Assembly (NCBI GenBank): GCA_000004985.1
Contig: GG738846.1
Length of the DNA stretch: 64,000 nucleotides
Strand: one strand, 5' to 3'
Origin: Naegleria gruberi
Lineage: Eukaryota
Part shown: piece after piece, positions 1 through 64,000 of the stretch
Layout of the letters: every line of letters begins with the position of its first letter
Position numbering within the stretch: the stretch's first letter is position 1
Notes under the pieces: generated by a model
Told to the model about the DNA's origin: nothing
The model's input: only the letters and a program-made list of their open reading frames with translations
The model's database searches: none
Translations under genes and position numbers: made by a program

Positions 1-692
1 ATGGAACTTTTCAATTTTCTAGATTTTCCTCTGAAACCATATGCTTGATCTTGTAATTGTTCTGTTCTTTCTACGAGAGTTTCTAATTTTTCTCCTCTCT
101 CAATAACTTTGTCAATATTTGAAATCATTACATCTTTGGTGGCATCTATTTGATTTTTAAGTTTGTAAATTTTATCATTTTCAAAATTATTGTAATGAGC
201 CATTCTATCTTTAATAATACTTGAAACAGCCTTATAGGTTTGATTTCCAAAACTGTTGTTACTAAAACCTTGTCTCTTAAATTGTGTTTCTACATCATCA
301 ATAAAATTATAACAAATTCTCATTGGACATTCTGCATCGGAACAAACAAGAAAAAGATATTTGTTATCCACAACTTTGTAATGAAAATTAAATGTTGCTT
401 GTGTTAGTGTTCGTTTGTGATTAACATGAGAAATCTTTTCTCCAATACTTAGACAAGTTTGTCTAATAATTTGAGCGTGTTGATGACTTGTCCCTGAAAA
501 ACTTCCAACAAAATTTCCATTACTTATTGTCAATCCACGAAAATATTCTCCAATTAAAATACACGATGATGATGAATCGGTAGAGGAAGCATTAGGATTT
601 GATGTATAATATTCAGATGAATCAATGGCATCCTTGAAAACAGATATGAGTCCATAAACAAGTTGTGCCGGAGAAGAGGAGGATGAAGACAT
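1..692 (-). CDS. Longin-domain R-SNARE, VAMP7-like. Partial: the 3' part of the gene, encoding the transmembrane anchor, runs off the window start.
   Basis: Reverse-strand ORF from the ATG at 692 (A-rich context) with no stops down to position 1. The N-terminal longin segment reads FNFHYKVVDNKYLFLVCSDAE, close to VAMP7 YLFHYICQDRIVYLCITDDDF. The SNARE motif reads NIDKVIERGEKLETLVERTEQL, with the zero-layer Arg in RGEKLE matching VAMP7 RGERLELLIDKTENL. It is missing from the ORF track only because it reaches the window edge. Confidence 0.6.
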   Translation of the reverse strand, partial: MSSSSSSPAQLVYGLISVFKDAIDSSEYYTSNPNASSTDSSSSCILIGEYFRGLTISNGNFVGSFSGTSHQHAQIIRQTCLSIGEKISHVNHKRTLTQATFNFHYKVVDNKYLFLVCSDAECPMRICYNFIDDVETQFKRQGFSNNSFGNQTYKAVSSIIKDRMAHYNNFENDKIYKLKNQIDATKDVMISNIDKVIERGEKLETLVERTEQLQDQAYGFRGKSRKLKSS

Positions 693-893
693 TTTTTGAT
701 CGTTGTTTTTGTGTGCTATCTTAGAGAGTTAATTAGAACCTCAACAACCACACAGTATTAAAATTTCTCTCACTCAAAATGTACCAAGTTTTGACGGTGT
801 AACAATCCATCCTCGAGAAAATGTTTCAAAGTAACAACGTTTAAAAACAATACAAAATAAATTCAGAAAGGATTTAAGGATGTGAAAGAGGAT

Positions 894-1043
894 AAATTTA
901 TATGACCTCGGTTGGATATTTGAATAGTAATTAAAGGTTCTTAATTTAAAAAAAACAGACAAACAATGTTTCTTATTTGATACTATAGTAATGAACAAGT
1001 ATTCTTGTGTTGGGATTATTTATAATCTAATTTGTGGAAAAGG
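894..1043. repeat. Copy A of a roughly 155 bp dispersed repeat (other copies at 4757-4919 and 6888-7050).
   Basis: Shared core TGTTTCTTATTTGATACTATAGTAATGAACAAGTATTCTTGTGTTGGGATTATTTATAATCYAATTTGTGGAAAAGG, preceded by AAATTTATWTGACCTC..TAATTAA..TTAATTTAAAAAAAA. The three copies are near-identical in the core and diverged in the 5' half. Confidence 0.6.
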
Positions 1044-4000
1044 GATTCAAGGAATGCCCTGTTGATTTTGGATAACGTTTTTAAGAATTTGTTATTATTG
1101 GATTTGCAAAATTATATTCTCCAAACAAGATTAATGAAAGTCCTAGCCTAGTTTAAAGATGGGAGGGTAAGAGGAATCTTGGTATTCATTTATTTAGACG
1201 ATTATTAAATCATTCAAAAGATCAGTTTATCTTGATTAGTTCTAAAGGATTTAGAAAAATTTGATTCCTCATTCAAAAAGACAAACGTTGCGAAAAAAAG
1301 AAACCTCTTCTCCACTCATGTGTAAAATAATATTCTCTCCCCACTCGTGGGAAATGTAATGTTTTTTAAAAGAAAACCAATAATAAACCAATAAATAAAG
1401 CCCATTCTACAACTTCTACCTATTAGGTAGTATGTAACTTGGTTGCTGCTTTATTCAACAACAACAAACCTCAAAAAACCAAATCCACTACCAAAACAAA
1501 AACACTTCCAAATATTTCCACTACAACAATAAAACACCTTACCTTCTCTTCATGAATGCCTATAGCTATTTCCATCAAGAAATTACTTAAGGATATGTTT
1601 ATTAGTAGAGATGGTAATTAGTTGTACACTTTTGTAAATAGAAAGGAAGTTTAATGAACAACAATACAATAGTTTTAAATCACCTCATCCTAACAAGAAT
1701 ATAATGAGAAAAGTGAAAAAAACTTACCCAGCAACGATAATTCCATAGCCTTAACAAGAGAAGGGATTGGAATAAGAAGAATTATAATAAAAATAGTACC
1801 GTGGATCTTAGAAATCACAATTTGAAGAATCAGTAAAGCCCAATATTTCGTAATTTTCTAACCAACACCCCTAAATTTCTACCTCTCCTCCCCACTTGTA
1901 CTCTTTTTGCATACCTAGGAGTTTTGTTAGACGTTTATTAAAGTTTAGTAAAAATTTTAGAAGACAAAAAGATTACAGCTTTAAATTAAAGGTTTATCAA
2001 CAAAATAAAGTGTCGTTTCTGAAATACTAAATTTATTCTTCTCACACGCGTGTAGATTAATTCGCAAGAATAATAATAATAAATAATGATTGAGGATATC
2101 AACTTTTGTATAATATATAAACTCTAATACTTCTAATGGTTGCAACTAGCCTAAAAAACCATCTACTCAATTCAAAAAACTTTAAAAAACCATAAAAACA
2201 AATCTGAAATATCTGTAGTGCTTTAAATTTAAAATAAACACACAAATCATATAAAAAATTGTTAAAATTTTCATATATTTGATTAAGAAACCAGGTTAAT
2301 AATGATCCTATCTTGTTCCTGATAATGATATCCACTTAATATCTACCAAGCAATACTACAAAAGCTATTGCTTTACATAATTGGCTATCCAAATGGAAAT
2401 GTCATTTGACCAAATTATCTGTCACCTAATTGGATATGATTAAATGAAATCCAATAAAATAATAAATTATTAAAAAATTATTGACTTACTAGCCTACATA
2501 AGCTTAACGCTTACTGCGAATAAATAAGTATGTTAATATATTTCTAGAGAATGAAAATTCATTCCAATTTCCAACTCTCAGTACATTGAAGGGCTGGTAA
2601 AATTGTTTCAAATAACTTTAAGCATCATTGGATACTTTGAATCTAGCATCATCAGAACTTGTAAAAGAGTTTCATTTGAGTTTTTCAATCACGAAATCTT
2701 TCGAAAGCTCTGGTCTTTTGAACTCCTCAACTTTTCTTGGCTTGATGATTGTAAGGTTCAAGTTTTTTCTCTTTCTGGGTGGAGTGATGTTTTTCTGGAT
2801 TTTTTCTTGTTTCACACTTTTTTTCTTGTTCCTGTTTAATTCTTAATTCAGAATATGGTGTTTCATTAAGATTTTCTTCTACTTCCTCAACATCTTCCGT
2901 TCCATCAACAATAGAATCAGCAAGATTAGGGAATGTTTTAACTTCAGCAAATGCAGTAAAGAAAAAGTTGACATCAGGAAAAAGAAAGCTTCAATAAATG
3001 TGCAGGAAAGGTTTAAACATTTCTTGAATTATGCTCAAACAAATTTCAAAAATTGCTCAAACATTTTTCAAACCACTTTTTTAAAAAGGCGCCTTTTTAT
3101 TTCTTTTTGACTTTTCCGAAAATCTAATCTTCTTAATTAGGTTGAAGATTTTTAAAAATTAATGGTCTTTTTTATTTTATATTACTTTAAACCTAGAAAC
3201 TCTATTAAACGCTATGAGGAATGGATTTGTTTTCGATTGTAACTTACAAAATAAAGTGAATATTTTCGCTTATTAAGTATATCAGAACCACCTTGATTCC
3301 GAGTTGTTAAAAATTTTCGATGCTCAAAAAATTATTAGAAATGTCTGGCAATAACAAAAAAAGAAATCCACAAAAGAAACAACACTCTCCAAGTTCAAGA
3401 CTTGCTCAATAAAGATTTACATCCTTCAAACACCATACTAAACCAAACGGTACTAAGATCCACCATTGATTGATACTGGTGATGTTAAAGACTGTATTTA
3501 CCTCAACCATTACCATAATCACTACCTTCAAAATCAGCAATAATTGAGAATACTACAAACAAATTATCATCCTCGAATGTTGCTTTATCCAGGATCATCA
3601 ATCACCTAATAAATCAAAGAACCCCAAGATATTGTCAATAGCGTACACCAAGAAAAGGTTATGCCGACAATAGCGTAACCTTTTCTTAGTGACGAATCAA
3701 AGAACCCCAAGACATTGTGGCAAAGATCTGAAACACTGTTGTGTGATATCTTTGAAAAACCATCCGCTCTTAGTTGGTGCTTACTTCATTTTTAGAATTT
3801 TTGTAAATTCTCCTTGTCGAATAGATAAACGAAAGTCAAATGAAACGAAAGATATTTAATCAGAGGATTTCCTCTTACTACGATGATCATAGAACCGGCA
3901 GCTAACAGTCAATGGCATAACCTTTTCTTAGTACGTTATCACTTTATCAAGACGTTTTGTTCGTTTAATGGAAACATGTTTTTCTTTTCCCCGGTCAACA

Positions 4001-4756
4001 ATTTTGATCCAAATATTCCCTTCCTAATACTTATTTCCTTTGGATCATAAAAATTTTCTGTATAATAAGTTTTCTCCTTTTCATCAAACATTGGTTTCAG
4101 TGATCGTTCAAACTCATCCAATGACATAACAAAATGTATTTCGAAGTTGTCTTAGATGTAATGTCAATCTTGTTGCGTAGGTTCGAAATATTGTTGGCAC
4201 ACAAAAGAACAATCATCAAACAAAGGTTCGTTGATGTGGAGTTTTATAATTTTAGTAGTAATTTTTTTTTGATCAATATCAAAATTGGGATTCTCTTAAT
4301 ATGCAATACCTTAAAACTCGTCTTACAATCCTAAAACTAAATACTTTATAGTGAGTGGTAATATAATTTCTCCTCTATTCAAATGTATCAAACAAAAAAC
4401 TGCTCTGAATAAATCTTAATACCTAAAAACAGCAATAACAAGGCTACAAACTACCTAAGAATAGGTAGATGTTATAGTGTGAGGAATTCCATAACTCAGA
4501 AAGCGAGAATATTAATATCCAATATCTATCCCAAACCGCTTTTTTAGGATATGGCTTTTTAAAAAGGGCAATCTGGTTGAATTTTTACTTATTTATGGCT
4601 ATGGAATTTTATAAAATATATTGTTTCTAGGGATGTAGTGACATGTGTCCTCCTACCAATAATCCAATAACAATATCAACCACTATTAAGGATTTTTGGA
4701 ACAATTTTACGTATTGTGGTAAATTTCTAGATTTGTAAATTAAAAGAAATATCTAG

Positions 4757-4919
4757 AAATTTATTTGACCTCAGTAATTACATTTATATGTTATGCAATG
4801 GTAATTAATTTAAAAAAAAAAGACAAACAATTCTGCAAACATTGTTTCTTATTTGATACTATAGTAATGAACAAGTATTCTTGTGTTGGGATTATTTATA
4901 ATCCAATTTGTGGAAAAGG
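4757..4919. repeat. Dispersed repeat copy B (inside duplication unit 1).
   Basis: Same core as copy A, plus an 11 bp insertion ATTCTGCAAAC. It lies about 270 bp upstream of the lipid-kinase ORF. Confidence 0.6.
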
Positions 4920-5052
4920 TACCTATTTTATTAGTTGATCATCACGATCCATTATTACTTTATAAAAACAATTTCAATTAAACCTTAAATTGTATAATAA
5001 TTGATTTAAAGGAAAGGCAGAAGATGTTTTCCAACGAATAATATTTCCCAAA

Positions 5053-5524
5053 TTGCATGATCATTTCACAACTAAAAATCAAATTCCGATGCAGTACATG
5101 AAAACCCAATGCAGAGATGATGGCGTGAGATGTGCATTTGAATTGGTGACCAAATATCAATGTGATTTACTTTTTGGAATTGGAGGTGATGGCAGTCTGG
5201 GAAGTGTACTAAACGGATTGATTTTAGGTTGTCTACATTTGAATCCAAATGTTCTCAACTCAGAGGAATCATCAAGGCAACTCCCAGTCCATTTAGGAGT
5301 AATACCCAGTGGTACAGGAAATGATTTTGTTAGAACTCTATTGGAAACATCTGGAGATTACTATTTGGACATAGTTGATGGTTTTGAAAATGGATATTTT
5401 GAGGATAGTGTCAGTAAAATTGTGGACATGATCATTTCTGATAGCAAGACGATACCTATTGATGTTGGAAGAATGGATTATACTCCATCATCAATTGATG
5501 AGGAATTTTCTAATGGGAATGATA
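5053..5524 (+). pseudogene. Truncated duplicate of the 5' part of the lipid-kinase gene (DAGK catalytic domain). It is cut off by the N-gap, so it is either an assembly or haplotype copy or a partial duplicate.
   Basis: Identical to the first 157 codons of the 7184-8239 ORF except one Y-to-C difference. The ORF runs straight into the N run at 5525. Confidence 0.5.
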
Positions 5525-5584
5525 CGACTGGAGGNNNNNNNNNNNNNNNNNNNNNNNNNNNNNNNNNNNNNNNNNNNNNNNNNN
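5525..5584. other. Assembly gap (60 N).
   Basis: A run of n characters in the sequence. Confidence 1.
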
Positions 5585-7655
5585 AATAGAGTGAATATTT
5601 TCGCTTATTAAGTATATCAGAACCACCTTGATTCCGAGTTGTTAAAAATTTTCGATGCTCAAAAAATTATTAGAAATGTCTGGCAATAACAAAAAAAGAA
5701 ATCCACAAAAGAAACAACACTCTCCAAGTTCAAGACTTGCTCAATAAAGATTTACATCCTTCAAACACCATACTAAACCAAACGGTACTAAGATCCACCA
5801 TTGATTGATACTGGTGATGTTAAAGACTGTATTTACCTCAACCATTACCATAATCACTACCTTCAAAATCAGCAATAATTGAGAATACTACAAACAAATT
5901 ATCATCCTCGAATGTTGCTTTATCCAGGATCATCAATCACCTAATAAATCAAAGAACCCCAAGATATTGTCAATAGCGTACACTAAGAAAAGGTTATGCC
6001 GACAATAGCATAACCTTTTCTTAGTGACGAATCAAAGAACCCCAAGATATTGTCAATGGCATAACCTTTTCTTAGTACGTTATCACTTTATCAAGACGTT
6101 TTGTTCGTTTAATGGAAACATGTTTTTCTTTTCCCCGGTCTACAATTTTGATCCAAATATTCCCTTCCTAATACTTATTTCCTTTGATTTCATAAAAATT
6201 TTCAGTATAATAAGTTTTCTCCTTTTCATCAAACACTGGTTTCAATGATCGTTCAAACTCATCCAATGACATAACAAAATGTATTTCGAAGTTGTCTTAA
6301 ATGTAATGTCAATCTTGTTGCGTAGGTTCGAAATATTGTTGGCACACAAAAGAACAATCATCAAACAAAGGTTCGTTGATGTGGAGTTTTATAATTTTAG
6401 TAGTAATTTTTTTTGATCAATATCAAAATTGGGATTCTCTTAATATGCAATACCTTAAAACTCGTCTTACAATCCTAAAACTAAATACTTTATAGTGAGT
6501 GGTAATATAATTTCTCCTCTATTCAAATGTATCAAACAAAAAACTGCTCTGAATAAATCTTAATACCTAAAAACAGCAATAACAAGGCTACAAACTACCT
6601 AAGAATAGGTAGATGTTATAGTGTGAGGAATTCCATAACTCAGAAAGCGAGAATATTAATATCCAATATCTATCCCAAACCGCTTTTTTAGGATATGGCT
6701 TTTTAAAAAGGGCAATCTGGTTGAATTTTTACTTATTTATGGCTATGGAATTTTATAAAATATATTGTTTCTAGGGATGTAGTGACATGTGTCCAATAAC
6801 AATACATCAACCACTATTAAGGATTTTTGGAACAATTTTACGTATTGTGGTAAATTTCTAGATTTGTAAATTAAAAGAAATATCCAGAAATTTATTTGAC
6901 CTCAGTAATTACATTTATATGTTATGCAATGGTAATTAATTTAAAAAAAAAAGACAAGCAATTCTGCAAACATTGTTTCTTATTTGATACTATAGTAATG
7001 AACAAGTATTCTTGTGTTGGGATTATTTATAATCCAATTTGTGGAAAAGGTACCTATTTTATTAGTTGATCATCACGATCCATTATTACTTTATAAAAAC
7101 AATTTCAATTAAACCTTAAATTGTGTAATAATTGATTTAAAGGAAAGGCAGAAGATGTTTTCCAACGAATAATATTTCCCAAATTGCATGATCATTTCAC
7201 AACTAAAAATCAAATTCCGATGCAGTGCATGAAAACCCAATGCAGAGATGATGGCGTGAGATGTGCATTTGAATTGGTGACCAAATATCAATGTGATTTA
7301 CTTTTTGGAATTGGAGGTGATGGCAGTCTGGGAAGTGTACTAAACGGATTGATTTTAGGTTGTCTACATTTGAATCCAAATGTTCTCAACTCAGAGGAAT
7401 CATCAAGGCAACTCCCAGTCCATTTAGGAGTAATACCCAGTGGTACAGGAAATGATTTTGTTAGAACTCTATTGGAAACATCTGGAGATTACTATTTGGA
7501 CATAGTTGATGGTTTTGAAAATGGATATTTTGAGGATAGTGTCAGTAAAATTGTGGACATGATCATTTCTGATAGCAAGACGATACCTATTGATGTTGGA
7601 AGAATGGATTATACTCCATCATCAATTGATGAGGAATTTTCTAATGGGAATGATA
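5585..7655. repeat. Unit 2 of the tandem duplication.
   Basis: Matches 3226-5524; see unit 1. Confidence 0.8.
6888..7050. repeat. Dispersed repeat copy C (inside duplication unit 2).
   Basis: Near-identical to copy B. Confidence 0.6.
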
Positions 7656-8239
7656 CGACTGGAGTGAAACTGAAAGATTGTAATGAGATGATGAAAAGCC
7701 GATTCTTCCTTAATGCATCAACGATTGGTATTGGTCCAGAGATTTTAAAGAGTGTCAATGATCCAAATTCTTTCCTTCCTAAGAGTTTACAATATTATAT
7801 TCAACCAATATTGAAAGAGTTCACATATAAAAATCCACTACTTGAATTGGATATTACAAGCGAAAAGAAGATTTGCAAAAAGATGCAACTAGTCATTGTT
7901 TCCAATGGGAGGTATGTCAATAACGGATTCAAAATGAATCCATTTGCAAGTTTAACCAATAACCAACTTGATTTGTGCATTGTTGAGGATGTTGGTGTAT
8001 TTGATTTACATCTTTTCTATTACCTCAAATATGGAACTCATTTGAATTATCCTAAAGTCATTATGGAAAGCACAAAAAGTCTCACTGTTGATACTAAAGA
8101 ATGTGTATTCGTTGAATGTGATGGTGATGTTATTGGGATGTTACCAGTGATGTACAAAGTAATGCCATCAGTGGTGAATGTTCTGGTTCCAAAAAGTTTC
8201 ACCCCAACAGCTGCAAATAATAAATTAAATATTAATTAA
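7184..8239 (+). CDS. Lipid kinase with a diacylglycerol-kinase catalytic (DAGK_cat) domain, sphingosine/ceramide-kinase-like. The 5' end is uncertain: the first in-frame ATG is at 7220, and upstream exons may exist.
   Basis: Motifs DLLFGIGGDGSLGSVLNGL (GGDG) and GVIPSGTGNDF are characteristic of the DAGK/sphingosine kinase catalytic fold. The usual N-terminal NPxSGG-type segment is not in the ORF; an in-frame stop at 7133 limits any upstream extension without splicing. Confidence 0.55.
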   Translation: MHDHFTTKNQIPMQCMKTQCRDDGVRCAFELVTKYQCDLLFGIGGDGSLGSVLNGLILGCLHLNPNVLNSEESSRQLPVHLGVIPSGTGNDFVRTLLETSGDYYLDIVDGFENGYFEDSVSKIVDMIISDSKTIPIDVGRMDYTPSSIDEEFSNGNDTTGVKLKDCNEMMKSRFFLNASTIGIGPEILKSVNDPNSFLPKSLQYYIQPILKEFTYKNPLLELDITSEKKICKKMQLVIVSNGRYVNNGFKMNPFASLTNNQLDLCIVEDVGVFDLHLFYYLKYGTHLNYPKVIMESTKSLTVDTKECVFVECDGDVIGMLPVMYKVMPSVVNVLVPKSFTPTAANNKLNIN

Positions 8240-8412
8240 TTAAAACAACACTCGGTGCTTTAATGATCTTCAACCGATGAGCGTTAAATTCTGGCGTGTA
8301 TTCTTCGGTAAAAGTTTTTATTGTAAAATATCCCATTTGTTAGGGTGAGCAAAATTGAAAAAATTCTTGTTGAAAAAAAAAGACAGTCACTCTATCTTCC
8401 ACTCCACTCACT

Positions 8413-9456
8413 ATGTCTACCTCTTTCATTTATAAGGGTCAATTGACCGGTCACAACGGTATGTTGATAACACAATTTTAATACTGATGAACATTATATA
8501 TTTGCTTCCATACATTTAATACAAATTATTAATATGTATAATTATTATTAATATAATATTTTTCTAAAGGTTGGGTCACTTGTTTGTCCACCTCTGCTGC
8601 CAATCCAAACATCTTGGTTTCTGGTTCCCGTGATAAGTCTATTGTTGTCTGGGAATTGACTAAGGAACAAGGTGCTTATGGTGTTCCAAAGAGATCCCTC
8701 ACTGGTCACGCTCACTATGTCTCTGACATCTGTATGACCGCTGATGCTCAATATGTCTTGTCTGGTTCTTGGGATAAGACTCTCAGATTGTGGAATTTGA
8801 GCAATGGTAACTGTGAAAGAAACTTCTTGGGTCACACCAACGATATCTTGTCTGTTTCCTTCTCTCACGATGACAGACAAATCGTCTCTGGTTCCCGTGA
8901 TAAGACCATCAAGTTGTGGAACACTTTGGGTGAATGCAAGTACAACATTACCGATAAGGGTCACAAGGAATGGGTCAGTTGTGTTAGATTCGTTGCCAAC
9001 AAGGAAAAGCCATTGATCATTTCTGCTGGTTGGGACAAGATTGTCAAGTTGTGGGATTTGTCCACTTGTACCTTGAACACCAATTTGGTTGGTCACACTG
9101 GTTACATTAACTCTGTCTGTGTTTCTCCTGATGCTTCCTTGTGTGCTTCTGGTGGTAAGGACGGTGTTGCCGTTTTGTGGGATTTGACTAAGGGTGAACA
9201 CTTGTATCACTTGCCTTTGGATGGTAACGATGTTATCAATGCTTTGGCTTTCTCCCCAACTAAGTACTGGTTGTGTGCTGCTACTGATAATTGTATCAAG
9301 ATCTGGGACCTCCAATCCAAGACTGTCCTCGCTGAATTGGTTCCTGAATCAAAGGGTAACAAGAAGCCAGCTTGTATTTCTCTTGCCTGGTCTGCTGATG
9401 GTACTACTTTGTTCTCTGGTTACACTGATAACACCATCCGTGTCTGGGGTTGTTAA
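8413..9456 (+). CDS. RACK1: RACK1 (Gbeta-like WD40 ribosomal scaffold, Asc1/Cpc2 orthologue). Two exons: 8413-8458 and 8570-9456.
   Basis: Exon 1 reads [16 protein letters not shown], then a GTATGT donor and a 111 bp AT-rich intron ending ...CTAAAG. The split Gly codon is restored, giving GWVTCLST... The spliced 310-aa product aligns along its whole length with RACK1 (WD repeats, GHxxxV..., [12 protein letters not shown]). Confidence 0.85.
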
Positions 9457-9629
9457 ATTGTCTCCTTATTAGCTAATAAAATATTAAATTCCTAAAACAC
9501 ACTCGTAATTTTAATATTGGTGGTTTTCGTTTAAATTTACCCTTAATTGTTTATTGAAAATTTTAAAAAGAACAGTCATTCAAATCAATCTACAAGCGTC
9601 ACAACAAGAGATATTAAAAACAATTTAAA

Positions 9630-11674
9630 ATGTCATCAACACTATCACCAGCAACATCAAATCGTATGGAAAGGGATGCCATGGCTAGTGCTCAAGCCAA
9701 ACAAAAGATGGTTTCGTTTCATAAGAATTTATTGAGCCCTACAACAATTTCGCAAGACGAAAGTAAGAGAAGAAAATCCTCACCTCCACCCATACTTAAA
9801 AAAGAACCGAATCAAGAATTACCCAGAAAGAGAATACTCTCAATCGCAAGCGGTACGGATGAATTACATAAGCAGTCGGCAAGTGGTCTCATTTCCAATC
9901 TAGTCTCACAATTAGAAAAACAGGGAAAAACAACTGAGCAAAGTGTTGTTGTAAACAACAATTCAAAACCAATTTCAAAAAAGCTAAATGAAATGAGTAA
10001 TGAAAATTCATCATGTTCAATTAATGGTGTGATGCAACTTGTTTCTGATATTGTAAAATTATGTGAATTTTTAAAAGATTCAAAATTGAAAAAAAATGGA
10101 CAATTAATTTATGACAGATTATCTCATATTAAGGTAAGTTTTGTTTTTTTACATTACGGACTCTAAAATTAAAATTACAGGATGAAATTACAAATTGGGA
10201 TAAGAAAATTGATGAAAATGATGAAAAAATTTCCAAGGCTATTCATTTATTGAAATCTCAACTTGGTGATGTCTATCAATTATTGTTGAAAATACAAAAG
10301 AGTAATTGGTTTGTAGATTTGAGATTTGCAAAAAAGGCCAAAAAATTAACAAATGAATTAGATAATGTGACAACGTTATTGGGTTTAAGTATTTCCTATC
10401 TTAAATCTTCAAAGGAAACTATTGATATTAATGTTTATGAGGTTGACCATAGAAATAACTTGGCATTGGAAGGTGACAAGTATTATTTAGGACATGGAGT
10501 GAGTCAAAATTATGAAACAGCTTTCAACTTCTATTTACAAGCAGCCAATCTAGACGAACCAAGATGTCAATACATTATTGGGACTATGCACATTGAAGGA
10601 AAGGGAATTGAGCAGAATGGAAGAAAAGGAGTCAAATGGATTCTCAAATCTTCAATGCAAAATTACGCAGATGCTCTTAATCAGATGGGTATTTACTATG
10701 AGAAGGGATTCATTGTTGAAGTTAATTATCCACTTGCAGCAAAATTCTATTGTAAAGCTAGTCAATTGTCACATTTGGATGGTATGACAAATTATGCCGC
10801 TTTCCTTAGACAAGGAAAAGGAACTGAGAAGAATATTCAAAAAGCACTATCACTTCTCATAAAGGCTTGTGAGAAGAATTACGATAAGGCTCAAAATGAA
10901 TTGGGATTCATGTACTATAAGGGATTAGGAGTTGATCAAAATACAAAGCAAGCAGTTGAATTATTTACAATGGCAGCAGATAGGGGGAATGCGGTAGCTC
11001 TGAATAATCTTGGAATATCCTATGAGGATGGCATGGGTGTGGTTAGAGATTATGCCAAGGCAACTGTGTGTTATGAACAATCTGTAGAGCTTGGTAATGT
11101 AAATGCACTCAACAATTTAGGATATATTAAATTGTTACAACATGATTATGAGAGTGCATTGGATTTGTTTCATAAGGCAGCTGATAGATGTAGTGCAGAT
11201 GCCATGTATAATCTTTCAAATGTTTACAGAAAGGGATTAGGGGTGAGTGCAGACATTTCAATCTCAATCAAATATTTACACAAAGCTGCTGCTAATGGTC
11301 ATGTCAAATCTCAAAAAATGTTGGGAGATTTGTTCTATTCTGGTTTGGAAAATGTTGTCGAGAAGGATAAGAAACAAGCAGCAAGCTTCTACTATAAGGC
11401 TGGTGTTAATGGTGATGCAGAGAGTTGTAACTCTCTTGGATGCATGTATGAGGATGGATGTGAAGATGTTTTAGAGAGAAATGAAGAAACAGCTTTTAAA
11501 TGGTTCAGAAAAGCCTCTGATTTGGGCTCAGAGAATGGAATGGTCAACCTGGCGAGCATTTACGAGAGGAGAAACCAAACAGATCAAGCTGTCAAGCTTC
11601 TCAAAAGAGCTTCATCACTGGGTAATCAAAAAGCACTTGAAAAATTAGAATCCTTCTCCAAGTTCAATATGTAA
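9630..11674 (+). CDS. Sel1-repeat (TPR-like) protein of about 666 aa. Two exons: 9630-10133 and 10181-11674.
   Basis: The two ORFs are in the same frame after removing a 47 bp intron (GTAAGT...AAATTACAG). The C-terminal two-thirds is a run of Sel1 repeats (...ALNNLGISYEDGMGV..., ...AMYNLSNVYRKGLGV..., ...NSLGCMYEDGCED...). Confidence 0.6.
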
Positions 11675-11839
11675 TTTTTCTAAAATATTTCCAAAGTTGT
11701 AAAATATAATAATTGTGTATTTAAATTATATCCAAAATATTGTCGTCATTTTTAAATATCGTTTCCATATGAAGCAGTTCTTCTTTTTAATGAACATCCA
11801 CAACATTATTCCATACTATTAACAGTGAATAAATCAAAA

Positions 11840-12304
11840 TTATTTTTCTTTTGGAAGTTCTCCTTCTTTGATCTTGTCAATAAATTGATTCATCTTGGTT
11901 GGGGTTGGCAATAATCCAGGATGGTGTTGGAAATACTTTTCCTTAAATTCTTTGACCTTTATATCTCTTTGATACTGTGTATTATAAGTAATAGATGATG
12001 GATTTGGTTAGATTAATGAAAATTTTAATATGATGATAATAGTAATTTATTAGTAAATAATTTCAAATTATATGTTATTTCTCTAATCAAGTAAAATCAT
12101 AATACGTACCGAAACGGTTTCCAAATATTCATAGTCCTCTCTTGAAATGTTATTGAAAATATAAATTGCGGAGAACATAATACCAGCCAAAGCAAAACCC
12201 ATAACACCAGTCTTGGCAATAATTCTCGGAATAAACTTCTTCTCCAATTGTTTGAACATTTCAGGAGTAATCTCTGGTGGTGTTTGTTGTTGGTGTGGAT
12301 TCAT
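11840..12304 (-). CDS. COX16: COX16-like cytochrome c oxidase assembly protein, 109 aa. Two exons: 12110-12304 and 11840-11974.
   Basis: Single transmembrane segment (AKTGVMGFALAGIMFSAIYIF). A GTACGT donor, 135 bp intron and CACAG acceptor join it to ...SYQRDIKVKEFKE, which resembles the COX16 motif KYEQRDRKVQEM. Assignment is by motif recall only. Confidence 0.4.
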
Positions 12305-12518
12305 TTTTATTATTATTTGTAAATTCAATTAATTATATAAATATTATTATAAATATTATTTAATCAACAACAGTTTCATGCGTTTTAACATCAAAAACTG
12401 CTAACATTTGTAATAATACACTTCAATTACAAACCCGTTACATTTTCATTAGATTTAATTCTTCTAATCTCATCCCATTCTTTCTTCATCACATAAAAAT
12501 TTGAATATTGAAAAAAAA

Positions 12519-14309
12519 ATGGCCAACAAGAATAACAAGAAGGAAAAGACAATTGTTGAAAAGGTAGAAGAACAAGTTGTGGATGATGCTTCCAGTTCTT
12601 CTTCGGAAGAGGAAATTCCACAAGAAGAAATTGATGAAAAACAAATTATTGACAAGGTTGAATCTACACTCGAAGATGATCCATTGAACAGAATCAAAAA
12701 ATCAAATGATGAAGATTTGGATGATAAAGATAAATTCTTGAAGAGTTTCCTCTTTAAACAAGGATGGATTTTTGATTACGAAAAGAATGGTGATAGATAT
12801 AAACAACAAGCTCATGATTTGGACAAGGGAGATATGTTGGATGATCAATTTAATGAGTTAGATATTGAATCTCAAAGAATTAATTTAGAAAATTCAAAGA
12901 TTGGTACTAATCTTCCAGAAAAACAAGTTGAAGAAGATAATGAAGAAGAGGAAGAAGAGGAAGAAGAACCAAAAGAATCAGAAGAAATCAAAAATATTGA
13001 ACCCACCTCCACTTCTACACCATCAGAAAAAACTGAAAAATCTGACAGTGAATCCGAAAATAGTGAATCTGATGATGCTTCAAGTGATTCAGATGAAGAT
13101 TCTGACAGTTCTGATGATAAAAAAGAACACAAATCAGAACGTGAAAGAAAGGATTCTAAAAAGAAGAGAAAGAGAAAAGCCAAGAATGAAAAGATTAAAG
13201 AACAAATCGAGTCTGTAAAGAAGGAATATAACGAAAAGGCTGAAAAGATTAAAAAGGAAATTTTGGAACTCGTCTTTAAATTAAAGGATTTGATTAAGGG
13301 TGATGGATCAATTGTAGATAAATTAAAAATCTCAAAGAATGATGATGTCGATCAAGTTTGGGAATTAGTTGAAAAGAAAAAAGTTATTGAAGAATTTGCC
13401 AAGTCAGAAGCAGAAGAGGACGACGATGATTTTATGGAAGATGATGAAGGAGATGCTAATTTGGATAGTCCAATCAAAATTAAGAGAAAGATTAATAGAC
13501 TCTTTGAAAATTACTATGATTCATTCTTTGAGGATGTAAATGCAGCAACTGGTGACACTTACAAATTTAAATACAAGAATGTTGACAAGACTTCTTGCGG
13601 ATTATCAGTTGATGATATTCTCAATTTGGAAGATGATGATTTGGATAAAATTGTACCAATCAAACATTTGGTAAGATACGATTACAAGGAACCAGATAAC
13701 AAGATTAAAAAGGATATCCACTTCAAGTTGAAAGAAATTAAGACTGAAAAGGGATTGTTAAAAAAGAAAGATGAAAGAGCGCTCAGATTCAAGACTGGCA
13801 GCTTTACAGGAAGTGGTATCAAGGATAAGAAGAAGAATAATAATCAAAAAGATGAAACTGAAAAGAAAAATCCAAAGAGTAACAACAACAGACAAAACAA
13901 GAAGGATAGAAATGAAGGTGATTCCTCTGAGCAAACTAGGCAACACAACAACAAGCACGAAAAGAAGCCTCGACAAGATAAGAAGAGAAAGCAACAAGAA
14001 ACCTCTACTACACCTTCTGAAACCAAGGACTCAACCAAGCAACCAATGTTGAAGAAAAAGAAGGTTGACATTTCCAAATTCGCTGATAAAGATAGCTACA
14101 GTCAGGAGAAGGATTATGTACCAATGAAGAATACTAATGTTCCAAAGAAACCAAAGCAACAACCAATAGTGGAGAAGCCTGTAGTGGTGCCAATAAGTGA
14201 AGCAACTACTACTTCAGAGCAAAACCCAGACATGAAAAAGAAGAGAAAGAGAGGTAAGGGTGGTAAAAAGAAGGGTAATACAAATGCTGTTGAAACCTCA
14301 GAGGAATAA
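12519..14309 (+). CDS. KRI1: KRI1-like nucleolar protein: acidic Ser/Asp-rich N-terminus, Lys-rich tail, Kri1 C-terminal-like segment.
   Basis: The single ORF starts at the ATG at 12519 in an A-rich context (the track start at 12501 is a TTG). The segment DTYKFKYKNVDKTSCGLSVDDILNLEDDDLDKIVPIKHLVRYDYKE matches the Kri1 C-terminal domain pattern (RFKYr.V.p..fGLt.eEIL.add.eLN..v.LKk...YR). Long acidic SD/E and basic K tracts are typical of nucleolar proteins. Confidence 0.45.
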   Translation: MANKNNKKEKTIVEKVEEQVVDDASSSSSEEEIPQEEIDEKQIIDKVESTLEDDPLNRIKKSNDEDLDDKDKFLKSFLFKQGWIFDYEKNGDRYKQQAHDLDKGDMLDDQFNELDIESQRINLENSKIGTNLPEKQVEEDNEEEEEEEEEPKESEEIKNIEPTSTSTPSEKTEKSDSESENSESDDASSDSDEDSDSSDDKKEHKSERERKDSKKKRKRKAKNEKIKEQIESVKKEYNEKAEKIKKEILELVFKLKDLIKGDGSIVDKLKISKNDDVDQVWELVEKKKVIEEFAKSEAEEDDDDFMEDDEGDANLDSPIKIKRKINRLFENYYDSFFEDVNAATGDTYKFKYKNVDKTSCGLSVDDILNLEDDDLDKIVPIKHLVRYDYKEPDNKIKKDIHFKLKEIKTEKGLLKKKDERALRFKTGSFTGSGIKDKKKNNNQKDETEKKNPKSNNNRQNKKDRNEGDSSEQTRQHNNKHEKKPRQDKKRKQQETSTTPSETKDSTKQPMLKKKKVDISKFADKDSYSQEKDYVPMKNTNVPKKPKQQPIVEKPVVVPISEATTTSEQNPDMKKKRKRGKGGKKKGNTNAVETSEE

Positions 14310-14384
14310 ACGTGACATTATTTATTAATTATTTCAACACATGCATTTTTGATAATAAATTAGTTTATTTTGTACACTTTTTAT

Positions 14385-16532
14385 CTAAACATTAATGTGC
14401 TCCAGTAAATTACAGTCATAGTTGAACTGTTTTGTAGAGTTACCATTGTTGATTGTTAGGTGAATACTAGAGTCCACGCATGAAATATCAATATCATACC
14501 CTTCTTGGTGTATCGAGTTATTGCTTGATATTATTGTTTGCCTAATATTAAGAGATAAGGATTCAAACTCTTCCTTTTCATCTTCGTTCAATTTACATTT
14601 TGTGATATTGATAATTCTCTTTGGATTGGATTTAGATCTTAGTATTTTGATTTCCTTAACGAACAAGCTCATGAACTGTATCAGACTAGACATTGTAGGA
14701 ACAATGGTTGGAAGGTATGCATTATGATTATACTTCTTGACAACATTTACAATGTGACATTCAATCAATTTGAATAGATTATTCTCCACCTCATCATACC
14801 CCTTGCTAAGTACAAAGGCAGGAGGTGTAATGCTGATATTATTGATTGTAAAGTCTTTTGGATGAAACTTGATATTGACTCCAAGCTTTTTGGATTCGTA
14901 TGGGAAACTGAAATGCAATGTGGAGTGTTTTCTATCTACAGTAAAAGGTACAAACTTTGTCTTGAATAGGTTCAACAAGTTTGGATGAGAAATGAGTAAA
15001 TCTTGTGCAGAAATTGTAAATCTCTGTGTGGATCTTCTCTTTCTAAACTTGATTTCATTAGATGACTTTTCAGATGAAATGATAATACTTGAAGGCTTGA
15101 CTTCCCTAGTTGTTGTGGTGGTTGTTGGGATAACTCTATCTGATTTGATAGTTTGTGGTTGGACAATAATTTCTGTCTTTTTCTTTTCCATAATTTTCTT
15201 TTCGCGTTGTTGAGCCACTTCTGATTGCAGATTTTGAAGCAAGTATTCATAGTGTTGAATGTATTGATCAACATATTTGATTTGATCATCAAGTTTGAGG
15301 ATATCCTTATTCAGTAAATCCTGTTGAACGTTTTGTAATTCTGATTTGATTTTCAATTTTTCAATAGTGGCTCCAGTCTTTGCAGTTTGGATTGAATAAC
15401 GAACATTGTTCTGAATATCTAAATTCTTTGGTCTAGTCATGACACTTCTGATAATCTTTGGTTCATTATATTTGAAAGCATCTTCCTTATCTAAAATTTC
15501 CTTCTCCATTACCTCAATCTTTTTTCTAGTTTGTGTAACAACTTTTTGTAACGATTCATTAGATATCTTTGCTGTAGTGTATTTGGAAATGATCTCTTCA
15601 CTTGGCAAATTAATATTCAAGCTCTTTCTACTTTGTGGGATGATTGACTTTCTGTCAGTAATAGTTGTGAGGAATCTAATCGACAAATGTGACCAAAAAT
15701 CAGAAAGAGTGTACTTTGCATTCTCATCAACTTCATCTGCATCCATAAGAATACTATTAGAAAGGTTCTTGAAAATTGAGAAATAGTCTGGCATTACAAT
15801 GTCAGCATTCGATGTCATCAAAATACTGTTATTCTTGGTAGTAGGAACACTGGTGATACTATTAGCTGCAAAGGTGGATGATGCTGGTACTATTGCAAGT
15901 AAAGAATCATTGATTTGAGAATTGTTATTCGAAATTGGTTGAGAGATTGATCTATCCATTAATGAAAAATTAACATCACCATCCTCGTCATCGTCATCAT
16001 ATCCAAATAAGAAGGAGGCATCTGGTATTGCTGGAGCAGGAGTTGGATCATATTCTTCATGGTGCGTGGAGCTTACGGTTTGGGAAGAGGTCATTTGTAA
16101 CAAGTTGAAAGAGGGTTTGTGACTTGAAGGTTGTTTAGAGTTTTGGCCTCCATTAGAGGATGAGACAATAAGAGAGCTAGCAGTACTTGTGGATGGTTGA
16201 GATTTCTTCGTGGAATCGTCAATAATGGAGACATTTCCATTGATGATAGTGGTAAATTCCATTGTTTGATCTTCATAAACCATTCCATTATCATTTACAT
16301 AGTCAGTAAAATCCATTGTTACATTTTCATCATCACCATCAAATAAATTCTTGTTAAGCGATTTTTTTCTAAATTGTGTTGGACTTTTTGCAGGTTCAAA
16401 GACTTGCACTTCTGGATTTTTTGTTGAGAAGGATACACGTCTTATTCTCTTCTTGTCCTGCTTTATTGGAGGTGAGGAAAGATGAATGGAGGATGCTGTA
16501 AAGGTCTTGCGTGGGTTGCCCTTTCTTTTCAT
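14385..16532 (-). CDS. KNL1: Kinetochore scaffold KNL1/Spc105/Spc7-like protein, 715 aa.
   Basis: The N-terminus has the PP1-docking pair SSIHLSSPP (SILK-like) ... KKRIRRVSFSTKNPEVQVFEP (RVSF, compare human RRVSFADTIKVF). It is followed by MELT-like motifs (MDFT, MEFT), a central Ser-rich region, a coiled coil (LQNVQQDLLNKDILKLDDQIKYVDQYIQ...) and a C-terminal globular region consistent with RWD domains. Confidence 0.55.
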   Translation of the reverse strand: MKRKGNPRKTFTASSIHLSSPPIKQDKKRIRRVSFSTKNPEVQVFEPAKSPTQFRKKSLNKNLFDGDDENVTMDFTDYVNDNGMVYEDQTMEFTTIINGNVSIIDDSTKKSQPSTSTASSLIVSSSNGGQNSKQPSSHKPSFNLLQMTSSQTVSSTHHEEYDPTPAPAIPDASFLFGYDDDDEDGDVNFSLMDRSISQPISNNNSQINDSLLAIVPASSTFAANSITSVPTTKNNSILMTSNADIVMPDYFSIFKNLSNSILMDADEVDENAKYTLSDFWSHLSIRFLTTITDRKSIIPQSRKSLNINLPSEEIISKYTTAKISNESLQKVVTQTRKKIEVMEKEILDKEDAFKYNEPKIIRSVMTRPKNLDIQNNVRYSIQTAKTGATIEKLKIKSELQNVQQDLLNKDILKLDDQIKYVDQYIQHYEYLLQNLQSEVAQQREKKIMEKKKTEIIVQPQTIKSDRVIPTTTTTTREVKPSSIIISSEKSSNEIKFRKRRSTQRFTISAQDLLISHPNLLNLFKTKFVPFTVDRKHSTLHFSFPYESKKLGVNIKFHPKDFTINNISITPPAFVLSKGYDEVENNLFKLIECHIVNVVKKYNHNAYLPTIVPTMSSLIQFMSLFVKEIKILRSKSNPKRIINITKCKLNEDEKEEFESLSLNIRQTIISSNNSIHQEGYDIDISCVDSSIHLTINNGNSTKQFNYDCNLLEHINV

Positions 16533-16721
16533 TTTTTTGTTAAAATATTTGATAACAATTAGATTATTTTTGGATTTAAAAATTTGTGAAACGGCTTTTT
16601 TGGCGGGAAATTATCCCTCTCATTTTTCTACTATATTTAAAATTGTTAAAATTCTTAATTTGACTTGAAGATTGTTCTAATAAATTTTGTACAAAATTCT
16701 CAAATGATTGAGTAGATCGAT

Positions 16722-18013
16722 TTATTGAGTACCGCATTGAACGCCTTGTCCTCCACGACGTTCATATTCATCATCACTATCGTATTGGCTCTTGTGGTCA
16801 TTATTTTGAGAAAGGTCAGCTTCTTGCAAAAAGACTTCTTCTACATTGTCAGCTGATTCATCCATGACATCAGCAGCATTAGCCTTCTTACCCAAAATAG
16901 AGGAGAGTTGTTGGTGGAGCTTTTCTGGAATTTGTTCTGGGAATTCAACTTCAAATTCAATGTACAAGTTACCCTTTTGGAATGGGGATCTGTGGATTGG
17001 GAAACCTTCCTTAGCAATTTGCATAACCATACCTGGTTTAATAATTTGGTTTGGTTTCGATCGGACAATAAGAGTTCTACCATCCAAATGCTTTACGCTA
17101 AATTCAACACCTGTCAAGGCTTCCAACAAGTTAATCTTCTTCTTAATATGTAAATTATTTCCTTGTCTAGTGAAAACATGATGTGGCTTTTGTTGAACAA
17201 TAAATACAATATCACCTGGAAGAACGTCTGGTCTTTCGTCAGCTTCTCCTTCAAAAACGATTTGTTGTTGTTCCTTCATTCCAGGATCAATGTGAACTTC
17301 CAAAACTTTAACGTCATTAGTGACCTTATTTCCTTGACAATCTTTACAAATAAACTTCTTATCAATTGATTTACCAGTTCCTTCACAAACGTCACAAGGA
17401 GTGACAAATTGTTGAACAAATCCTGGTCCCATACTTCTAGTAACAACCTTTTTACCTTTACCTTGGCATGATTTACAAGTTACAACAGCGTCATCTTTAG
17501 TGGCACCAGAACCCTTACAAGAGGTACAGATACGAGTTCTAGTAACTCTAATCTTTCTAGTAGCACCATTGTATAAATCTTCCAAAGAAACTTGAATTTC
17601 GTGAGCAATAGTCTTACCCTTCTTTGGTCCGGATTGACGAGATCTACCACCTCCACCAAAGAATCCGAAACCGTCTTCACCAGCACCGAAAATGTGGCTG
17701 AAAATATCAGTTGGATCAGTAAATCCACCCATACCACCTCCTTTGAGACCTTCTTCACCATATTGGTCATAAATCTTTCTCTTTTGATCATCTGTAAGGA
17801 CTTCATAAGCATGGGCGATATCCTTAAAACGTTCTTCGTATTCTTCCTTCTTATCTTCTGGTGCTCTAATTTAAAATTTAATATTCAATAATCTATCAAT
17901 ACATACCTATCAGGGTGGTATTTGAGAGCAAGTTTCTTGTATGCGGAACGAATTTCTTGGGTACTGGCAGTTTTAGCAACACCTAAAAGTTCATAATAAT
18001 CAGAGCTTGACAT
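16722..18013 (-). CDS. YDJ1: Type I DnaJ/Hsp40 (Ydj1/DNAJA-type), 416 aa, ending in the CaaX box CGTQ. Two exons: 17907-18013 and 16722-17865.
   Basis: Exon 1 reads [35 protein letters not shown] (J domain, HPD motif). A GTATGT donor, 41 bp intron and ...AATTAG acceptor lead into [24 protein letters not shown].... After that come a G/F-rich region, four CxxCxGxG zinc-finger repeats and a C-terminal CGTQ farnesylation signal. Confidence 0.85.
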
Positions 18014-18621
18014 TGTTTATATATATTCTCGTTGGTTATTTTTTTTGAAGAGGAAATTCGTGTGTTGTCCTATTGAATTGTATCACAAGCGCCAAAATGT
18101 ATTCCATCAGCCTTGGGTTATTTTTGTTAGTGTGATTACCTTCATTCCGAATGCACAAAGGAATTTTGTTTGGTTGAAGGAAATTTTGCACTCTTTATTT
18201 TTTGTAAGGATCATCCACTTTCCGTAGTATTCCGGAGTGAATGGCATGAACAACTTGAAGACAAATGTCCTTCTTGTTGTAGCAATCAAATTACTCTTAT
18301 TATAAATAATTATTAATAATAATTAAATAGAATAATTGCAAATATTTAACATCAATAATTATTGAGTTATTTATTAATTTAGAATTTTAGCAGCTTATTT
18401 TAGTTAACAAGTTTACTCCATCTATTATCACCAGTGTTAATATTCAAAATCAAATATTGAAACTAAAGGTGTAATGATAAAGTTATTGCTTTCGGAATAA
18501 AAAGAGACTTTACTTGAAGGAAACAAATTGATTGAGAGTCGATCCGTTATTATTAAAGCCTTCAACAAAGCAATTCCACCATTAAAAAAATATTGCAATA
18601 CATATTTTCAATAACATCACC

Positions 18622-18969
18622 ATGTCTTCCGTAAGTTTTCAAATTGCAATTTGTGATAATTAATTCCGGAATGTGTTTGAATTGATAAAACAGTCAATCC
18701 GTAAATTAATTCCACTCTTCGATAGAGTCATTGTCAAGAGAATCAAGGTTGAACAAGTTGCCCAAATTCAAGGTATCTATGTTCCAGAATCCACCAAGTC
18801 AAAGAACAATCCAGAAGCTGAAGTTATTGCTGTCGGTGATAAGGCTAGTTTGACTGTTGGTGATAGAGTTTTGCTTCCTGAATATGATGGTGCTAAAGTC
18901 AAGTTTGATGGTGACCAATTCGACGTTTACAGAGAAGATGAAATCATCGCAAAGGTCACACAAAAATAA
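18622..18969 (+). CDS. HSP10: Hsp10/GroES co-chaperonin, 95 aa. Two exons: 18622-18630 and 18694-18969.
   Basis: The ATG TCT TCC is followed directly by GTAAGT. A 63 bp intron ending ...AAAACAG leads into SIRKLIPLFDRVIVKRIKVEQ...IYVPES...AEVIAVGDK...GDRVLLPEYDGAKVKFDGDQFDVYREDEIIAKV, which is the canonical cpn10 mobile-loop and roof pattern. Confidence 0.8.
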
Positions 18970-18985
18970 ACAATTTTGAAGAGTT

Positions 18986-20401
18986 TTATTCCCATAATTC
19001 AATAGTTACAATTTCAATACTGTCATCATCTCCAAATTTACATCTTACATTGACAGCATCAATTCTAAATCCATACAATTTGTCATCTCTTTTCTTCCTC
19101 ATGTATACAGGTCTTGGATCACTTTGTAAAACTTGAATGATAGCTCTTTTGATTTCATCTATTGATTTGTAAAAGGAAAGTTTAGGTAACAAAGTTTGTA
19201 GTTCTATTTCTGATTGTTGTGAAAACTTGATTTTTGATTCATCAATTTTTTGAACAAATAAATCATCTTGAATCCATTCTGGAACTCTGGTTTCTGTAAT
19301 GCTATCGTATCTTCCAATGTATGGTTTAATATCTATAATTGGTGTGCCATCTATTAAATCAGCACCACTAAGATAAATATACTTTCCTTCAATCTTTTCA
19401 ATTTTGGCTACACTTAATCCAATACTATTAGGTCTATGAGGCGTTCTGGTAGCATAAATTCCAACCTTACCATTTCCATTCATACGAGGAGGTCTAATCT
19501 TTACCTTATCTTGGCTTTCCAATGAATTTTCATGAAAAACAAACATGATGATGCAATGACTGAAATTTTCCAATCCATCCAAAGCCATGTGACCTTGTGG
19601 TATTGTCACTTCTAATTTTCCTTTACTGGAATCGACAAGACCAAATTGTCTTGGACATCCATTCTTTGTGGGAAATACCGAATGAAAAATACCAATAGAT
19701 TTCATTGAAAAGGAATAGGTTTTTGTTTTGTTATCGTAACCAGAAATGACTTCATTGTGGAGAGATTTTCCCTCTTCTTTTGTTTCTTCTGTTATTGATG
19801 ATGAAGAGGAAGTTGATGGCTCTTTCACTTTGGAAGCGATTGTTTTACGATTGAGTTTTCCGGCATAGTGAGAAGGAATATAACCCATATAGACTTGATC
19901 ATTAGGTTGTTCCATGTTGTGGGACAATACAATATCTGAATCTTGATTGTTTTCATCCCCTTCTATATGAGAAATATCTCTTTTTACCCCTTTTTTCTCC
20001 TTTTTCTGTTTTGAAATACTTGTCCAAAGTGATGGTGCAATAATAACATGTCTCCATTCTCCTTTCTCAAATTCTTCAATAGAAAATAATTTTGTTCCCT
20101 TTTCCAAACATTTCAAAATAACATCATCATTACTTTCCAAATTATTTGGGATTTTTCCATATAATTTACAAGGTTTTTGGATAATATGGGATGGTTCAAT
20201 ATCGGAAATGCTCTTTTCAAATTCTTGAACACTATTTTCCTCCGATCCAAGTAGTACTTCTTGCTGTGAAGACTCTCTATCGAGAGAAATATATTTCATA
20301 GCAAGGGGATAATATTGACAAATGTTTTTTAAAAATTGCTTTTCGGAAGAGACATTTTTGAATTGTACTAGACGAAAGAGAGACTGTTTGGTTGTGTTCA
20401 T
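18986..20401 (-). CDS. TRMO: TrmO/TsaA-family tRNA methyltransferase-like protein, 471 aa, with a long N-terminal extension.
   Basis: The C-terminal half carries the TsaA/YaeB fold signature ...SIGIFHSVFPTKNGCPRQFGLV...RPPRMNGNGKVGIYATRTPHRPNSIGLSVAKIEKIEGKYIYLSGADLIDGTPIIDIKPY.... Confidence 0.6.
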   Translation of the reverse strand: MNTTKQSLFRLVQFKNVSSEKQFLKNICQYYPLAMKYISLDRESSQQEVLLGSEENSVQEFEKSISDIEPSHIIQKPCKLYGKIPNNLESNDDVILKCLEKGTKLFSIEEFEKGEWRHVIIAPSLWTSISKQKKEKKGVKRDISHIEGDENNQDSDIVLSHNMEQPNDQVYMGYIPSHYAGKLNRKTIASKVKEPSTSSSSSITEETKEEGKSLHNEVISGYDNKTKTYSFSMKSIGIFHSVFPTKNGCPRQFGLVDSSKGKLEVTIPQGHMALDGLENFSHCIIMFVFHENSLESQDKVKIRPPRMNGNGKVGIYATRTPHRPNSIGLSVAKIEKIEGKYIYLSGADLIDGTPIIDIKPYIGRYDSITETRVPEWIQDDLFVQKIDESKIKFSQQSEIELQTLLPKLSFYKSIDEIKRAIIQVLQSDPRPVYMRKKRDDKLYGFRIDAVNVRCKFGDDDSIEIVTIELWE

Positions 20402-20638
20402 TTTTTTGAAGTGGTAATAAATTAAAACATTTATTTTCTAAAACAAATATTTAATAAAATTGTTTAAAACATTCATTTTGAATATTGGTTTAAATAAAAA
20501 TGTTAGAAATAATAGTTTAAAGTAATTTAAAATATAGATACTAATTAAGTCTAACGATTCAAAATTTAACTCAATATTAAAAAGGAAACTCCATGAAATT
20601 CTCTTTCTAAGTACTAGATAGAGTTATCATAGAGAATA

Positions 20639-23600
20639 TTACTTTTTGGATATTTCTTTTTCCAAATCTTCCAAAAACGCCTCACTCTTTTCCAATAAAT
20701 ATTGTAGACATTCTGCACTGGCTTGTTTCTTTGCCAATTTTATACTTGGACCTCTACCAGTGAAAGTCTTTTCGAATATTGTTATTGAAAAATCAGCTAC
20801 CATGTTGAAAGGTGGGTTGGGTTTTTTAGATTCTTCCATATACCATTTTTCAGATTTATCAAGTCTATTAAAGACGAATTGCTGTAACAATTCGTTCAAT
20901 ACAGATGAGGAATCTCTAGTAATATTTGTGGATATGAATGTAACGATTGGATTGTTTGGGTTTCCAACAATTTCCGTAACATTACTATTCATGGATACTT
21001 CATTTTCAGCTTCTGTGAATATTTCATCCATAAAATTTTTCCATAAAAATTCATCATAAATTAATTTAACAGTATCCAAATCGTAATGACTGTCAACAAA
21101 TAAGGCCCCTGCCAAACTTTCAAACACATCACTTAGCATTTTTACATATTCACCATCATCTTTCGAGTGAACAACTTGTTGGGCAATATGATTTCCACTA
21201 AAAATAATATAATTTTGAAGTTGATTTTCTATGCATAGATTGGCAAAATTCTTATTCATTACAATCTTCTCTCGAAGCTTGCTCATCATTCCTAGGGAGA
21301 AGCTAGAATTTTTGTGAAATTTTTCGAATATTTTGCTAGTTACTATCAAACCTAAAACAGAATCACCTAAAAATTCAAGTCTTTCATAATTGAATACTCC
21401 ATTGTATGATGGGTGAATAAATGCTTCAAGTAGTAATCCTGAATTTTCAAATTGAAAATTGAGTTTCTCTGTAAGCTTATATAAATCAATTTTCAATTTT
21501 TCAAAATGGTTTCTTAACAGTAATTTTTGATTCATAAAAATATCCTCTGAGCCACTTATTTCTCCTTTTGGTAATGATACTCCAACCAAACCCAAAAATC
21601 TATTAATTTGCTCTAGAGATCCACCGAATATATGATAGCAAAACCCAATAATGCTCTCAACAACATCAGCCAGTACCTTATATTCGGCTTCAATATTTGT
21701 TTCATCAGCAAATTTGTTTGATTTGAAACCACCAATATTTTGAACCAGTTGACTGGTATTTAATGGCTCTGTAATGATAAATAGAGGAAGGCGTGTATTT
21801 CGTGCAACAGAGGCTAGGAAATAGTTGCTGACAAACTTGTGTTGCAGTTGTGAAAGAGAACCAGAGCTATATAACGGAAATTCATGGTAGATGTGTTTGC
21901 TGACAATATATTTCAGTATGCTGTCTCCAAAAAATTCGAGTTTTTCATAGTTTGCTCCTACTTGAGATCGCTTTGCTGTAAGTGCCTCCTCCAACAACTC
22001 GAATGCTTCAAGGGTTTTACCATCTTCAAGTAATGTAGCATCAACTATTGGTTGGAAAAGCTCAAACTGTTTGGAAAATATTGATGTTATCAATCTATTG
22101 TAATATCTATACAAAAATTCTGGAGCTAGCTTTAAAAATCTAAGCATTTCAATAGTGAAGGAGCAAGCAGTTAAGAATTCTGGAACCAGAAAAATATTTT
22201 GATGTTCAACTTGTGTTGAACCCAAAGTAGAAAATCTTGGTTGATAGGCTCTTAATAATGGTTGTTGAGGCCTCTCAATTTCCAAACCCCATTTTTCCTT
22301 ATAATAAGTTTTGTAATCTGGGAAATCCTCTGTATCGAAATGGCTTTTTGGATTCTTGTCGAATTCAATGTTTTGAAGTAGATATACTCTATGGTTGTAA
22401 ATAGTTTCCAAAATCATATTTTTCAGTATATTTTCTGCCTCTTTACCATGGTGTTGAATAATATCCAAGACTGGAACATCTATAAAATGTTGTTGAGCTT
22501 GTTTGGGAATAATAAAAAATGTCCAATCTTGAAGGTTTCTTTGTTTTTGGTCTGGAAAGGAAATTTTCGCAACCTTGTTAAACATAAATTCATGGTATTC
22601 AAAACATTTCAAAATATAATCATTATCAACGGTTGTGGATTCCATTTTCTTAATTGTAATATGTCTACCACCATTCATTCGAAAGTTAAGAAGTCCCAAT
22701 TCTTCAAGATCAGAATCAATTTCATTAGGAATTATAAATTGAAAATCTGTAGCATTGTTGTCCAGAAATATATCATAAATATAAACACAATGGGAGGGAT
22801 TATCAGTTTGGATTGAGTTGAGTTTCTTTTCTCGCCAATTGAATATTTCAGGCATCTGAGGCAAAAGAGTGGCCATTGATGCTGGTGATGCAAATTCAGC
22901 TTCTGTAGAAGCAAACACGTATTTTGAGTATCTTGGAAAGAGACTATCATCCAACTCCTTGTACTTGTGAAGTAATTGGACAGCTTTGAAGGCGCAATAT
23001 CTTTTAGATACGAGTTTGTTGAGTCTGTACTGGGCAGGATCATCCTCATGATTATTAGAAATACTAAAAACAGGGACAGGGCAGTTAGTTGGAAAGGTTA
23101 TTTCTGTAACAAAAAAAGGACCATCGGCGTAGATTGAAAACTTTGGTTTTTTTTCATCTATTGATTGATTAGGAAAAACAGCACAGTATTGGTTATACAG
23201 CCTTATACTATTGTTAAGAGTAAGCTTTGCCTTGGAGGGTGTTTCATATATTAGGATATCTTCAATTTCTGAATTATTGGGAGTATCGTCGGATATTTGG
23301 GTCAACATTTTTTCTTGAAGTCTTTTACCATTTTTGCATAACTCTTGTTGAGTTAAATCCGTTGAATTGACCATCATTATAAATTTACTCTCCTGTTTTC
23401 TTGCTCTACCTCTACTTTGAATGTAGGCTCTCAAAAAATCTGTAAACTTGTCAAAACGAATTACCAGATTGCATGCAGGCACATCAAACCCTTCCTCTAC
23501 TACATTGGTGCAGAAAAGGCACTTGAGTTCTCCTGATCTGAATCTTTCTGTTTTACTCTTTTGTTCAAATCCTGTGTTTTTCTTAAATCCAAGTTTTGTC

Positions 23601-24946
23601 CTTACAGAGAGAGCATTATGTCCTATTATAAAATCGCAAGGCAATCCTTTCTTGGCAAAATATCTGGATAATAAAATTGCTGTATGTCTTCTTTCACAGA
23701 AAACAATACATCTCATTTGGTTAGTTGTATTGTTTTCTGGAAAATGTTCATTCAGAACCTCCTCCAATAATTTCAATTTTCTACTTGGTGATGGTTTTGG
23801 AAATATTTTTTCTATTTTGTTAGTAAGCTTGTTTCGTACACTCTCACTAACAATTATCTCAAATTCTTGATTCTTTTTTAATTGTTGATAGGATGAATCG
23901 CTACTAAAAGAAACTAATTCACTTGTAGATAAACTTTGATTCTCTTGTTTCCTTTCTTCTATATGATCAAATATTATAGTTAGATAGTCTTTCAAGCATG
24001 AGGAACCTAGATTGTCTAGAATGTAATTAAAATCGTTAAAAAGTATCCTCGATATTTCAATAATATCCTTTGTTTGTATGGTTGAAAATTTGGTTAGGTT
24101 TTCTACAATCAAAGTACAAAAATCTTTCAAATCATCAATTTTAGTACTTTCTGAATTAGTTGATTCATATGTGAGAATAATTTCATTTGGTAAATTAGTG
24201 TGTTCTCTTAGTTCGCTATAGAGTTCATCCTCAGAAGATATAGTAGTCAATTTACAATCTAGGTATGCCTCAAGTTTTTGTTTCTGAAGATTAGCCTTTG
24301 TTTCATTCAAAGATCTAATAGCAGAAGCTGTCATTCCAAATATTTTTGGTCTTTTTTCTACTTGCTTAATGGTGTGATAGTATTGAGTCATGATTACTTT
24401 ATAAGGATGATCACCATCTCCACAATGGTGACATTCATCAATAATCAATAGAGAAATGGATTCCATTTCAATTATATTATGAGTTAATAAATTTTGTAAG
24501 AATGCAGCAGTAGTAACAATAACTTTCTTTTTTTTCAATTCCTTGTTTGAACGTAGCTTGTTCAATAATCCTGAATCACCCACATAACAGGCCACCATTC
24601 CATCAATATTTTTCGAAATATTATCGATTGACTTGGAATCCTGTTGTTCTAATCTCTCTGTCTCCAGATACTTTAGGGTGCTTCTTATGTGTTCTGCTTG
24701 CTGATTTACAAGTATACGGTTTTCAGCAATAAAGACTAACTTTTTATCATTTTGTTCAGTTTCGTTGAGCATATAATCTATCAACATGATTGCAACCATT
24801 GTTTTTCCAGTACCTGTATCAAGAACAATTGCAACATTTCCCTTTTTTGCCCTTTCAAATAAATCCAATTGATACCTTCTTGGTTTTGTTTTTAGAGGTT
24901 TTTCTTTAACATCAGAAGTTTCCGTTGTTGTGGGCTGTGACAACAT
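20639..24946 (-). CDS. DCR1: Dicer-like endoribonuclease, 1435 aa: N-terminal DExD/H helicase, tandem RNase IIIa/IIIb domains, C-terminal dsRBD. Intronless.
   Basis: Helicase motif I is LDTGTGKTMVAI and motif II is DECHHCG. The RNase III signatures are ERLEFFGDSILKYIVSKHIY and ERLEFLGDSVLGLIVTSKIF. The dsRBD-like tail is ...GRGPSIKLAKKQASAECLQYL. A PAZ domain is not obvious by eye. Confidence 0.85.
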   Translation of the reverse strand: MLSQPTTTETSDVKEKPLKTKPRRYQLDLFERAKKGNVAIVLDTGTGKTMVAIMLIDYMLNETEQNDKKLVFIAENRILVNQQAEHIRSTLKYLETERLEQQDSKSIDNISKNIDGMVACYVGDSGLLNKLRSNKELKKKKVIVTTAAFLQNLLTHNIIEMESISLLIIDECHHCGDGDHPYKVIMTQYYHTIKQVEKRPKIFGMTASAIRSLNETKANLQKQKLEAYLDCKLTTISSEDELYSELREHTNLPNEIILTYESTNSESTKIDDLKDFCTLIVENLTKFSTIQTKDIIEISRILFNDFNYILDNLGSSCLKDYLTIIFDHIEERKQENQSLSTSELVSFSSDSSYQQLKKNQEFEIIVSESVRNKLTNKIEKIFPKPSPSRKLKLLEEVLNEHFPENNTTNQMRCIVFCERRHTAILLSRYFAKKGLPCDFIIGHNALSVRTKLGFKKNTGFEQKSKTERFRSGELKCLFCTNVVEEGFDVPACNLVIRFDKFTDFLRAYIQSRGRARKQESKFIMMVNSTDLTQQELCKNGKRLQEKMLTQISDDTPNNSEIEDILIYETPSKAKLTLNNSIRLYNQYCAVFPNQSIDEKKPKFSIYADGPFFVTEITFPTNCPVPVFSISNNHEDDPAQYRLNKLVSKRYCAFKAVQLLHKYKELDDSLFPRYSKYVFASTEAEFASPASMATLLPQMPEIFNWREKKLNSIQTDNPSHCVYIYDIFLDNNATDFQFIIPNEIDSDLEELGLLNFRMNGGRHITIKKMESTTVDNDYILKCFEYHEFMFNKVAKISFPDQKQRNLQDWTFFIIPKQAQQHFIDVPVLDIIQHHGKEAENILKNMILETIYNHRVYLLQNIEFDKNPKSHFDTEDFPDYKTYYKEKWGLEIERPQQPLLRAYQPRFSTLGSTQVEHQNIFLVPEFLTACSFTIEMLRFLKLAPEFLYRYYNRLITSIFSKQFELFQPIVDATLLEDGKTLEAFELLEEALTAKRSQVGANYEKLEFFGDSILKYIVSKHIYHEFPLYSSGSLSQLQHKFVSNYFLASVARNTRLPLFIITEPLNTSQLVQNIGGFKSNKFADETNIEAEYKVLADVVESIIGFCYHIFGGSLEQINRFLGLVGVSLPKGEISGSEDIFMNQKLLLRNHFEKLKIDLYKLTEKLNFQFENSGLLLEAFIHPSYNGVFNYERLEFLGDSVLGLIVTSKIFEKFHKNSSFSLGMMSKLREKIVMNKNFANLCIENQLQNYIIFSGNHIAQQVVHSKDDGEYVKMLSDVFESLAGALFVDSHYDLDTVKLIYDEFLWKNFMDEIFTEAENEVSMNSNVTEIVGNPNNPIVTFISTNITRDSSSVLNELLQQFVFNRLDKSEKWYMEESKKPNPPFNMVADFSITIFEKTFTGRGPSIKLAKKQASAECLQYLLEKSEAFLEDLEKEISKK

Positions 24947-25178
24947 ATTTGCTTCTGTTGGTGTTTCTTGTTATTTTTTTCTTCCTTGGAAAAGAAATCA
25001 AATCGAGAGTTCCCAACTCAAAAACCAACTTGTCTTATTACTGAATGTAAAATTATTTTGATATTAATTTATTTAGAGAATGTTTTTGACGTTAATTGTC
25101 AGTAAATTTGTTTTTGTCCAATACAAGCTGCTAATTTGAAGGTGAATTAATTGATTGGGAAGTATGTAATCAAAAAAA

Positions 25179-26348
25179 ATGTCGGAAGGAAATCCATACA
25201 AACAAGCTGCCAAAGCTATCAAAGCAAAAGGACTTTTGAAATTAAAATTCTATTGTCAAATGTGTCAAAAGCAGTGTAGGGATGCAGCAGGATTTAAAGC
25301 ACATACACTGAGTGAAGGTCATCAGAGGCAAATGCAAATCTTCCGATCCAATCCAGCAAAATTTATTAATCAATTCAGTGATGAATTTAAGAGGGGATTT
25401 TTGGATATTCTTAAAACTAGACACGGAAAAAAACAAGTTCAAGCACTCAGGGTATATAATGAATATATTAATGATAAACATCACATACACATGAATTCAA
25501 CTCAATGGACCTCACTTGGTTCATTTGTAAAATATTTGGGGAAAACTGGAATTTGTAAAGTAACCTATGATGAGGAGAAGGAAACTTGGTTTTTGCAATA
25601 TATTGGATCGGAATCAAATTTGTACAATACACCAAATGGATCTTCTATTGAAAATGATGATGTTCTGGATGAAAAGAGAAAATTTGAACTCTACGAAAGA
25701 CAGTTCAAAGCTCTGAAAGAATTGGAGGAACAAGCTGATGAAATTATAAAAGAGGAAGAAATTGAAAATAATAAGGATTCTTCGAATCAGAAACCAGTAT
25801 TTAGTGGATTTTCTCTCTCCTCTAAAAAACGGCCAAATCCTTCTAGTGCTGAATCTTCTCAAACAATAGAAAATCCCTCTGAAGAATCAGTTAAGATAGA
25901 GCAACCTGTGGCATTCTCGAATACTACGAATATTGATCTCAACTCAACTGATGTACAGTCATTTAAAAAGATGAAAACCAGTAGAGATGAGGGGATATCT
26001 AGTGGTTGGTTGAAAACAGGTATCATTCTCAAAATTGTGGATAAATCATCTGAATTTTATAATGAGAAGGCACTTGTGCTTAAAACTTTAAAGAAGAAAC
26101 GTGTTGCACAAGTAGAATTATTGAGCGACCAGTCGAAATTAGTCGAAGTTTCACAAGACAATCTCCAAACAGTAATTCCAAAAGTTGGAGCAAAAGTAAT
26201 GATTCTCAAGCACGAGACCATGAGGGGTAAAAGTGCCACTCTTACACATGTAGATTTTGACAAGGCGAGTGCCACAGTACTAGTGGATGGAGTTCTTGGT
26301 GATAACCAACTCATTTTGGGTTATGATGACTTTTCTAAAATATTCTAA
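25179..26348 (+). CDS. KIN17: KIN17 DNA/RNA-binding protein, 389 aa.
   Basis: LKFYCQMCQKQCRDAAGFKAHTLSEGHQRQMQIF...VYNEYINDKHHIHMNSTQWTSLGSFVKYLGKTGICKV is near-identical in pattern to human KIN17 (WYCQMCQKQCRDENGFKCHCMSESHQRQ...VYNEYISHREHIHMNATQW). The C-terminus has a KOW/SH3-like tandem. Confidence 0.85.
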   Translation: MSEGNPYKQAAKAIKAKGLLKLKFYCQMCQKQCRDAAGFKAHTLSEGHQRQMQIFRSNPAKFINQFSDEFKRGFLDILKTRHGKKQVQALRVYNEYINDKHHIHMNSTQWTSLGSFVKYLGKTGICKVTYDEEKETWFLQYIGSESNLYNTPNGSSIENDDVLDEKRKFELYERQFKALKELEEQADEIIKEEEIENNKDSSNQKPVFSGFSLSSKKRPNPSSAESSQTIENPSEESVKIEQPVAFSNTTNIDLNSTDVQSFKKMKTSRDEGISSGWLKTGIILKIVDKSSEFYNEKALVLKTLKKKRVAQVELLSDQSKLVEVSQDNLQTVIPKVGAKVMILKHETMRGKSATLTHVDFDKASATVLVDGVLGDNQLILGYDDFSKIF

Positions 26349-26516
26349 GCATGATCTAATTAATGAATGAACTAATTTAAATAACTCAACTCAATAATTA
26401 TTATTGTCAATTAATTGTTCAACTATTCATTGAAAGACAACATCATTTCTTATTGCCATCAACAAAAAATTTGATTCAAAAAAAATTTCAATAAAAATTG
26501 AATTTAAAAAAAAATC

Positions 26517-28694
26517 ATGACTTCCTCCTCTGTAGATGTTTCATCGCTCGGCTCCACTTGTTGGGAACCAAGCTTGAACGGAACAATTAGAAACTTTGCC
26601 ACGATATCCCAAAATAATAACCAAATCAACATTTATTCAGGAGAAAATTCACAACTTTTGCTTCAATTAAATCTTCCTTTGGACTTGCAAAGTAAATTTA
26701 CTTCAATGAGTTGGATTTCTCTCAACTCTAGCGTTGCTAGTGATGATGAAAAGAAGAAGAAAACACACAAAACATACATCCTTGCTGGTACACAAGATGG
26801 AAAAATTATAGCTTTTGATACCGAAAGAGGAAGACTCGTAAAAAGTATACAATTATCACCAACAACATCATCATCAGTATCTCCAATTTTAAATGTTAAT
26901 TGTCCTGATGGAAATAGAATTTTTGCAGCTCTTGCACCTAATCTCATTGCAGGAACTCATTTCCTTTCAAAGTCCAATAATACCAAGGTTGATTTACACA
27001 AAATTTGTTTCGAAGATATTACTTGTTTGAGTGAAAATTGTGGTCACTTGAATGGTGCTGATGTTTTCGCTATTGCAAATTCTGGAAAGACTCAACTATT
27101 CCAAGTTAACACACAACAACGTGTTTGTGATTTCCAAGGTCATGAAAATGGTGCTAACCAAATTTTATTTATTCATTCTGATTTACTTTTGACAAGATCA
27201 AAGGATGATAGAATTGTTAACTTGTATAATTTAAGCAATATAATGTCAAGCTCTAGTTCTAATGGTTTAAATACTTCAAACTTTATTGAACAATTGATGA
27301 CTACATCATCAAATCACTCGGAATTAATTGCTCCTAATAAGGTTTTCACTTTGGATGCTAATGTAGTAGCTATTGATGGCTTCTATCGTTCTAAAAAGTA
27401 TTTGGATATTGCTGCTGTTTCTCATGCTGGATTGTTAACTTTATTCAGAGTTAAACCATCTGAAAAATCAACTTATGATATTATTTCTAAAGCTACTGTC
27501 AAGTGCCATCTTTCTAAAGGATTTGGTAAGGTCATTTCTGCCAAATTCATCGATGAATCACGTATAATTTTGGCTATGGGATCACCACTCTTCCCTAATA
27601 TTCAAGTTTTGGACTATTCTTCCACTGATAAGGATCAAGAAAACTTTTTATTCTTAGAAAAGGATCTCGTCATAGATGAGCAACCTATTGTTGCTGGAAC
27701 AAAGGACAACAAATTGATTGGTAGCAAAGGAAGTACCTACTCTAGTAATATGGTTTTGGGTGTTGCTAACATGGAATCTGCCAATGCTAGATTTGCCCAA
27801 ACCTTATCAACAACTGAAGGTTCTCAAAAGTCTTTCCAAGATATTCTCTCCCAACAAACATCTACATCCACCAAGAAGGATATGACTCTCTCTGAAGCTG
27901 GTGTTCCAGTTATGAAACTCAACTCATCTTTAATAACAGCATTGAAGAGTCATGATGTTGGAATGATTTCAAAATGCTTGGCTCACTCTGACTTTGATTT
28001 AATTGAATCTACAGTACAAAACCTTTCGGCAACATTTGCAATCAAGTTATTGGATGTCATTATCGAATTATATGGAGATTTCTCACAATCAAGAGATACT
28101 TTAATCTTTTGGCTTAGATCCTTGTTGGTTAACCATACATCACACATAATGTCACAAAAAGATATCATTGAAAGATTGTCTCCAATTTACCACTCAATAG
28201 ATTCAAGACTGCGAATGCTCCCATCTTTAATGGACTTGTCAGGAAGATTGGATTTATTACTTTCTATTGGTGGATATGCCAAGGTTGATTTTGATACAAC
28301 TGATAATATTTCAGCTGCTGCTAAGGCTAAGGCTAAGAAGTTCACAATTGTGGAGAAGGACGAAGATAGTGAAGATGAAATTATTGAAATGATTCAAGCA
28401 TCATATAATAAGAAATCTTCTGGGGATGATGACTTTGATGTAATTGACGATGATAATGATGACAGAGATGAAGAAATTTTGAAAGGAATGGAGGACGAAA
28501 ATAAGAAGGGTTGGTTTGCTGATATGAATAGTGATGATGAAATGAGCGAGGAAGAAAGAGAATTAAATGAACTTTTAAAGAGAGAAGAACAAGTAATGAA
28601 ATCTAGAGGTTCTTCTAATGATGACGAGGATGACGATGATGAAGATGACGATGAAATGCAAGATGACATGCAAGATGATGAAGACGATGAATAA
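26517..28694 (+). CDS. WD-repeat SSU-processome protein with a Utp12 domain (Utp5/WDR43-like), 725 aa, with an acidic C-terminal tail.
   Basis: N-terminal WD-like repeats (...YILAGTQDGKIIAFD...) are followed by a Utp12-type helical region (LLDVIIELYGDFSQSRDTLIFWLRSLLVNH...) and a long D/E-rich tail. The exact Utp family member is not resolvable by eye. Confidence 0.45.
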   Translation: MTSSSVDVSSLGSTCWEPSLNGTIRNFATISQNNNQINIYSGENSQLLLQLNLPLDLQSKFTSMSWISLNSSVASDDEKKKKTHKTYILAGTQDGKIIAFDTERGRLVKSIQLSPTTSSSVSPILNVNCPDGNRIFAALAPNLIAGTHFLSKSNNTKVDLHKICFEDITCLSENCGHLNGADVFAIANSGKTQLFQVNTQQRVCDFQGHENGANQILFIHSDLLLTRSKDDRIVNLYNLSNIMSSSSSNGLNTSNFIEQLMTTSSNHSELIAPNKVFTLDANVVAIDGFYRSKKYLDIAAVSHAGLLTLFRVKPSEKSTYDIISKATVKCHLSKGFGKVISAKFIDESRIILAMGSPLFPNIQVLDYSSTDKDQENFLFLEKDLVIDEQPIVAGTKDNKLIGSKGSTYSSNMVLGVANMESANARFAQTLSTTEGSQKSFQDILSQQTSTSTKKDMTLSEAGVPVMKLNSSLITALKSHDVGMISKCLAHSDFDLIESTVQNLSATFAIKLLDVIIELYGDFSQSRDTLIFWLRSLLVNHTSHIMSQKDIIERLSPIYHSIDSRLRMLPSLMDLSGRLDLLLSIGGYAKVDFDTTDNISAAAKAKAKKFTIVEKDEDSEDEIIEMIQASYNKKSSGDDDFDVIDDDNDDRDEEILKGMEDENKKGWFADMNSDDEMSEEERELNELLKREEQVMKSRGSSNDDEDDDDEDDDEMQDDMQDDEDDE

Positions 28695-28721
28695 ATTCTC
28701 TTTTTCAAAATATTTAATATT

Positions 28722-29901
28722 TCAAAAAATTATATTAGGCATTGTTGGAAAGGATGTTAGAGGATTTCTCCAACCACATTGCCACTTATTATTGGTATGT
28801 TTGAGGAATTTGTCAGTGGATTTTTCTCCAATATGTCTAAAAAACAATCTGTCAGAAACAGTTGATTTGCACTTGCTAAGAATTGGATGTTTAATACAGT
28901 CATTCCAATTTCCCAGTAAACATGATTGTAGAGTCACATCTTGAGGAATGGGTGATAATGAGCCATCTGACATTCTGATTAATCTTCCATTTTCTAAGGT
29001 TGGTTCACTTTTTAACATTTCTGATAGGTAAGGTAGAAGACTAGCTTTAACAAGTATTGAACTCCCACCTATTATTATGATCGACAACATTATTAAAAAC
29101 AACACAAAACATACCTGTTGCCATGAAAAGACCACAAAAATCTGAAGAGAAACTCTTTGAAATTCTCAAAGCATTAATCATCTTTTTAAAATGTCCATCA
29201 CAGAAAGGAAAATCATCCTCCAACAATAAAACATAATGGTCATTCAACTCTTCCTCTGAAAATGTTGTCCTCATATGATAATATGTTTCTCTAAAGAGGG
29301 AAGAAACATGTTGAAGTTGCTTGAAAATAATTGGAGCATTCTTGAGTGGAAAATAATGCTCCTTATACGAAAAGTAAAGAGGAATTTCTGGAGAAATGAA
29401 TGGAACATGTTCAATCTCTGATTTTGGAAGTGTAACCCTAGTTTTAAATTGATCATAATATGTCTCCGATCCACGATATTCAAAAACCTCCTCTATTTGA
29501 TCTGTATCATTTAAAATCATTCCATTTTGTTTCATAAATTTAAAGAAGGAATATTGTTTAATTTGTCTCAAATCATCGAACGTTTCATATAAATTTACAT
29601 GAGATTCTCCAAAATGATTCAGTAGAAACATGTCTACAGATACATTTGAATCCTTTCCTTTTGTAAAATTCTCAAATTCATTAGCAATTGATAATATTGT
29701 CCTTGTCAATTCCTTTTCACCTCTTGATTCATATCTCGGAGCAGATAAAAGTGCAATAGTGATATGTAAATGATGATCACTCTGAACAATATTAAATCTT
29801 GAATTAAATTTCATCTCCACACTCCAAACACTCCAATGCGATACACAAATCATCACTGAAAATAATAGACATGTCAGTACTTGAATGACGATATTTGGCA
29901 T
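28722..29901 (-). CDS. Hypothetical type II membrane protein (possible glycosyltransferase-like), about 376 aa. Two exons: 29115-29901 and 28722-29068.
   Basis: Two ORFs overlap in different frames and are joined by a 46 bp intron (donor ACAG/GTATGT, acceptor TAATAG/GT), giving ...DFCGLFMATG-GSSILVKASLLPYLSEM.... There is an N-terminal hydrophobic anchor (IVIQVLTCLLFSVMICV) and a DxD-like LLEDDFPF. No family was confidently recognised. Confidence 0.35.
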
Positions 29902-30082
29902 TTTTTTTTGTAAGCTTTATCATCTAATAAATATTGAGTTTTAAATCATGATCAGCTATTTTTCACTTCCACAATCAAAAGACTGCCACACTTGTGTTCT
30001 ACAACTCCATAATTGTGGTAAAATTTAACTTTGTGAAAAAGATTTCTAAGGTTTTTAAAATCTTTTTTTCAGATTTAAAAAA

Positions 30083-31690
30083 ATGGATACACACCCAAAT
30101 GGGCAATCTAACAAATCCGAGCCAATGATAAATACAACAAGAGAAATCACAGTGAATTCTTCGGAAAATGGCAAACTAAAAGTACAAAATCTGTGGATTT
30201 TGATAGTGGTGATTGGAATTTTATTTAGGATTGTTCTTGCCTTTTATCAACCACATTCGGGAAAGTCAACACCTCCAATGTTTGGAGATTTCGAAGCTCA
30301 GAGACATTGGATTGAAGTTACATCTAATTTACCAATATCTGAGTGGTATTTTTATGATTTGGAATATTGGGGATTGGATTATCCTCCTCTCACTGCATTT
30401 CATCACTATTTGATGGGTAAAGTAAATGGATACCTAAATCTATGTGATGGTTGTTTTGAGTTTATGACATCGAGAGGTAATCAGAATGTTTCAGTGATTA
30501 TGTTCATGAGAATTTCTGTAATATTGATGGATTTATTATTATACATTCCTGTCTGTTTATTATTGTTGAAATTGATATTCAAATTAAGAAGAATTATGGA
30601 CACTACATTAGATACTAGTTTTGGAATTGAAATTTTTTGGATGATATGTTGTCCCTCTTTAATGATGATAGACCATGGACATTTCCAATATAATAGTATA
30701 TTTTTAGGATTTACAATAATTGCCATTTATATGCTAATGAAATATTTAGAGGAGAATCATGTGATTCACTTGTCATTGGCCTCAATGTCATTTGTTTTCT
30801 CAATTTCATACAAACAAATGTCACTCTATTATTCCCTTCCCTTCTTTTTCTTCATTTTGGCTCTCACTATTAGAGAACCAAAAAGATTCCTTATTGTAGC
30901 ATTGTCTGTAATATTTTCATTTGGTTTAATGTTTGGACCTTTCATTTTACAAAAGAATGGCACTGAAATATTTTTACAAGTTATTCACAGAATGTTTCCA
31001 TTCAAGAGAGGACTTTTTGAAGATAAGGTGGCAACATTTTGGTGCTCCACATCCATGTTTATCAAATGGAATGTCTTATTTGGAGAAAAATTGGTCAAGC
31101 TTTCAACCATTCTGACTTTTCTTTTCTCCCTTCCATCCTGCATTCACTTGCTTTTTATTACAATGAAAAGATCCACCAATTCTGCTCTATTTTTGAGCAG
31201 AATATTTGTAACTAGTGTTACAATTGTCTCATTCTCCTTTTACATGTTCTCTTATCAAGTTCATGAAAAGACAATTCTGGTTCCTCTCATTCCTAGCATT
31301 GTGTTATATTGTTTGGATGTAAAGGGATTGCGCCAATATGTCCCACTCCTCAATATTGTTGCATGCTTTAGCATGTATCCATTGTTTATCAAGGATAAGC
31401 TCACCCTTGCATATTATGTCATTCAATTAGTTTCCATCTCAATTACTTTCATGGATTTTCATTCCTTATCCAAAATCTCCCAAGTTGTTTCTATTTTCAG
31501 TATTTTGGGAATGATTGGTATTCACATTCTTCTTGATTATGCAAAGCCACCAATGAGATATCCAGACTTGTTTACCTTGTTTTGCACAACATTTAGTTTT
31601 ATTCACTTTGTACTCTTCTTTATTAAGGCATATTATGTGCAACTTTTTGGGTTGCGGGATAATAGTGCCTGTCATGAAAAATCTAATTAA
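30083..31690 (+). CDS. ALG6: ALG6 dolichyl-P-Glc:Man9GlcNAc2-PP-dolichol alpha-1,3-glucosyltransferase, 535 aa.
   Basis: MFGDFEAQRHWIEVTSNLPISEWYFYDLEYWGLDYPPLTAFHHYLMG is essentially the ALG6/ALG8 family signature, closest to the ALG6 pattern (GDFEAQRHWMEIT...WYWYDLQYWGLDYPPLTAFHSY). The protein is multi-pass hydrophobic throughout. Confidence 0.8.
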   Translation: MDTHPNGQSNKSEPMINTTREITVNSSENGKLKVQNLWILIVVIGILFRIVLAFYQPHSGKSTPPMFGDFEAQRHWIEVTSNLPISEWYFYDLEYWGLDYPPLTAFHHYLMGKVNGYLNLCDGCFEFMTSRGNQNVSVIMFMRISVILMDLLLYIPVCLLLLKLIFKLRRIMDTTLDTSFGIEIFWMICCPSLMMIDHGHFQYNSIFLGFTIIAIYMLMKYLEENHVIHLSLASMSFVFSISYKQMSLYYSLPFFFFILALTIREPKRFLIVALSVIFSFGLMFGPFILQKNGTEIFLQVIHRMFPFKRGLFEDKVATFWCSTSMFIKWNVLFGEKLVKLSTILTFLFSLPSCIHLLFITMKRSTNSALFLSRIFVTSVTIVSFSFYMFSYQVHEKTILVPLIPSIVLYCLDVKGLRQYVPLLNIVACFSMYPLFIKDKLTLAYYVIQLVSISITFMDFHSLSKISQVVSIFSILGMIGIHILLDYAKPPMRYPDLFTLFCTTFSFIHFVLFFIKAYYVQLFGLRDNSACHEKSN

Positions 31691-33182
31691 AACAAACATT
31701 TAACATTTCTTCAACAGACAATACTTTTTCTCTGATTTTACCAGTCTTTACGCCTTCTTCAGTTTCGTGTCTTTCCAACTTTTTGTATTGCTCAAAGGTA
31801 ATATATTGAGTAGACTTGGATTGAAGGTGAGCAATAAGTTTAGAATAGGAGTCAACTGTGGATGAAGAAATTTTTGATTCAGAATAATCAGATAAAATAC
31901 TTCCAACAGTCTCTTCAGCATCATAAATATTCGATAAAATTACGCCAGATGGACCCCTCTTCAACCAGCCACAAACGTAAGTACCCTTTACAACTTGACT
32001 ATTTTCATTAATCACCCTACCAAATTCATTAAGGACAACTCCTCTCTTTTGATCGAAAGGAATGTCTGTATCAGCTTGCACGCTCTTGTATCCAATGCTT
32101 TCAAAAACCAAATCGCATTCTATTTCTTCAAAAATGCCAGATCCAACAGCTTTTGGTTCTCCACCTTTTGGATCCTTTTCTATAAGTGTAATCTCAAATT
32201 TTATAGATCCAACTCTGGAAGGATCACTCTTACTTGGAATGAATTCTACTGGATTTCTGAAAAACAAGAGTTGAACAAGCTTGGTGTCCTTATCGAGAGT
32301 TGGTTTTTCAGTGGCTGTTTGTAAAAGTTGAACTAGTCTTTGCTTGGCTCTTCCCTCCTTTTCCAATTGTTCCTTTGAATTCTCGTCAATATATTCATTC
32401 TTAACTTGAGTTGGATCAATATAGAGGCAGTTCAATTTGGTTAATTCTCTCAATTCCTTGGTAGTGGCTGCAATTTGAACAGGGCCTCTTCTACCTACAA
32501 CAAGAATATGCTCCAATGTCTTGTTAGAATTTTCCAAAATATTAATTGCTTGAGATGTCAAATCATAACATTTGAGTGTATCAATAGGTCTTGCTAAAAT
32601 TCTAGCAACATCTAGAGCTACATTTCCTTGCCCAATAATTACAGCCTTCTTGGATGTTTCAATTAATTGCCTATATCTGTTGAATGTTTCAGGTGTAGTA
32701 TGTGAAGGAAGACCGTTATACCAAGAGACAAACTCACGAGCACTCTCCACTCCCTTCAAAGATTCTCCATTAATACCTAATGATCTTTCACTATCAGCTC
32801 CATAGGTTAATACTACAACATCAAACATTTCACTAAGCTCTTTAAATCTGACATCTTTGCCCAGTGTCACATTTCCTAAAAACTTTACTCTTGAATCTGA
32901 AGCGATACTATCGAAATCATTTTGAACATTTTTAACTTCGGGATGATCAGGAGCAACACCATACCTTACGAGACCGTATGGAGTTGGTAATTTTTCAAGA
33001 ATTGTAACATCAACCTTGTCTACATTCGATTCTTTTTGGAGCAACTGTTTTGCTGTGTAAAATCCAGCTGGGCCACTTCCAACAATGCAAATGTTCAAGT
33101 CTCTCTTTGAATAAGAAAGTACCGAAGCGATGTGATTAGTCTTGTTGGATAATGAAAAGGATGAGCATAGGCTTCTAAACAT
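31683..33182 (-). CDS. ARH1: NADPH:adrenodoxin oxidoreductase (mitochondrial ferredoxin reductase, Arh1/FDXR), 499 aa.
   Basis: The N-terminal FAD-binding motif is ICIVGSGPAGFYTA; the NADP motif is VIIGQGNVALDVARIL. The overall pattern matches FDXR. Its stop overlaps the ALG6 stop region by about 8 nt in convergent orientation. Confidence 0.8.
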   Translation of the reverse strand: MFRSLCSSFSLSNKTNHIASVLSYSKRDLNICIVGSGPAGFYTAKQLLQKESNVDKVDVTILEKLPTPYGLVRYGVAPDHPEVKNVQNDFDSIASDSRVKFLGNVTLGKDVRFKELSEMFDVVVLTYGADSERSLGINGESLKGVESAREFVSWYNGLPSHTTPETFNRYRQLIETSKKAVIIGQGNVALDVARILARPIDTLKCYDLTSQAINILENSNKTLEHILVVGRRGPVQIAATTKELRELTKLNCLYIDPTQVKNEYIDENSKEQLEKEGRAKQRLVQLLQTATEKPTLDKDTKLVQLLFFRNPVEFIPSKSDPSRVGSIKFEITLIEKDPKGGEPKAVGSGIFEEIECDLVFESIGYKSVQADTDIPFDQKRGVVLNEFGRVINENSQVVKGTYVCGWLKRGPSGVILSNIYDAEETVGSILSDYSESKISSSTVDSYSKLIAHLQSKSTQYITFEQYKKLERHETEEGVKTGKIREKVLSVEEMLNVCFN

Positions 33183-33543
33183 TTTTTTGATTGAAAAAAC
33201 ACAATGATAGTCCTCTCTAGTGAGGATGTCCTACAAGAACCATGGTGCGCTTTGAGGACCACCTAACTCTGCGCAGTAAGTCAGCTGACTTCATAATAAC
33301 GCAAGCAAAGTTTTGACTTATGTCATCTTAGTTGCATTGATATATCGCATTGTTAAACATAATCATCTTGTCCATGTTCATAATCACTAGGAGCTTATTC
33401 TGAAATTTAGAACCCCGTCACCTCTTGTAAATAGTTGGAGAATAATCGAGTATTAATAATAGTTAACTATTCTAATCTTATATTTAGGTGATCATCAATT
33501 GATGAATCTTATTAGTACAATCTCTAGAGTCTTTATCATCTAT

Positions 33544-33972
33544 TTATTCTGTTGATCCGGTGTTACTGGAGGCTTCTTCTTGCTTGTTTTCAGTACTATA
33601 ACCGAGGTGATCTTCAATTTCCTTGTCCAATTCAGCTTTAGTCTTTTTTTCCTTCTTTTCTCCTCTTGGTTTTCCACCTTTAGCACCACCTCTAGCACCT
33701 CCTCTAGCACCACCTTTGGCACCTCCTCTTGGTTTTCCACCTCTAGTGGTATTACTCTTCTTGGTAATACCTTTAACAGGTCCTTGTGAGGAGGACTTGT
33801 TTACTTGGCTAAATCTTTCAGAAAGAGTAAGACTCTTTTTAACAACTTCTCTCTTTCCTCCATCAGATTTAATAACCAATTCAGAATCGTTGTTGTCAGA
33901 GTTGGTTCTTCTTCCACCGTTGTTTTGTCTTGATCCGCCACGTCCACGACCACGTCCTCTTGGTGCAACCAT
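33544..33972 (-). CDS. Small RGG/GAR-box protein, 142 aa, with a C-terminal LDxELDxY-like motif (ALYREF/CHTOP-type tail) and no RRM.
   Basis: The probable start is MVAPRGRGRGRGGSRQ (ATG at 33972, A-rich context; the track start is further upstream). Repeats GGKPRGGAKGGARGGARGGAKGGKPRG follow, then the terminal KAELDKEIEDHLGY. Confidence 0.45.
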   Translation of the reverse strand: MVAPRGRGRGRGGSRQNNGGRRTNSDNNDSELVIKSDGGKREVVKKSLTLSERFSQVNKSSSQGPVKGITKKSNTTRGGKPRGGAKGGARGGARGGAKGGKPRGEKKEKKTKAELDKEIEDHLGYSTENKQEEASSNTGSTE

Positions 33973-34251
33973 TTTTTTAAATTTTGTATGTTGTATTATT
34001 AATAATTCAGCTCCCAAAATACACATTAAATGATAAATGAGAAGATGAGCTAAAGGAAATCATAACAGTATACGAAAAGAATAAATTTATATTATGTTAT
34101 ATGTCAAATATTAAAAGAATACAAAATTAATTATTTTTATTATTAATTACACCAATAATAAATTCTTTCATCACAATGCAATTTGTTCAACAGCCAAATT
34201 TGTTTTTTCAAATTTATTGTTGAATTAAATTTTTGAAGACACTCTGAAAAA

Positions 34252-36360
34252 ATGCCTTCATCCAAAGCTGCACTCTTAAGCAAGATCAAGAACGCAAAGG
34301 CCTCTGTGAAGGTCGCTCCTAAACAACAAGAACAAGTATCTTCGGAAGAAAAGAAGAAACCTGTCAAGGTTACACAAAATCAAGTACCAAAGAAGGAAGA
34401 TAAGAAGAGAAAACTTGAAGTTCAAGAAGAAGAAGAAGAAGAGGATGTTCAATTAATGGGAGCTGATGATATTGATTTGGATGATTTTTCTGATGAAGAT
34501 GATATGGGTGATAATGATGAATTCGATGAAGAATTAGAAGATGACGATTTCTTTACAAAGAAAAAGCCAACCACTACATCCTCGACGAAATCAAACAAAC
34601 AACAACCAACAAAGAAGCGAAAGCAAGAAGAAGACGAAGATGATGAAGATGACGATGAAGAAGAAGAACAAGTAAACAAAAAGAAAAAGAAAGTCTTTTC
34701 CGAAGAAAACTTTTTCGAAAATGATGAGGATGAAGATGATGACTTCTCTGAATATACTGAGGAAGAACGTAAAAGATTGGAACAACTTTCTGGTATGGAA
34801 CGTGAACGATTGGCACAAATAGAAGAAGAATCGAGATTAGAAATGGCTGATGATGCAACCAGACAAGAAAAACCAACTGTTATGGCCAATTATTTGGAAG
34901 ACCATGAAGAATTGCCAGAGGCAGGAGAAGATCAAGATATTGGTATTGCTGGTGTTACTGAAGATTTGACTAAAATTCATGAACGTATTCAAGAAAATCT
35001 TGCAGTTTTGGCAAACTTTAAAGATTTGCGTGAAGATGGATTTACTCGTGAAGATTATCTCAATTTGTTAAAGACTGACTTGTCACTCTATTATGGTTAC
35101 AACTCTGAATTGATTGACGTTTTTGCTTCAATGTTTTCTTTACCTGAATTAATTGAATTTTTGGAAGCTAACGAAAAGCCACGTCCTCTTACAATCAGAA
35201 GTAACATTTTGAAAACAAGAAGAAGAGAACTTGCTCAAAATTTGATTAATCGTGGTATTAACTTGGATCCTCTTGATAAGTGGTCAAAGGCTGGTTTGAA
35301 GATTTATGATGCTAACGTACCAGTCGGTGCCACTCCTGAATATTTGGCTGGTCATTACATGTTACAAGGTGCTTCATCATTCTTGCCTGTCATGGCTCTT
35401 GCTCCAAAAGAAAATGAAAAAGTTATTGATATGGCTGCTGCTCCTGGTGGTAAGACAACATACTTATCAGCCCTCATGAAGAATACTGGTGTCATTTTTG
35501 CTAATGATGTCAATGTAGATCGTACAAAGGCCTTAATAGCAAATATTCACCGTATGGGTTGTCGTAATTGTATTGTTGCCAATTATGATGGTCGTGATAT
35601 GCCACAAATTTTACCAACTAAGGTTGACCGTGTCTTGCTTGATGCTCCTTGTACTGGTTTGGGTGTTATTTCACGTGATCCTTCGATAAAATCTCAAAAG
35701 GGTAAGAAGGATATTGAACTTTTGTGTAAATTGCAAAGAGAATTAATTTTGGCTGCCATTGATTGTGTTGATGCTGATTCTGAAACTGGTGGTTATATTG
35801 TATATTCTACTTGTAGTGTCAGTGTTGATGAAAATGAAGCTGTTGTCAATTATGCTCTCAAGAAGAGACATGTCAAGATTGTTCCAACTGGTCTTCAATT
35901 TGGTACTCCAGGTTTTATTAAGATTGGTGAACGTCATTTCGATCCAAGCTTGAAATTAACCATGCGTTATTTCCCTCATGTTCACAACATGGATGGTTTC
36001 TATGTTTGTAAATTGAAAAAGTTGAAGAATGGTAAGAAACTTTCTGAAGAAGAACAAGTTCGTGAAGAAAAGAATGAACAAAGGATTCAAAAAGACAAGT
36101 CTGATGAAAAGAATCGTAGAATTAGAGATCAAAAGGATAGAGAAGATAAGAATAAGAAATTATTGGAAGAAGCCATTAAACTTGCCAATGGTAACGAGCA
36201 AGCAGGTATTGAGCTTTTCCAAAAGAGAAAGGAAGAATTGTCACTGAGCCGAAAGAAATTCAAGACAAACAAACGTTCAGAAGACAAGTTTAGACCAATA
36301 CACGAGAGAAAGAAGAGTGGAAACAGAAAGCAAAAGGGAGAAAATATGAATTACGTATAA
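34252..36360 (+). CDS. NOP2: NOP2/NSUN1 nucleolar rRNA (cytosine-C5)-methyltransferase, 702 aa.
   Basis: Acidic/basic N-terminus. The SAM MTase motifs are MAAAPGGKTTYLSALM, DRVLLDAPCTGLGVISRDP and GGYIVYSTCSV. Overall NOL1/NOP2/Sun architecture. Confidence 0.85.
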   Translation: MPSSKAALLSKIKNAKASVKVAPKQQEQVSSEEKKKPVKVTQNQVPKKEDKKRKLEVQEEEEEEDVQLMGADDIDLDDFSDEDDMGDNDEFDEELEDDDFFTKKKPTTTSSTKSNKQQPTKKRKQEEDEDDEDDDEEEEQVNKKKKKVFSEENFFENDEDEDDDFSEYTEEERKRLEQLSGMERERLAQIEEESRLEMADDATRQEKPTVMANYLEDHEELPEAGEDQDIGIAGVTEDLTKIHERIQENLAVLANFKDLREDGFTREDYLNLLKTDLSLYYGYNSELIDVFASMFSLPELIEFLEANEKPRPLTIRSNILKTRRRELAQNLINRGINLDPLDKWSKAGLKIYDANVPVGATPEYLAGHYMLQGASSFLPVMALAPKENEKVIDMAAAPGGKTTYLSALMKNTGVIFANDVNVDRTKALIANIHRMGCRNCIVANYDGRDMPQILPTKVDRVLLDAPCTGLGVISRDPSIKSQKGKKDIELLCKLQRELILAAIDCVDADSETGGYIVYSTCSVSVDENEAVVNYALKKRHVKIVPTGLQFGTPGFIKIGERHFDPSLKLTMRYFPHVHNMDGFYVCKLKKLKNGKKLSEEEQVREEKNEQRIQKDKSDEKNRRIRDQKDREDKNKKLLEEAIKLANGNEQAGIELFQKRKEELSLSRKKFKTNKRSEDKFRPIHERKKSGNRKQKGENMNYV

Positions 36361-36532
36361 ATTATCTTTCTTTAACACCTTATTTACTCAATTTTTCTAG
36401 GATTTCAATCATCGGAGTTTAATCTTTCTTTAAAAAATTGCCCTCACTTGGAACTAGAAGATTTTTTCATTGTTGTTTGGAATATTCAAGAATAATTACG
36501 AGAGACGTATTACTATTATTATTGGAGGATAA

Positions 36533-37532
<1,000 letters not shown>

Positions 37533-37648
37533 TTACATTCACAACGTCTTATTCGAGTCAATACAGCTCTTTCCAATTAATTTTGGAATAGCCTTATTTA
37601 TTTTTGAGATTTGTAAAACAAGAATTCCATAAACAGTTAATTGTTTGT

Positions 37649-38103
37649 TTATTTGAAAAAATCATCATCCTCATCATCATCATCTTCGTCATCATTGTCA
37701 TCATCATCATCACTGTCAAATGAACTCTTCTTTCTTTGAATTTTTACTTTGGTCGATCCACTTCCGGACATTTGTTCCAACATTTTAACCAAGAGTTCTT
37801 CATTAATTTTACCTGGAAGTTTTCCACCTTGTGCCAATTTAATTGCATAATCCTCGAATGCTCTTGCTCTTTCTGGTCTTACAAGGAAAATTCTATTCAC
37901 TATTATTTTTAATAATATTAATAATTATTTGATCAAAAATATTCCGACATTCATCAATGGTGTGCTAACTTACATCTTTCTCTGGCATCGTGTTCAAGAA
38001 TTTGAGAGAGAATAGCTCTTCTCTTTTCTTCGGCCTCTTCCATGGCCTTCTTTTGTTGTTCTTGTTGTTTGGCTCTTTCTTCTTCGTTTTGTGGTTGTTG
38101 CAT
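37649..38103 (-). CDS. PDCD5: PDCD5/TFAR19-like protein, 126 aa. Two exons: 37974-38103 and 37649-37899.
   Basis: Exon 1 reads MQQPQNEEERAKQQEQQKKAMEEAEEKRRAILSQILEHDARER. A GTAAGT donor and 74 bp intron lead to LNRIFLVRPERARAFEDYAIKLAQGGKLPGKINEELLVKMLEQMS...KIQRKKSSFDSDDDDD, colinear with human PDCD5 ([30 protein letters not shown]...). Confidence 0.75.
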
Positions 38104-38169
38104 TTTTTATGATTTTACTACAATGTCTGACATTGTTATGTGGGGAAGCTAGATACAAGATAAACTTGG

Positions 38170-40077
38170 TTACATTTCATAATCTTCTTCTTGTTCTTCT
38201 TCATCTTGAGGAACGGATTCTTCTAATTTCAATAATTCCTGACGAGCAATTTCATTAAATCTATTCAATGAGAGAGCTTTGTGAAAACATTGGAATGCAT
38301 CTTCGAATCGTTGTTGTAGGAGGTATATTTGACCTAACTTGGTTTGAATAATGTCAGTATTTTGTTTAAGGTTTGGAGATTGAAGAGTTTTGATTGCTGA
38401 ATCAAAATGTTGTCTCTTAATATCTAATTCAACTTTGCCTAATAGTGCCTCTTCCATTCCAAATTCATTCTTTGTTTCTTGGCAGATTTTTAGAGCAGAC
38501 TCGAATTCTTTTTGAGCATTATCATGAAATTCTTCCTTCATTGTATATACACTTCCAAGAAGAATGTGAGGTTTGTAATCAAACTTTCCATGGTAAATTT
38601 TTTGAGCAGAGAGAGCAATATTCAAGGCATCTTGAAAATGTTGTGGAATTGATAGGTGAGCCTTAACTAGCCCTTGATAGATACGAATGTCTGTTGAGAT
38701 TTTTTTGGCTTGTTTGTAAATGAGAATGGCCTTGTTGTGTTGTTGAGCCATTAATAATAAATGACCTTTCCAAAGATAGGCTAGAATGAATGAGGGATTC
38801 AATTCGAGTGCTTTGTCAACAGCACGAATAGCCATTTCCATATTTTGTTGTAAAGAATTCTTATTAGATTCACTTTCATCAGAAACTACACTAAATAAGG
38901 TGGTTCTAGATGTGTAATAAATAGCAAGAACTAACCAGCATTCTGAGGAACCCTTATTTGTTTTAAGTAATCTGGTTGATAAACTTTGTAACTCTATAGG
39001 GTGTCCAGTTGTTTGTAAAAGAGTGGCAAATGTACTAGATTTACAATCTGTGTACGCATCCATTTTGTAACATTTTTTGAATAATTCAATAGCCTCATCA
39101 TACTTGGATAATTGATCATAGCATTCAGCCAAATTCAATTTTAGCTCAACATTATTAGGGAATGATTTTTCCAAAGATTTGAGAGATTGAATTAACTTTT
39201 CATGTTGGTTATTGTGAGAATAATATTTGACATCTACCAATTTAGCTAACCAATCTTCTTTTTTGTAATAATCAGTGAGATTTTTCTTCTTGTCTTCTGG
39301 AAGTCCTAACTTGATCAATTTTTCTACTGCAGAAATTGAATATCTGTCCAATCTTAAAACATCTTGATAGCAAGCTACAGCCTCTCTACTTTTATCATTT
39401 TTCATGTAGATATCTCCCAATTTCATACAATTTTTAACATTTCTAAATTCTTTTGGAATTGATTTTAAATGAATTTCTGCCTCATCATCCAAATTAATTT
39501 TCAAACAAGCATCGGCAAGCAGTTCACAAATGTAATAGTGCTTCTTTTGGTCTTCTTGAGTTTTTGATGATAAGTTCTCCAAAATATAGGATGATATTGC
39601 AGATGCCTGAGCCAGATAATGCTAAAATTGATTCCAATAAAAATTGATTCTATTAATTAAACAAACCTTTGCCTTTACAAATTCGTTATTTCCAAAAAGT
39701 GCTCTCGAATAGCTTACAATTAAATCAACAAATATTTGCAACATTTCCACTTCCTCTTGAGGAGAATTGCTTTTACAATTTTCTTTAAACGATACAAGAA
39801 CAACATTGGCCAATGTATCAACACAATATTCAGGTGATGAAAAATTCCAAGATGATTGATAGGGCGAAATATTCGAATCAGTTGACGGAGAACCTTTCAC
39901 AATAGAATTGAAACAGGCACTAATCATTAATGTCCCAATCTCACAGGCACTATCATAAAATTCATTATGTATTTGTTGATTTAATTTCTTGATAATAACT
40001 TTAAAGTTTTCCTTTCCGAAGAGCTGGTTCATACCTGATGGAGAAGGAATGTTGGATGATGATATTTGTGTTGGCAT
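38170..40077 (-). CDS. TPR-repeat protein of about 620 aa, possibly an APC/C subunit (APC7-like). Two exons: 39667-40077 and 38170-39621.
   Basis: The two track ORFs are in the same frame and separated only by a TAG. A 45 bp intron (AAG/GTTTGT ... TTTTAG/CAT) removes it, giving ...NNEFVKAK-HYLAQASAISSYILEN.... TPRs fill the C-terminal 400 aa. The C-terminal block KLGQIYLLQQRFEDAFQCFHKALSLNRFNEIARQELLKLEES plus the acidic tail resembles the APC7 C-terminus. The family call is tentative. Confidence 0.4.
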
Positions 40078-40107
40078 TTTTTTAATTTTTTGGCGGCAAA
40101 ATTTTTA

Positions 40108-41373
40108 TTATTGAGAAGACTCTCCATCATCGATACAAGCTCTTACATAGTGTTCAGAGAGTAATGACATGCATTCATCCAGAAGTAAGGATGAATCCCC
40201 TTCAAATACTTCTTTTGAATAATTCTCACAATCTTCATATTGGGATGGGGTAAGGTAGTATTTGTTAGAAAATCCTTTTTGATGAATATGAGGGGAGTGG
40301 GAAATTTTCAAAACTTGAACCAAACATGCTAGAGTCATTCCAGAAGAGTCTCTATGATTGAGAGATTTCTTACTATGAATAATAGAGAGTAAGGATTCTA
40401 ATACATCATTTAAAGTATTACCCTTTACCTTTACAAATTTTGTAAAAATTTCAGTAAGAGCACTACACAAGTCAAATTCACATTTAAATAAAGTGAAAAA
40501 GTTTTCCAATATCATTAGTTTGAATATTGGTTTTACATTTTCATCAAATAAGAGTCTAAATTCATGTTTTGAGACTCTACTATGTTTTTGATTTAACATG
40601 TGATAGAGACAAGAAATTATCTTGGAAACATTATTGATATTATTTGTGAGTTCTTCTGAAATCTTTAAATCCTCTTCTTCAGTACTATCCATCAATCCAA
40701 AAACATATTCATTAATAGATTCCAAAACACTCTTCTCAGTTTCATATTTTTGAACATAGAGTCTAATATTGAGATTATTATTCTTAGCATCTGATGCTTG
40801 ATCAATATATTCTATTGATTCATTAAAAAACAAAGTGGCATAATATCTTAAAATAGAAGCAGCCATTTCAAAATCCAAGTTTGGCATAATATGACGAGAG
40901 ATGGAAAAATCTGTTTGAAATTCTCCTTTTACATTTTCTATTATAATATTTCTATCAGAACTTCTATAATTAAAATAAGGGGATTTTGAAACATTCATAT
41001 TAAATCCAAAATATAAATTTTCCCTCATTTTAGGTTGTAAATAAATCCAAATTATATCCTCCAAATAATCTAAAATATCTTTAATATCATTATCCTCAAG
41101 TGTAAATATTTTCTTTCCATTTTTAATATGTGACTGAAATACAATTAATAAATTTTCCCAAACACTCTTCAATAATGCCCTATCGGGAACAGTGTATTTT
41201 GTACAGTCTCCACTCTCTGCTGATGATGACTTTGTTCTCAAACGAACTAAAAGTAGAGAAAGATAGGCACTAGATGCCTGTACATCGGAACGAGCACTTG
41301 TAATAAAGAATTTGTCTGTTGGTTGAATTACAGTAAAGACAACATTTTCTTTGTTAGTGTTTGTTGATGACAT
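40108..41373 (-). CDS. Hypothetical protein, 421 aa, with no recognised domain.
   Basis: Long uninterrupted ORF whose start ATG is in an A-rich context and whose codon usage matches its neighbours. The N-terminal pattern is weakly PCNA-clamp-like (Rad9/Hus1-type) at best. Confidence 0.4.
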   Translation of the reverse strand: MSSTNTNKENVVFTVIQPTDKFFITSARSDVQASSAYLSLLLVRLRTKSSSAESGDCTKYTVPDRALLKSVWENLLIVFQSHIKNGKKIFTLEDNDIKDILDYLEDIIWIYLQPKMRENLYFGFNMNVSKSPYFNYRSSDRNIIIENVKGEFQTDFSISRHIMPNLDFEMAASILRYYATLFFNESIEYIDQASDAKNNNLNIRLYVQKYETEKSVLESINEYVFGLMDSTEEEDLKISEELTNNINNVSKIISCLYHMLNQKHSRVSKHEFRLLFDENVKPIFKLMILENFFTLFKCEFDLCSALTEIFTKFVKVKGNTLNDVLESLLSIIHSKKSLNHRDSSGMTLACLVQVLKISHSPHIHQKGFSNKYYLTPSQYEDCENYSKEVFEGDSSLLLDECMSLLSEHYVRACIDDGESSQ

Positions 41374-41656
41374 TTTTTATTTCATATTATTTCGTTTCAT
41401 TGTCAGTTATTATTATTTTTCGATTAAATGAAAACAACTTATTGGTCAATCGAAAAGTTTTTTTGATCTCTGTTCTAAACTCACAATCAATTGTTTTATG
41501 GGTGCCATTTAATAACAGTTTCTTGTTGGGGAGCCGAAAAGAGTTTTGGAATATGAGTAGAATTCTGGTAAGAGTTTCCCCATCCAATTTGCTCATTTGC
41601 TTAACTCAAAAGAAAAACCGTTAATTCTTGTTAACTCGAAATATGTACATGTTTTA

Positions 41657-42271
41657 TTAACAAACCAGCAGGGAAAATTGGTCTGTTTTGGATTCGGTTG
41701 GTGAGGAATTAGGGGAAGAAGTACTGGAAGATGATTCGGTAAAGGAATAGTTGGCATGTTCACGAAGTAATCGTTGAAGCTCTTCAAAATCAGAACACAC
41801 AGTGAGATTATGATAAGTTTGAGAAACTAAGGTATTGGATTTTTTGGATTTAGAACTTGATTTGCTATTAAACAAGTTCTTCTTATAGTACACCCTAATA
41901 CGCAAACAATGTATTTTGGTATTTTGACAAAGCGTCAGTGCTTCACCATACTCAGATTGTGATGAAAACTCTTTCCAAGAGTCATCGCTACTTAGGTATT
42001 TAAGAATAATATTATTCTTCTTTTCAATGCATGAATTGGTCTTTAAAGGTAACACAGAGTCACTGAGATGGTGACTGACTTTTGAGTCCTTTGCAAGACT
42101 AAGCATTATCTGATTATAAAACTCGTCATAAGATTGAGGAAGAGCAATCTTTCTAATTTCTTCGTGTTTTGGAGTACCAACAGATTCTGTTTTGGAATCT
42201 GATCTGCTTTTTTTTACGTAAAAATAAACCTTGCCATACAGTTTAGGAGCCGCATTTTCGTTTTGCATCAT
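41657..42271 (-). CDS. Hypothetical protein, 204 aa (possible ubiquitin-like/PB1-like N-terminus).
   Basis: ORF starting with the ATG ATG pair at 42271. No motif was recognised. Confidence 0.3.
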   Translation of the reverse strand: MMQNENAAPKLYGKVYFYVKKSRSDSKTESVGTPKHEEIRKIALPQSYDEFYNQIMLSLAKDSKVSHHLSDSVLPLKTNSCIEKKNNIILKYLSSDDSWKEFSSQSEYGEALTLCQNTKIHCLRIRVYYKKNLFNSKSSSKSKKSNTLVSQTYHNLTVCSDFEELQRLLREHANYSFTESSSSTSSPNSSPTESKTDQFSLLVC

Positions 42272-42577
42272 TGTATTGATTTTGAAAAAAATAGTAACGG
42301 TAAAGTGTTACGACAAAGCGAAGGTAGTCAGCGCTAAAATGTTGCTAGTATCGGCAATAGGCCACGTGAATTTTTTTTAAAGAATTTGAGGGTTATCGTT
42401 GGGTTATTTTTAATTTATGTTTCGATATTTTTAGATCGTCCAACCAAAAAACGCCCCTAACAACATTTTACAATGCCCATTTATTTGCCAAGTTGAAGGT
42501 CTTGCGTGTATTCTGAAATGCACAACAAAATAAGCGTTTTGAACAGATTACGTTTATTTTACTGATTCAAATAACTT

Positions 42578-43812
42578 TTAATCAGCATACAATACCAGAG
42601 CAACACGTTCCTTATAAACTTGTCTAACATTTTCAATAACAGATTCAGAAGCAAAAATTCCACCAATAGACTCTTCTACAATTCTAATCAATTCAAAAAG
42701 TGAAGCATTAACCTCTCCACTTGGTTCAAACTTTAATTCATGTCTCTCATTATGAATTTTATCAATAATTTGAATAGCTTGTAAATATTCCTTTTCTAAA
42801 CTAGTTTGAAACACTCCTCTGTCATCTGTATTGATTGAAATTGGATGATTTGAGAGGTAGTACATGACTAATGGATGTTCATGGAGATTATTCACTGATT
42901 TACTCATCAAGTTTGATGTTAAATTAATTTCAACTGGAATTTTTTCAAAGAGACTATCGTCCTCCTTATCATAATAATTGTCAACTTTTAAAATTTGTTT
43001 CAATTCGTCATTCAAACAAACTCCATGTCCCAATCTGAATTTTAACTTTCCAACAAATTTGCTACAATGTTGTAACATTAATTTTGATTCTTCATAATTA
43101 TCAATTTCTGCAAAATGAATAGTTTGGTGCATATTACACTCTTCGAATAACTTTAAGAATGCAGAAAAGTTTCCTTTAAAATTTTAAACTTTCTAAATAT
43201 TTTCAAGAAGAGTAACCTACCTTTATAAGGATTTCCAGAAAGATCCAATCCAACAATACCACTACTTTTAAATATTTTTCCATTATTAATTTGCTCCTTT
43301 CTTTCATTTACAAGTTCTTGCATGACATTTACTGTTTCTCTTGCAAGTTCAATATTTTCTTCCCTGTTGACACTTACAAGCAAGCCTACATCAACAAAAT
43401 TATGTTCCCTTGTATTTAAAAAGTTTTCAATAGTGTCAATAACACATTGTAAATATTGTTTCTTTGTATAATTTGCATCACTTTTTGGAGTTGTTCTCAA
43501 TTCCAAATAAATAGTATTTTCATTGTCGTAATCTTCTAGTATTTCGGTTGTGATTCGTTCTAATATTCTCAAATCTCCACAAGTTACAGAATTGATTATT
43601 TTAAATATGTCAAAACATTGTTTTAAATTTCTATTATCTCCTTCAGTTAATTTGACTTGGGTGATGATTTCTTCAGGATTTGGATAAATTTCTGGATGTA
43701 ATTTAATTAATTCATAAATTGTATCGGAACGAATACATCCTCCAATATGTGTATGAAGATCAATCTTTGGGAGAAGTTGAATGATGGCTCTGATTCGTTT
43801 CTCATCTAACAT
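42578..43812 (-). CDS. Adenosine/AMP deaminase-family metallohydrolase (ADA/ADAL-like), about 392 aa. Two exons: 43221-43812 and 42578-43173.
   Basis: The metal-binding motif is IDLHTHIGG (HxH). Exon 1 ends ...SGNPYKG followed by a GTAGGT donor; a 47 bp intron ends TTTTAAAG, and the next exon begins NFSAFLKLFEECNMHQTIHFAEI (the HAGE-like motif). Downstream are GHG...SINTDD and a C-terminal catalytic Asp region. Confidence 0.65.
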
Positions 43813-43895
43813 TTTATAAAAAGATATTTTTTAATCTGATTATTACTTTTCAACATTGCACATTCTTGCATAGATTTGAATTTACATTTTAAAAA

Positions 43896-44969
43896 ATGTT
43901 AGAAAACAATGAAGAACTTTGTTTACCAACTCCTCTCCCTTCCAATAAAAAGTATCAGAGTAATCTTTCGGAAATTTTGTTATTTAATTTTGAAGAGTGG
44001 TTTTTACTATTAGATAAACTTTCCTCCAGAGAGAAAGAATTTAAAGGATTTTGGGCCCAAAATGTTATTTCATTTGAGTTATCCCAAAATGAAATGGTTG
44101 CCATTACAATGGCCTATCAAAGACTTCACTTGGGAGAAGATTTTACAGATCTCATCAACAAATATTTACATAACTTGAAAGAAAGGCTTGATCAAGCTTT
44201 ATTGAATGAAACCATTTCATACTTTGTTAGATGTGGACCGAGATCCCCTAAAGATTCTAGAGGTAAGTTAAAACACAAACCGTCGTTAATGGTTTTCACA
44301 GGAGGTATTCCAGAAATTTCATTTTCAACTCAAGTACTAAATCTACTAATCGAATCAGAGAGAGTATTCAAAGATATTCACCTCTACTTGGAAAATAGAA
44401 CAGAATTATTAGAGAGAAACAAGTATAACTTTTTTGTACACTTAATACCATGGAGAAATTTCAAGAAGGAAAATGAATTGAGATGTTTTTTCTTTAAGAA
44501 AAATCTTGTAGCCATCACTCAATATGACGTTCAACTCAACTACCCATTCAAAGGAAAGGAGAATATTTGTGTTAAAATCATTCAAAAATTAATGAATATG
44601 CATCATGGAATTTTGAAAAGTGTAATTCCTTATGAAAATTTTGTAATGGATGTTGAAATTTCGACAGATACCAATAGTATATACATTATTGAATTTAATC
44701 CCTATGGGAAAGATGGCACAACTGGACCAGTCCATTTCAATTGGAAACAGGATGAAAATATTCTCTTTCCTGAAACTTTCAATAATGATGTTCACTTTAG
44801 ATTTTCCCCTCATTTAACATCTAGATTTGAGGAAATTGTTATACATTCCTCAAACTACTCACTTGACAATTTCCTAATCAAACCATTTCCTAAACATGAA
44901 AGTAAGGTAATTTCTAATTTTTCTCTTCCTAAGGAGGTGAGTGAAAGTTTTCTTGAGTTTTTACAATAA
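43896..44969 (+). CDS. CDC123: CDC123 (D123-family) translation-initiation assembly factor, 357 aa.
   Basis: YFVRCGPRSPKDS, HLIPWRNFKKENELRCFFFKKNLVAITQYD and FVMDVEISTDTNSIYIIEFNPYG match the D123 family blocks (FVRLSSRSPKDA; EWR.FV; LIEFNPFG). Confidence 0.75.
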   Translation: MLENNEELCLPTPLPSNKKYQSNLSEILLFNFEEWFLLLDKLSSREKEFKGFWAQNVISFELSQNEMVAITMAYQRLHLGEDFTDLINKYLHNLKERLDQALLNETISYFVRCGPRSPKDSRGKLKHKPSLMVFTGGIPEISFSTQVLNLLIESERVFKDIHLYLENRTELLERNKYNFFVHLIPWRNFKKENELRCFFFKKNLVAITQYDVQLNYPFKGKENICVKIIQKLMNMHHGILKSVIPYENFVMDVEISTDTNSIYIIEFNPYGKDGTTGPVHFNWKQDENILFPETFNNDVHFRFSPHLTSRFEEIVIHSSNYSLDNFLIKPFPKHESKVISNFSLPKEVSESFLEFLQ

Positions 44970-45059
44970 AAGTTTATCTAAGATTTAGAATTTTTTTATA
45001 ATTGTAATAATAAATGTTTAGAATTTTCAAAATTTCCTTATTAATTATTTATAAAATTT

Positions 45060-46259
45060 TTATTGTTGAGATTTCTTTTTTTGCAAAATTTCATTTTCCA
45101 CTCTAAGTTTTTGAATGAGAGCCTTCTTCTTTTCAACTTGAGATTTAAGATGGCCTTCCAATTGAGCCTTTTCCTTTCTAACAGTTGTACGTGGATTCTT
45201 ACCGTTCTTTTCTGGTGGAATCCATTCAATAGTACCAGTCGTACTAATATTCTTAGCCAAGTTATCAAGATAGTATTTGGTATTATCGATTTGTTGAGAT
45301 TTAGTCAACATAATTTCTGTACGTTCCCTCAAATTGTGTTTTGTTGTTACATTTGGAAGTTCAATTTGATTCAAAAGATTTCCTTGTTCTAGAGAACCAC
45401 CAGTGTATGAAAGTAATCCCAAGAAACGAGCCTTCTTAACTTCAGTTTCAATTCTCTTGTGAGTTCTTCTACGAACACCAGTAAATCTCTTTGGAATGAT
45501 ACGACCAGATTGAGAAACAAACTTGAGAAGGAGGGATGGATTCTTATAAGAAATCTTTTCAATGTAATGTTGATTATTACCGAATGGATCTGGTGGACGT
45601 GTCTTAAATTGTGGTAATTGATGCAATTGATATTCCATCATCTTACGATGTTGCATATCATCACCAGTTAATTTACCTTCTCTCCAATCTTGAACAACAT
45701 CAGTGAATTGAGAGATGGTATTCATAAATTCTGTATGACCAGTTGGTGGTTTGTTATATAACCAGCCAGCTGTATTGGCATTTGTTGGAGTCTTTAAATC
45801 ATGATTAAAAACATCGCTGTCGGCTCTTTCTATAAAACGATAATAATCATACCAAGTACTAGCTTGTCCAGACATACTGGAACGTTCTTCGCTTGATTGA
45901 GATTTTGTTTGAGCGTAGAAAGGACTCTCGGGGTTAATTTGTTTAGAAGTACTCTTTCTTGTAGCAGCTTCATAAACATCAGAACCATCATAGTTAGCTC
46001 TTCCACCTCTAATTTTTGTAATATTGTCTTCAATGAGTTTGTGCATATCCTTGGCAGATAACTTCTTTTTAGACAATCTTCTCTTTGCTGCTTCATCCAA
46101 ATGTAAAGTTCTTACGCTATCATTTTTACAAATATTTTGATGGAAGAATTGTTGTTGTTGGCTATTAGAGGTAATAAAAACAACTTGTTGTAAGAGAGGA
46201 GACTTGGTACTGCTTCCCTTCAATGGCACTATTACTGTTGGGAAAACAAGTCTTTTCAT
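45060..46259 (-). CDS. Mitochondrial ribosomal protein with a bS18 (S18) domain, 399 aa.
   Basis: The central segment GRIIPKRFTGVRRRTHKRIETEVKKARFLGLLSY matches the ribosomal S18 signature (I.pRr.TGlc.k.QR.l..aIKrAR.mgLlp). The N-terminal extension and basic C-terminal coiled coil are typical of mitoribosomal proteins. Confidence 0.5.
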   Translation of the reverse strand: MKRLVFPTVIVPLKGSSTKSPLLQQVVFITSNSQQQQFFHQNICKNDSVRTLHLDEAAKRRLSKKKLSAKDMHKLIEDNITKIRGGRANYDGSDVYEAATRKSTSKQINPESPFYAQTKSQSSEERSSMSGQASTWYDYYRFIERADSDVFNHDLKTPTNANTAGWLYNKPPTGHTEFMNTISQFTDVVQDWREGKLTGDDMQHRKMMEYQLHQLPQFKTRPPDPFGNNQHYIEKISYKNPSLLLKFVSQSGRIIPKRFTGVRRRTHKRIETEVKKARFLGLLSYTGGSLEQGNLLNQIELPNVTTKHNLRERTEIMLTKSQQIDNTKYYLDNLAKNISTTGTIEWIPPEKNGKNPRTTVRKEKAQLEGHLKSQVEKKKALIQKLRVENEILQKKKSQQ

Positions 46260-46457
46260 TTTTTTAAAACATTAAAATTTTTTTTAAATTTAATTCCTTG
46301 TTTGCTGTGATTCCTTCGCTTGCTAATGATCTAATTAATATTAATTTCTTTGCTAAATAATAATCATGTTACTAGTAGGAGAAATGGTAAGATATGTTAT
46401 TAATAAAAACAATTTGAATTTTAATAATTATTTTTAATTTTTTATTACCAGTATTGA

Positions 46458-46922
46458 TTACCATTCACTATTTTGATTGGTTGGTTGATAGTTTTGTTGA
46501 AGTCCTCTCTTACATTCATTCAATGTGTCAAAAGCATATTGGCATGAAGAAATATTATTTGATGACTGTTCCAAACATTGAGAGAAAGCTTGCATTTGAG
46601 AGAAACACTTTTGCATTTCTTGTTGAGAATATTGTGGTTGTTCTGAAGAGTCCTTTGATCCACCAGTGAAAGAATCATAGATAGCATGACCAATCATGTT
46701 ACCAACAACAGCACCAGCAATATTTGAAACTAATCCGGAACCCATTCCACCAGAGCTAGCCATTTGTGGTTGAGCAGTTGGTTGTGGAGTGGTATGTGAT
46801 TGGTGTGGAGCTTGTTGTTGTGGGGTTGAAGAATAGTTTCTTTGTGGTGGAGCTTGGGTTTGTGGTTGAGGAGGAGATGACTTTCTGGTTGCGCCAGTGA
46901 ATCTGCTTTTACGTTGGGCCAT
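46458..46922 (-). CDS. Twin-Cx9C CHCH-domain mitochondrial intermembrane-space protein (Mix17/CHCHD2-like), 154 aa.
   Basis: A P/Q-rich N-terminus is followed by a Gly-rich hydrophobic helix (GSGLVSNIAGAVVGNMIGHAI) and then two Cx9C motifs, CFSQMQAFSQC and CQYAFDTLNEC. Confidence 0.65.
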   Translation of the reverse strand: MAQRKSRFTGATRKSSPPQPQTQAPPQRNYSSTPQQQAPHQSHTTPQPTAQPQMASSGGMGSGLVSNIAGAVVGNMIGHAIYDSFTGGSKDSSEQPQYSQQEMQKCFSQMQAFSQCLEQSSNNISSCQYAFDTLNECKRGLQQNYQPTNQNSEW

Positions 46923-47338
46923 TTTTGTATTAGTTAATATTTTTTTTGATTATTAAATGATTGAGGATCTGGAATCGTGTTTTAAATAACCATTGTTAAA
47001 TTCCGATAAGTGTTATTAATAAACTGTTGGACCAAATCAATTTTGATTAGGCGCATTAATTATTATTGATTTTATTAATGTTCTAAATGAAATACATTCC
47101 GTTTTATTGTTTTATTAATTTCATAATTGTTTACTTTTATTTTTTGTGTGCAAATACAAAACTTTCTTTTATTTATTAATATATTTAAAATTTAACAATT
47201 ATTTTTATTATTGTTATTAGATGCACATAAAGAGAAAAGTTGTTTAACAATATTATTTTATTTAAATAATTTATTATTTAATAATAAAACTTTATATTTG
47301 CACAAACAAAACCCGCCAGTTGCAAAAGTTAGAAAAAA

Positions 47339-50300
47339 ATGAGTGATCATCTGTCTAGTCATCATGCGGCTGGATCGCAAACATCACCATCATCATCAAT
47401 ATTTGAATCATTTTATAGAAAATTCGAATCATTACGGAGGTCTAATGGTATGTAGTGTGATCATTAGGAATATTTTAAACAATGCTAATCCGAACATGTT
47501 GTTATTATTGTTGTTAATATCAAATAGATATAATCAACTTAACAAAAGTCTTAACAGAACTAAGAGACATTCTTGAAAGTGCCTCTCTATCAGAATGCTT
47601 TGAATTTTCTTCTATATTATTACGTCCACTTGTGGAATTTCTCAATGAAGGTACAACACCAAAATTTAAGAAGGATGACAAGGAACATCTTCTCAGACAA
47701 GTAATAATAGAAATTATACAAAAACTTCCACATACAGAGGTTAGTATTGAACTTTAAACTATCAACTAATGTGATTAATAGTTATTTGATGAAAGAGCTG
47801 GGAAAAAAGATGATTTAGTACTTTTAGTCAATTCTCTTATTAATGTCATCAAGACAGATAATGAAATCAATGGAGTGGTGGCTATTAGATTAATAATCGA
47901 AATTCAAAAATGTTTCAAATCAAACATTACAGACTTTGTTCAACCTCTTATTGAAATATTCCTACATTTTTTCGGAAATTTTGAAAAGATTGTTGAGAAA
48001 TATTTAGGAAGAAAACCAAAGAAAAATGCATCAGACCCAACAGTGGAAGGAGAATCATACCCTTTAACAGAATTGGATTTAATACCTTCCATGGATAGTT
48101 GTAAATTAATGTTAGAGTTACCAGTATTTATTATATTCTTCTTCCGTACATTAACAATCAAAGATACAAATAATAATATTTTTATCAAATTGGTTGAAAA
48201 GATGTATGATATTTTAAGATATGAAGTATCAGTTTCTGATTCAGTAATGTCATCTCCATTTGGAAAAGAAAGAGTTGAAGATTTCATGTTATTGAGGGTT
48301 AAAACTATTTCATTTTTGATTTATACCTCTTCTAAATATAAGAATAATGATAATTATACAACGGAAATACCTAGATTTGTTATTAAATGTCTTAGGGAAT
48401 GTCCAGACGAATGTATAGCTCCAAGAAAGGAAATGCTTTCACTAATGAGACATATTGTTGAAAGACAAAATGATGATTCTAATACTATTTGCAAATATTT
48501 TTTACCTTACATGAATGAAATGTTGGATGATACTATTTTAATTGGTAAAAGTAGATCTGCTCAAGAAACAGTAAGATCATCTGCTTATTCAACAGTTCTA
48601 GAAATATTGAAAAATCAATTGAAAAATATTGAATTTTCTCCTTCTAATATTGCTTCATGCATTTTATTTTGTACTAAGGTATTATTTGATTCATCTTTAG
48701 GAATTACAATTCATGGTTTAGCAACAGGATTGCTAGTAGCATTAACTCAAAATGTTTTTGATCAAATAAGAAAGATATCTGGAGTTTCAGATCCATCTGG
48801 TGATGTCTGTGCTGCCTTGTCTGGTATTTCAGAAGAGTCACTTTCACAAATCACCAAATTTAAGGATCATTTGTTGAGTATTATTCAAACATTTGTTCAA
48901 AAGATTAAGTTCATTTCTAATTTTATCAAAAAGATAATACAATATAAGAATATTCAAAAATCTTCAACATTGAACGAAAAGGAACAAACTGATGATATGA
49001 CAATGATTTTACCATTTAGTCCATACAAATCATGTGAAAATTTTAATGATGATATTTCTTATTGCTCCATGATGTTTAAACAAATAATTTTTGGTTTAAA
49101 GTCAACAGTACTTCTATATAATATGATACCAAGAAATGAGAAACAAAAATTCCCAGAATTATCAGTATTATCTAAACTTTTTAGATATGGATTGGATTGT
49201 TTCGATATTTTCAATTTATATTCAGAAGATACAGAATATGGTCAAAAGCAACGAGTATTAGATGAAAAGGAAATATTTAATAACTATTCATCTTTATATA
49301 CATCACTACCTTCGGCTTTATTTACAGAAATATTCAAAACTCAATTTGATTATCTATACAAAAAATTATTAGAAGGAAGAACAATGACATTTATCCATAT
49401 TCCATCAAATATTCTCTCATCTTCTCAACATATTGCTTCAATTCTCTCAGAGATACTCTTAAAATTTTTACTGAAAAGAATGGATAGAATACCAAAAGAT
49501 CGTAAAGAGGCTTATTATATTCACAACCTATACAAATTAGTATTTGGTTCAGTGGTAACATTCCCTAAGAATGAATCTATTTTAAAAAATCAAATGACCT
49601 CGATTGTTACATCATGTTTCAGTTATGCATCTAAATATAAGGATTGTTTAGATTATTATCTAATTTTAAGATCTTTATTCAGTTCAATCCTTACAGCTAA
49701 ATTTGATTTACTTTGCAAGGAATTCAGTCAATTACTTCCAACAGTTTTGGAAAAATTGTCTGATTTGGTAAATAATGCTCATGACAAGGAAACAAGGAAT
49801 ATATTTGTAGAGCTTTGTCTAACAGTTCCTTCCAAGTTACACGTTTTATGCCCTTATCTTTATTTATTAATCAAACCAATACTGTATGCTTTAGAGCCTG
49901 GTTCAAGTGAGAAGGCTGTTAGTGCAGCTTTAAGAAATCTGGATTTGTGGGTTACTAGTTTACGTAATGAATCATTAGAAGCCATTCTTAAACCTGTTAT
50001 ACCAGATTTACTTAAAGCACTATTCTCTCATTTGAAACCTCCTCCATACCCTCATGGATCTGCAGTAATGAAATTATTAGCTAAGTTGGGTGGTAGTCAC
50101 AGACAATATATGAGTGAATTAACTTCAGTTAGTGTCAAGTCACCAAATGCTTTATTCCTAAATATTAATTTTAATTCTAATCAAACGGAATCATTACCAA
50201 TGGATGAATTGGTTGATACTTCAATTGAAATTTGTTTCGATAAGGATCAAGATGTACAAACAAAAAAGAGTGCATTTGATTTTTTGAAAACATCATTACT

Positions 50301-53300
50301 TACTATGATGTCATGTACAGAGCAAAGTCTAGCTATACCAAATGATTTCAAATTTAGTTTTAAACATATTAACCCTAAAAAGTATTTCCACATTTCTGCA
50401 TCATCACCAAAAAGTTGTGATCCCTTCCAAAATATTTTAGATGTTTTGGAGCCAAAAGGATCAATGCTTTATGAAAGTGAAATTGCCATATTTACCAAAA
50501 TTTTGAAAAATATCTTCTTATTTATGAACTATGCTGTAAAGGAAAATCTGGTTGAATGTATAGAATTTACCAAATCCTTGATCAAACACTTTGCAATTTT
50601 ATCAATATTTGTGAATATTAATGTTGAACAAGCTTCAAAGTTTAGAATTAATCCTGATTGGTTCTATGAAGTTTTAATGAGTGTTTTTGAAGAGGATTGT
50701 ACAGAAACATCTCCATCTGTTAATGTAGGAGATTTTATCTTGTACATATTTACAGATTATGTTTATGAATTGTGTGATAATGATGCTGATATGGTAATTC
50801 AATTTGGTATTTGGGAAAGACTTCAATCAAGATTCACCAAATACCTATATCAACCTGAATGGTATAAGAAATGTGTTGGTGCAAAAGGTATAATCTTCTT
50901 AAGTGAAAATATTACACCAGCTTGGTTGGTTCATTATGAAGCTGATATTGTTCGTGCTCTATTCTTTTCACTGAAGAATCAACCTCCACATATGCTTTCT
51001 CATACCAATCAAATAACAATCATGGCAGCAGAGAGTATTATCAAAGCATGTTATAATACAGCTATCTTTGATATTACACATCTTTGCAATGGTCAAATCA
51101 ACGAAAAGATTGTAAAGGTTGATAATGCACCAGATTCTCTTACAGAAGGAGAAGTTGTAGTTCATGTTGAAAAAGTTGGAAGAGAATCTATATTCAGAAA
51201 GCGTTTGATTCTTCATTTGCTTTACACTGAATTGACTAGTACTCAATCTCATATTCGTAGATTGGCTCAATCACTCCTAAGATTATGTTCAGAATTAATG
51301 AACATTCCAGTTCTAGTAATACTTGAAAGGTTTAGACAAGAATTGCCTATTAAAGATGAAAAGCAAGCTAAGGATTTGTCTCAAATTACAGTTATGCTTG
51401 AACTTTTGGTCTTCCAATTGGCAACAAGGGATTCTAATCTTACAGGTTCCACTATTTCTGTAGCGTTTAATAAGGCTTTGACATTACTAAGAAATGATGA
51501 TTATGGGAAGGAGACAAAGGATCAAAAGAAAATTTTCAATGCAAAAATTGTTGCCTTGAAACTAATTAGAGAAGCTGTCGTAAGCAAAGAATTAAGATAT
51601 AATGAAAAAGATCAACTCAAGACAATGATTGAAACATTTTGTAAATTCCTTAACGCTCAGAATAAGGAAGTTGTCACTATTGCTAAAACAGCATTAATAT
51701 CATTCATATCTCAATTTAAAACTCCAAAGGATTCTTTACAACATTCCTTGAGACAAATATCTACAAACTTTCAAAAGCATGCTCACTTTACATTATTATT
51801 CCTTCAAGGAGCCTCATTTTTCCTCAAGTTTAACTCTAACATGCAAGGACTCAAATTTGGTCCTAACTTGCTTGATAACCTTAAGAAATGGCTAGATAAA
51901 TCATCAATCAAGCATATTCAAAATGTTAAAGAAAAACCTCTAGTTGCTGCAGAGATGATATCTTTATTTTCTATTACTGATTCAGCTGAGTTTTTGCCTC
52001 AAATAGTTCCTATGGTTCTTCAATTGGAAGCAGTATGGTCAGACGAAATTAAGAGTTCAAATCCATTTATTGCTCCTCTTGCCAAGTATTTGAACATATA
52101 TTATGAAGATGCTATCAAGTACTTCTTTGATCCAACTAGTGGGTGTTTTGTACTGTCTTCTAAGAGAAACTATCAATTCTTTATGGATATTTTGAAATGC
52201 AGAAAATCTATTGAACTTACAGCTCATTTATTGTCCCAATCTAATATTATTTCCAATTTATTGTCAAACATTACCAAATTAGATTTTTATTCAGATAATT
52301 TTGCTTCAGATCCAAATAATGTTCTGACACTAGTTGGTAGCATTACAAAATTATCTCCAGGTTGGTTTACTAAAAAGAAACCAGTATTCGATGAGATTTT
52401 ACGATTATGGCTTATGAATATCAAGTTTGCCAATAGTTTACACAATAGTAATCAGTCGAACCTAGAAATATCTCCATTGTTAGATGTTCAAATAATTAGG
52501 TTTACAAGAAAGCTTATCAAATTTATTATTAATTATTGTGATTGTAATTCAAATGAGGTTATATCACTCTTTGAAATTGTCAAGGTATTTGGATGTGGGC
52601 TTGTAATGGATTTGACTTTTGTTAAAGATTATTTCAGAACAAAAGTTGGTTTGGAGTATTCCACTGAAAGAAAGGAAGAGATATTACAAAACTTTTGTGC
52701 ATTGTTTAAACGTGATGAAATTTCTTTCCATTTGAAGTCTGATGCACTTAAACATATTGTTATACCAATAGTTAATGGTGCTGCTAAATCTGGTACTGTT
52801 TTTAATGTAAAAATTATGGGAATGTTATTTGAGGAAATTTTGCAAACATTACCACAATCATTAGCCAAGTTAACAGATAAGGAAAAATATTCTTTGAAAG
52901 TTGATTTACTACAACTAGCTACCTTGTTTGTAAAATACTTCCCAAAGTCCCATGTAGAGGCTTGTTGGAAGTCAATTGTAAAATTCTCCTATGAAAATTG
53001 CATTGTGGATGATATTACTACAAATCAATGTGCTTTTGTTTTGATTTCACACCTGATGAACAAGATAGGATTGCCAGCAAAAGTAGTCCAACAGGTATAT
53101 ATTGCATTCTTAAAGGATTGTAAGAAAGATAGCAAATCTCTTGTTTTACCTGCTTTGGATATGATTATTCAACCGGTTAAGGATGCACAATTACCATCTA
53201 ATGATTCTAAATTCCCAACCTGGATTAGAGTTACAAAGAAAACCCTATTGGAAGATTCTCCTTCAGCTATTCAACTCTTAAATATTTGGACAATATTTAT

Positions 53301-56300
53301 TAGACATGCAGATTCATTTTATGAATCAAGAGAGTTTTTCATGTCCAAGATGATAAACTCCCTCTCTAAAATTGGATATTCTTCAATGAATTTGGAGAAT
53401 AAGAAATTATATATACAATTGGTTGATTTAATAATATCTTGGGAAGAGAGGGCAGCTGGTGTTTATCACCCTGAGGATGATAACGACAAGAAGAGAAAAG
53501 TAGAGCAATTGGAACAACAAGACACAAATGGATCAAAGAAGAGAAAAGTAGATGAAGCTAGTTCAGTTCAATCCAATAACGGTCCTGTTGATGTGGACAC
53601 TTTTAGACTTAAGCCTCAATCTAGAAGCATTGTACTTAATTACCTTCTTCGTATGTGTGTATTTGTGAGCTCTTTCCAACCAAGAACAGAAAAACCACAA
53701 ATACTTTACAAAGAATGTATTAGTATCCTTAAAAGAGCTCTTAATTTGTGGAAGGAGGAAACTATTTCATTTAGTCAAATTGAAAAACAATTTCCTAACT
53801 CAGAGGAAGGTTCTTCCACTTTGAATCCAACATCCCTATGTTGTATTCTAGAACTGATGACTTTATTCGTAGAGTTGAATAGAGGAATTATTCAACTAAA
53901 CGCTCAATTTGCTAAAAAGCTCATTCCATTCTTGGCAAACTCAAATATTGATGTTAACAAGAATGCATGTAAATTCTTCAAGACTTTATTACAACATTTT
54001 GATCCTCTAGTTTCAAAAGATACTGACGTTCAGGAGTTTTATTCAGTTATTTGGTCATCAATCAAAGAAACTATTGGTAAATATGCTGGAAAAGAGAATA
54101 CCAATCAAGTAGATAATTTATCACACATTTACACAGTTGTTGTTGGTTCATTTGGCCATTTATTGCTCTTACATATTCTTTGTGACCATTACCAAAATGA
54201 AGAAACAAAACAACAATTTTTTAAACAAGTTTATGGACTTTTAAACAAAATATTGAAGCAAGTTGGACAAGTAGAATGGAAAGATCTTCTTGTTGGTTTT
54301 GTTGAACTTTGTCTATCTTTCCTTGTTGATGGTCATGATCCTGTTGGAAAACACTTCCTCTCTGCTATTATCTTCCTTGTTGAAAAACCTGACATTTTGA
54401 ACATATTCAGTCCTAATCTACTCCATTTAATAATTGATATTGTTTTCCATTTGGTAAAACCAAATCCATCCAATACTATTGTTAGAAGTTATACTCTTCC
54501 ACTTGGAGATGATTTGAAGATGACGAAGTTAGGAAAACGTGCCTACAAAGTACCAGACCTTCAAAAGGTTGGACTTCTCATCAAATTAGTTACACTTTTT
54601 GAGCAAGCTCCTGATGAACTTAATGATTTGAAACGTATTTATTTTACTTTGTTAATGGAAGTTTATCAACAAATGGATGATACCAACTCACCAATATCGA
54701 AGAGAATAGAGTTTTGCTTCATGTCTGGACTCAAGATTGAATCAAAGGATCTCAAAGATATCAAGACTAAATACCTATCTATTTTAAATAGAAAAGTCGA
54801 AAAAACAGCTTTTAAGAGATTGCAGTTTGTGATTGAGAGTTCAAGATGGGAGCCTTTGAGTGATAGATTCTGGATAAAATATGCTCTAGAACTTTTATTA
54901 GAATCAATTAATGGAGAAGAAAAATTGAATTGTGATAAGAATACAGCCAAAATTTCACCAATATCAATTGACTTTGGTAAGAGGGATGGAACAATTTTAA
55001 GAGGATATGAAAGAATATCTTATGCGTTAACGCAACACGAGACGTTTGTTAATACTATTCCAAATTTGAAGTCTATTGATATGATAAACCCACTCAAGGT
55101 ATTAATAAGAGCATCTACAAACATGTCGTTTAAGGCATGGGGAGCCTTTTTCGCAATTGCTTGGAATCAATTAAACATGGAAGAGAAGAGCATTATACAA
55201 GGACAATTACAAAAACTTCTCTCCGTAGAGTATCATTCCAAGCAATATGTCAAATATCCTAATGTTATTCAGGCATTATTACTTGGTGTTAATAATGTGG
55301 TACTTTGTGGAAAATCAGAAGCACCATTCCTATCAATTCATCCAGAAACCCTCAAATTTATTGGTAAATCTTTTAACGCTTGGTCTTTAACTATACCACT
55401 ACTTGAAGAAGAATTGAGAGGAATGCTGAACGTTGGCATTTTTGATGAGAAGACAGAAAAAGTATGCAATTCACTTGCAGAACTTTATAGAGTTTTGAAA
55501 GAGGATGATATTCTTGCTGGAATTTCTAGATCTTGTGACATTACTGATCAAACAAAATTAGTACTTTCCTTAGAACAAAGGAATAATTGGAATGAAGCAC
55601 AAGAGGCACTCAAAGAATTGACTAATGCTTATCACCGTGGCCAAATTAAAAAGAAAGTCACACATACTGAATTGCAATTATGGGAGGAACACTGGTTAAG
55701 TTGTTCCAAGAAACTTCAACAATGGGACGAACTTACTAAATATTCCCAAGCCTCTTCCAATGCCACATCTCTTCTTAGTTTAGAGTGTATGTGGAAGAAT
55801 GGAAATTGGCAACAGATGAAAGAACTTTTCCAAAAGCATGCATCAATGGAAAATCAACTTTTAAAATTCTTCCAAATCAGTTGTTTGATAATGCAAGATA
55901 AGGAAGTTGAAGCTGGTGAAACGTACATTGTTGCACAACAATTAGCTCTTCAACGTTGGTGTGCACTACCATCGTTCATGTGTGGTAATCACACTTTTAT
56001 GTTACATATTTTCCAACAATTGTATGAACTCAATGAGTCTGCTACACTCTTAACTGATACCAAGAAACCAATTTCTACCAATGAGTTGAAAGGTTTTTTG
56101 ACTACTTGGCGTGATAGACTTCCAAACAAATGGGAAGATATAGGTATTTGGAATGATATTTTCACTTGGAGATGTCATATTTTAAAGAAGGCAATCGAAA
56201 GATTTGATCAAAAGGAAGAATTTGCACACCATAGAGCCTTATTATTGAATGAAACCATTTGGTCGTTACACAAATTCTCTAAAATCTCTAGAAAACAAAA

Positions 56301-59295
56301 CTTTATTGAGCCTGCATTAAGAATGCTTTCAGAGACAGGTAAATTACTACCAACTCTAACAAGCGAAACAAGTGAAGTGTTTGTTAGAATAATTGAAATA
56401 ATTAAGAGCTTGATTAAGGATAGAAGATATAATGATGTTTTGGATTATATTGAATCTGATACAATTGCAACAACAAAACTCAAGACAACTCAAAAAATGG
56501 AAATTTTGAGGTTGAGAGGGGAAGTATATTCAATTTGTGGTCGTTATGATGAAAGTTACCAAACATATGCTCAATCTGTTTCCTACTTCCCTCAAGAACC
56601 AAAATATACCTCTTCAATTACAACAACACCATCATGGGGTAAAAGTTTCTTCAAGTGGGCACTAGTTTTAGACAAGTTATTTGTTGAAAAATGGAATTCA
56701 CCAAATAGACATCAAAGAACCAAACAAAATTCTACAAAACATCCAACTCTCTCAATGACTGCTTTGGAATTTGCTGAAAATTGTATTGCTGCCTATTTGT
56801 TGGCAATTAAATATTCTGGAGGTGCCACTAATCACCAAAGTATTCAGGCCTCAGGTGCTACAGTTAGACAGTATATTGGACGTGTATTGTGGTTATTATC
56901 ATTTGATGAAGCTCTACCAACAGAAAAATCAAAAGCAACTCAAGAAGCTGTTTATCCACTTCAAAAAGTTGCTGAAAAGACTATTGGTGACATTCCTGCA
57001 TGGATGTGGATTCCTTGGCATCAACAATTATTCTCCATGCTACATCGTCGTGACTGTGAAGCCAACATTGCCAAACAATTGTTGAAAGCCATTCTCCTCA
57101 ACTTCCCTCAGTCTTCATTCCATACATTTAGAAGCTTTGTTCATGATTTGAGAGAACTGTTATCTTCTATTACTAAGAAGGTATCCACTAAATCTGATAC
57201 CGGGGATGCTACAGCACCTGCTACTCTAAGAAGTAATAACTCTAATATTCATGTTTCTATCAAGACTAGTGCTGAATCGTCTCAAAATCATAATCAATTC
57301 TATCACGATTTCTTCAAAAAAGTGAGAAGTCGTCTTGATGAAATTATGCAAGAAGGTAATAAGCAATTATTTAATGATTTGGAATCAATGTACAAAGAGT
57401 TGACAAAATACAAGTCTGAACCTGAAGAAGAATTAGCCAAATCATTTGAATTAATGTTAGAAATAGCCTTCGGATTTAATATTTATTCAAATCAAGATGC
57501 CATGATTCTTGATGATGAGACCCATTTCATTCCTCCTATATTGATAGAGTATTCAAAGAGAATTATTGAATGTTACTTTGGTGATATTATTCAACCTGGA
57601 ACTGTTCCACAACAACCCCAACCACAACAAGCAAAGACTTCCTTCTTATCAGAATATCAAAGTGAAATTGTAGCTGATATTCTACCAAGAAAAGAAAGAC
57701 TTGAATATGCCAAGACTTTGAAATATGTAGCTAAAACTATAACTAATCTTGGTCCAAGAACAATAATAGAGCTTGTAAATAACTTGAAGAAATGGATTGG
57801 TGTTATTCAAAAGAAGAAAATCAATTTGATTCCAACTATTATTGGTATTGAAACTCAAAAAGCTAAATTAATGGAACACAAATCTTATCCTGATATTGAA
57901 ATTCCAGGACAATATGAACTCACTAGTGATAGGGAACCATTCGCTGAAAGGCATGAAAGAATTCTTTGTCTTCTTCCGTCAATATCTATGAAGAATAAGA
58001 AGAATAGAGAAACTGGTAGAAGTATTTCTTTGAGAAGTGTTTCAGGAAAGATCTTTAAATTCTTTATTCAATCAACCTCTTCTGTTGATGATACTACTCT
58101 CAAGACAGAAGAAAAAATGGCCTCTCTCATTAGACATATTAACAGATTGTTAGATAAGGATAAAACTGCAAAGAGTCATAACAATGTTCACTTGGAATAT
58201 CCTATAATCATTACCGCCAATCAAAGAATTAGATTTATTCGTGAAGATTATGATTATATTTCCTTGGATGAAATATATCATGATTATTGTGAATCCATGG
58301 CTAAATCCATTGATACTCCAATACTTAAATATTGGCAAGAAATGAATAAGGCATGTTCTGAGCACCAAAATGAGCTTGAAACAAAATTGAATGTATTTAA
58401 CACCATTCTTGAATCTAGAGGAAATGATGATTTATCTCTAAAAATTCCTGATACAATAATGCTCAACTACTTTAGAGGTATTTGTCCAAGTTGGAGTGAA
58501 TTTTACAAGATTCGAAAGACATTTGGTGGCCAATTGGGTATTTATAATGTGTTGAATTATTTACTACATACCAAGGATAGGCAACCATATAAGATTCTCA
58601 TTGCAAAGAATAGTGGTAATCTTTTCCAATTCGATTTAAGACCTAATATTCAAAAATCTACTGGTTTAATTGTTAGGGATGACCCAACACCTTTTAGACT
58701 TACTAGAAATATGATTCAATTCCTCTCTCAATTTGGTGTTGAAGGCTACTTGTTGAATTCAATGTCTTCTGTTGCTTGTTCCCTTTCTGATAACAAGGAT
58801 GTTTTCGAATCTCTTATTCAATTATTTATTAGAGACGAACTCATCTCTTATCATAACTTTAATGTAGATTTACTCAATAATGAGAGTAGCACTCCAATGG
58901 GAGAAAACCGTTTCTGTTTCAATGATGACCTTGTTAAGGGTTGCGTTCAACAAAACCTAGATTCAATTATGGGATTAGTTGCTGAAATGGCTCCACCAAT
59001 TCCACAAAATTTGACTTGTAATCCACCACAAGTTCTTCCAGCAAAGAAGAAGTCCAAGAAGGAGTCCGTATCTTCAGACACTATTGATAATATTTCTGCT
59101 GCTTCTCCAAGTGTTACAACACCATCTACTCCATCTTCTTTCATATCAACTCCAACGATTTCAGCGAGCTCCCAACCTGTTTCTAATATTTTAGACTTGC
59201 CACCCCTCAATAGCAAGGTCTATGAACTCATTCAACAAGCTTCACAACCTGAAAGATTATGTTTGAAAGATCCAAGTTATTATGCATGGTTCTAA
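47339..59295 (+). CDS. TRA1: Tra1/TRRAP, the SAGA/NuA4 scaffold and PIKK pseudokinase, about 3944 aa. Three exons: 47339-47447, 47528-47739, 47782-59295.
   Basis: Exon 1 (MSDHLSSHHAAGSQ...ESLRRSN) ends G/GTATGT. Exon 2 reads (D)IINLTKVLTELRDILESASLSECFEFSSILLRPLVEFLNEG...IIQKLPHTE and ends GTTAGT. Exon 3 begins LFDERAGKKDDLVLLVNSLINVIKTDNEINGVVAIRLIIEIQKCF, colinear with the TRRAP N-terminus. The giant HEAT/FAT body ends in a PI3K-like fold and a FATC tail, LIQQASQPERLCLKDPSYYAWF. Confidence 0.85.
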
Positions 59296-59505
59296 GTAAA
59301 TAAAATCAATAAATGATTATGTTGCATGATTCAAATAATTGACTCGGAAATTTTCAAAATATTGAAGTATCAACTAATAGTCAACTCATCCAGTCAATTA
59401 TGATCATCCTAACAAGTTTGAGCCGCATCATTCAAGTCGGACTTTTGTTTCAAGTATTAATGGTACAAATAAGAGTCCGAACACCAAAAACCCAATAAAA
59501 AAAAC

Positions 59506-61597
59506 ATGATGCACACCACTACTCCTTGCAAAAGCATGATACTGGATACAAGCGCCTTGTTTACTATCATGCATTATAAATCAGAGAAAGTACACATTCT
59601 CAAAACTCCACAAGAAATTGCAGAACAAGTTTCCGATAAAATAATTCAAACAATCAATTCCAATAATTTGAAAGGAAAACCAACAGTATTGTGTCTACCA
59701 ACTGGTAGTACTCCAATTCTTACCTACAAAGCCCTTGTAGAAAAGTATAAGAAGGGATTGGTATCATTTGAAAATGTTATAACTTTTAATTTGGATGAAT
59801 ATTATCCAATGGAATCAACCCACAAACAATCCTATCATTACTTTATGAATGAAAATTTATTTTCCCATATTAATATCAAGAAGGAAAATATCCATATTCC
59901 AGATGGTCAACTCCCAATCGAAAAAGTTGCTCAATTTTGTGAAGATTATGAAAATGAGATTCAGCAATTAGGAGGTTTTGATTTGGCTATTTTGGTATGT
60001 TTTTACAATTATCATTACTTCTCATTTTAATCAATTTTATATTAAATACCTTCTTAAATAGGGAATTGGAAGAACTGGTCACATTGGTTTCAATGAACCT
60101 GGTAGTCATTTAACAGATGGTACTAGAATGGTCCTATTAGATCAAAAAACCAGACTTGATGCAGCTTCCTCATTCAAAGGAATTCAAAATGTTCCAACCA
60201 GAGCAATCACACAAGGTATTAGTACTATTCTCAATTCAAAAGAAATTCTTCTCCTTGCAACTGGTGAATCCAAATCTGAAATTATCAAAAAGGCTATGGA
60301 AGACAAATTTGAAGATCCAACAGAATGTCCAGCAACATTTTTACGAGTTCATCCAAATACTCACTATTATTTGGATATTGCTGCTAGTAATTTATTGAAA
60401 ATTGTTAAAACTCCATGGTTGGTAGATCGTAATTTTAATGATTGGTCATTCGAATGGAAAAAGAAGGCTGTTGTTAATTTGGCAAAAGAAACTCGAAAGG
60501 GAATTTGTGAATTGAGTGCTGAAGATTTCTCAAAACATGGGCTCACCAGTTTATTATCTCATGAAAAGTATAACACTGACAAGTTGTGCTTCTCAATTTT
60601 CCAAGATTTAATGAAGAGAATTGCCTTTGCTACTGAAAAATCTGACATTGTTCCTGATAACATCAACGATCCAGTTCTCATCTTTTCTCCTCATCCAGAT
60701 GATGATGTCATTTCTATGGGTGCAATGATGCATTGTATTATTTCTAGAAGAAAGGAGCAATTACCACCAGAACAAAGGGATCAAACTGACATTAATGTCA
60801 AAGTTTGTTACATGACTAATGGATCAGTTGCTGTACATGAAAACAATGTAAAGAATCATTTAAGATTCAGCTCTCTAACAAGTGAAACACTTGGAAAGGA
60901 TTTTATTAACAATCAAGATATTTCTCAAATTTTGGAAAAGAAGGATAAGAATGACCCAGATAGTGAACTGGTACAAAAGTTGAAGGCAAATATCAGAAAA
61001 GCTGAAGCTATGGATGCAGTTGATGTGTTGTAAGTACTTCTTTAATCGATTCAATTCTTAATCTTTTTTAGAGGATTGCACGGAGAAAGAGATTGCATAT
61101 TCCTTGATCTTCCTTTTTATAGAACTGGAAAAGTACAAAAGAAGCCACTTGGACAGGAAGATGTAGATATGGTCAAAGACTTAATTACACAAAGAAAACC
61201 AAAACATATCTTTATTGCTGCAGATTTGTCCGATCCTAATGGAACACATCGTGTGGTTTATAGAGCTATCAAGATGGCTCTTGAACAATTGGCAGATCAA
61301 GTTAGTGACGTGTTGTGTTGGCTTTACAGAGGAGCTTGGCAAGAATGGGATATTGAGGAAGCAACCTATTTCATTCCATTTACAAAATATCAAATGGATT
61401 TGAAGATTGATGCCATTTACAAACATCAATCCCAAAAAGATAGAGCACTCTATCCAGGTGATGATGCTCGTGAATTTTGGCAAAGAGCAAAGGATAGAAA
61501 TACTGAAACAGCTGTCACTTTAGGTAATTTAGGGTTGCCAAAATTTTGTGGTGTGGAAGCCTATGTTACTGTTAAACCATCACAAATTCCAGAATAA
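59506..61597 (+). CDS. Glucosamine-6-phosphate deaminase (NagB) fused to a C-terminal LmbE/PIG-L-type (GlcNAc deacetylase-like) domain, 660 aa. Three exons: 59506-59994, 60062-61029, 61072-61597.
   Basis: NagB blocks are VLCLPTGSTPILTYKALVEKYKKGLVSFENVITFNLDEYY and, after a 67 bp GTATGT intron, GIGRTGHIGFNEPGSHLTDGTRMVLLD. The C-terminal half carries the LmbE signature VLIFSPHPDDDVISMGAMM. A second, 42 bp intron (TT/GTAAGT ... TTTTAG/A) joins ...DAVDVL to GLHGERDCIFLDLPFYRTG.... The length and architecture match the bacterial long-form NagB. Confidence 0.7.
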
Positions 61598-61756
61598 AGC
61601 TCAAATAAACTGAACTCAAATATTCAGATCTTTTCAAAAATTTAAGAAAAAATATTATAAATTTATTCACATTAAGGTGAGAAAAGGAAGCCTTCACTAA
61701 GGTATTAAATCATTAAATAGCAGCTACCAAAACACCTGGTAAAACTATTTGGCTAA

Positions 61757-63340
61757 TTATTTCTTGTTAGCAACAACAGATACCCAAGAAACTGGTTGAT
61801 CAGTTGAAGTGGTTGGAGCTAGTACTGGAGTAGCGTTGGTTACATTAATGGATGGAGCTGATGATTCAGTTGTAGCAACATTGGTTTTTGATTGTTGTTT
61901 TGGCTCTTTGGTTTCCTTAGTTTCGGATTTTTGAGGCTTGCTATAATGAGGCTTTTGATGTGTAAGAGTATGAGCTGGAGCATTGCTTCCTCTTCTTTTC
62001 CTTGACTTGGCAAAGAAATGAGAAGTGGATGGGGTATCAGGTGTCTTGATGTCCTTAGCTGTTATAGCAGCTTCAGCGAATGAAGACTTTGGAATCAACA
62101 AGTTGGTTGGCTTAACTGATTGGACAGATGGTGTGGTTCCTTCCTTTTCAGTTTCGAGTGGGAGAGTTTGATTGGCAAGTTGACTCTTATCCATTTGAGG
62201 TTTGTGTAACTCTAAATCCTTTTTAGGTTCCTTCAAAATTGCTATACATTCAGTTCCGTTCAAAATTTCTGGTTTGGTATCGTGTTCACCCTTTTCTTGT
62301 TGTTCCATATAAACACTCATAACAGTTTGCTTACTATAACGCAAGAACTTTTGATTTCCGTATCCAGCTTGTTCAGTTTCATTCATCTTTGGAAGTGGAG
62401 GGAAACTCTTTGTGCTACTCAAGTTCAACATATCTTTACGTGGTCTAGTTTGTTTACTAACATTACTAGCTTGGCTGTTTCTACTACCACTGTTGCTTCT
62501 AGTTCTTCCTCCTCGTTGACTAGTTCCCCTATTGTTGTTGTTGTTGTTGTTATTATTGTTTCTATTGCCATTTTGAGAGGATTGAGGTGTAGTAGTGGCG
62601 GAAGTTGAAGGAGAAGTTTGTTGTTGTTTGTTGAAACTTCTTTCCTTTGGTTGTTGGCTTCCATTATTTTGATTTGTTCTATTGTTGTTATTGAATTTTC
62701 TATTTCCTCTATTGTTATTGTAAGAGTATTGATAACCATTTTGTGGAGTTTGTGGAGTTGGAGTAGTACCAACAGTCTTTAACAAGCTTTCAGTTTTAAT
62801 TCTTGCCTGTATTGGTTTTTCATCCCATTGTTGAGTCTTTAAGTGTTGAACAGCTTCAATGGTTTTTTCTTCTGTTTCAAATGAAGTGAACCATGTATTT
62901 CCAATGTCGCTATGGATATTAACAGGTTGGTTATCATGAGAGAAAAGTTTAAGGATTTCTTCTTTTGGAACATTTTGAGAAATGTCTCGGATAATGACTG
63001 TATTTCTCTTCAAGACAATGTTTGGTTTGAGTTTCTTGTTTGCTGCATCAAGAATAACCTGATTCGAGTTCTTTACAGCCTCACAAATCAAATCCAAGTC
63101 GTTAGTGAGGGTTTTAATCATTTTGAAATTAGCAATGACAGAAACTGGGACAAAGAGGTCATGACTCATTTGGGAAACCAAATAGTGGTCAGTAGAGAGG
63201 TTTTGACGAGAAAAGTAGTATTCAACTTGTTTACAAATGGCTTCTTTCAACTCATCTCTAGTTAATTGTTTCTTTTCAGTTGTTTGCTCAACATTTTCAG
63301 TAGCTGGTGTTGCTTGGGTGGATTCGCTTTGTTGACTCAT
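61757..63340 (-). CDS. La-related protein (La motif plus RRM-like), 527 aa, with poly-Asn and low-complexity Q/N/S/T regions.
   Basis: The La motif is LTRDELKEAICKQVEYYFSRQNLSTDHYLVSQM...FVPVSVIANFKMIK. It is followed by an RRM-like region, an N11 tract and an ST-rich tail. Confidence 0.6.
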   Translation of the reverse strand: MSQQSESTQATPATENVEQTTEKKQLTRDELKEAICKQVEYYFSRQNLSTDHYLVSQMSHDLFVPVSVIANFKMIKTLTNDLDLICEAVKNSNQVILDAANKKLKPNIVLKRNTVIIRDISQNVPKEEILKLFSHDNQPVNIHSDIGNTWFTSFETEEKTIEAVQHLKTQQWDEKPIQARIKTESLLKTVGTTPTPQTPQNGYQYSYNNNRGNRKFNNNNRTNQNNGSQQPKERSFNKQQQTSPSTSATTTPQSSQNGNRNNNNNNNNNNRGTSQRGGRTRSNSGSRNSQASNVSKQTRPRKDMLNLSSTKSFPPLPKMNETEQAGYGNQKFLRYSKQTVMSVYMEQQEKGEHDTKPEILNGTECIAILKEPKKDLELHKPQMDKSQLANQTLPLETEKEGTTPSVQSVKPTNLLIPKSSFAEAAITAKDIKTPDTPSTSHFFAKSRKRRGSNAPAHTLTHQKPHYSKPQKSETKETKEPKQQSKTNVATTESSAPSINVTNATPVLAPTTSTDQPVSWVSVVANKK

Positions 63341-64000
63341 GATGTTGCTCTGTGTGTTTAGAATTCCCTTTTAAAGTCGAGAATAATGATAATGATGTTG
63401 TTTTTAAAAAACTCAAAGAGTAATTTGCTCTCCGTAAAAGAATTTGTGCTTTTTAGAAGGAGAGAATGTTGTTTGCTTGCTGTGTCTAACAAGTTAGCCT
63501 GCTGATGAGAGATGCAACAAGAGGGAAAAGTATATTTTTTTTGCGTTCTTCTCTCGGAAAACAGAGATGCAAGCTTTTGTTGTTGGCAAGCCTTTGGTTG
63601 AGTCGGCAGAGGTTCAGAGTGAAAAGGCTTTACAAAATAATGTTGTTTATCACTGTGGGGAAGATATCTTTGCATTTCCATAGTAGAGATAATCACCTTG
63701 TTCTCTTCTAATTGCAACTAAACTACTAAATCTAATTGTTTTACTTTGAGAGAAGAGAATCAATATTCTTCATGAAGTAGTGTTGTCGTGAATCCATTTT
63801 AGAGGCTACTGGTTATTGTACATGTTATCTCAAAGTGGATAATGAAATTAGGTAATGCAAACTAGAATCATTTATTAATTTCCTTCTTCTCCAATAATTT
63901 CACCTAACGATGGTTCATCGCTGTACAATGCTGATGATGTTGTAGGATTAAAAAAACCTATGTTAATATCCAAAGTTTGAGTCTTTTTAGATAATTCATT

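Follow-up and report, generated by a model that had tools for sequence, protein, structure and literature searches.

The 155-bp repeat with hairpins of Naegleria gruberi is the promoter-proximal region and first coding exon of a lipid-kinase gene

What is a repeat of roughly 155 bp, with two apparent hairpins and a position shortly upstream of gene starts, doing in three places within a few kilobases of the Naegleria gruberi genome? A sequence-only reading of the window, the 64-kb stretch of N. gruberi DNA analysed here, offered three explanations, namely a MITE- or SINE-like element, a small structured RNA gene, or a shared promoter module. Only the last survives, in a trivial sense, and neither the mobile-element nor the RNA-gene proposal is supported. 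What had been taken for a hairpin-bearing repeat is an ordinary feature, the promoter-proximal stretch of an N. gruberi lipid-kinase gene together with its first coding exon. In its full form this explanation, which we consider very probable, holds that the repeat is the kinase 5' end (a 52-nt exon 1 with its ATG, preceded by about 110 nt of 5'UTR and promoter-proximal sequence), that the copies termed B and C represent a single locus entered twice in the assembly, and that copy A is a partial duplicate of it.

Copies of the repeat

The three copies lie exactly where they had been placed, at 894-1043 (A), 4757-4919 (B) and 6888-7050 (C), all on the plus strand. A 62-nt core is shared with one mismatch in A and none in B or C, and this core gave 0 matches in 100 shuffles. 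Copies A and B align by BLAST at 81% over 163 columns (E=4e-41), and the relationship extends beyond the core: the 5' part of the A/B alignment (~66 nt, ~74% identity) has a local score of 29, against maxima of 18 for shuffled sequence and 17 for real background windows, and is real homology. Within the 64-kb window there are no copies besides A, B and C, and searches of JGI metagenomes, viral contigs and all called proteins returned no further copy. The count of three stands as far as sites and core are concerned, but B and C are not independent, as they sit in two arms that abut a run of Ns, leaving only two independent loci in the window (A and B/C). The sequence-only reading had itself allowed that a local duplication and one coincidence might account for everything. 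What was found is essentially a local duplication and one more copy, with none further in the data searched, except that no coincidence is involved in the extra copy, which is a genuine paralogous fragment.

The kinase gene

The conserved core translates as MNKYSCVGIIYNPICGKG, the NPxxG start of a DAGK/YegS catalytic domain, and contains a start codon that, judged from the sequence, is the true start of NAEGRDRAFT_62024. Copy B (4757..4919, plus strand) comprises ~110 nt of 5' flank and 5'UTR together with kinase exon 1 of the left arm or allele, and copy C (6888..7050, plus strand) is the same locus in the right arm. Exon 1 in the left arm (4867..4918, plus strand) runs from ATG to AAAAG, is 52 nt long, ends in phase 1 and encodes MNKYSCVGIIYNPICGK(G). 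It is followed by a 93-nt intron 1 (4919..5011, plus strand; GTACCT...TTTAAAG) and by exon 2 (5012..5534, plus strand), which is cut by the scaffold gap. The right arm carries the complete gene, with exon 1 at 6998..7049, intron 1 at 7050..7142 and exon 2 to the stop codon at 7143..8239, all on the plus strand. With a GT donor at 4919/7050 and an AG acceptor ending at 5011/7142 (positions 5010-5011 in the left arm), the frame of the long downstream ORF is restored in phase 1, although the donor GTACCT differs from a textbook GTAAGT or GTATGT.

Splice junction and transcription start alike are predictions from protein homology, which is consistent on several counts. The spliced product is a protein of 382 aa with the domains DAGK_cat (PF00781; 56.7 bits, cut-off 23.6) and YegS_C (PF19279; 67.4 bits, cut-off 27). 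With exon 1 included the DAGK_cat match begins at profile position 4 and scores 56.7 bits, whereas without it the match begins at position 26 and scores 47.9 bits, and the alignment of PDB chain 4wrr_A to the kinase begins at residue 3. Across the exon junction VGIIYNPICGKGKAEDV aligns to IFIVNPKAGKGKALKAA and FVIFNPASGRGRGAKRI, and the junction residues GKG|KAED are collinear with bacterial homologues. Between strains the kinase coding sequence differs at 3/1149 positions and intron 1 at 2/93. At B and C the repeat would thus be the transcription and translation start of a single-intron lipid-kinase gene of the YegS/BmrU type (DAGK_cat), in which the nucleotide-binding NPxxG(K)G motif that opens the catalytic domain would come from exon 1, spliced to exon 2 over a 93-nt GT-AG intron. 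B and C had been described as lying about 270 bp upstream of the lipid-kinase ORF, which is roughly right when measured to the long ORF, but they contain the gene's start codon and exon 1.

The kinase in the window matches N. gruberi XP_002682720 (NAEGRDRAFT_62024), the annotated model of which begins at an internal MQCMKTQ. The model calls for correction, as exon 1 is absent from it, and the 43 N-terminal residues that it leaves out contain the NPxxG motif. In its order of elements (an N-terminal beta-strand, the NPxxG(K)G loop, GGDG and PxGTGNDF) the protein resembles kinases of the YegS/BmrU/DgkB type as seen in bacterial homologues and in PDB 2qv7 and 4wrr. Unlike those bacterial kinases, the N. 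gruberi gene is eukaryotic and has a 93-nt intron directly after the NPxxGKG codons, and its product shows only ~23-33% identity with any of the other proteins found.

Palindrome and RNA structure

The 16-nt palindrome is present as claimed at 4889-4904 and 7020-7035, with the C-to-T variant of copy A at 1013-1028. At 4889-4904 it coincides with the codons for Gly-Ile-Ile-Tyr-Asn-Pro, and is a by-product of this GIIYNP coding. As a signal the hairpins fail: the folding of the repeat is no more stable than that of shuffled sequence (z = 0.03, 0.41, -1.06, -0.74, 0.78, 1.74, 0.17 and -0.04 over both strands), the proposed ATACT/AGTAT stem is absent from the minimum-free-energy structure, and palindromes with 7-bp arms number 82 in the window.

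These results bear on the idea that the repeat is a small structured RNA gene, for example a Pol III-type minus-strand transcript ending in a T10 run. Two short stems can be drawn, the only stem change between the two independent loci is one from G-C to G-U that leaves the pairing intact, and the minus strand has a T8-T10 run after the core. Rfam, however, gave 0 matches to the repeat at gathering thresholds and nothing of substance at lax ones, where the best matches over the core have E values of at least 2.8 (a weak RprA-like match has E=2.8), so that no family comes near its gathering threshold. Together with z-scores between -1.06 and +1.74, a stem that lies outside the predicted structure, the commonness of such palindromes in 64 kb, and a coding function that accounts for the sequence fully, this makes an RNA gene extremely improbable.

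The mobile-element alternative

A non-autonomous mobile element of MITE or SINE type, one copy of which donated or happened to overlap kinase exon 1, would share with the repeat its small size, AT-richness and sharp boundaries. A 4-bp GGAT repeat surrounds copy A, and a third left-hand context, in a contig of a second strain (L001), joins no more than 6 nt from the same 5' boundary. Several diagnostic features of such elements are nevertheless missing. The head-to-tail reverse-complement score, a measure of terminal inverted repeats, is 5 against a null mean of 5.7-6.1. ARAGORN and Rfam find no tRNA-, 7SL- or 5S-derived head and no Pol III A/B boxes. In place of an A-rich or simple-repeat 3' tail the repeat ends in ...GTGGAAAAG at the exon boundary, and the target-site duplication is not convincing, with nothing comparable to GGAT at B/C. 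There are, moreover, only two loci in the searched data, with no other in 64 kb, JGI metagenomes, viral contigs or called proteins. Finally, the core codes for a motif with homologues in bacterial kinases and is therefore ancestral to the gene, not captured from an element. A mobile origin is accordingly highly improbable.

Copies B and C at the scaffold gap

The kinase 5' end appears twice in the window on either side of a scaffold gap of 50 N (5535..5584), at the edges of which a left arm (3250..5534, plus strand) ends and a right arm (5585..7665, plus strand) begins. The arms are 2.1-2.3 kb long, with left-to-right identities of 99.1% and 97.7%, and also differ by a 154-nt indel; in the stretch compared, B and C arms differ at 4/859 positions, an allele-like level. 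The L001 contig has the B state at 7125 and the C state at 6958 and 7227, and carries one intact, uninterrupted copy that is contiguous across the point equivalent to the gap. Most likely, as far as the letters tell, B and C are one locus assembled twice, with an origin that is presumably allelic or due to assembly. Two overlapping contig ends, the left arm being probably the end of one contig or haplotype and the right arm the start of another, would have remained unmerged in a heterozygous strain and been joined by the 50-N gap. The arrangement resembles an uncollapsed haplotype or contig-overlap duplication in the arms abutting the N run, in their apparently allele-level divergence, in the single copy of the independent contig, and in a short repeat that differs in copy number inside the arms.

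It could also be that B and C arose by a real and recent tandem duplication, with a truncated kinase copy upstream of an intact one. The 154-nt indel and the difference at ~1-2% of bases would suit such an event, and the sequence itself offers no proof of a mis-join. Set against this are the position of both arm ends exactly at the gap edges, the allelic level of divergence with L001 variants common to both arms, and the single intact copy in the second strain, which reduce a tandem duplication to a minor possibility.

Copy A as a decaying fragment

Copy A (894..1043, plus strand), a 150-bp copy of the kinase 5' flank and exon 1 in the SNARE-kinase intergenic region, is a genuine inherited partial DNA duplicate of the kinase 5' end, which it precedes by 3.9 kb in unchanged orientation. 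Its pseudo-exon (991..1042, plus strand) has CCA changed to CTA (Pro to Leu) in the key motif and no GT donor, and read-through stops after 24 codons. In the second strain the copy occupies the corresponding position and reads ATA for ATG; this is a between-strain change of 1/150, close to the rate of flanking intergenic DNA. With tblastn only 18 exon-1 residues are matched at copy A, no homology was found past either of its edges, and no kinase-like or Pfam-matching ORF was found after it. The duplication predates the split of the two N. gruberi strains, and the copy is non-coding and drifting, probably without function. A processed (retro)pseudogene was considered and rejected: after the end of exon 1 there is no homology (score 11, null mean 11.4), and there is no tail.

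Copy A resembles other gene-fragment duplications and pseudo-exon relics in that it carries a promoter and exon 1, lies close to its parent gene and points the same way; it has suffered a disabling substitution and has lost its splice donor and, in one strain, its start codon. It departs from the usual relic in being very short (150 bp), in ending exactly at the exon-intron junction, and in its uneven identity of 74% vs 98%. A and B mismatch at 17/66 positions in the 5' part (~74% identity) but at only 2/84 in the core (98%; Fisher p = 2e-5). Because the 3' 84 nt are 98% identical as against ~74% in the 5' part, the near identity of the 3' 77-84 nt suggests a later short patch of gene conversion from B to A, in a comparison that consists of a single pair of sequences. 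The patch would be bounded by a 12-nt indel on one side and by the end of homology on the other.

Selection on the core of copy A, for instance as a promoter or short transcript, would produce the same pattern of identity as conversion, and raises the question of whether copy A is a functional regulatory duplicate in which selection maintains the promoter, transcription start and 5'UTR copied from the kinase. Such a copy might act as promoter for a rightward transcript that is not annotated, or might regulate the kinase jointly with the divergent Longin-SNARE (VAMP7-like) gene NAEGRDRAFT_29713 (1..692, minus strand; a match to N. gruberi XP_002682946), which is transcribed away from copy A. 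The distance claimed between copy A and the SNARE ATG at 692 proved roughly right (~200 bp, with a range of 200-350 bp), and this divergent arrangement, the 98% core beside a ~74% 5' part, and the retention of copy A in two strains would all fit. Yet the sole between-strain substitution in copy A (ATG to ATA) hits the ‘conserved’ core, the rate of change equals that of neighbouring intergenic DNA, the promoter part, which should be conserved, is the diverged part, there is no ORF or Pfam match downstream, and an A-run/GACA motif is not enriched. A regulatory role is therefore unlikely. What remains of the shared promoter module is that the repeat holds the promoter-proximal DNA and 5'UTR of the kinase, but the part of it that is conserved, the core, is coding exon 1.

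Two coincidences concern the boundaries of the decaying fragment. Homology between A and B stops exactly at the last exon nucleotide, and GGAT stands on both sides of the copied segment in A. The 5' edge of this homology lies 5-6 nt from where the L001 contig diverges from the window, and a perfect 13-bp inverted repeat, TAAATTTCTAGAT...ATCTAGAAATTTA (4720..4763), the right arm of which shares 7 nt with the start of copy B, contains both this boundary and the L001 breakpoint. As the tract ends at the last nucleotide of exon 1, is flanked by GGAT and may begin at the mRNA start, it is conceivable, if very unlikely, that copy A or its 98% patch was templated by RNA, either through reverse transcription and integration or through RNA-templated repair or conversion, from a free 5'-exon splicing intermediate of the kinase transcript.

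Implications

The repeat as such matters little beyond housekeeping. It illustrates that, where DNA is AT-rich, a coding exon may be mistaken for a ‘hairpin repeat’. It also points to a scaffold gap in the N. gruberi reference around which 2.3 kb were probably duplicated in assembly, and puts on record one small duplicated gene fragment with a possible patch of gene conversion. RNA templating, if true, would mean that exon-sized gene fragments can arise by an unusual route in a heterolobosean. The more interesting lead is the kinase itself, which is of bacterial type and has no close eukaryotic relative.

The core as the start of a lipid-kinase gene

The three copies of the repeat, at 894-1043 (A), 4757-4919 (B) and 6888-7050 (C), lie on the + strand exactly where the sequence-only reading had placed them, and the core that they share at their 3' ends is genuine: 62 nt of it were found with 1, 0 and 0 mismatches in A, B and C, and in none of 100 shuffles. 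This core is the predicted start codon and first exon of the YegS/BmrU-type lipid kinase. It reads in frame as ATG AAC AAG TAT TCT TGT GTT GGG ATT ATT TAT AAT CCA ATT TGT GGA AAA G/GT, or MNKYSCVGIIYNPICGK(G), and a predicted GT donor (4919 in B, 7050 in C) and AG acceptor (5010-5011 in B, 7141-7142 in C) join it in phase 1 to the long kinase ORF, yielding a spliced product of 382 aa that matches Pfam DAGK_cat at 56.7 bits and YegS_C at 67.4 bits. The DAGK_cat match begins at profile position 4 when the 18 exon-1 residues are included; when they are left out, it begins at position 26 and scores 9 bits lower. The alignment with PDB chain 4wrr_A begins at residue 3, and in a multiple alignment VGIIYNPICGKGKAEDV is collinear with IFIVNPKAGKGKALKAA and FVIFNPASGRGRGAKRI across the proposed junction. 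Together, the Pfam start and the two alignments argue that the core is the real beginning of the kinase, lying after its 5'UTR and proximal promoter. Copies B and C, once described as about 270 bp upstream of the kinase, are thus where the gene begins.

The kinase corresponds to N. gruberi XP_002682720 (NAEGRDRAFT_62024), whose 339-aa model begins at an internal Met (MQCMKTQ) and lacks exon 1 and, in all, 43 residues at the N terminus, the NPxxG motif among them; the corrected gene spans 6998-8239 (+) and encodes 382 aa. Some 170 bp 3' of its stop lies a RACK1-like WD40 gene (8413-9456, +) with one short intron after codon 16, the WD repeats of which appear as a 126-nt periodic DNA family, and a long ORF at 10250-11674 (+) is predicted to encode a Sel1/TPR-like repeat protein with recurring Y..G.GV..D motifs. 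At the other end, the VAMP7-like longin SNARE gene (1-692, -) encodes a protein that shares 100% identity with N. gruberi XP_002682946 and 62% with the N. fowleri orthologue; the UniProt accessions of SNARE and kinase are consecutive (D2UZQ4, D2UZQ5). The SNARE ORF stays open through all 230 codons available in the window, so that the 155-aa reference model looks truncated; its counterpart in a second strain is an uninterrupted 278-aa ORF (L008:1373-2209) with longin and synaptobrevin domains and a TM tail.

RNA, mobile-element and promoter readings

A structured non-coding RNA gene had been one suggestion for the repeat, and neither database nor folding evidence bears it out. Rfam had no match anywhere in the window at gathering thresholds, and when the surroundings of A and C and two second-strain contigs, L001 (kinase locus) and L008 (SNARE and copy A), were scanned at lax settings, the matches were at chance level only and none was relevant. 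A SNORD34-like match at 7144-7227 (+), at the start of kinase exon 2, is almost certainly due to chance (22.7 bits against a gathering threshold of 38, E = 0.077). Eight folds, of the core and of the whole element on both strands and at both loci, gave z = -1.06 to +1.74 and hence no signal, and the ATACT/AGTAT stem is absent from the minimum-energy structure. The perfect palindrome GGATTATTTATAATCC does exist and represents the codons Gly-Ile-Ile-Tyr-Asn-Pro, just as the C-to-T change of copy A, present as reported and thought to preserve a G-U pair, is simply a Pro-to-Leu substitution. Nor is such a palindrome rare: the 64 kb contain 82 perfect inverted repeats with 7-bp arms and 0-4-nt spacers (versus ~43 in shuffles), and three more 7-bp-arm inverted repeats lie inside the kinase ORF.

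A MITE or SINE is likewise not supported, as the element has no terminal inverted repeats, no A-rich tail and no tRNA-like head or other sign of tRNA or SINE ancestry (ARAGORN), and within the window it has no copies beyond the two loci. A scan of JGI metagenomes with the 20-mer TGTTGGGATTATTTATAATC returned three unrelated chance matches lacking flanking similarity; viral contigs contained no match to the element; and for a 57-aa ORF through copy B a protein search gave no candidate, no called protein sharing words with it. In N. fowleri and in a related metagenome contig, the SNARE locus has neither the element nor the kinase. Since the motif of exon 1 is homologous to bacterial kinases, this exon is an ancestral part of the gene; it was not acquired by capturing an element. 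An LTR pair formed by A and B was also rejected: TG...CA ends, PBS and PPT are lacking, identity is heterogeneous, and the 3' 'LTR' would be the ancestral kinase exon. An A-run plus GACA, which occurs upstream of RACK1 as well, was discarded as a shared promoter motif because it is unenriched (6 matches, 4.9 expected). Literature searches on N. gruberi repeats, heterozygosity and PRJEB11402 yielded nothing of direct use.

Copies B and C flank an assembly gap

Self-BLAST of the whole 64-kb window revealed as repeats the element and one large duplication, and nothing else. The arms of this duplication (3250-5534 and 5585-7665; 97.7-99.1% identity) lie on either side of a 50-N gap at 5535-5584 and directly abut it, with no base in between. 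Such a layout is typical of overlapping contig ends that scaffolding has joined without merging, and B and C are most likely a single locus assembled twice. A short hairpin-containing repeat varies in copy number between the arms, giving a 154-nt difference in length, which would explain why the assembler failed to merge them. The repeat unit is ~83 nt with a 12-bp-stem hairpin (AAGAAAAGGTTA...TAACCTTTTCTT), and occurs in different copy numbers at 3612-3940 and 5947-6063. Nearby, a 62-aa ATG ORF (MSLDEFERSLKPMFDEKEK...) is open throughout in the left arm (3939-4127, -) and frameshifted and interrupted in the right (6083-6272, -); Pfam has no match for it, and a conserved gene is unlikely here.

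NEG-M, the strain that was sequenced, is heterozygous. Within the 859 nt around the element, only 4 positions distinguish the arms, and L001, which covers three of these, matches B at one and C at two, a mosaic agreement as expected for segregating alleles. A true tandem duplication seems improbable; in the independent contig L001 the kinase locus is a single, uninterrupted copy.

Copy A as an inherited fragment

When the kinase was used in tblastn, just the 18 exon-1 residues matched at copy A (991-1044). There CCA has become CTA, with Leu in place of the motif Pro. A splice donor is lacking too, since the first base beyond the exon-equivalent end has no T after it, and reading through meets a stop after 24 codons. 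Use as an alternative first exon was rejected, as the homologous site lacks GT and a TGA would arise if the next in-phase GT were joined to exon 2. No kinase-like or Pfam-matching ORF lies 3' of copy A, the ORFs between A and B give only sub-threshold Pfam noise, and the A-B interval is not repeated elsewhere in the window.

Copy A is no artefact, for L008, which comes with L001 from a single metagenome sample (ERZ929261), aligns collinearly with window 1-2063 (99% identity) and carries it in the same place. In the second strain the ATG of this pseudo-exon is ATA, and the Pro-to-Leu change is common to both strains. Between strains, copy A differs at 1/150 nt and the surrounding intergenic DNA by 6 substitutions in 1,370 nt; the kinase differs at 3/1,149 nt of its CDS (one non-synonymous) and 2/93 nt of its intron. 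These rates, together with the presence in L008, suggest that copy A is an inherited, non-coding fragment evolving at a roughly neutral rate.

Origin of copy A

A and B align by BLAST over 163 columns at 81% identity (E = 4e-41), and this identity is uneven: 98% in a 3' block of 84 nt, which starts near 4836 in B, and ~74% in a 5' part of ~66 nt. The 5' part is nevertheless real homology, as its local score of 29 exceeds the maxima for shuffles (18) and for 1,696 real background windows (17); past either edge, homology was looked for and none found. The best reading of copy A is that a small stretch of DNA with the kinase start was duplicated and placed 3.9 kb upstream, the element at B and C acting as an ordinary gene start. 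The contrast in mismatches (17/66 versus 2/84; Fisher p = 2e-5) calls for a second process, which may have been a short gene-conversion patch from B to A, bounded by heterology on both sides. Such a patch would fit the near-identical tract, which starts directly after a 12-nt indel and extends to the end of homology. Selection on the core of copy A could also keep that tract similar, and is disfavoured because the sole between-strain change falls in the core and abolishes the ATG.

The copied segment stops precisely at the final nucleotide of exon 1 and has GGAT on both sides. This may be due to chance or to target duplication of 4 bp, or may hint at an RNA-templated origin. The second N. gruberi-like strain has wholly different sequence directly 5' of the kinase promoter: L001:1-155 (against window 4607-4761) has no match anywhere in the 64 kb, and the homology of L001 starts at 4762; the A/B boundary, at 4757, lies only 5 nt further out. 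A perfect 13-bp inverted repeat (4720-4763) has both boundaries in its right arm, and the L001 breakpoint (4761/4762) could represent a palindrome-associated fragile site, a structural polymorphism or the insertion of a transposon in one of the strains.

The sequence-only reading was accurate in what it observed and largely mistaken in taking a gene start for a hairpin element. The feature is an ordinary one: it is the promoter and exon 1 of a lipid-kinase gene with a faulty annotation, present twice through a probable assembly artefact and accompanied by one decaying fragment copy. Among 5.8 billion proteins the sole close relative of this kinase is the same gene in the second strain, all other matches being bacterial-type YegS/BmrU kinases at ~23-33% identity, and the gene is a candidate for lateral transfer with an intron gained later.

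What the first reader, a model, noticed from the sequence alone, without database searches (positions are those of the whole stretch)
3226..7655. A 2.3 kb tandem duplication bracketing an N-gap, with haplotype-like divergence
3226-5524 and 5585-7655 are the same sequence at about 98-99% identity. Differences are SNPs (for example TAC versus TGC in the kinase ORF), a roughly 13 bp indel (4651-4663) and a 214 bp indel (3701-3914). The first copy stops exactly at a 60-N gap, and the second begins immediately after it. The duplicated block includes a dispersed repeat and the first 157 codons of the lipid-kinase gene, so the window appears to contain a truncated second copy of that gene. This pattern is typical of two alleles of a heterozygous region assembled in tandem. 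It could also be a real recent segmental duplication.
Basis: seen in the sequence. Interest (0 to 1): 0.5.

Follow-up and report, generated by a model that had tools for sequence, protein, structure and literature searches.

The report
Two alleles misassembled as tandem duplication
The apparent 2.1-2.3 kb tandem duplication is most likely an assembly artefact: two neighbouring contigs of the heterozygous amoeba Naegleria gruberi overlap at their ends as two alleles of one locus and were laid end to end across a 50-N placeholder gap, so it is ordinary and there is probably only one lipid-kinase gene.

Summary
The repeat is really in the sequence, but the coordinates need correcting. Copy 1 is 3250-5534 (2285 nt), the gap is 5535-5584 (50 N, not 60), and copy 2 is 5585-7665 (2081 nt). 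Over 2077 aligned columns there are 15 mismatches (99.3% identity). The indels are 191, 15, 2, 1 and 1 nt.

The window is Naegleria gruberi NEG-M; the kinase is NAEGRDRAFT_62024. This species is reported as a heterozygous diploid with mosaic heterozygosity.

The homology runs to the last base before the gap and from the first base after it. This is a dovetail overlap of two contig ends, the "duplicated overlapping contigs" or "heterotype false duplication" signature. All solid differences lie inside 3649-5096. Both overlap ends are clean for about 400-440 nt, roughly one Sanger read, apart from a mismatch at each extreme contig tip. Differences avoid the coding sequence. Only one protein is annotated, and it comes from copy 2.

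Read depth and mate pairs could not be examined, so a real recent duplication whose junction is hidden in the gap is not excluded (about 8%).

Verdict: assembly artefact, about 0.88 confidence, low interest.

The parts
3250..5534 (+). Copy 1, the 3' end of the left contig (allele A of the locus). It is 2285 nt and ends at the last base before the N run.
   Evidence: Local alignment; repeat families D1-D4 and D6; end bases.
5535..5584 (.). Scaffold gap of exactly 50 N, the only N run in the window. Most likely a placeholder between two contigs that actually overlap.
   Evidence: The placeholder reading is an inference.
5585..7665 (+). Copy 2, the 5' end of the right contig (allele B of the same locus). 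It is 2081 nt and starts at the first base after the N run. The contig continues into unique sequence, the rest of the kinase gene.
3717..3907 (+). A 191-nt segment present only in copy 1. It interrupts the third copy of a short local motif (AATCAAAGAACCCCAAGAYATTGTCAAT...) that is intact in copy 2.
4648..4662 (+). A 15-nt segment present only in copy 1, in a CCAATAA-type local repeat. A 2-nt indel follows 12 nt later.
4867..5534 (+). Lipid-kinase gene fragment in copy 1: exon 1 at 4867-4918, intron, then exon 2 from 5012. The reading frame stays open for 191 codons until the gap cuts it. It has Y at residue 46.
6998..8239 (+). Complete lipid-kinase gene: exon 1 at 6998-7049 and exon 2 at 7143-8239, 382 aa, with DAGK_cat and YegS_C domains. 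The annotated model NAEGRDRAFT_62024 (339 aa) starts at the internal MQC... (C at residue 46 of the 382-aa model, the copy 2 state) and lacks exon 1.
894..1043 (+). An older, contiguous partial copy of the kinase promoter/5' leader plus exon 1. Identity is 81% overall, and 98% over the last 84 nt. It ends one base past the exon 1 boundary and has no GT donor. It is not part of the artefact. It shows what a real duplication at this locus looks like: no gap and substantial divergence.

Best explanation
This is a heterotype false duplication. In the sequenced Naegleria gruberi NEG-M clone the locus is heterozygous across roughly 3649-5096. The two alleles differ by 13 SNPs and by indels of 191, 15, 2, 1 and 1 nt.

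Inferred mechanism: the whole-genome shotgun assembler did not merge reads from the two alleles. Allele A reads stayed attached to the shared sequence on the left, forming the left contig, which ends at 5534. Allele B reads stayed attached to the shared sequence on the right, forming the right contig, which starts at 5585. Each contig runs on for less than one read length into sequence that is identical in both alleles.

The scaffolder then ordered the two contigs correctly. It could not represent a negative gap, so it wrote them end to end with a 50-N spacer. In the real genome each chromosome copy carries one block and one kinase gene. The 'truncated second kinase copy' is the other allele of the same gene (Y46 versus C46).

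Shown here: the dovetail geometry, the kinds and positions of the differences, the identity of the organism, and the single annotated protein. Inferred: the behaviour of the assembler and scaffolder, and that the two copies have half depth.
For: 1. Copy 1 ends at the last base before the only N run in 64 kb, and copy 2 starts at the first base after it. The alignment therefore runs to both contig ends, as in a dovetail overlap.
2. The only mismatches within about 400 nt of those ends are the last base of the left contig and the fifth base of the right contig. Contig-tip consensus is least reliable there. All 17 other difference events lie in 3649-5096. The overlap ends are clean for 399 and 438 nt. 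If differences were spread evenly, P is about 1.6e-4, though this test was chosen after seeing the data. This is the expected picture when allele-specific reads reach up to one Sanger read into homozygous flanks.
3. The 191-nt and 15-nt indels rule out simple sequencing error and fit allelic structural variants.
4. Differences avoid coding sequence: 1 of 19 events falls in the 575 coding nt out of 2077 aligned (P = 0.018; SNPs alone P = 0.068).
5. The window is N. gruberi NEG-M. The species is described as a heterozygous diploid (PMC9928731) with mosaic heterozygosity (PMC6201504, citing the genome paper).
6. [quoted passage not shown] A gap between the copies is a listed hallmark of false duplications and was not found for true duplications (PMC9516828).
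7. The protein collection holds only one cluster for this kinase. Its NCBI member starts MQC..., the copy 2 state at residue 46, and no copy 1 product appears.
8. The one undoubtedly real duplication at this locus (894-1043) lies inside a contig and is far more diverged.
Against: - No reads, depth or mate-pair data could be examined, so the two defining tests (half coverage, mate-pair consistency after merging) are untested.
- No second assembly of NEG-M could be reached.
- The only independent sequence, ENA contig L001, is 1.66 kb from a related strain. It does not reach the left boundary of the block.
- A true tandem duplication whose junction happened to be unassemblable would also place a gap between the copies.
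- The even-spread and coding-sequence tests are post hoc and modest.
- That 50 N is this assembly's minimum or placeholder gap is my assumption. It was not checked on other gaps.
Confidence: 0.88

Rival explanations
1. A real, very recent tandem segmental duplication of a 2.1-2.3 kb unit (upstream non-coding DNA, the kinase promoter, exon 1 and half of exon 2). Its head-to-tail junction could not be assembled and is hidden in the 50-N gap. The genome would then carry a truncated 5' kinase fragment upstream of the intact gene.
For: - Two copies are present in one scaffold in direct orientation.
- This locus has been duplicated in part at least once before, as the relic at 894-1043 shows.
- The indels could have arisen after duplication.
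- Nothing available here measures copy number.
Against: - Both contigs would have to break exactly at the unit boundaries, to the base. Junction reads would be unique sequence and should have carried the left contig into the next unit; no such extension is seen.
- Differences are absent from both ends of the unit and sparse in the coding part. A dead truncated copy would not be expected to show this.
- In comparable Sanger assemblies, most end-overlapping neighbouring contigs were artefacts (PMC2864568).
- True duplications examined by Ko et al. lacked the intervening gap (PMC9516828).
Confidence: 0.08
2. A homotype false duplication. The same haplotype was assembled twice because of read errors or a failed overlap, so there is no real sequence difference behind the two copies.
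For: The geometry is the same, with a gap between the copies and overlap running to the contig ends. The two mismatches at the contig tips look like read-end errors.
Against: A 191-nt indel, a 15-nt indel and 13 internal substitutions in multi-read Sanger consensus are far more than error can produce. At three sites covered by the related-strain contig L001, L001 carries the copy 1 state once and the copy 2 state twice. Both states therefore exist in nature and are not random errors.
Confidence: 0.02

Closest known systems
Duplicated overlapping contigs (DOCs), the false segmental duplications described by Kelley & Salzberg 2010 (PMC2864568)
   Same: Two neighbouring contigs in one scaffold align only at their facing ends at high identity. 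Each carries unique sequence on its outer side. The data are Sanger shotgun reads from a heterozygous diploid. The duplicated part contains exons, while only one transcript or protein is known.
   Different: Their call rests on mate-pair distances improving after the contigs are merged, and that could not be tested here. Their cases are vertebrates; this one is a heterolobosean amoeba.
Heterotype false duplication / false gene gain (Vertebrate Genomes Project; Ko et al. 2022, PMC9516828)
   Same: An assembly gap lies between the copies. The differences are haplotype-type, SNPs plus indels. The region sits at the border between heterozygous and homozygous sequence. A gene is partly duplicated as a result.
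   Different: Half read depth, haplotype-specific k-mers in the reads and discordant read pairs are defining criteria there, and none can be tested with these tools. Here the extra copy was not annotated as a gene, so no false gene gain entered the proteome.
Recent tandem segmental duplication
   Same: Direct orientation, adjacency and about 99% identity.
   Different: No sequenced junction. The copies are not within one contig. Homology ends exactly at the contig ends. Differences are not spread evenly along the unit.
Soluble DAGK_cat lipid kinases of the YegS/BmrU/DgkB type (this concerns the gene inside the block, not the duplication)
   Same: Pfam DAGK_cat (PF00781) and YegS_C (PF19279) both score above their cut-offs. 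The best solved-structure matches are bacterial DgkB (2qv7) and BmrU (3t5p). The N-terminal NPxxGxG-type motif is encoded by exon 1.
   Different: Identity to the nearest non-Naegleria sequences found is only 22-25%. The gene has a spliceosomal-type intron. Substrate and activity are unknown and were not tested.

Membership tests
Duplicated overlapping contigs / heterotype false duplication | The two copies lie on different contigs of one scaffold, adjacent to each other and separated by an assembly gap. | tested here: met
   The only N run (5535-5584) lies exactly between copy 1 and copy 2.
Duplicated overlapping contigs / heterotype false duplication | The alignment extends to the facing ends of both contigs (dovetail), with unique sequence only on the outer sides. 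| tested here: met
   Copy 1 ends at 5534 and copy 2 starts at 5585. The bases at both tips align apart from one mismatch each.
Duplicated overlapping contigs / heterotype false duplication | The differences are of haplotype type (SNPs plus indels), not sequencing noise. | tested here: met
   There are 15 mismatches and indels of 191, 15, 2, 1 and 1 nt. Both states at three sites are seen across copy 1, copy 2 and the related-strain contig L001.
Duplicated overlapping contigs / heterotype false duplication | The sequenced organism is heterozygous. | tested here: met
   Organism identified as N. gruberi NEG-M. The literature describes it as a heterozygous diploid with mosaic heterozygosity (PMC9928731; PMC6201504). 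This rests on the literature, not on a measurement made here.
Duplicated overlapping contigs / heterotype false duplication | Each copy has about half the genome-wide read depth. | not testable with these tools
   No reads are available.
Duplicated overlapping contigs / heterotype false duplication | Mate-pair or long-read distances fit better after the two contigs are merged. | not testable with these tools
   No paired reads or long reads are available.
Duplicated overlapping contigs / heterotype false duplication | Transcripts or proteins contain only one copy of the duplicated exons. | tested here: inconclusive
   Only one protein cluster exists for this kinase, and its NCBI member has the copy 2 residue. 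No transcript data were examined.
True tandem segmental duplication | A sequenced head-to-tail junction, with the end of the unit joined to the start of the unit in contiguous sequence. | tested here: not met
   The place where the junction would be is the 50-N gap. The left contig's end matches only 7566-7665, not the start of the unit.
True tandem segmental duplication | Full diploid read depth over both copies. | not testable with these tools
   No reads are available.
True tandem segmental duplication | Divergence accumulates along the whole unit, including its ends and the non-functional gene fragment. | tested here: not met
   All 17 internal events lie in 3649-5096. The clean ends are 399 and 438 nt long (P about 1.6e-4, post hoc). 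Only 1 of 19 events is in coding sequence (P = 0.018).
YegS/BmrU/DgkB-type lipid kinase (the gene in the block) | DAGK_cat catalytic domain plus a YegS_C beta-sandwich domain, both above Pfam cut-offs. | tested here: met
   PF00781 scores 56.7 bits (cut-off 23.6). PF19279 scores 67.4 bits (cut-off 27).
YegS/BmrU/DgkB-type lipid kinase (the gene in the block) | Lipid kinase activity. | not testable with these tools
   This needs biochemistry.

The most novel reading that the evidence does not exclude
The duplication is real. In that case N. gruberi NEG-M very recently duplicated, in tandem, a 2.1-2.3 kb unit carrying the promoter, exon 1 and half of exon 2 of its YegS-like lipid kinase. Together with the older relic at 894-1043, the 5' end of this gene would then be a recurrent duplication hotspot. 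It would produce a promoter-bearing truncated gene copy that encodes only part of the catalytic domain.
Probability: 0.08. Interest if true: 0.15.

Novelty: not a real feature. Interest (0 to 1): 0.06.

Why it matters
The main value is housekeeping.
- Anyone counting gene copies, segmental duplications or repeats in the N. gruberi reference should treat 3250-5534 and 5585-7665 as one locus. The two sequences give a ready-made pair of phased alleles, about 0.7% SNP divergence plus a 191-nt and a 15-nt indel, for a strain whose heterozygosity has been used to argue for sex.
- The annotated kinase model (339 aa) appears to lack its first exon.
- If the artefact reading were wrong, this would be a small, young tandem duplication of little wider consequence.

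Tried and rejected
- A second assembly or genomic context for NEG-M. The NCBI protein P0034 is not in the gene-position index. I therefore could not sample other gaps of this assembly to see whether 50-N gaps with overlapping flanks recur.
- JGI metagenome scans. An exact 24-mer from the block gave nothing. The kinase protein gave no relatives.
- The ENA contig L001, 1661 nt from a related strain. It covers only 4759-5533 / 6890-8406, so it says nothing about copy number. It matches copy 1 at one of three differing sites and copy 2 at two. An outgroup would show such a mix under either hypothesis, so I did not use it to discriminate, only to show that the variant states are real.
- A transposable-element explanation for the block or for the 191-nt insert. 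There are no other copies in the window, no terminal inverted or direct repeats, no ORF above 78 aa, no Pfam hit for the 62-aa ORF and no Rfam family.
- The genome paper (Cell 2010) and the 2011 review are not held. No numerical heterozygosity for NEG-M could be quoted.
- The relic as a processed retrocopy or an alternative first exon. There is no similarity to exon 2 after the exon 1 boundary, and no GT donor.
Full report
**Observation**

The window has a single N run, 5535-5584, of exactly 50 N. A local alignment of the sequence to its left against the sequence to its right gives one collinear match. Window 3250-5534 (2285 nt) matches 5585-7665 (2081 nt). There are 2077 aligned columns, 15 mismatches (99.28% identity) and five indels:
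- 191 nt (3717-3907), present only in copy 1
- 15 nt (4648-4662), present only in copy 1
- 2 nt, 1 nt and 1 nt

The repeat finder reports this block as the only long repeat in the 64 kb.

The numbers need correcting:
- The gap is 50 N, not 60.
- Copy 1 starts at 3250, not 3226, and ends at 5534, not 5524.
- Copy 2 ends at 7665, not 7655.
- The large indel is 191 nt, not 214.
- The TAC/TGC difference is at 5096/7227.

**Source and gene content**

The block contains the 5' part of a two-exon gene. In copy 2, exon 1 is 6998-7049 and exon 2 is 7143-8239, giving 382 aa. The protein has Pfam DAGK_cat and YegS_C domains above their cut-offs. Its nearest solved relatives are bacterial DgkB and BmrU.

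A search of the large protein collection returned one cluster at 100% identity. Everything else was bacterial YegS/BmrU-type kinases at 22-25% identity. The 100% cluster contains XP_002682720.1 / NAEGRDRAFT_62024 of Naegleria gruberi, on a 1,001,995-nt scaffold. The window is therefore from the N. gruberi NEG-M reference.

The annotated model is 339 aa and starts at MQC... inside exon 2. C is the copy 2 state at residue 46 of my 382-aa model, so the model comes from copy 2. It also lacks exon 1, which encodes the start of the DAGK_cat domain; the Pfam match begins at residue 9 of my model.

Copy 1 carries exon 1 (4867-4918) and exon 2 from 5012. Its frame stays open for 191 codons until the gap, with one amino-acid difference, Y46 versus C46. 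No separate protein for copy 1 appears in the collection.

**Geometry**

Copy 1 ends at the last base before the Ns, and copy 2 begins at the first base after them. The last 12 bases of the left contig are TACGACTGGAGG. The homologous bases in the right contig are TACGACTGGAGT, and the right contig then runs on into the rest of exon 2. The first 12 bases of the right contig are AATAGAGTGAAT. The homologous bases in the left contig are AATAAAGTGAAT, and the left contig extends further upstream.

The homology therefore runs to both contig tips, with one mismatch at each tip, where consensus quality is poorest. This is a dovetail overlap of two contigs that the scaffold presents as adjacent.

A true tandem duplication would need both contigs to break exactly at the unit boundaries. 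Reads across a real head-to-tail junction would be unique sequence, so they would be expected to carry the left contig into the next unit. No such extension exists. The left contig's end matches only 7566-7665.

**Distribution of the differences**

Leaving aside the two tip mismatches, all 17 difference events lie between 3649 and 5096. The overlap is identical for 399 nt at its left end and 438 nt at its right end. If events were spread evenly, the chance of this is about 1.6e-4. The test was chosen after seeing the data, so I treat it as supportive only.

This pattern is what the overlapping-contig mechanism predicts. Reads carrying an allele-specific variant extend up to one Sanger read into flanks that are identical in both alleles, and the contig stops there.

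Differences also avoid coding sequence. One of 19 events falls in the 575 coding nt out of 2077 (P = 0.018; SNPs alone P = 0.068). That fits alleles under purifying selection better than a dead truncated copy. The 191-nt and 15-nt indels are too large to be consensus errors, so this is not one haplotype assembled twice.

**Outside evidence**

Kelley and Salzberg define 'duplicated overlapping contigs'. These are neighbouring contigs that each contain matching heterozygous sequence plus homozygous sequence on opposite ends, and that align only at their ends. In three Sanger shotgun vertebrate assemblies, 80-97% of such pairs were mis-assembled haplotypes by mate-pair analysis (PMC2864568).

Ko et al. 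list the hallmarks of false duplications: half read depth, a gap between the copies, discordant pairs and haplotype-specific k-mers. They did not find the gap property for true duplications (PMC9516828).

N. gruberi is described as a heterozygous diploid (PMC9928731) with mosaic heterozygosity (PMC6201504). Both papers cite the genome paper, which is not in the held library.

**Independent sequence**

The only other sequence of this locus I could reach is a 1661-nt ENA metagenome contig, L001, from a close relative at about 99% identity. It covers window 6890-8406 and 4759-5533.

At the three sites in this stretch where the copies differ, L001 has the copy 2 state twice and the copy 1 state once. 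This shows the variant states are real, but an outgroup would give such a mix under either hypothesis. L001 does not reach the left boundary, so it cannot settle copy number.

Attempts to reach the NEG-M scaffold elsewhere, or environmental relatives, all failed.

**Verdict**

The best explanation is a heterotype false duplication. Two alleles of one heterozygous locus ended up at the facing ends of neighbouring contigs and were written in tandem across a 50-N spacer (confidence 0.88). Merging them gives a single locus with a single kinase gene and two phased alleles.

A real recent tandem duplication with its junction hidden in the gap remains possible (0.08). Read depth, spanning clones or long reads, or a simple outward-facing PCR would decide. 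Predicted flanking-PCR products are about 2.57 and 2.37 kb for the artefact and at least about 4.65 kb for a real duplication. A same-haplotype artefact is very unlikely (0.02).

That 50 N is the placeholder gap length of this assembly is my assumption and was not checked.

**Other things at the locus**

A third, older copy of the kinase promoter/5' leader and exon 1 lies at 894-1043. Identity is 81% over 163 nt, and 98% over the last 84 nt. It sits inside a contig, about 200 nt from the start codon of a divergently oriented longin R-SNARE gene (3-692, minus strand). It stops one base past the exon 1 boundary and has no splice donor.

The left edge of this roughly 160-nt module is also where L001 stops matching the window. 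The module therefore has three different left flanks. I could not explain this. It is a real, older partial duplication, and it shows by contrast what a genuine duplication looks like here.

Noticed in passing
window 894-1043 (compare 4757-4919 and 6888-7050): An older partial copy of the kinase 5' module, about 100 nt upstream of the ATG plus all of exon 1. Identity is 81% overall and 98% over the last 84 nt. It ends one base past the exon 1/intron 1 boundary, has a CCA>CTA change and no GT donor. It lies about 200 nt from the start codon of the divergent R-SNARE gene. The 3.7 kb between it and the real exon 1 has no ORF above 78 aa and no clear transposon features. Origin unresolved.
   Followed up: partly
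window 6998-7049 + 7143-8239: The annotated kinase model NAEGRDRAFT_62024 (339 aa) starts at an internal Met (MQC...) in exon 2. A two-exon model of 382 aa adds 43 N-terminal residues that include the NPxxGxG-type start of the DAGK_cat domain; the Pfam match begins at residue 9. The reference annotation is probably truncated at the N-terminus.
   Followed up: partly
window 6998-8239 (protein): In a 5.8-billion-protein collection, the nearest relatives of this kinase outside Naegleria are bacterial YegS/BmrU-type lipid kinases at only 22-25% identity. The best solved structures are bacterial DgkB and BmrU. The gene nevertheless has an intron. I did not test whether this reflects old gene transfer, fast evolution or database bias.
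   Followed up: no
L001 1-155 versus window about 4762 / 6893: The ENA metagenome contig (ERZ929261, a close N. gruberi relative, about 99% identity) matches the window from about 105 nt upstream of the kinase ATG onwards. Its first 155 nt match nothing in the window. The kinase upstream region therefore differs structurally between strains at the same breakpoint as the relic copy.
   Followed up: partly
window 3612-3932 (and 5947-6076): A cluster of short repeats. The motif AATCAAAGAACCCCAAGAYATTGTCAAT(A/G)GC(G)TAACCTTTTCTTAGT occurs in direct copies, together with a 19-nt hairpin (3646-3664 / 3673-3691). The 191-nt copy 1-specific insert sits inside the last motif copy, flanked by GT on both sides.
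   Followed up: partly
window 3-692 (-), 8413-9456 (+), 10250-11674 (+): Neighbouring genes: a longin plus synaptobrevin R-SNARE, a two-exon RACK1-like WD40 protein directly downstream of the kinase, and a Sel1-repeat protein. All are ordinary eukaryotic genes, which fits a normal chromosomal region.
   Followed up: partly

Follow-up and report, generated by a model that had tools for sequence, protein, structure and literature searches.

How a gene whose product joins a NagB-type glucosamine-6-phosphate deaminase to an LmbE/PIG-L deacetylase-like domain came to lie among eukaryotic genes of Naegleria gruberi, and what such a protein does there, are the questions raised by this locus. The window analysed is a stretch of 64,000 nucleotides of contig GG738846.1 (assembly GCA_000004985.1), for which a sequence-only reading had proposed either an anciently integrated horizontal acquisition or an undescribed eukaryotic enzyme. 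The best overall explanation, which we hold to be probable, is that the gene is a long-form NagB orthologue derived from an ancient lateral transfer from bacteria, and that its two domains would act in a coupled mechanism with a role in amino-sugar metabolism.

A spliced gene for a two-domain protein

The coding sequence consists of positions 59506–59994, 60062–61029 and 61072–61597 on the + strand, a total of 1983 nt encoding 660 aa and a stop codon, and the earlier gene model with two GT-AG introns of 67 and 42 bp holds at these coordinates. Exon 1 (59506–59994, aa 1–163) carries the N-terminal portion of the NagB/Glucosamine_iso domain with the TGSTP phosphate-binding loop. Intron 1 (59995–60061, 67 bp, phase 0, GTATGT...AAATAG) separates DLAIL from GIGRTGH. 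Exon 2 (60062–61029, aa 164–486, with the final codon split) contains the remainder of the NagB domain, a helical linker at about aa 286–365 and the first half of the LmbE-like domain, and is followed by intron 2 (61030–61071, 42 bp, phase 2, GTAAGT...TTTTAG) and by exon 3 (61072–61597, aa 486–660 and the stop), which encodes the second half of the LmbE-like domain. Both introns have a GC content of 20%, compared with 35% in the exons. The unspliced frame stops at 60030 and 61033, the read-through stop of intron 2 being 61031–61033. The spliced protein is collinear with the orthologue of Willaertia, which is intronless at both sites (tblastn, query residues 12–538, single HSP), and the motifs TGSTP, NLDEYY, GHIGFNEPGS and SPHPDDDVISMG are all found in it. 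The start codon is ambiguous, as the Willaertia protein begins at about N. gruberi residue 9–11, and translation may instead begin at Met11 (59536).

Profile searches assigned both halves. The Pfam family Glucosamine_iso (PF01182) matches aa 34–258 (59605–60346, across intron 1) with an E value of 9e-25 and 88.2 bits against a cut-off of 27, the TIGR00502 nagB model scores 248.6 bits (cut-off 236.9), and NagB/GNPDA chains in the PDB match the N-terminal domain with E values of 1e-45 to 1e-53. This domain has the NagB fold. PIG-L (PF02585) matches aa 369–555 (60677–61279, across intron 2) over profile positions 1–128 of 129 with an E value of 2e-11. At 44.8 bits against a cut-off of 28.2, the C-terminal half does score as an LmbE/PIG-L domain, a point on which the sequence-only reading had staked its case, and it has the LmbE fold. 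Conservation runs on past the PIG-L match to about aa 655 (61579), and exon 3 also carries the motifs WLYRGAWQEW and HQSQKD...REFWQRA.

The two domains were also matched end to end by a single profile, NCBIfam NF002557 (glucosamine-6-phosphate deaminase-like protein), which scored 712.1 bits (cut-off 384) and aligned residues 22–654 of the protein with profile positions 22–651 of 653. Judged by this match, the locus is the N. gruberi orthologue of the long-form NagB family (NF002557/PRK02122). Its identity to bacterial members such as those of Rhodothermus marinus and Salinibacter ruber is 45–48%. In an alignment of about 210 family sequences, some 160 residues of the N. gruberi protein, distributed over both domains, lie in columns where at least 97% of the sequences have that residue. 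Unlike the bacterial members, the N. gruberi gene is eukaryotic, bears introns and uses AT-rich codons. Compared with canonical short NagB and GNPDA enzymes (E. coli NagB, B. subtilis NagB and human GNPDA1), the protein is longer by about 380 residues, which are made up of the linker and the LmbE-like domain.

The long form has been published before. Long nagB genes with a conserved C-terminal extension were described from Entamoeba, Mastigamoeba, Dictyostelium, ciliates and Trichomonas, and lateral transfer was discussed (Andersson et al. 2006, BMC Evol Biol 6:27, PMC1484493). These genes share with ours the two-part architecture, the length class, the patchy eukaryotic spread and a bacterial affinity (to Bacteroidetes and Planctomycetes), and lateral transfer was preferred in both cases, whereas no heterolobosean nagB was sampled in that study and the extension was not named as LmbE/PIG-L. 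The sequence-only reading was therefore wrong to limit eukaryotes to GNPDA enzymes of about 270–290 aa, and its alternative of an undescribed eukaryotic enzyme falls away (PMC1484493). The long form itself has been known in protists for about twenty years, and current understanding is not overturned by the present locus.

A resident gene of the Naegleria genome

The gene is flanked by eukaryotic genes on both sides, and profile domains bear out the neighbours named earlier, Tra1 and LARP. Upstream on the + strand lies Tra1/TRRAP (47339–59295), with Tra1_central, Tra1_ring, FAT and PI3_PI4_kinase domains. Downstream, on the − strand, lies a La-domain protein (61757–63340) that is identical to N. 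gruberi XP_002682959 (NAEGRDRAFT_56657). With Tra1 taken as the control, the introns of the NagB-LmbE gene were of the same style as the short introns in its 5′ part, which were read by eye (47448–47527, GTATGT..ATAG, and 47740–47781, GTTAGT..ATAG, both + strand), in agreement with the shared donor style that had been noticed. The gene has a GC content of 0.346 and a GC3 of 0.253, and its relative synonymous codon usage correlates with that of the pooled open reading frames of the window at r = 0.96. In N. fowleri, too, the orthologue has Tra1 close by, no more than 3 kb away.

The introns occupy different positions in different lineages, which fits gain after the arrival of the gene. The site of intron 1 is also interrupted in N. 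fowleri (locus L002), by an intron of about 195 bp, and the intron is missing in Willaertia, Acrasis and bacteria; intron 2 is specific to N. gruberi among the compared loci, with none at its site in N. fowleri or Willaertia. The NagB-LmbE gene is a resident nuclear eukaryotic gene that is adapted to its host genome. That it might instead be bacterial contamination or an assembly chimera has in its favour that the best non-heterolobosean matches are bacterial. Two spliceosomal introns, the GC content and codon usage of the host, the contiguity with Tra1 and the La-domain gene, the conserved linkage to Tra1 and the orthologues that other heterolobosean genomes carry with introns of their own leave this explanation a negligible probability, and we ruled it out, as the sequence-only reading had done before codon usage was checked.

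Distribution and origin of the long form

Orthologues were found in Willaertia (78% identity), N. fowleri (79%), Acrasis (51%), the heterolobosean strain BB2 and Pharyngomonas, and those with genomic loci sit among eukaryotic genes. Further eukaryotic long forms occur in the jakobid Stygiella, in Anaeramoeba and in Barthelona. Heterolobosea, a jakobid, Anaeramoeba and Barthelona thereby join the protist lineages with a bacterial long NagB. Of 600 bacterial stretches listed, at least 597 encode a relative, and they come from Bacteroidota, Gemmatimonadota, Planctomycetota and Ignavibacteria. The long form is also carried by archaea and by further bacterial phyla, among which Omnitrophota and Helarchaeota were named by cluster look-up, and a homology search seeded with the divergent representative P0272 matched only Margulisbacteria, Elusimicrobia, Chlamydiota and archaea. 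A representative search for named long forms of Amoebozoa, ciliates and Trichomonas returned mostly unnamed metagenome proteins, and the only names given by two cluster look-ups were Barthelona, Omnitrophota and Helarchaeota.

The trees were built by neighbour joining only, with arbitrary rooting and weak deep nodes, and Amoebozoa, ciliate and Trichomonas sequences are not included in them. Naegleria and Willaertia were grouped with a bootstrap of 100, and a core clade in which they are joined by Acrasis and environmental relatives received 77–96; many derived substitutions are common to the sequences of this clade. Pharyngomonas was not joined to the other heteroloboseans with support. Eukaryotes and Rhodothermales-type Bacteroidota formed a group with 88.5% bootstrap inside the wider bacterial and archaeal family. 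As had been expected, bacterial long NagB proteins are the top matches outside Heterolobosea, with Bacteroidota (Rhodothermales) as the closest prokaryotes.

These trees suggest that the gene has been in the heterolobosean lineage at least since Naegleria, Willaertia and Acrasis had a common ancestor, and probably in the whole group, with vertical descent, and that the lineage-specific spliceosomal introns and the host codon usage would have been gained after its arrival. Ultimately the gene most likely goes back to an old lateral transfer whose donor was a bacterium related to Rhodothermales (Bacteroidota/FCB group), or possibly to a transfer from another eukaryote that had obtained the gene from a bacterium. 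The apparent nesting within bacterial diversity makes an old bacterium-to-eukaryote transfer, as the sequence-only reading had it, the most likely interpretation, in which the direction and the number of transfers are inferred from the trees.

The competing explanation is vertical inheritance, with the long form already present in an early eukaryote or its archaeal host lineage, followed by many losses and without any transfer from bacteria to Heterolobosea. Its occurrence in several supergroups would agree with this, namely Discoba (Heterolobosea, Stygiella), Metamonada (Anaeramoeba, Barthelona, Trichomonas), Amoebozoa and ciliates, as would the long forms of Asgard (Helarchaeota) and other archaea. 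The sampled eukaryotes do fall together, but weakly, with 31% bootstrap for the monophyly of all eukaryotes (23–44% across trees), and in the neighbour-joining trees they are nested with Rhodothermales in a wide bacterial radiation, whereas the Helarchaeota sequence branches far from them. Anaeramoeba is nearer to bacteria (50–52% identity) than to Naegleria (46%). Trichomonas was placed apart from the Amoebozoa/ciliate group, near Bacteroidetes/Chlorobi (Andersson et al., PMC1484493). Very many losses would also be required, since most eukaryotes are without the gene, and we regard vertical inheritance as very unlikely. A wide and vertical occurrence in eukaryotes was what the sequence-only reading had itself named as evidence against an acquisition; inheritance is vertical within Heterolobosea, and the occurrence across eukaryotes is wide but patchy. 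With the added protist lineages, a textbook example of metabolic genes of patchy occurrence, shaped by lateral transfer in free-living and anaerobic protists, becomes sharper, and Rhodothermales-like Bacteroidota are indicated as the closest prokaryotes.

Catalytic residues of the deaminase domain

The catalytic residues of E. coli NagB, which we take to be Asp72, His143 and Glu148, with Lys208 binding phosphate, have counterparts in the N. gruberi protein. Asp97 (codon 59794–59796, exon 1, + strand), within NLDEYY, corresponds in the alignment to Asp72 of the E. coli/V. cholerae-type chains. His170 (60080–60082) and Glu175 (60095–60097), both encoded on the + strand in exon 2, and Lys234 align with the other catalytic and phosphate-binding residues of these chains. 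The four columns are conserved in at least 97% of the family alignment. The equivalent of Asp141 is Thr in N. gruberi; the family shows Thr, Ser, Asp and Asn at this position, which is Asn in the NagB chain of B. subtilis. The allosteric site of E. coli NagB (Arg158, Lys160 and Thr161) was not recovered: Arg185 is kept, whereas Val187 and Leu188 replace Lys160 and Thr161, which are without conserved equivalents in the N. gruberi protein. By these residues, the NagB domain of N. gruberi looks like the non-allosteric B. subtilis type.

A substituted histidine in the LmbE-like domain

Among proteins of solved structure, those nearest in sequence to the C-terminal domain are diacetylchitobiose/GlcNAc deacetylases of archaea. 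The N. gruberi domain differs from the LmbE/PIG-L zinc deacetylases (MshB, BshB/BC1534, archaeal Dac and PIG-L) in that it is fused to NagB and contains an insertion of about 90 residues. Structure prediction and the representative search were carried out with the Willaertia orthologue P0001, 78% identical, as a proxy, and the MshB sequence used in the comparison of C-terminal domains was an approximate query. SPHPDDD (aa 372–378), of which HPDDD is encoded at 60692–60706 (exon 2, + strand), is at least 97% conserved in the family alignment and aligns with PHPDD of the Dac and MshB chains.

The second LmbE motif, HxxH, presumably comprises the catalytic His and a metal-ligand His, and reads HPDH in MshB. 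In the long-form family the motif is DPHGTH, which has become DPNGTH in N. gruberi, N. fowleri and Willaertia, so that the first His is gone and the second is kept. In exon 3 (+ strand), Asn542 (61238–61240) stands in place of the near-invariant His of the family, and His545 (61247–61249) is retained. DPHGTH was mapped to HxxH by position and topology, the profile-to-PDB and hhalign alignments having covered the PHPDD region only, and on this basis the replaced His542 probably corresponds to the catalytic His.

Along with His542, Cys548 departs from the NF002557 consensus in both Naegleria and Willaertia, and all four of the substitutions H542N, C548V, G384A and D423E fall on positions that are at least 97% conserved among about 210 aligned members. 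N. gruberi and Willaertia have all four in common, and two of them, H542N and C548V, occur in N. fowleri as well. The other heteroloboseans retain the consensus residue at 542, 548 and 384, and Acrasis and its close environmental relative meta3 differ at 423. As the first His of DPHGTH is replaced by Asn and Cys548 by Val, this lineage may have a weaker deacetylase activity or none. The domain is nevertheless under selection, because it is still 81.0% identical between Naegleria and Willaertia, compared with 80.6% for the NagB domain.

Possible functions of the protein

Gene context in bacteria points to catabolism. Recurrent neighbours in 81 bacterial long-NagB loci were the MurNAc-6-P etherase MurQ (17 loci, NF003915, 365 bits), DeoR regulators, SusC/SusD, GHL10, AnmK, GH20, GH3 NagZ-like proteins, an AmpG-like permease and a BadF/GlcNAc-kinase-like ATPase, and no amidohydrolase-type NagA was present among the annotated recurrent neighbour families of these loci. 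This context suggests amino-sugar catabolism, perhaps with a coupled deacetylase and deaminase, and a role at the end of a catabolic pathway for the amino sugars of peptidoglycan or chitin. The chitin-locus NagB of Flavobacterium johnsoniae is, we assume, a long form. That species has a separate NagA too, and the LmbE domain therefore need not replace NagA. Expression of this NagB was unsuccessful, and its deletion gave no phenotype (PMC5127042). Literature searches, including LmbE/PIG-L with nagB and nagB with Bacteroidetes, found no published biochemistry or assay of any long-form NagB, and a search on amino-sugar or chitin metabolism in Naegleria returned nothing usable.

The conserved residues suggest that the N-terminal domain would interconvert GlcN-6-P with fructose-6-P and ammonia through the Asp97/His170/Glu175 triad and Lys234. 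Its fold, solved relatives and bacterial context suggest that the LmbE-like domain binds an N-acetyl-hexosamine and probably deacetylates it in most members. GlcNAc-6-P would be the most economical guess for the substrate, and the resulting GlcN-6-P might then be channelled to the deaminase. In a bacterivorous amoeba, such an enzyme could salvage amino sugars from the peptidoglycan of its prey or from chitin; the reverse reaction of the deaminase could instead supply GlcN-6-P for cyst-wall glycans. In its fullest form the proposal is that the long form is a bifunctional LmbE-type deacetylase of GlcNAc-6-P (or of GlcNAc or chitobiose) and GlcN-6-P deaminase that works without canonical NagA, and that, when the lineage of Naegleria and Willaertia lost the conserved His under continued purifying selection, the domain was turned into a sensor of N-acetyl sugars that regulates the deaminase. 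As a whole, we consider this combination speculative and quite unlikely.

Two further explanations bear on the function in Naegleria. One is that the LmbE-like domain of Naegleria and Willaertia is no deacetylase at all but a ligand-binding, regulatory or structural module, which would make the protein a monofunctional NagB with a sensor. The four substitutions at highly conserved positions agree with this, as does the identity of the domain between the genera, hence its selection, and the Val and Leu at the allosteric GlcNAc-6-P site of E. coli NagB leave room for other regulation. HPDDD and His545, which presumably supply the metal ligands and the general base, are nevertheless intact. Asn can sometimes replace His in oxyanion stabilisation, and His542 was equated with the catalytic residue of MshB by motif position and topology only. 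On balance, the loss of deacetylation is a real possibility but a doubtful one. The other explanation is that the enzyme is mainly anabolic and makes GlcN-6-P from fructose-6-P and ammonia for cyst-wall polysaccharide rather than serving amino-sugar catabolism, a role that has been proposed for Gln6Pi of Giardia and Entamoeba. The NagB reaction is reversible and Naegleria makes cysts, both of which favour this role. Gln6Pi is described as rate-limiting in cyst-wall synthesis in Giardia, and its knock-down in E. histolytica stops the formation of cyst-like structures (PMC3581238), which would also favour it; the E. histolytica Gln6Pi, however, was reported as a 37-kDa protein, which makes its status as a long form doubtful, and the RNAi result was set aside as functional evidence (PMC3581238). 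The catabolic context of the family in bacteria (MurQ, AnmK, GH20 and GH3) also speaks against a mainly anabolic role, and a deacetylase-type domain makes little sense in an anabolic route. We regard such a role as unlikely.

The functional lead is more useful than the origin of the gene, as the family occurs in at least about 600 bacterial genomes and in many protists, with no assay found in the literature. The His-to-Asn change of Naegleria provides a natural experiment within this family, and if a conversion to a sensor did take place, it would mean that a laterally acquired enzyme had been re-tooled in a eukaryote-specific way.

A spliced NagB-LmbE gene within an ordinary eukaryotic neighbourhood

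The long-form NagB-LmbE gene of N. gruberi (59506-61597, + strand) was found to consist of three exons. Exon 1 (59506-59994) is an open reading frame interrupted at a GTATGT donor; beyond intron 1 (59995-60061; 67 bp, GTATGT...AAATAG) reading continues in frame from 60062. Exon 2 (60062-61029) is separated from the last exon (61072-61597) by intron 2 (61030-61071; 42 bp, GTAAGT...TTTTAG). Read without splicing, the frame meets stops at 60030 and 61033, while the spliced coding sequence of 1983 nt encodes 660 amino acids plus a stop; GC content is 20% in the introns versus 35% in the exons. The splice model is supported by the Willaertia magna orthologue, which is intronless at both sites and aligns collinearly with 78% identity. 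The Willaertia protein starts opposite residues 9-11, so the N. gruberi start codon appears slightly uncertain and Met11 is a possible alternative.

Both domains proposed in the sequence-only reading were found by Pfam in the spliced protein above their gathering scores (Glucosamine_iso, aa 34-258; PIG-L, aa 369-555), and NCBIfam NF002557 (PRK02122, 'glucosamine-6-phosphate deaminase-like protein') matched end to end with 712 bits. Together with the splice model, these matches confirm an intron-bearing NagB-LmbE fusion. TIGR00502 (nagB) also scored above its cut-off.

The gene fits its host. GC (0.346), GC3 (0.253) and codon usage (r = 0.96 for RSCU when compared with all ORFs of the window pooled) were inside the range of the neighbours. 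Upstream lies Tra1 (47339-59295, +), an ORF of ~3.7 kaa with Tra1_central, Tra1_ring, FAT and PI3K domains, and downstream a La-domain ORF (61757-63340, -) identical to N. gruberi XP_002682959. Two short 5' introns of Tra1, read by eye (47448-47527, +, 80 bp, GTATGT..ATAG; 47740-47781, +, 42 bp, GTTAGT..ATAG), link in frame a small 5' exon (ATG at 47339) to the 3806-aa Tra1 ORF, and thus bear out the earlier remark that NagB-LmbE shares its intron style with its neighbours. Both Naegleria species have Tra1 close to NagB-LmbE; the N. fowleri copy lies 3 kb off and is inverted (7728-14931 of locus L002), with a peptidase S9 gene in between, so the linkage is conserved in part. No Tra1 was found inside 10 kb of the Willaertia orthologue (locus L001). 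Ordinary eukaryotic genes surround the Willaertia, N. fowleri, Acrasis and Anaeramoeba orthologues. A 154-aa ORF (46458-46922, -) was also observed in the interval that separates Tra1 from the gene at 45060-46259.

A heterolobosean member of a known protist group

The 'long version' of nagB was described by Andersson et al. in 2006 from Entamoeba, Mastigamoeba, Dictyostelium, ciliates, Trichomonas and several bacteria; its C-terminal extension is conserved, and the paper presents trees and a discussion of lateral transfer, both prokaryote-to-eukaryote and eukaryote-to-eukaryote (PMC1484493). Eukaryotes were thus already known to have the long architecture. The sequence-only reading associated eukaryotes with enzymes of about 270-290 aa lacking an LmbE domain; that picture was incomplete and the novelty claim fails, since protist long NagB is a published case of patchy, LGT-shaped genes (PMC1484493). 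The N. gruberi gene adds a heterolobosean member to this group; our literature search found no paper that mentions heterolobosean nagB, and none that names the extension an LmbE domain.

Orthologues were found in N. fowleri (79% identity to the N. gruberi protein; truncated gene model), Willaertia magna (78%), Acrasis kona (51%), Heterolobosea sp. BB2 (49%), Pharyngomonas kirbyi (47%), the jakobid Stygiella incarcerata (46%) and Anaeramoeba flamelloides (46%), and the long form is also present in Barthelona sp. The N. fowleri orthologue (L002; GCA_008403515.1, VFQX01000059.1) requires frame changes at about 4440-4470 and 4820-4850, one of them between ...DLINQQ and KPKHVFIAADL, and its annotated product (P0002, 475 aa) omits conserved segments; this shortening is probably an assembly indel error or a poor gene model, not a real truncation. 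Four environmental proteins (P0003, P0004, P0006 and P0007, on metagenome contigs of 1.8-2.3 kb) group within the heterolobosean clade, P0003 very close to Acrasis. They presumably come from heteroloboseans not in culture, sampled by JGI/Logan metagenomes or metatranscriptomes.

Among the matches listed, at least 597 of 600 bacterial stretches encode a relative, and they span Rhodothermales, Flavobacteriia, Cytophagia, Balneolaceae, Ignavibacteria, Gemmatimonadota and Planctomycetota; hundreds of sequences from Rhodothermales and other Bacteroidota show 45-48% identity to the N. gruberi protein. Further carriers are Omnitrophota, Margulisbacteria, Elusimicrobia, Chlamydiota and some archaea. 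No archaeal nagB was found in the 2006 study (PMC1484493); full-length archaeal NagB-LmbE proteins were identified here in Helarchaeota (P0234 and P0384-P0386, Asgard MAGs), a YNP archaeon (P0413) and Bathyarchaeota (P0440).

Evolutionary origin

Neighbour-joining trees (Kimura and gamma distances, 100-200 bootstraps) united Naegleria and Willaertia at 100%, the core clade adding Acrasis and the environmental sequences at 77-96%, and this clade plus strain BB2 at 60-70%. Pharyngomonas, Stygiella, Anaeramoeba and Barthelona were placed nearby without support, and all sampled eukaryotes formed one group at 23-44%. Rhodothermales were recovered at 78%, eukaryotes plus Rhodothermales were separated from all other bacteria at 88.5%, and the Helarchaeota sequence was distant from the eukaryotic group. 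Anaeramoeba is 50-52% identical to bacteria, higher than to Naegleria. Identity to bacteria is 53-58% for Pharyngomonas and Stygiella versus about 50% for Naegleria in the two catalytic domains, and 36-41% versus 33% in the linker; Naegleria is simply a fast-evolving branch. We conclude from these comparisons that long NagB appears to have descended vertically within Heterolobosea, with Rhodothermales-like bacteria as its apparent nearest prokaryotes. The gene appears nested within bacterial diversity, which favours one or more transfers from bacteria to eukaryotes.

Intron positions differ among lineages. The intron 1 site (between DLAIL and GIGRTGH) is common to both Naegleria species, and the intron 2 site was found in N. 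gruberi only among the orthologous loci compared. Willaertia has its own intron between ADL and SDPNG, N. fowleri has additional introns between DPNG and TH and after QEW, and Acrasis has one between NLDE and YY. In Anaeramoeba flamelloides one intron lies in the GIGR codon, close to the intron 1 site of Naegleria but offset from it by about 11 nt; a second intron spans ~4.3 kb (8857-13192 of locus L004), and this orthologue covers 6.4 kb for 643 aa. These differences are consistent with introns having been gained once the gene had arrived. An anciently integrated bacterial-type gene, as first proposed, now old and fully domesticated, is a reasonable reading.

Function of the two domains

The main interest lies in the uncharacterised function of the LmbE domain, and in the fact that one lineage has lost a His conserved there. 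PDB sequence matches were NagB/GNPDA chains (E 1e-45 to 1e-53) and covered the N-terminal domain only. Alignment to these chains identified Asp97, His170, Glu175 and Lys234 as equivalents of the catalytic Asp/His/Glu and phosphate-binding Lys of E. coli-type NagB, and showed that the equivalents of its allosteric-site Lys160 and Thr161 are not conserved. With all catalytic residues kept, the deaminase half should interconvert GlcN-6-P and Fru-6-P + NH3. For the C-terminal domain, the best solved relatives by profile were archaeal diacetylchitobiose deacetylases (E 3e-9), with the alignment confined to the PHPDD region.

ORFs inside 6 kb of 81 bacterial loci were clustered. Recurrent neighbours were SusC (18 of 81 loci), the MurNAc-6-P etherase MurQ (17; NF003915, 365 bits), DeoR regulators (14), GHL10 (12), AnmK (11), SusD and GH20 (10 each), GH3 NagZ-like proteins (9), an AmpG-like MFS permease (8) and a BadF/GlcNAc-kinase-like ATPase (6); no amidohydrolase NagA was among the annotated recurrent families. 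The bacterial context is peptidoglycan/chitin amino-sugar catabolism without a NagA among these neighbours. GlcNAc-6-P is the product of MurQ, and a fused deacetylase and deaminase would convert it to Fru-6-P within one protein. Such a coupled enzyme, suggested by gene context, by fold and by the closest solved relatives, which act on GlcNAc-type substrates, is a tentative proposal that we place somewhat below an even chance. No biochemical study of the LmbE half was found in the literature. The chitin-locus NagB of Flavobacterium johnsoniae, presumably a long form, resisted expression, its deletion gave no phenotype, and a separate NagA is present in this bacterium (PMC5127042). For a bacterivorous amoeba, the obvious use would be to recover amino sugars from the cell walls of its prey; less probably, the enzyme acts anabolically in cyst-wall synthesis, as proposed for Gln6Pi of Giardia and Entamoeba (PMC3581238).

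The DPHGTH motif is nearly invariant among ~210 family members, with the first His in 99%. Judged by position (β-strand, loop, start of helix) and not by alignment, it probably corresponds to the HxxH motif of LmbE proteins; in MshB, catalysis falls to the first His of HxxH and zinc binding to the second. The motif reads DPNGTH in N. gruberi, N. fowleri and Willaertia, with the next conserved Cys changed to Val (in N. gruberi, Asn542 at 61238-61240 and Val548 at 61256-61258, both +). The motif is intact in bacteria, and His and Cys are retained in Acrasis, BB2, Pharyngomonas, Stygiella and Anaeramoeba. Even so, the LmbE-like domain matches the NagB domain in its conservation between Naegleria and Willaertia (81.0% and 80.6% identity). 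Selection therefore still acts on the LmbE-like domain, which may have changed its chemistry or serve in binding.
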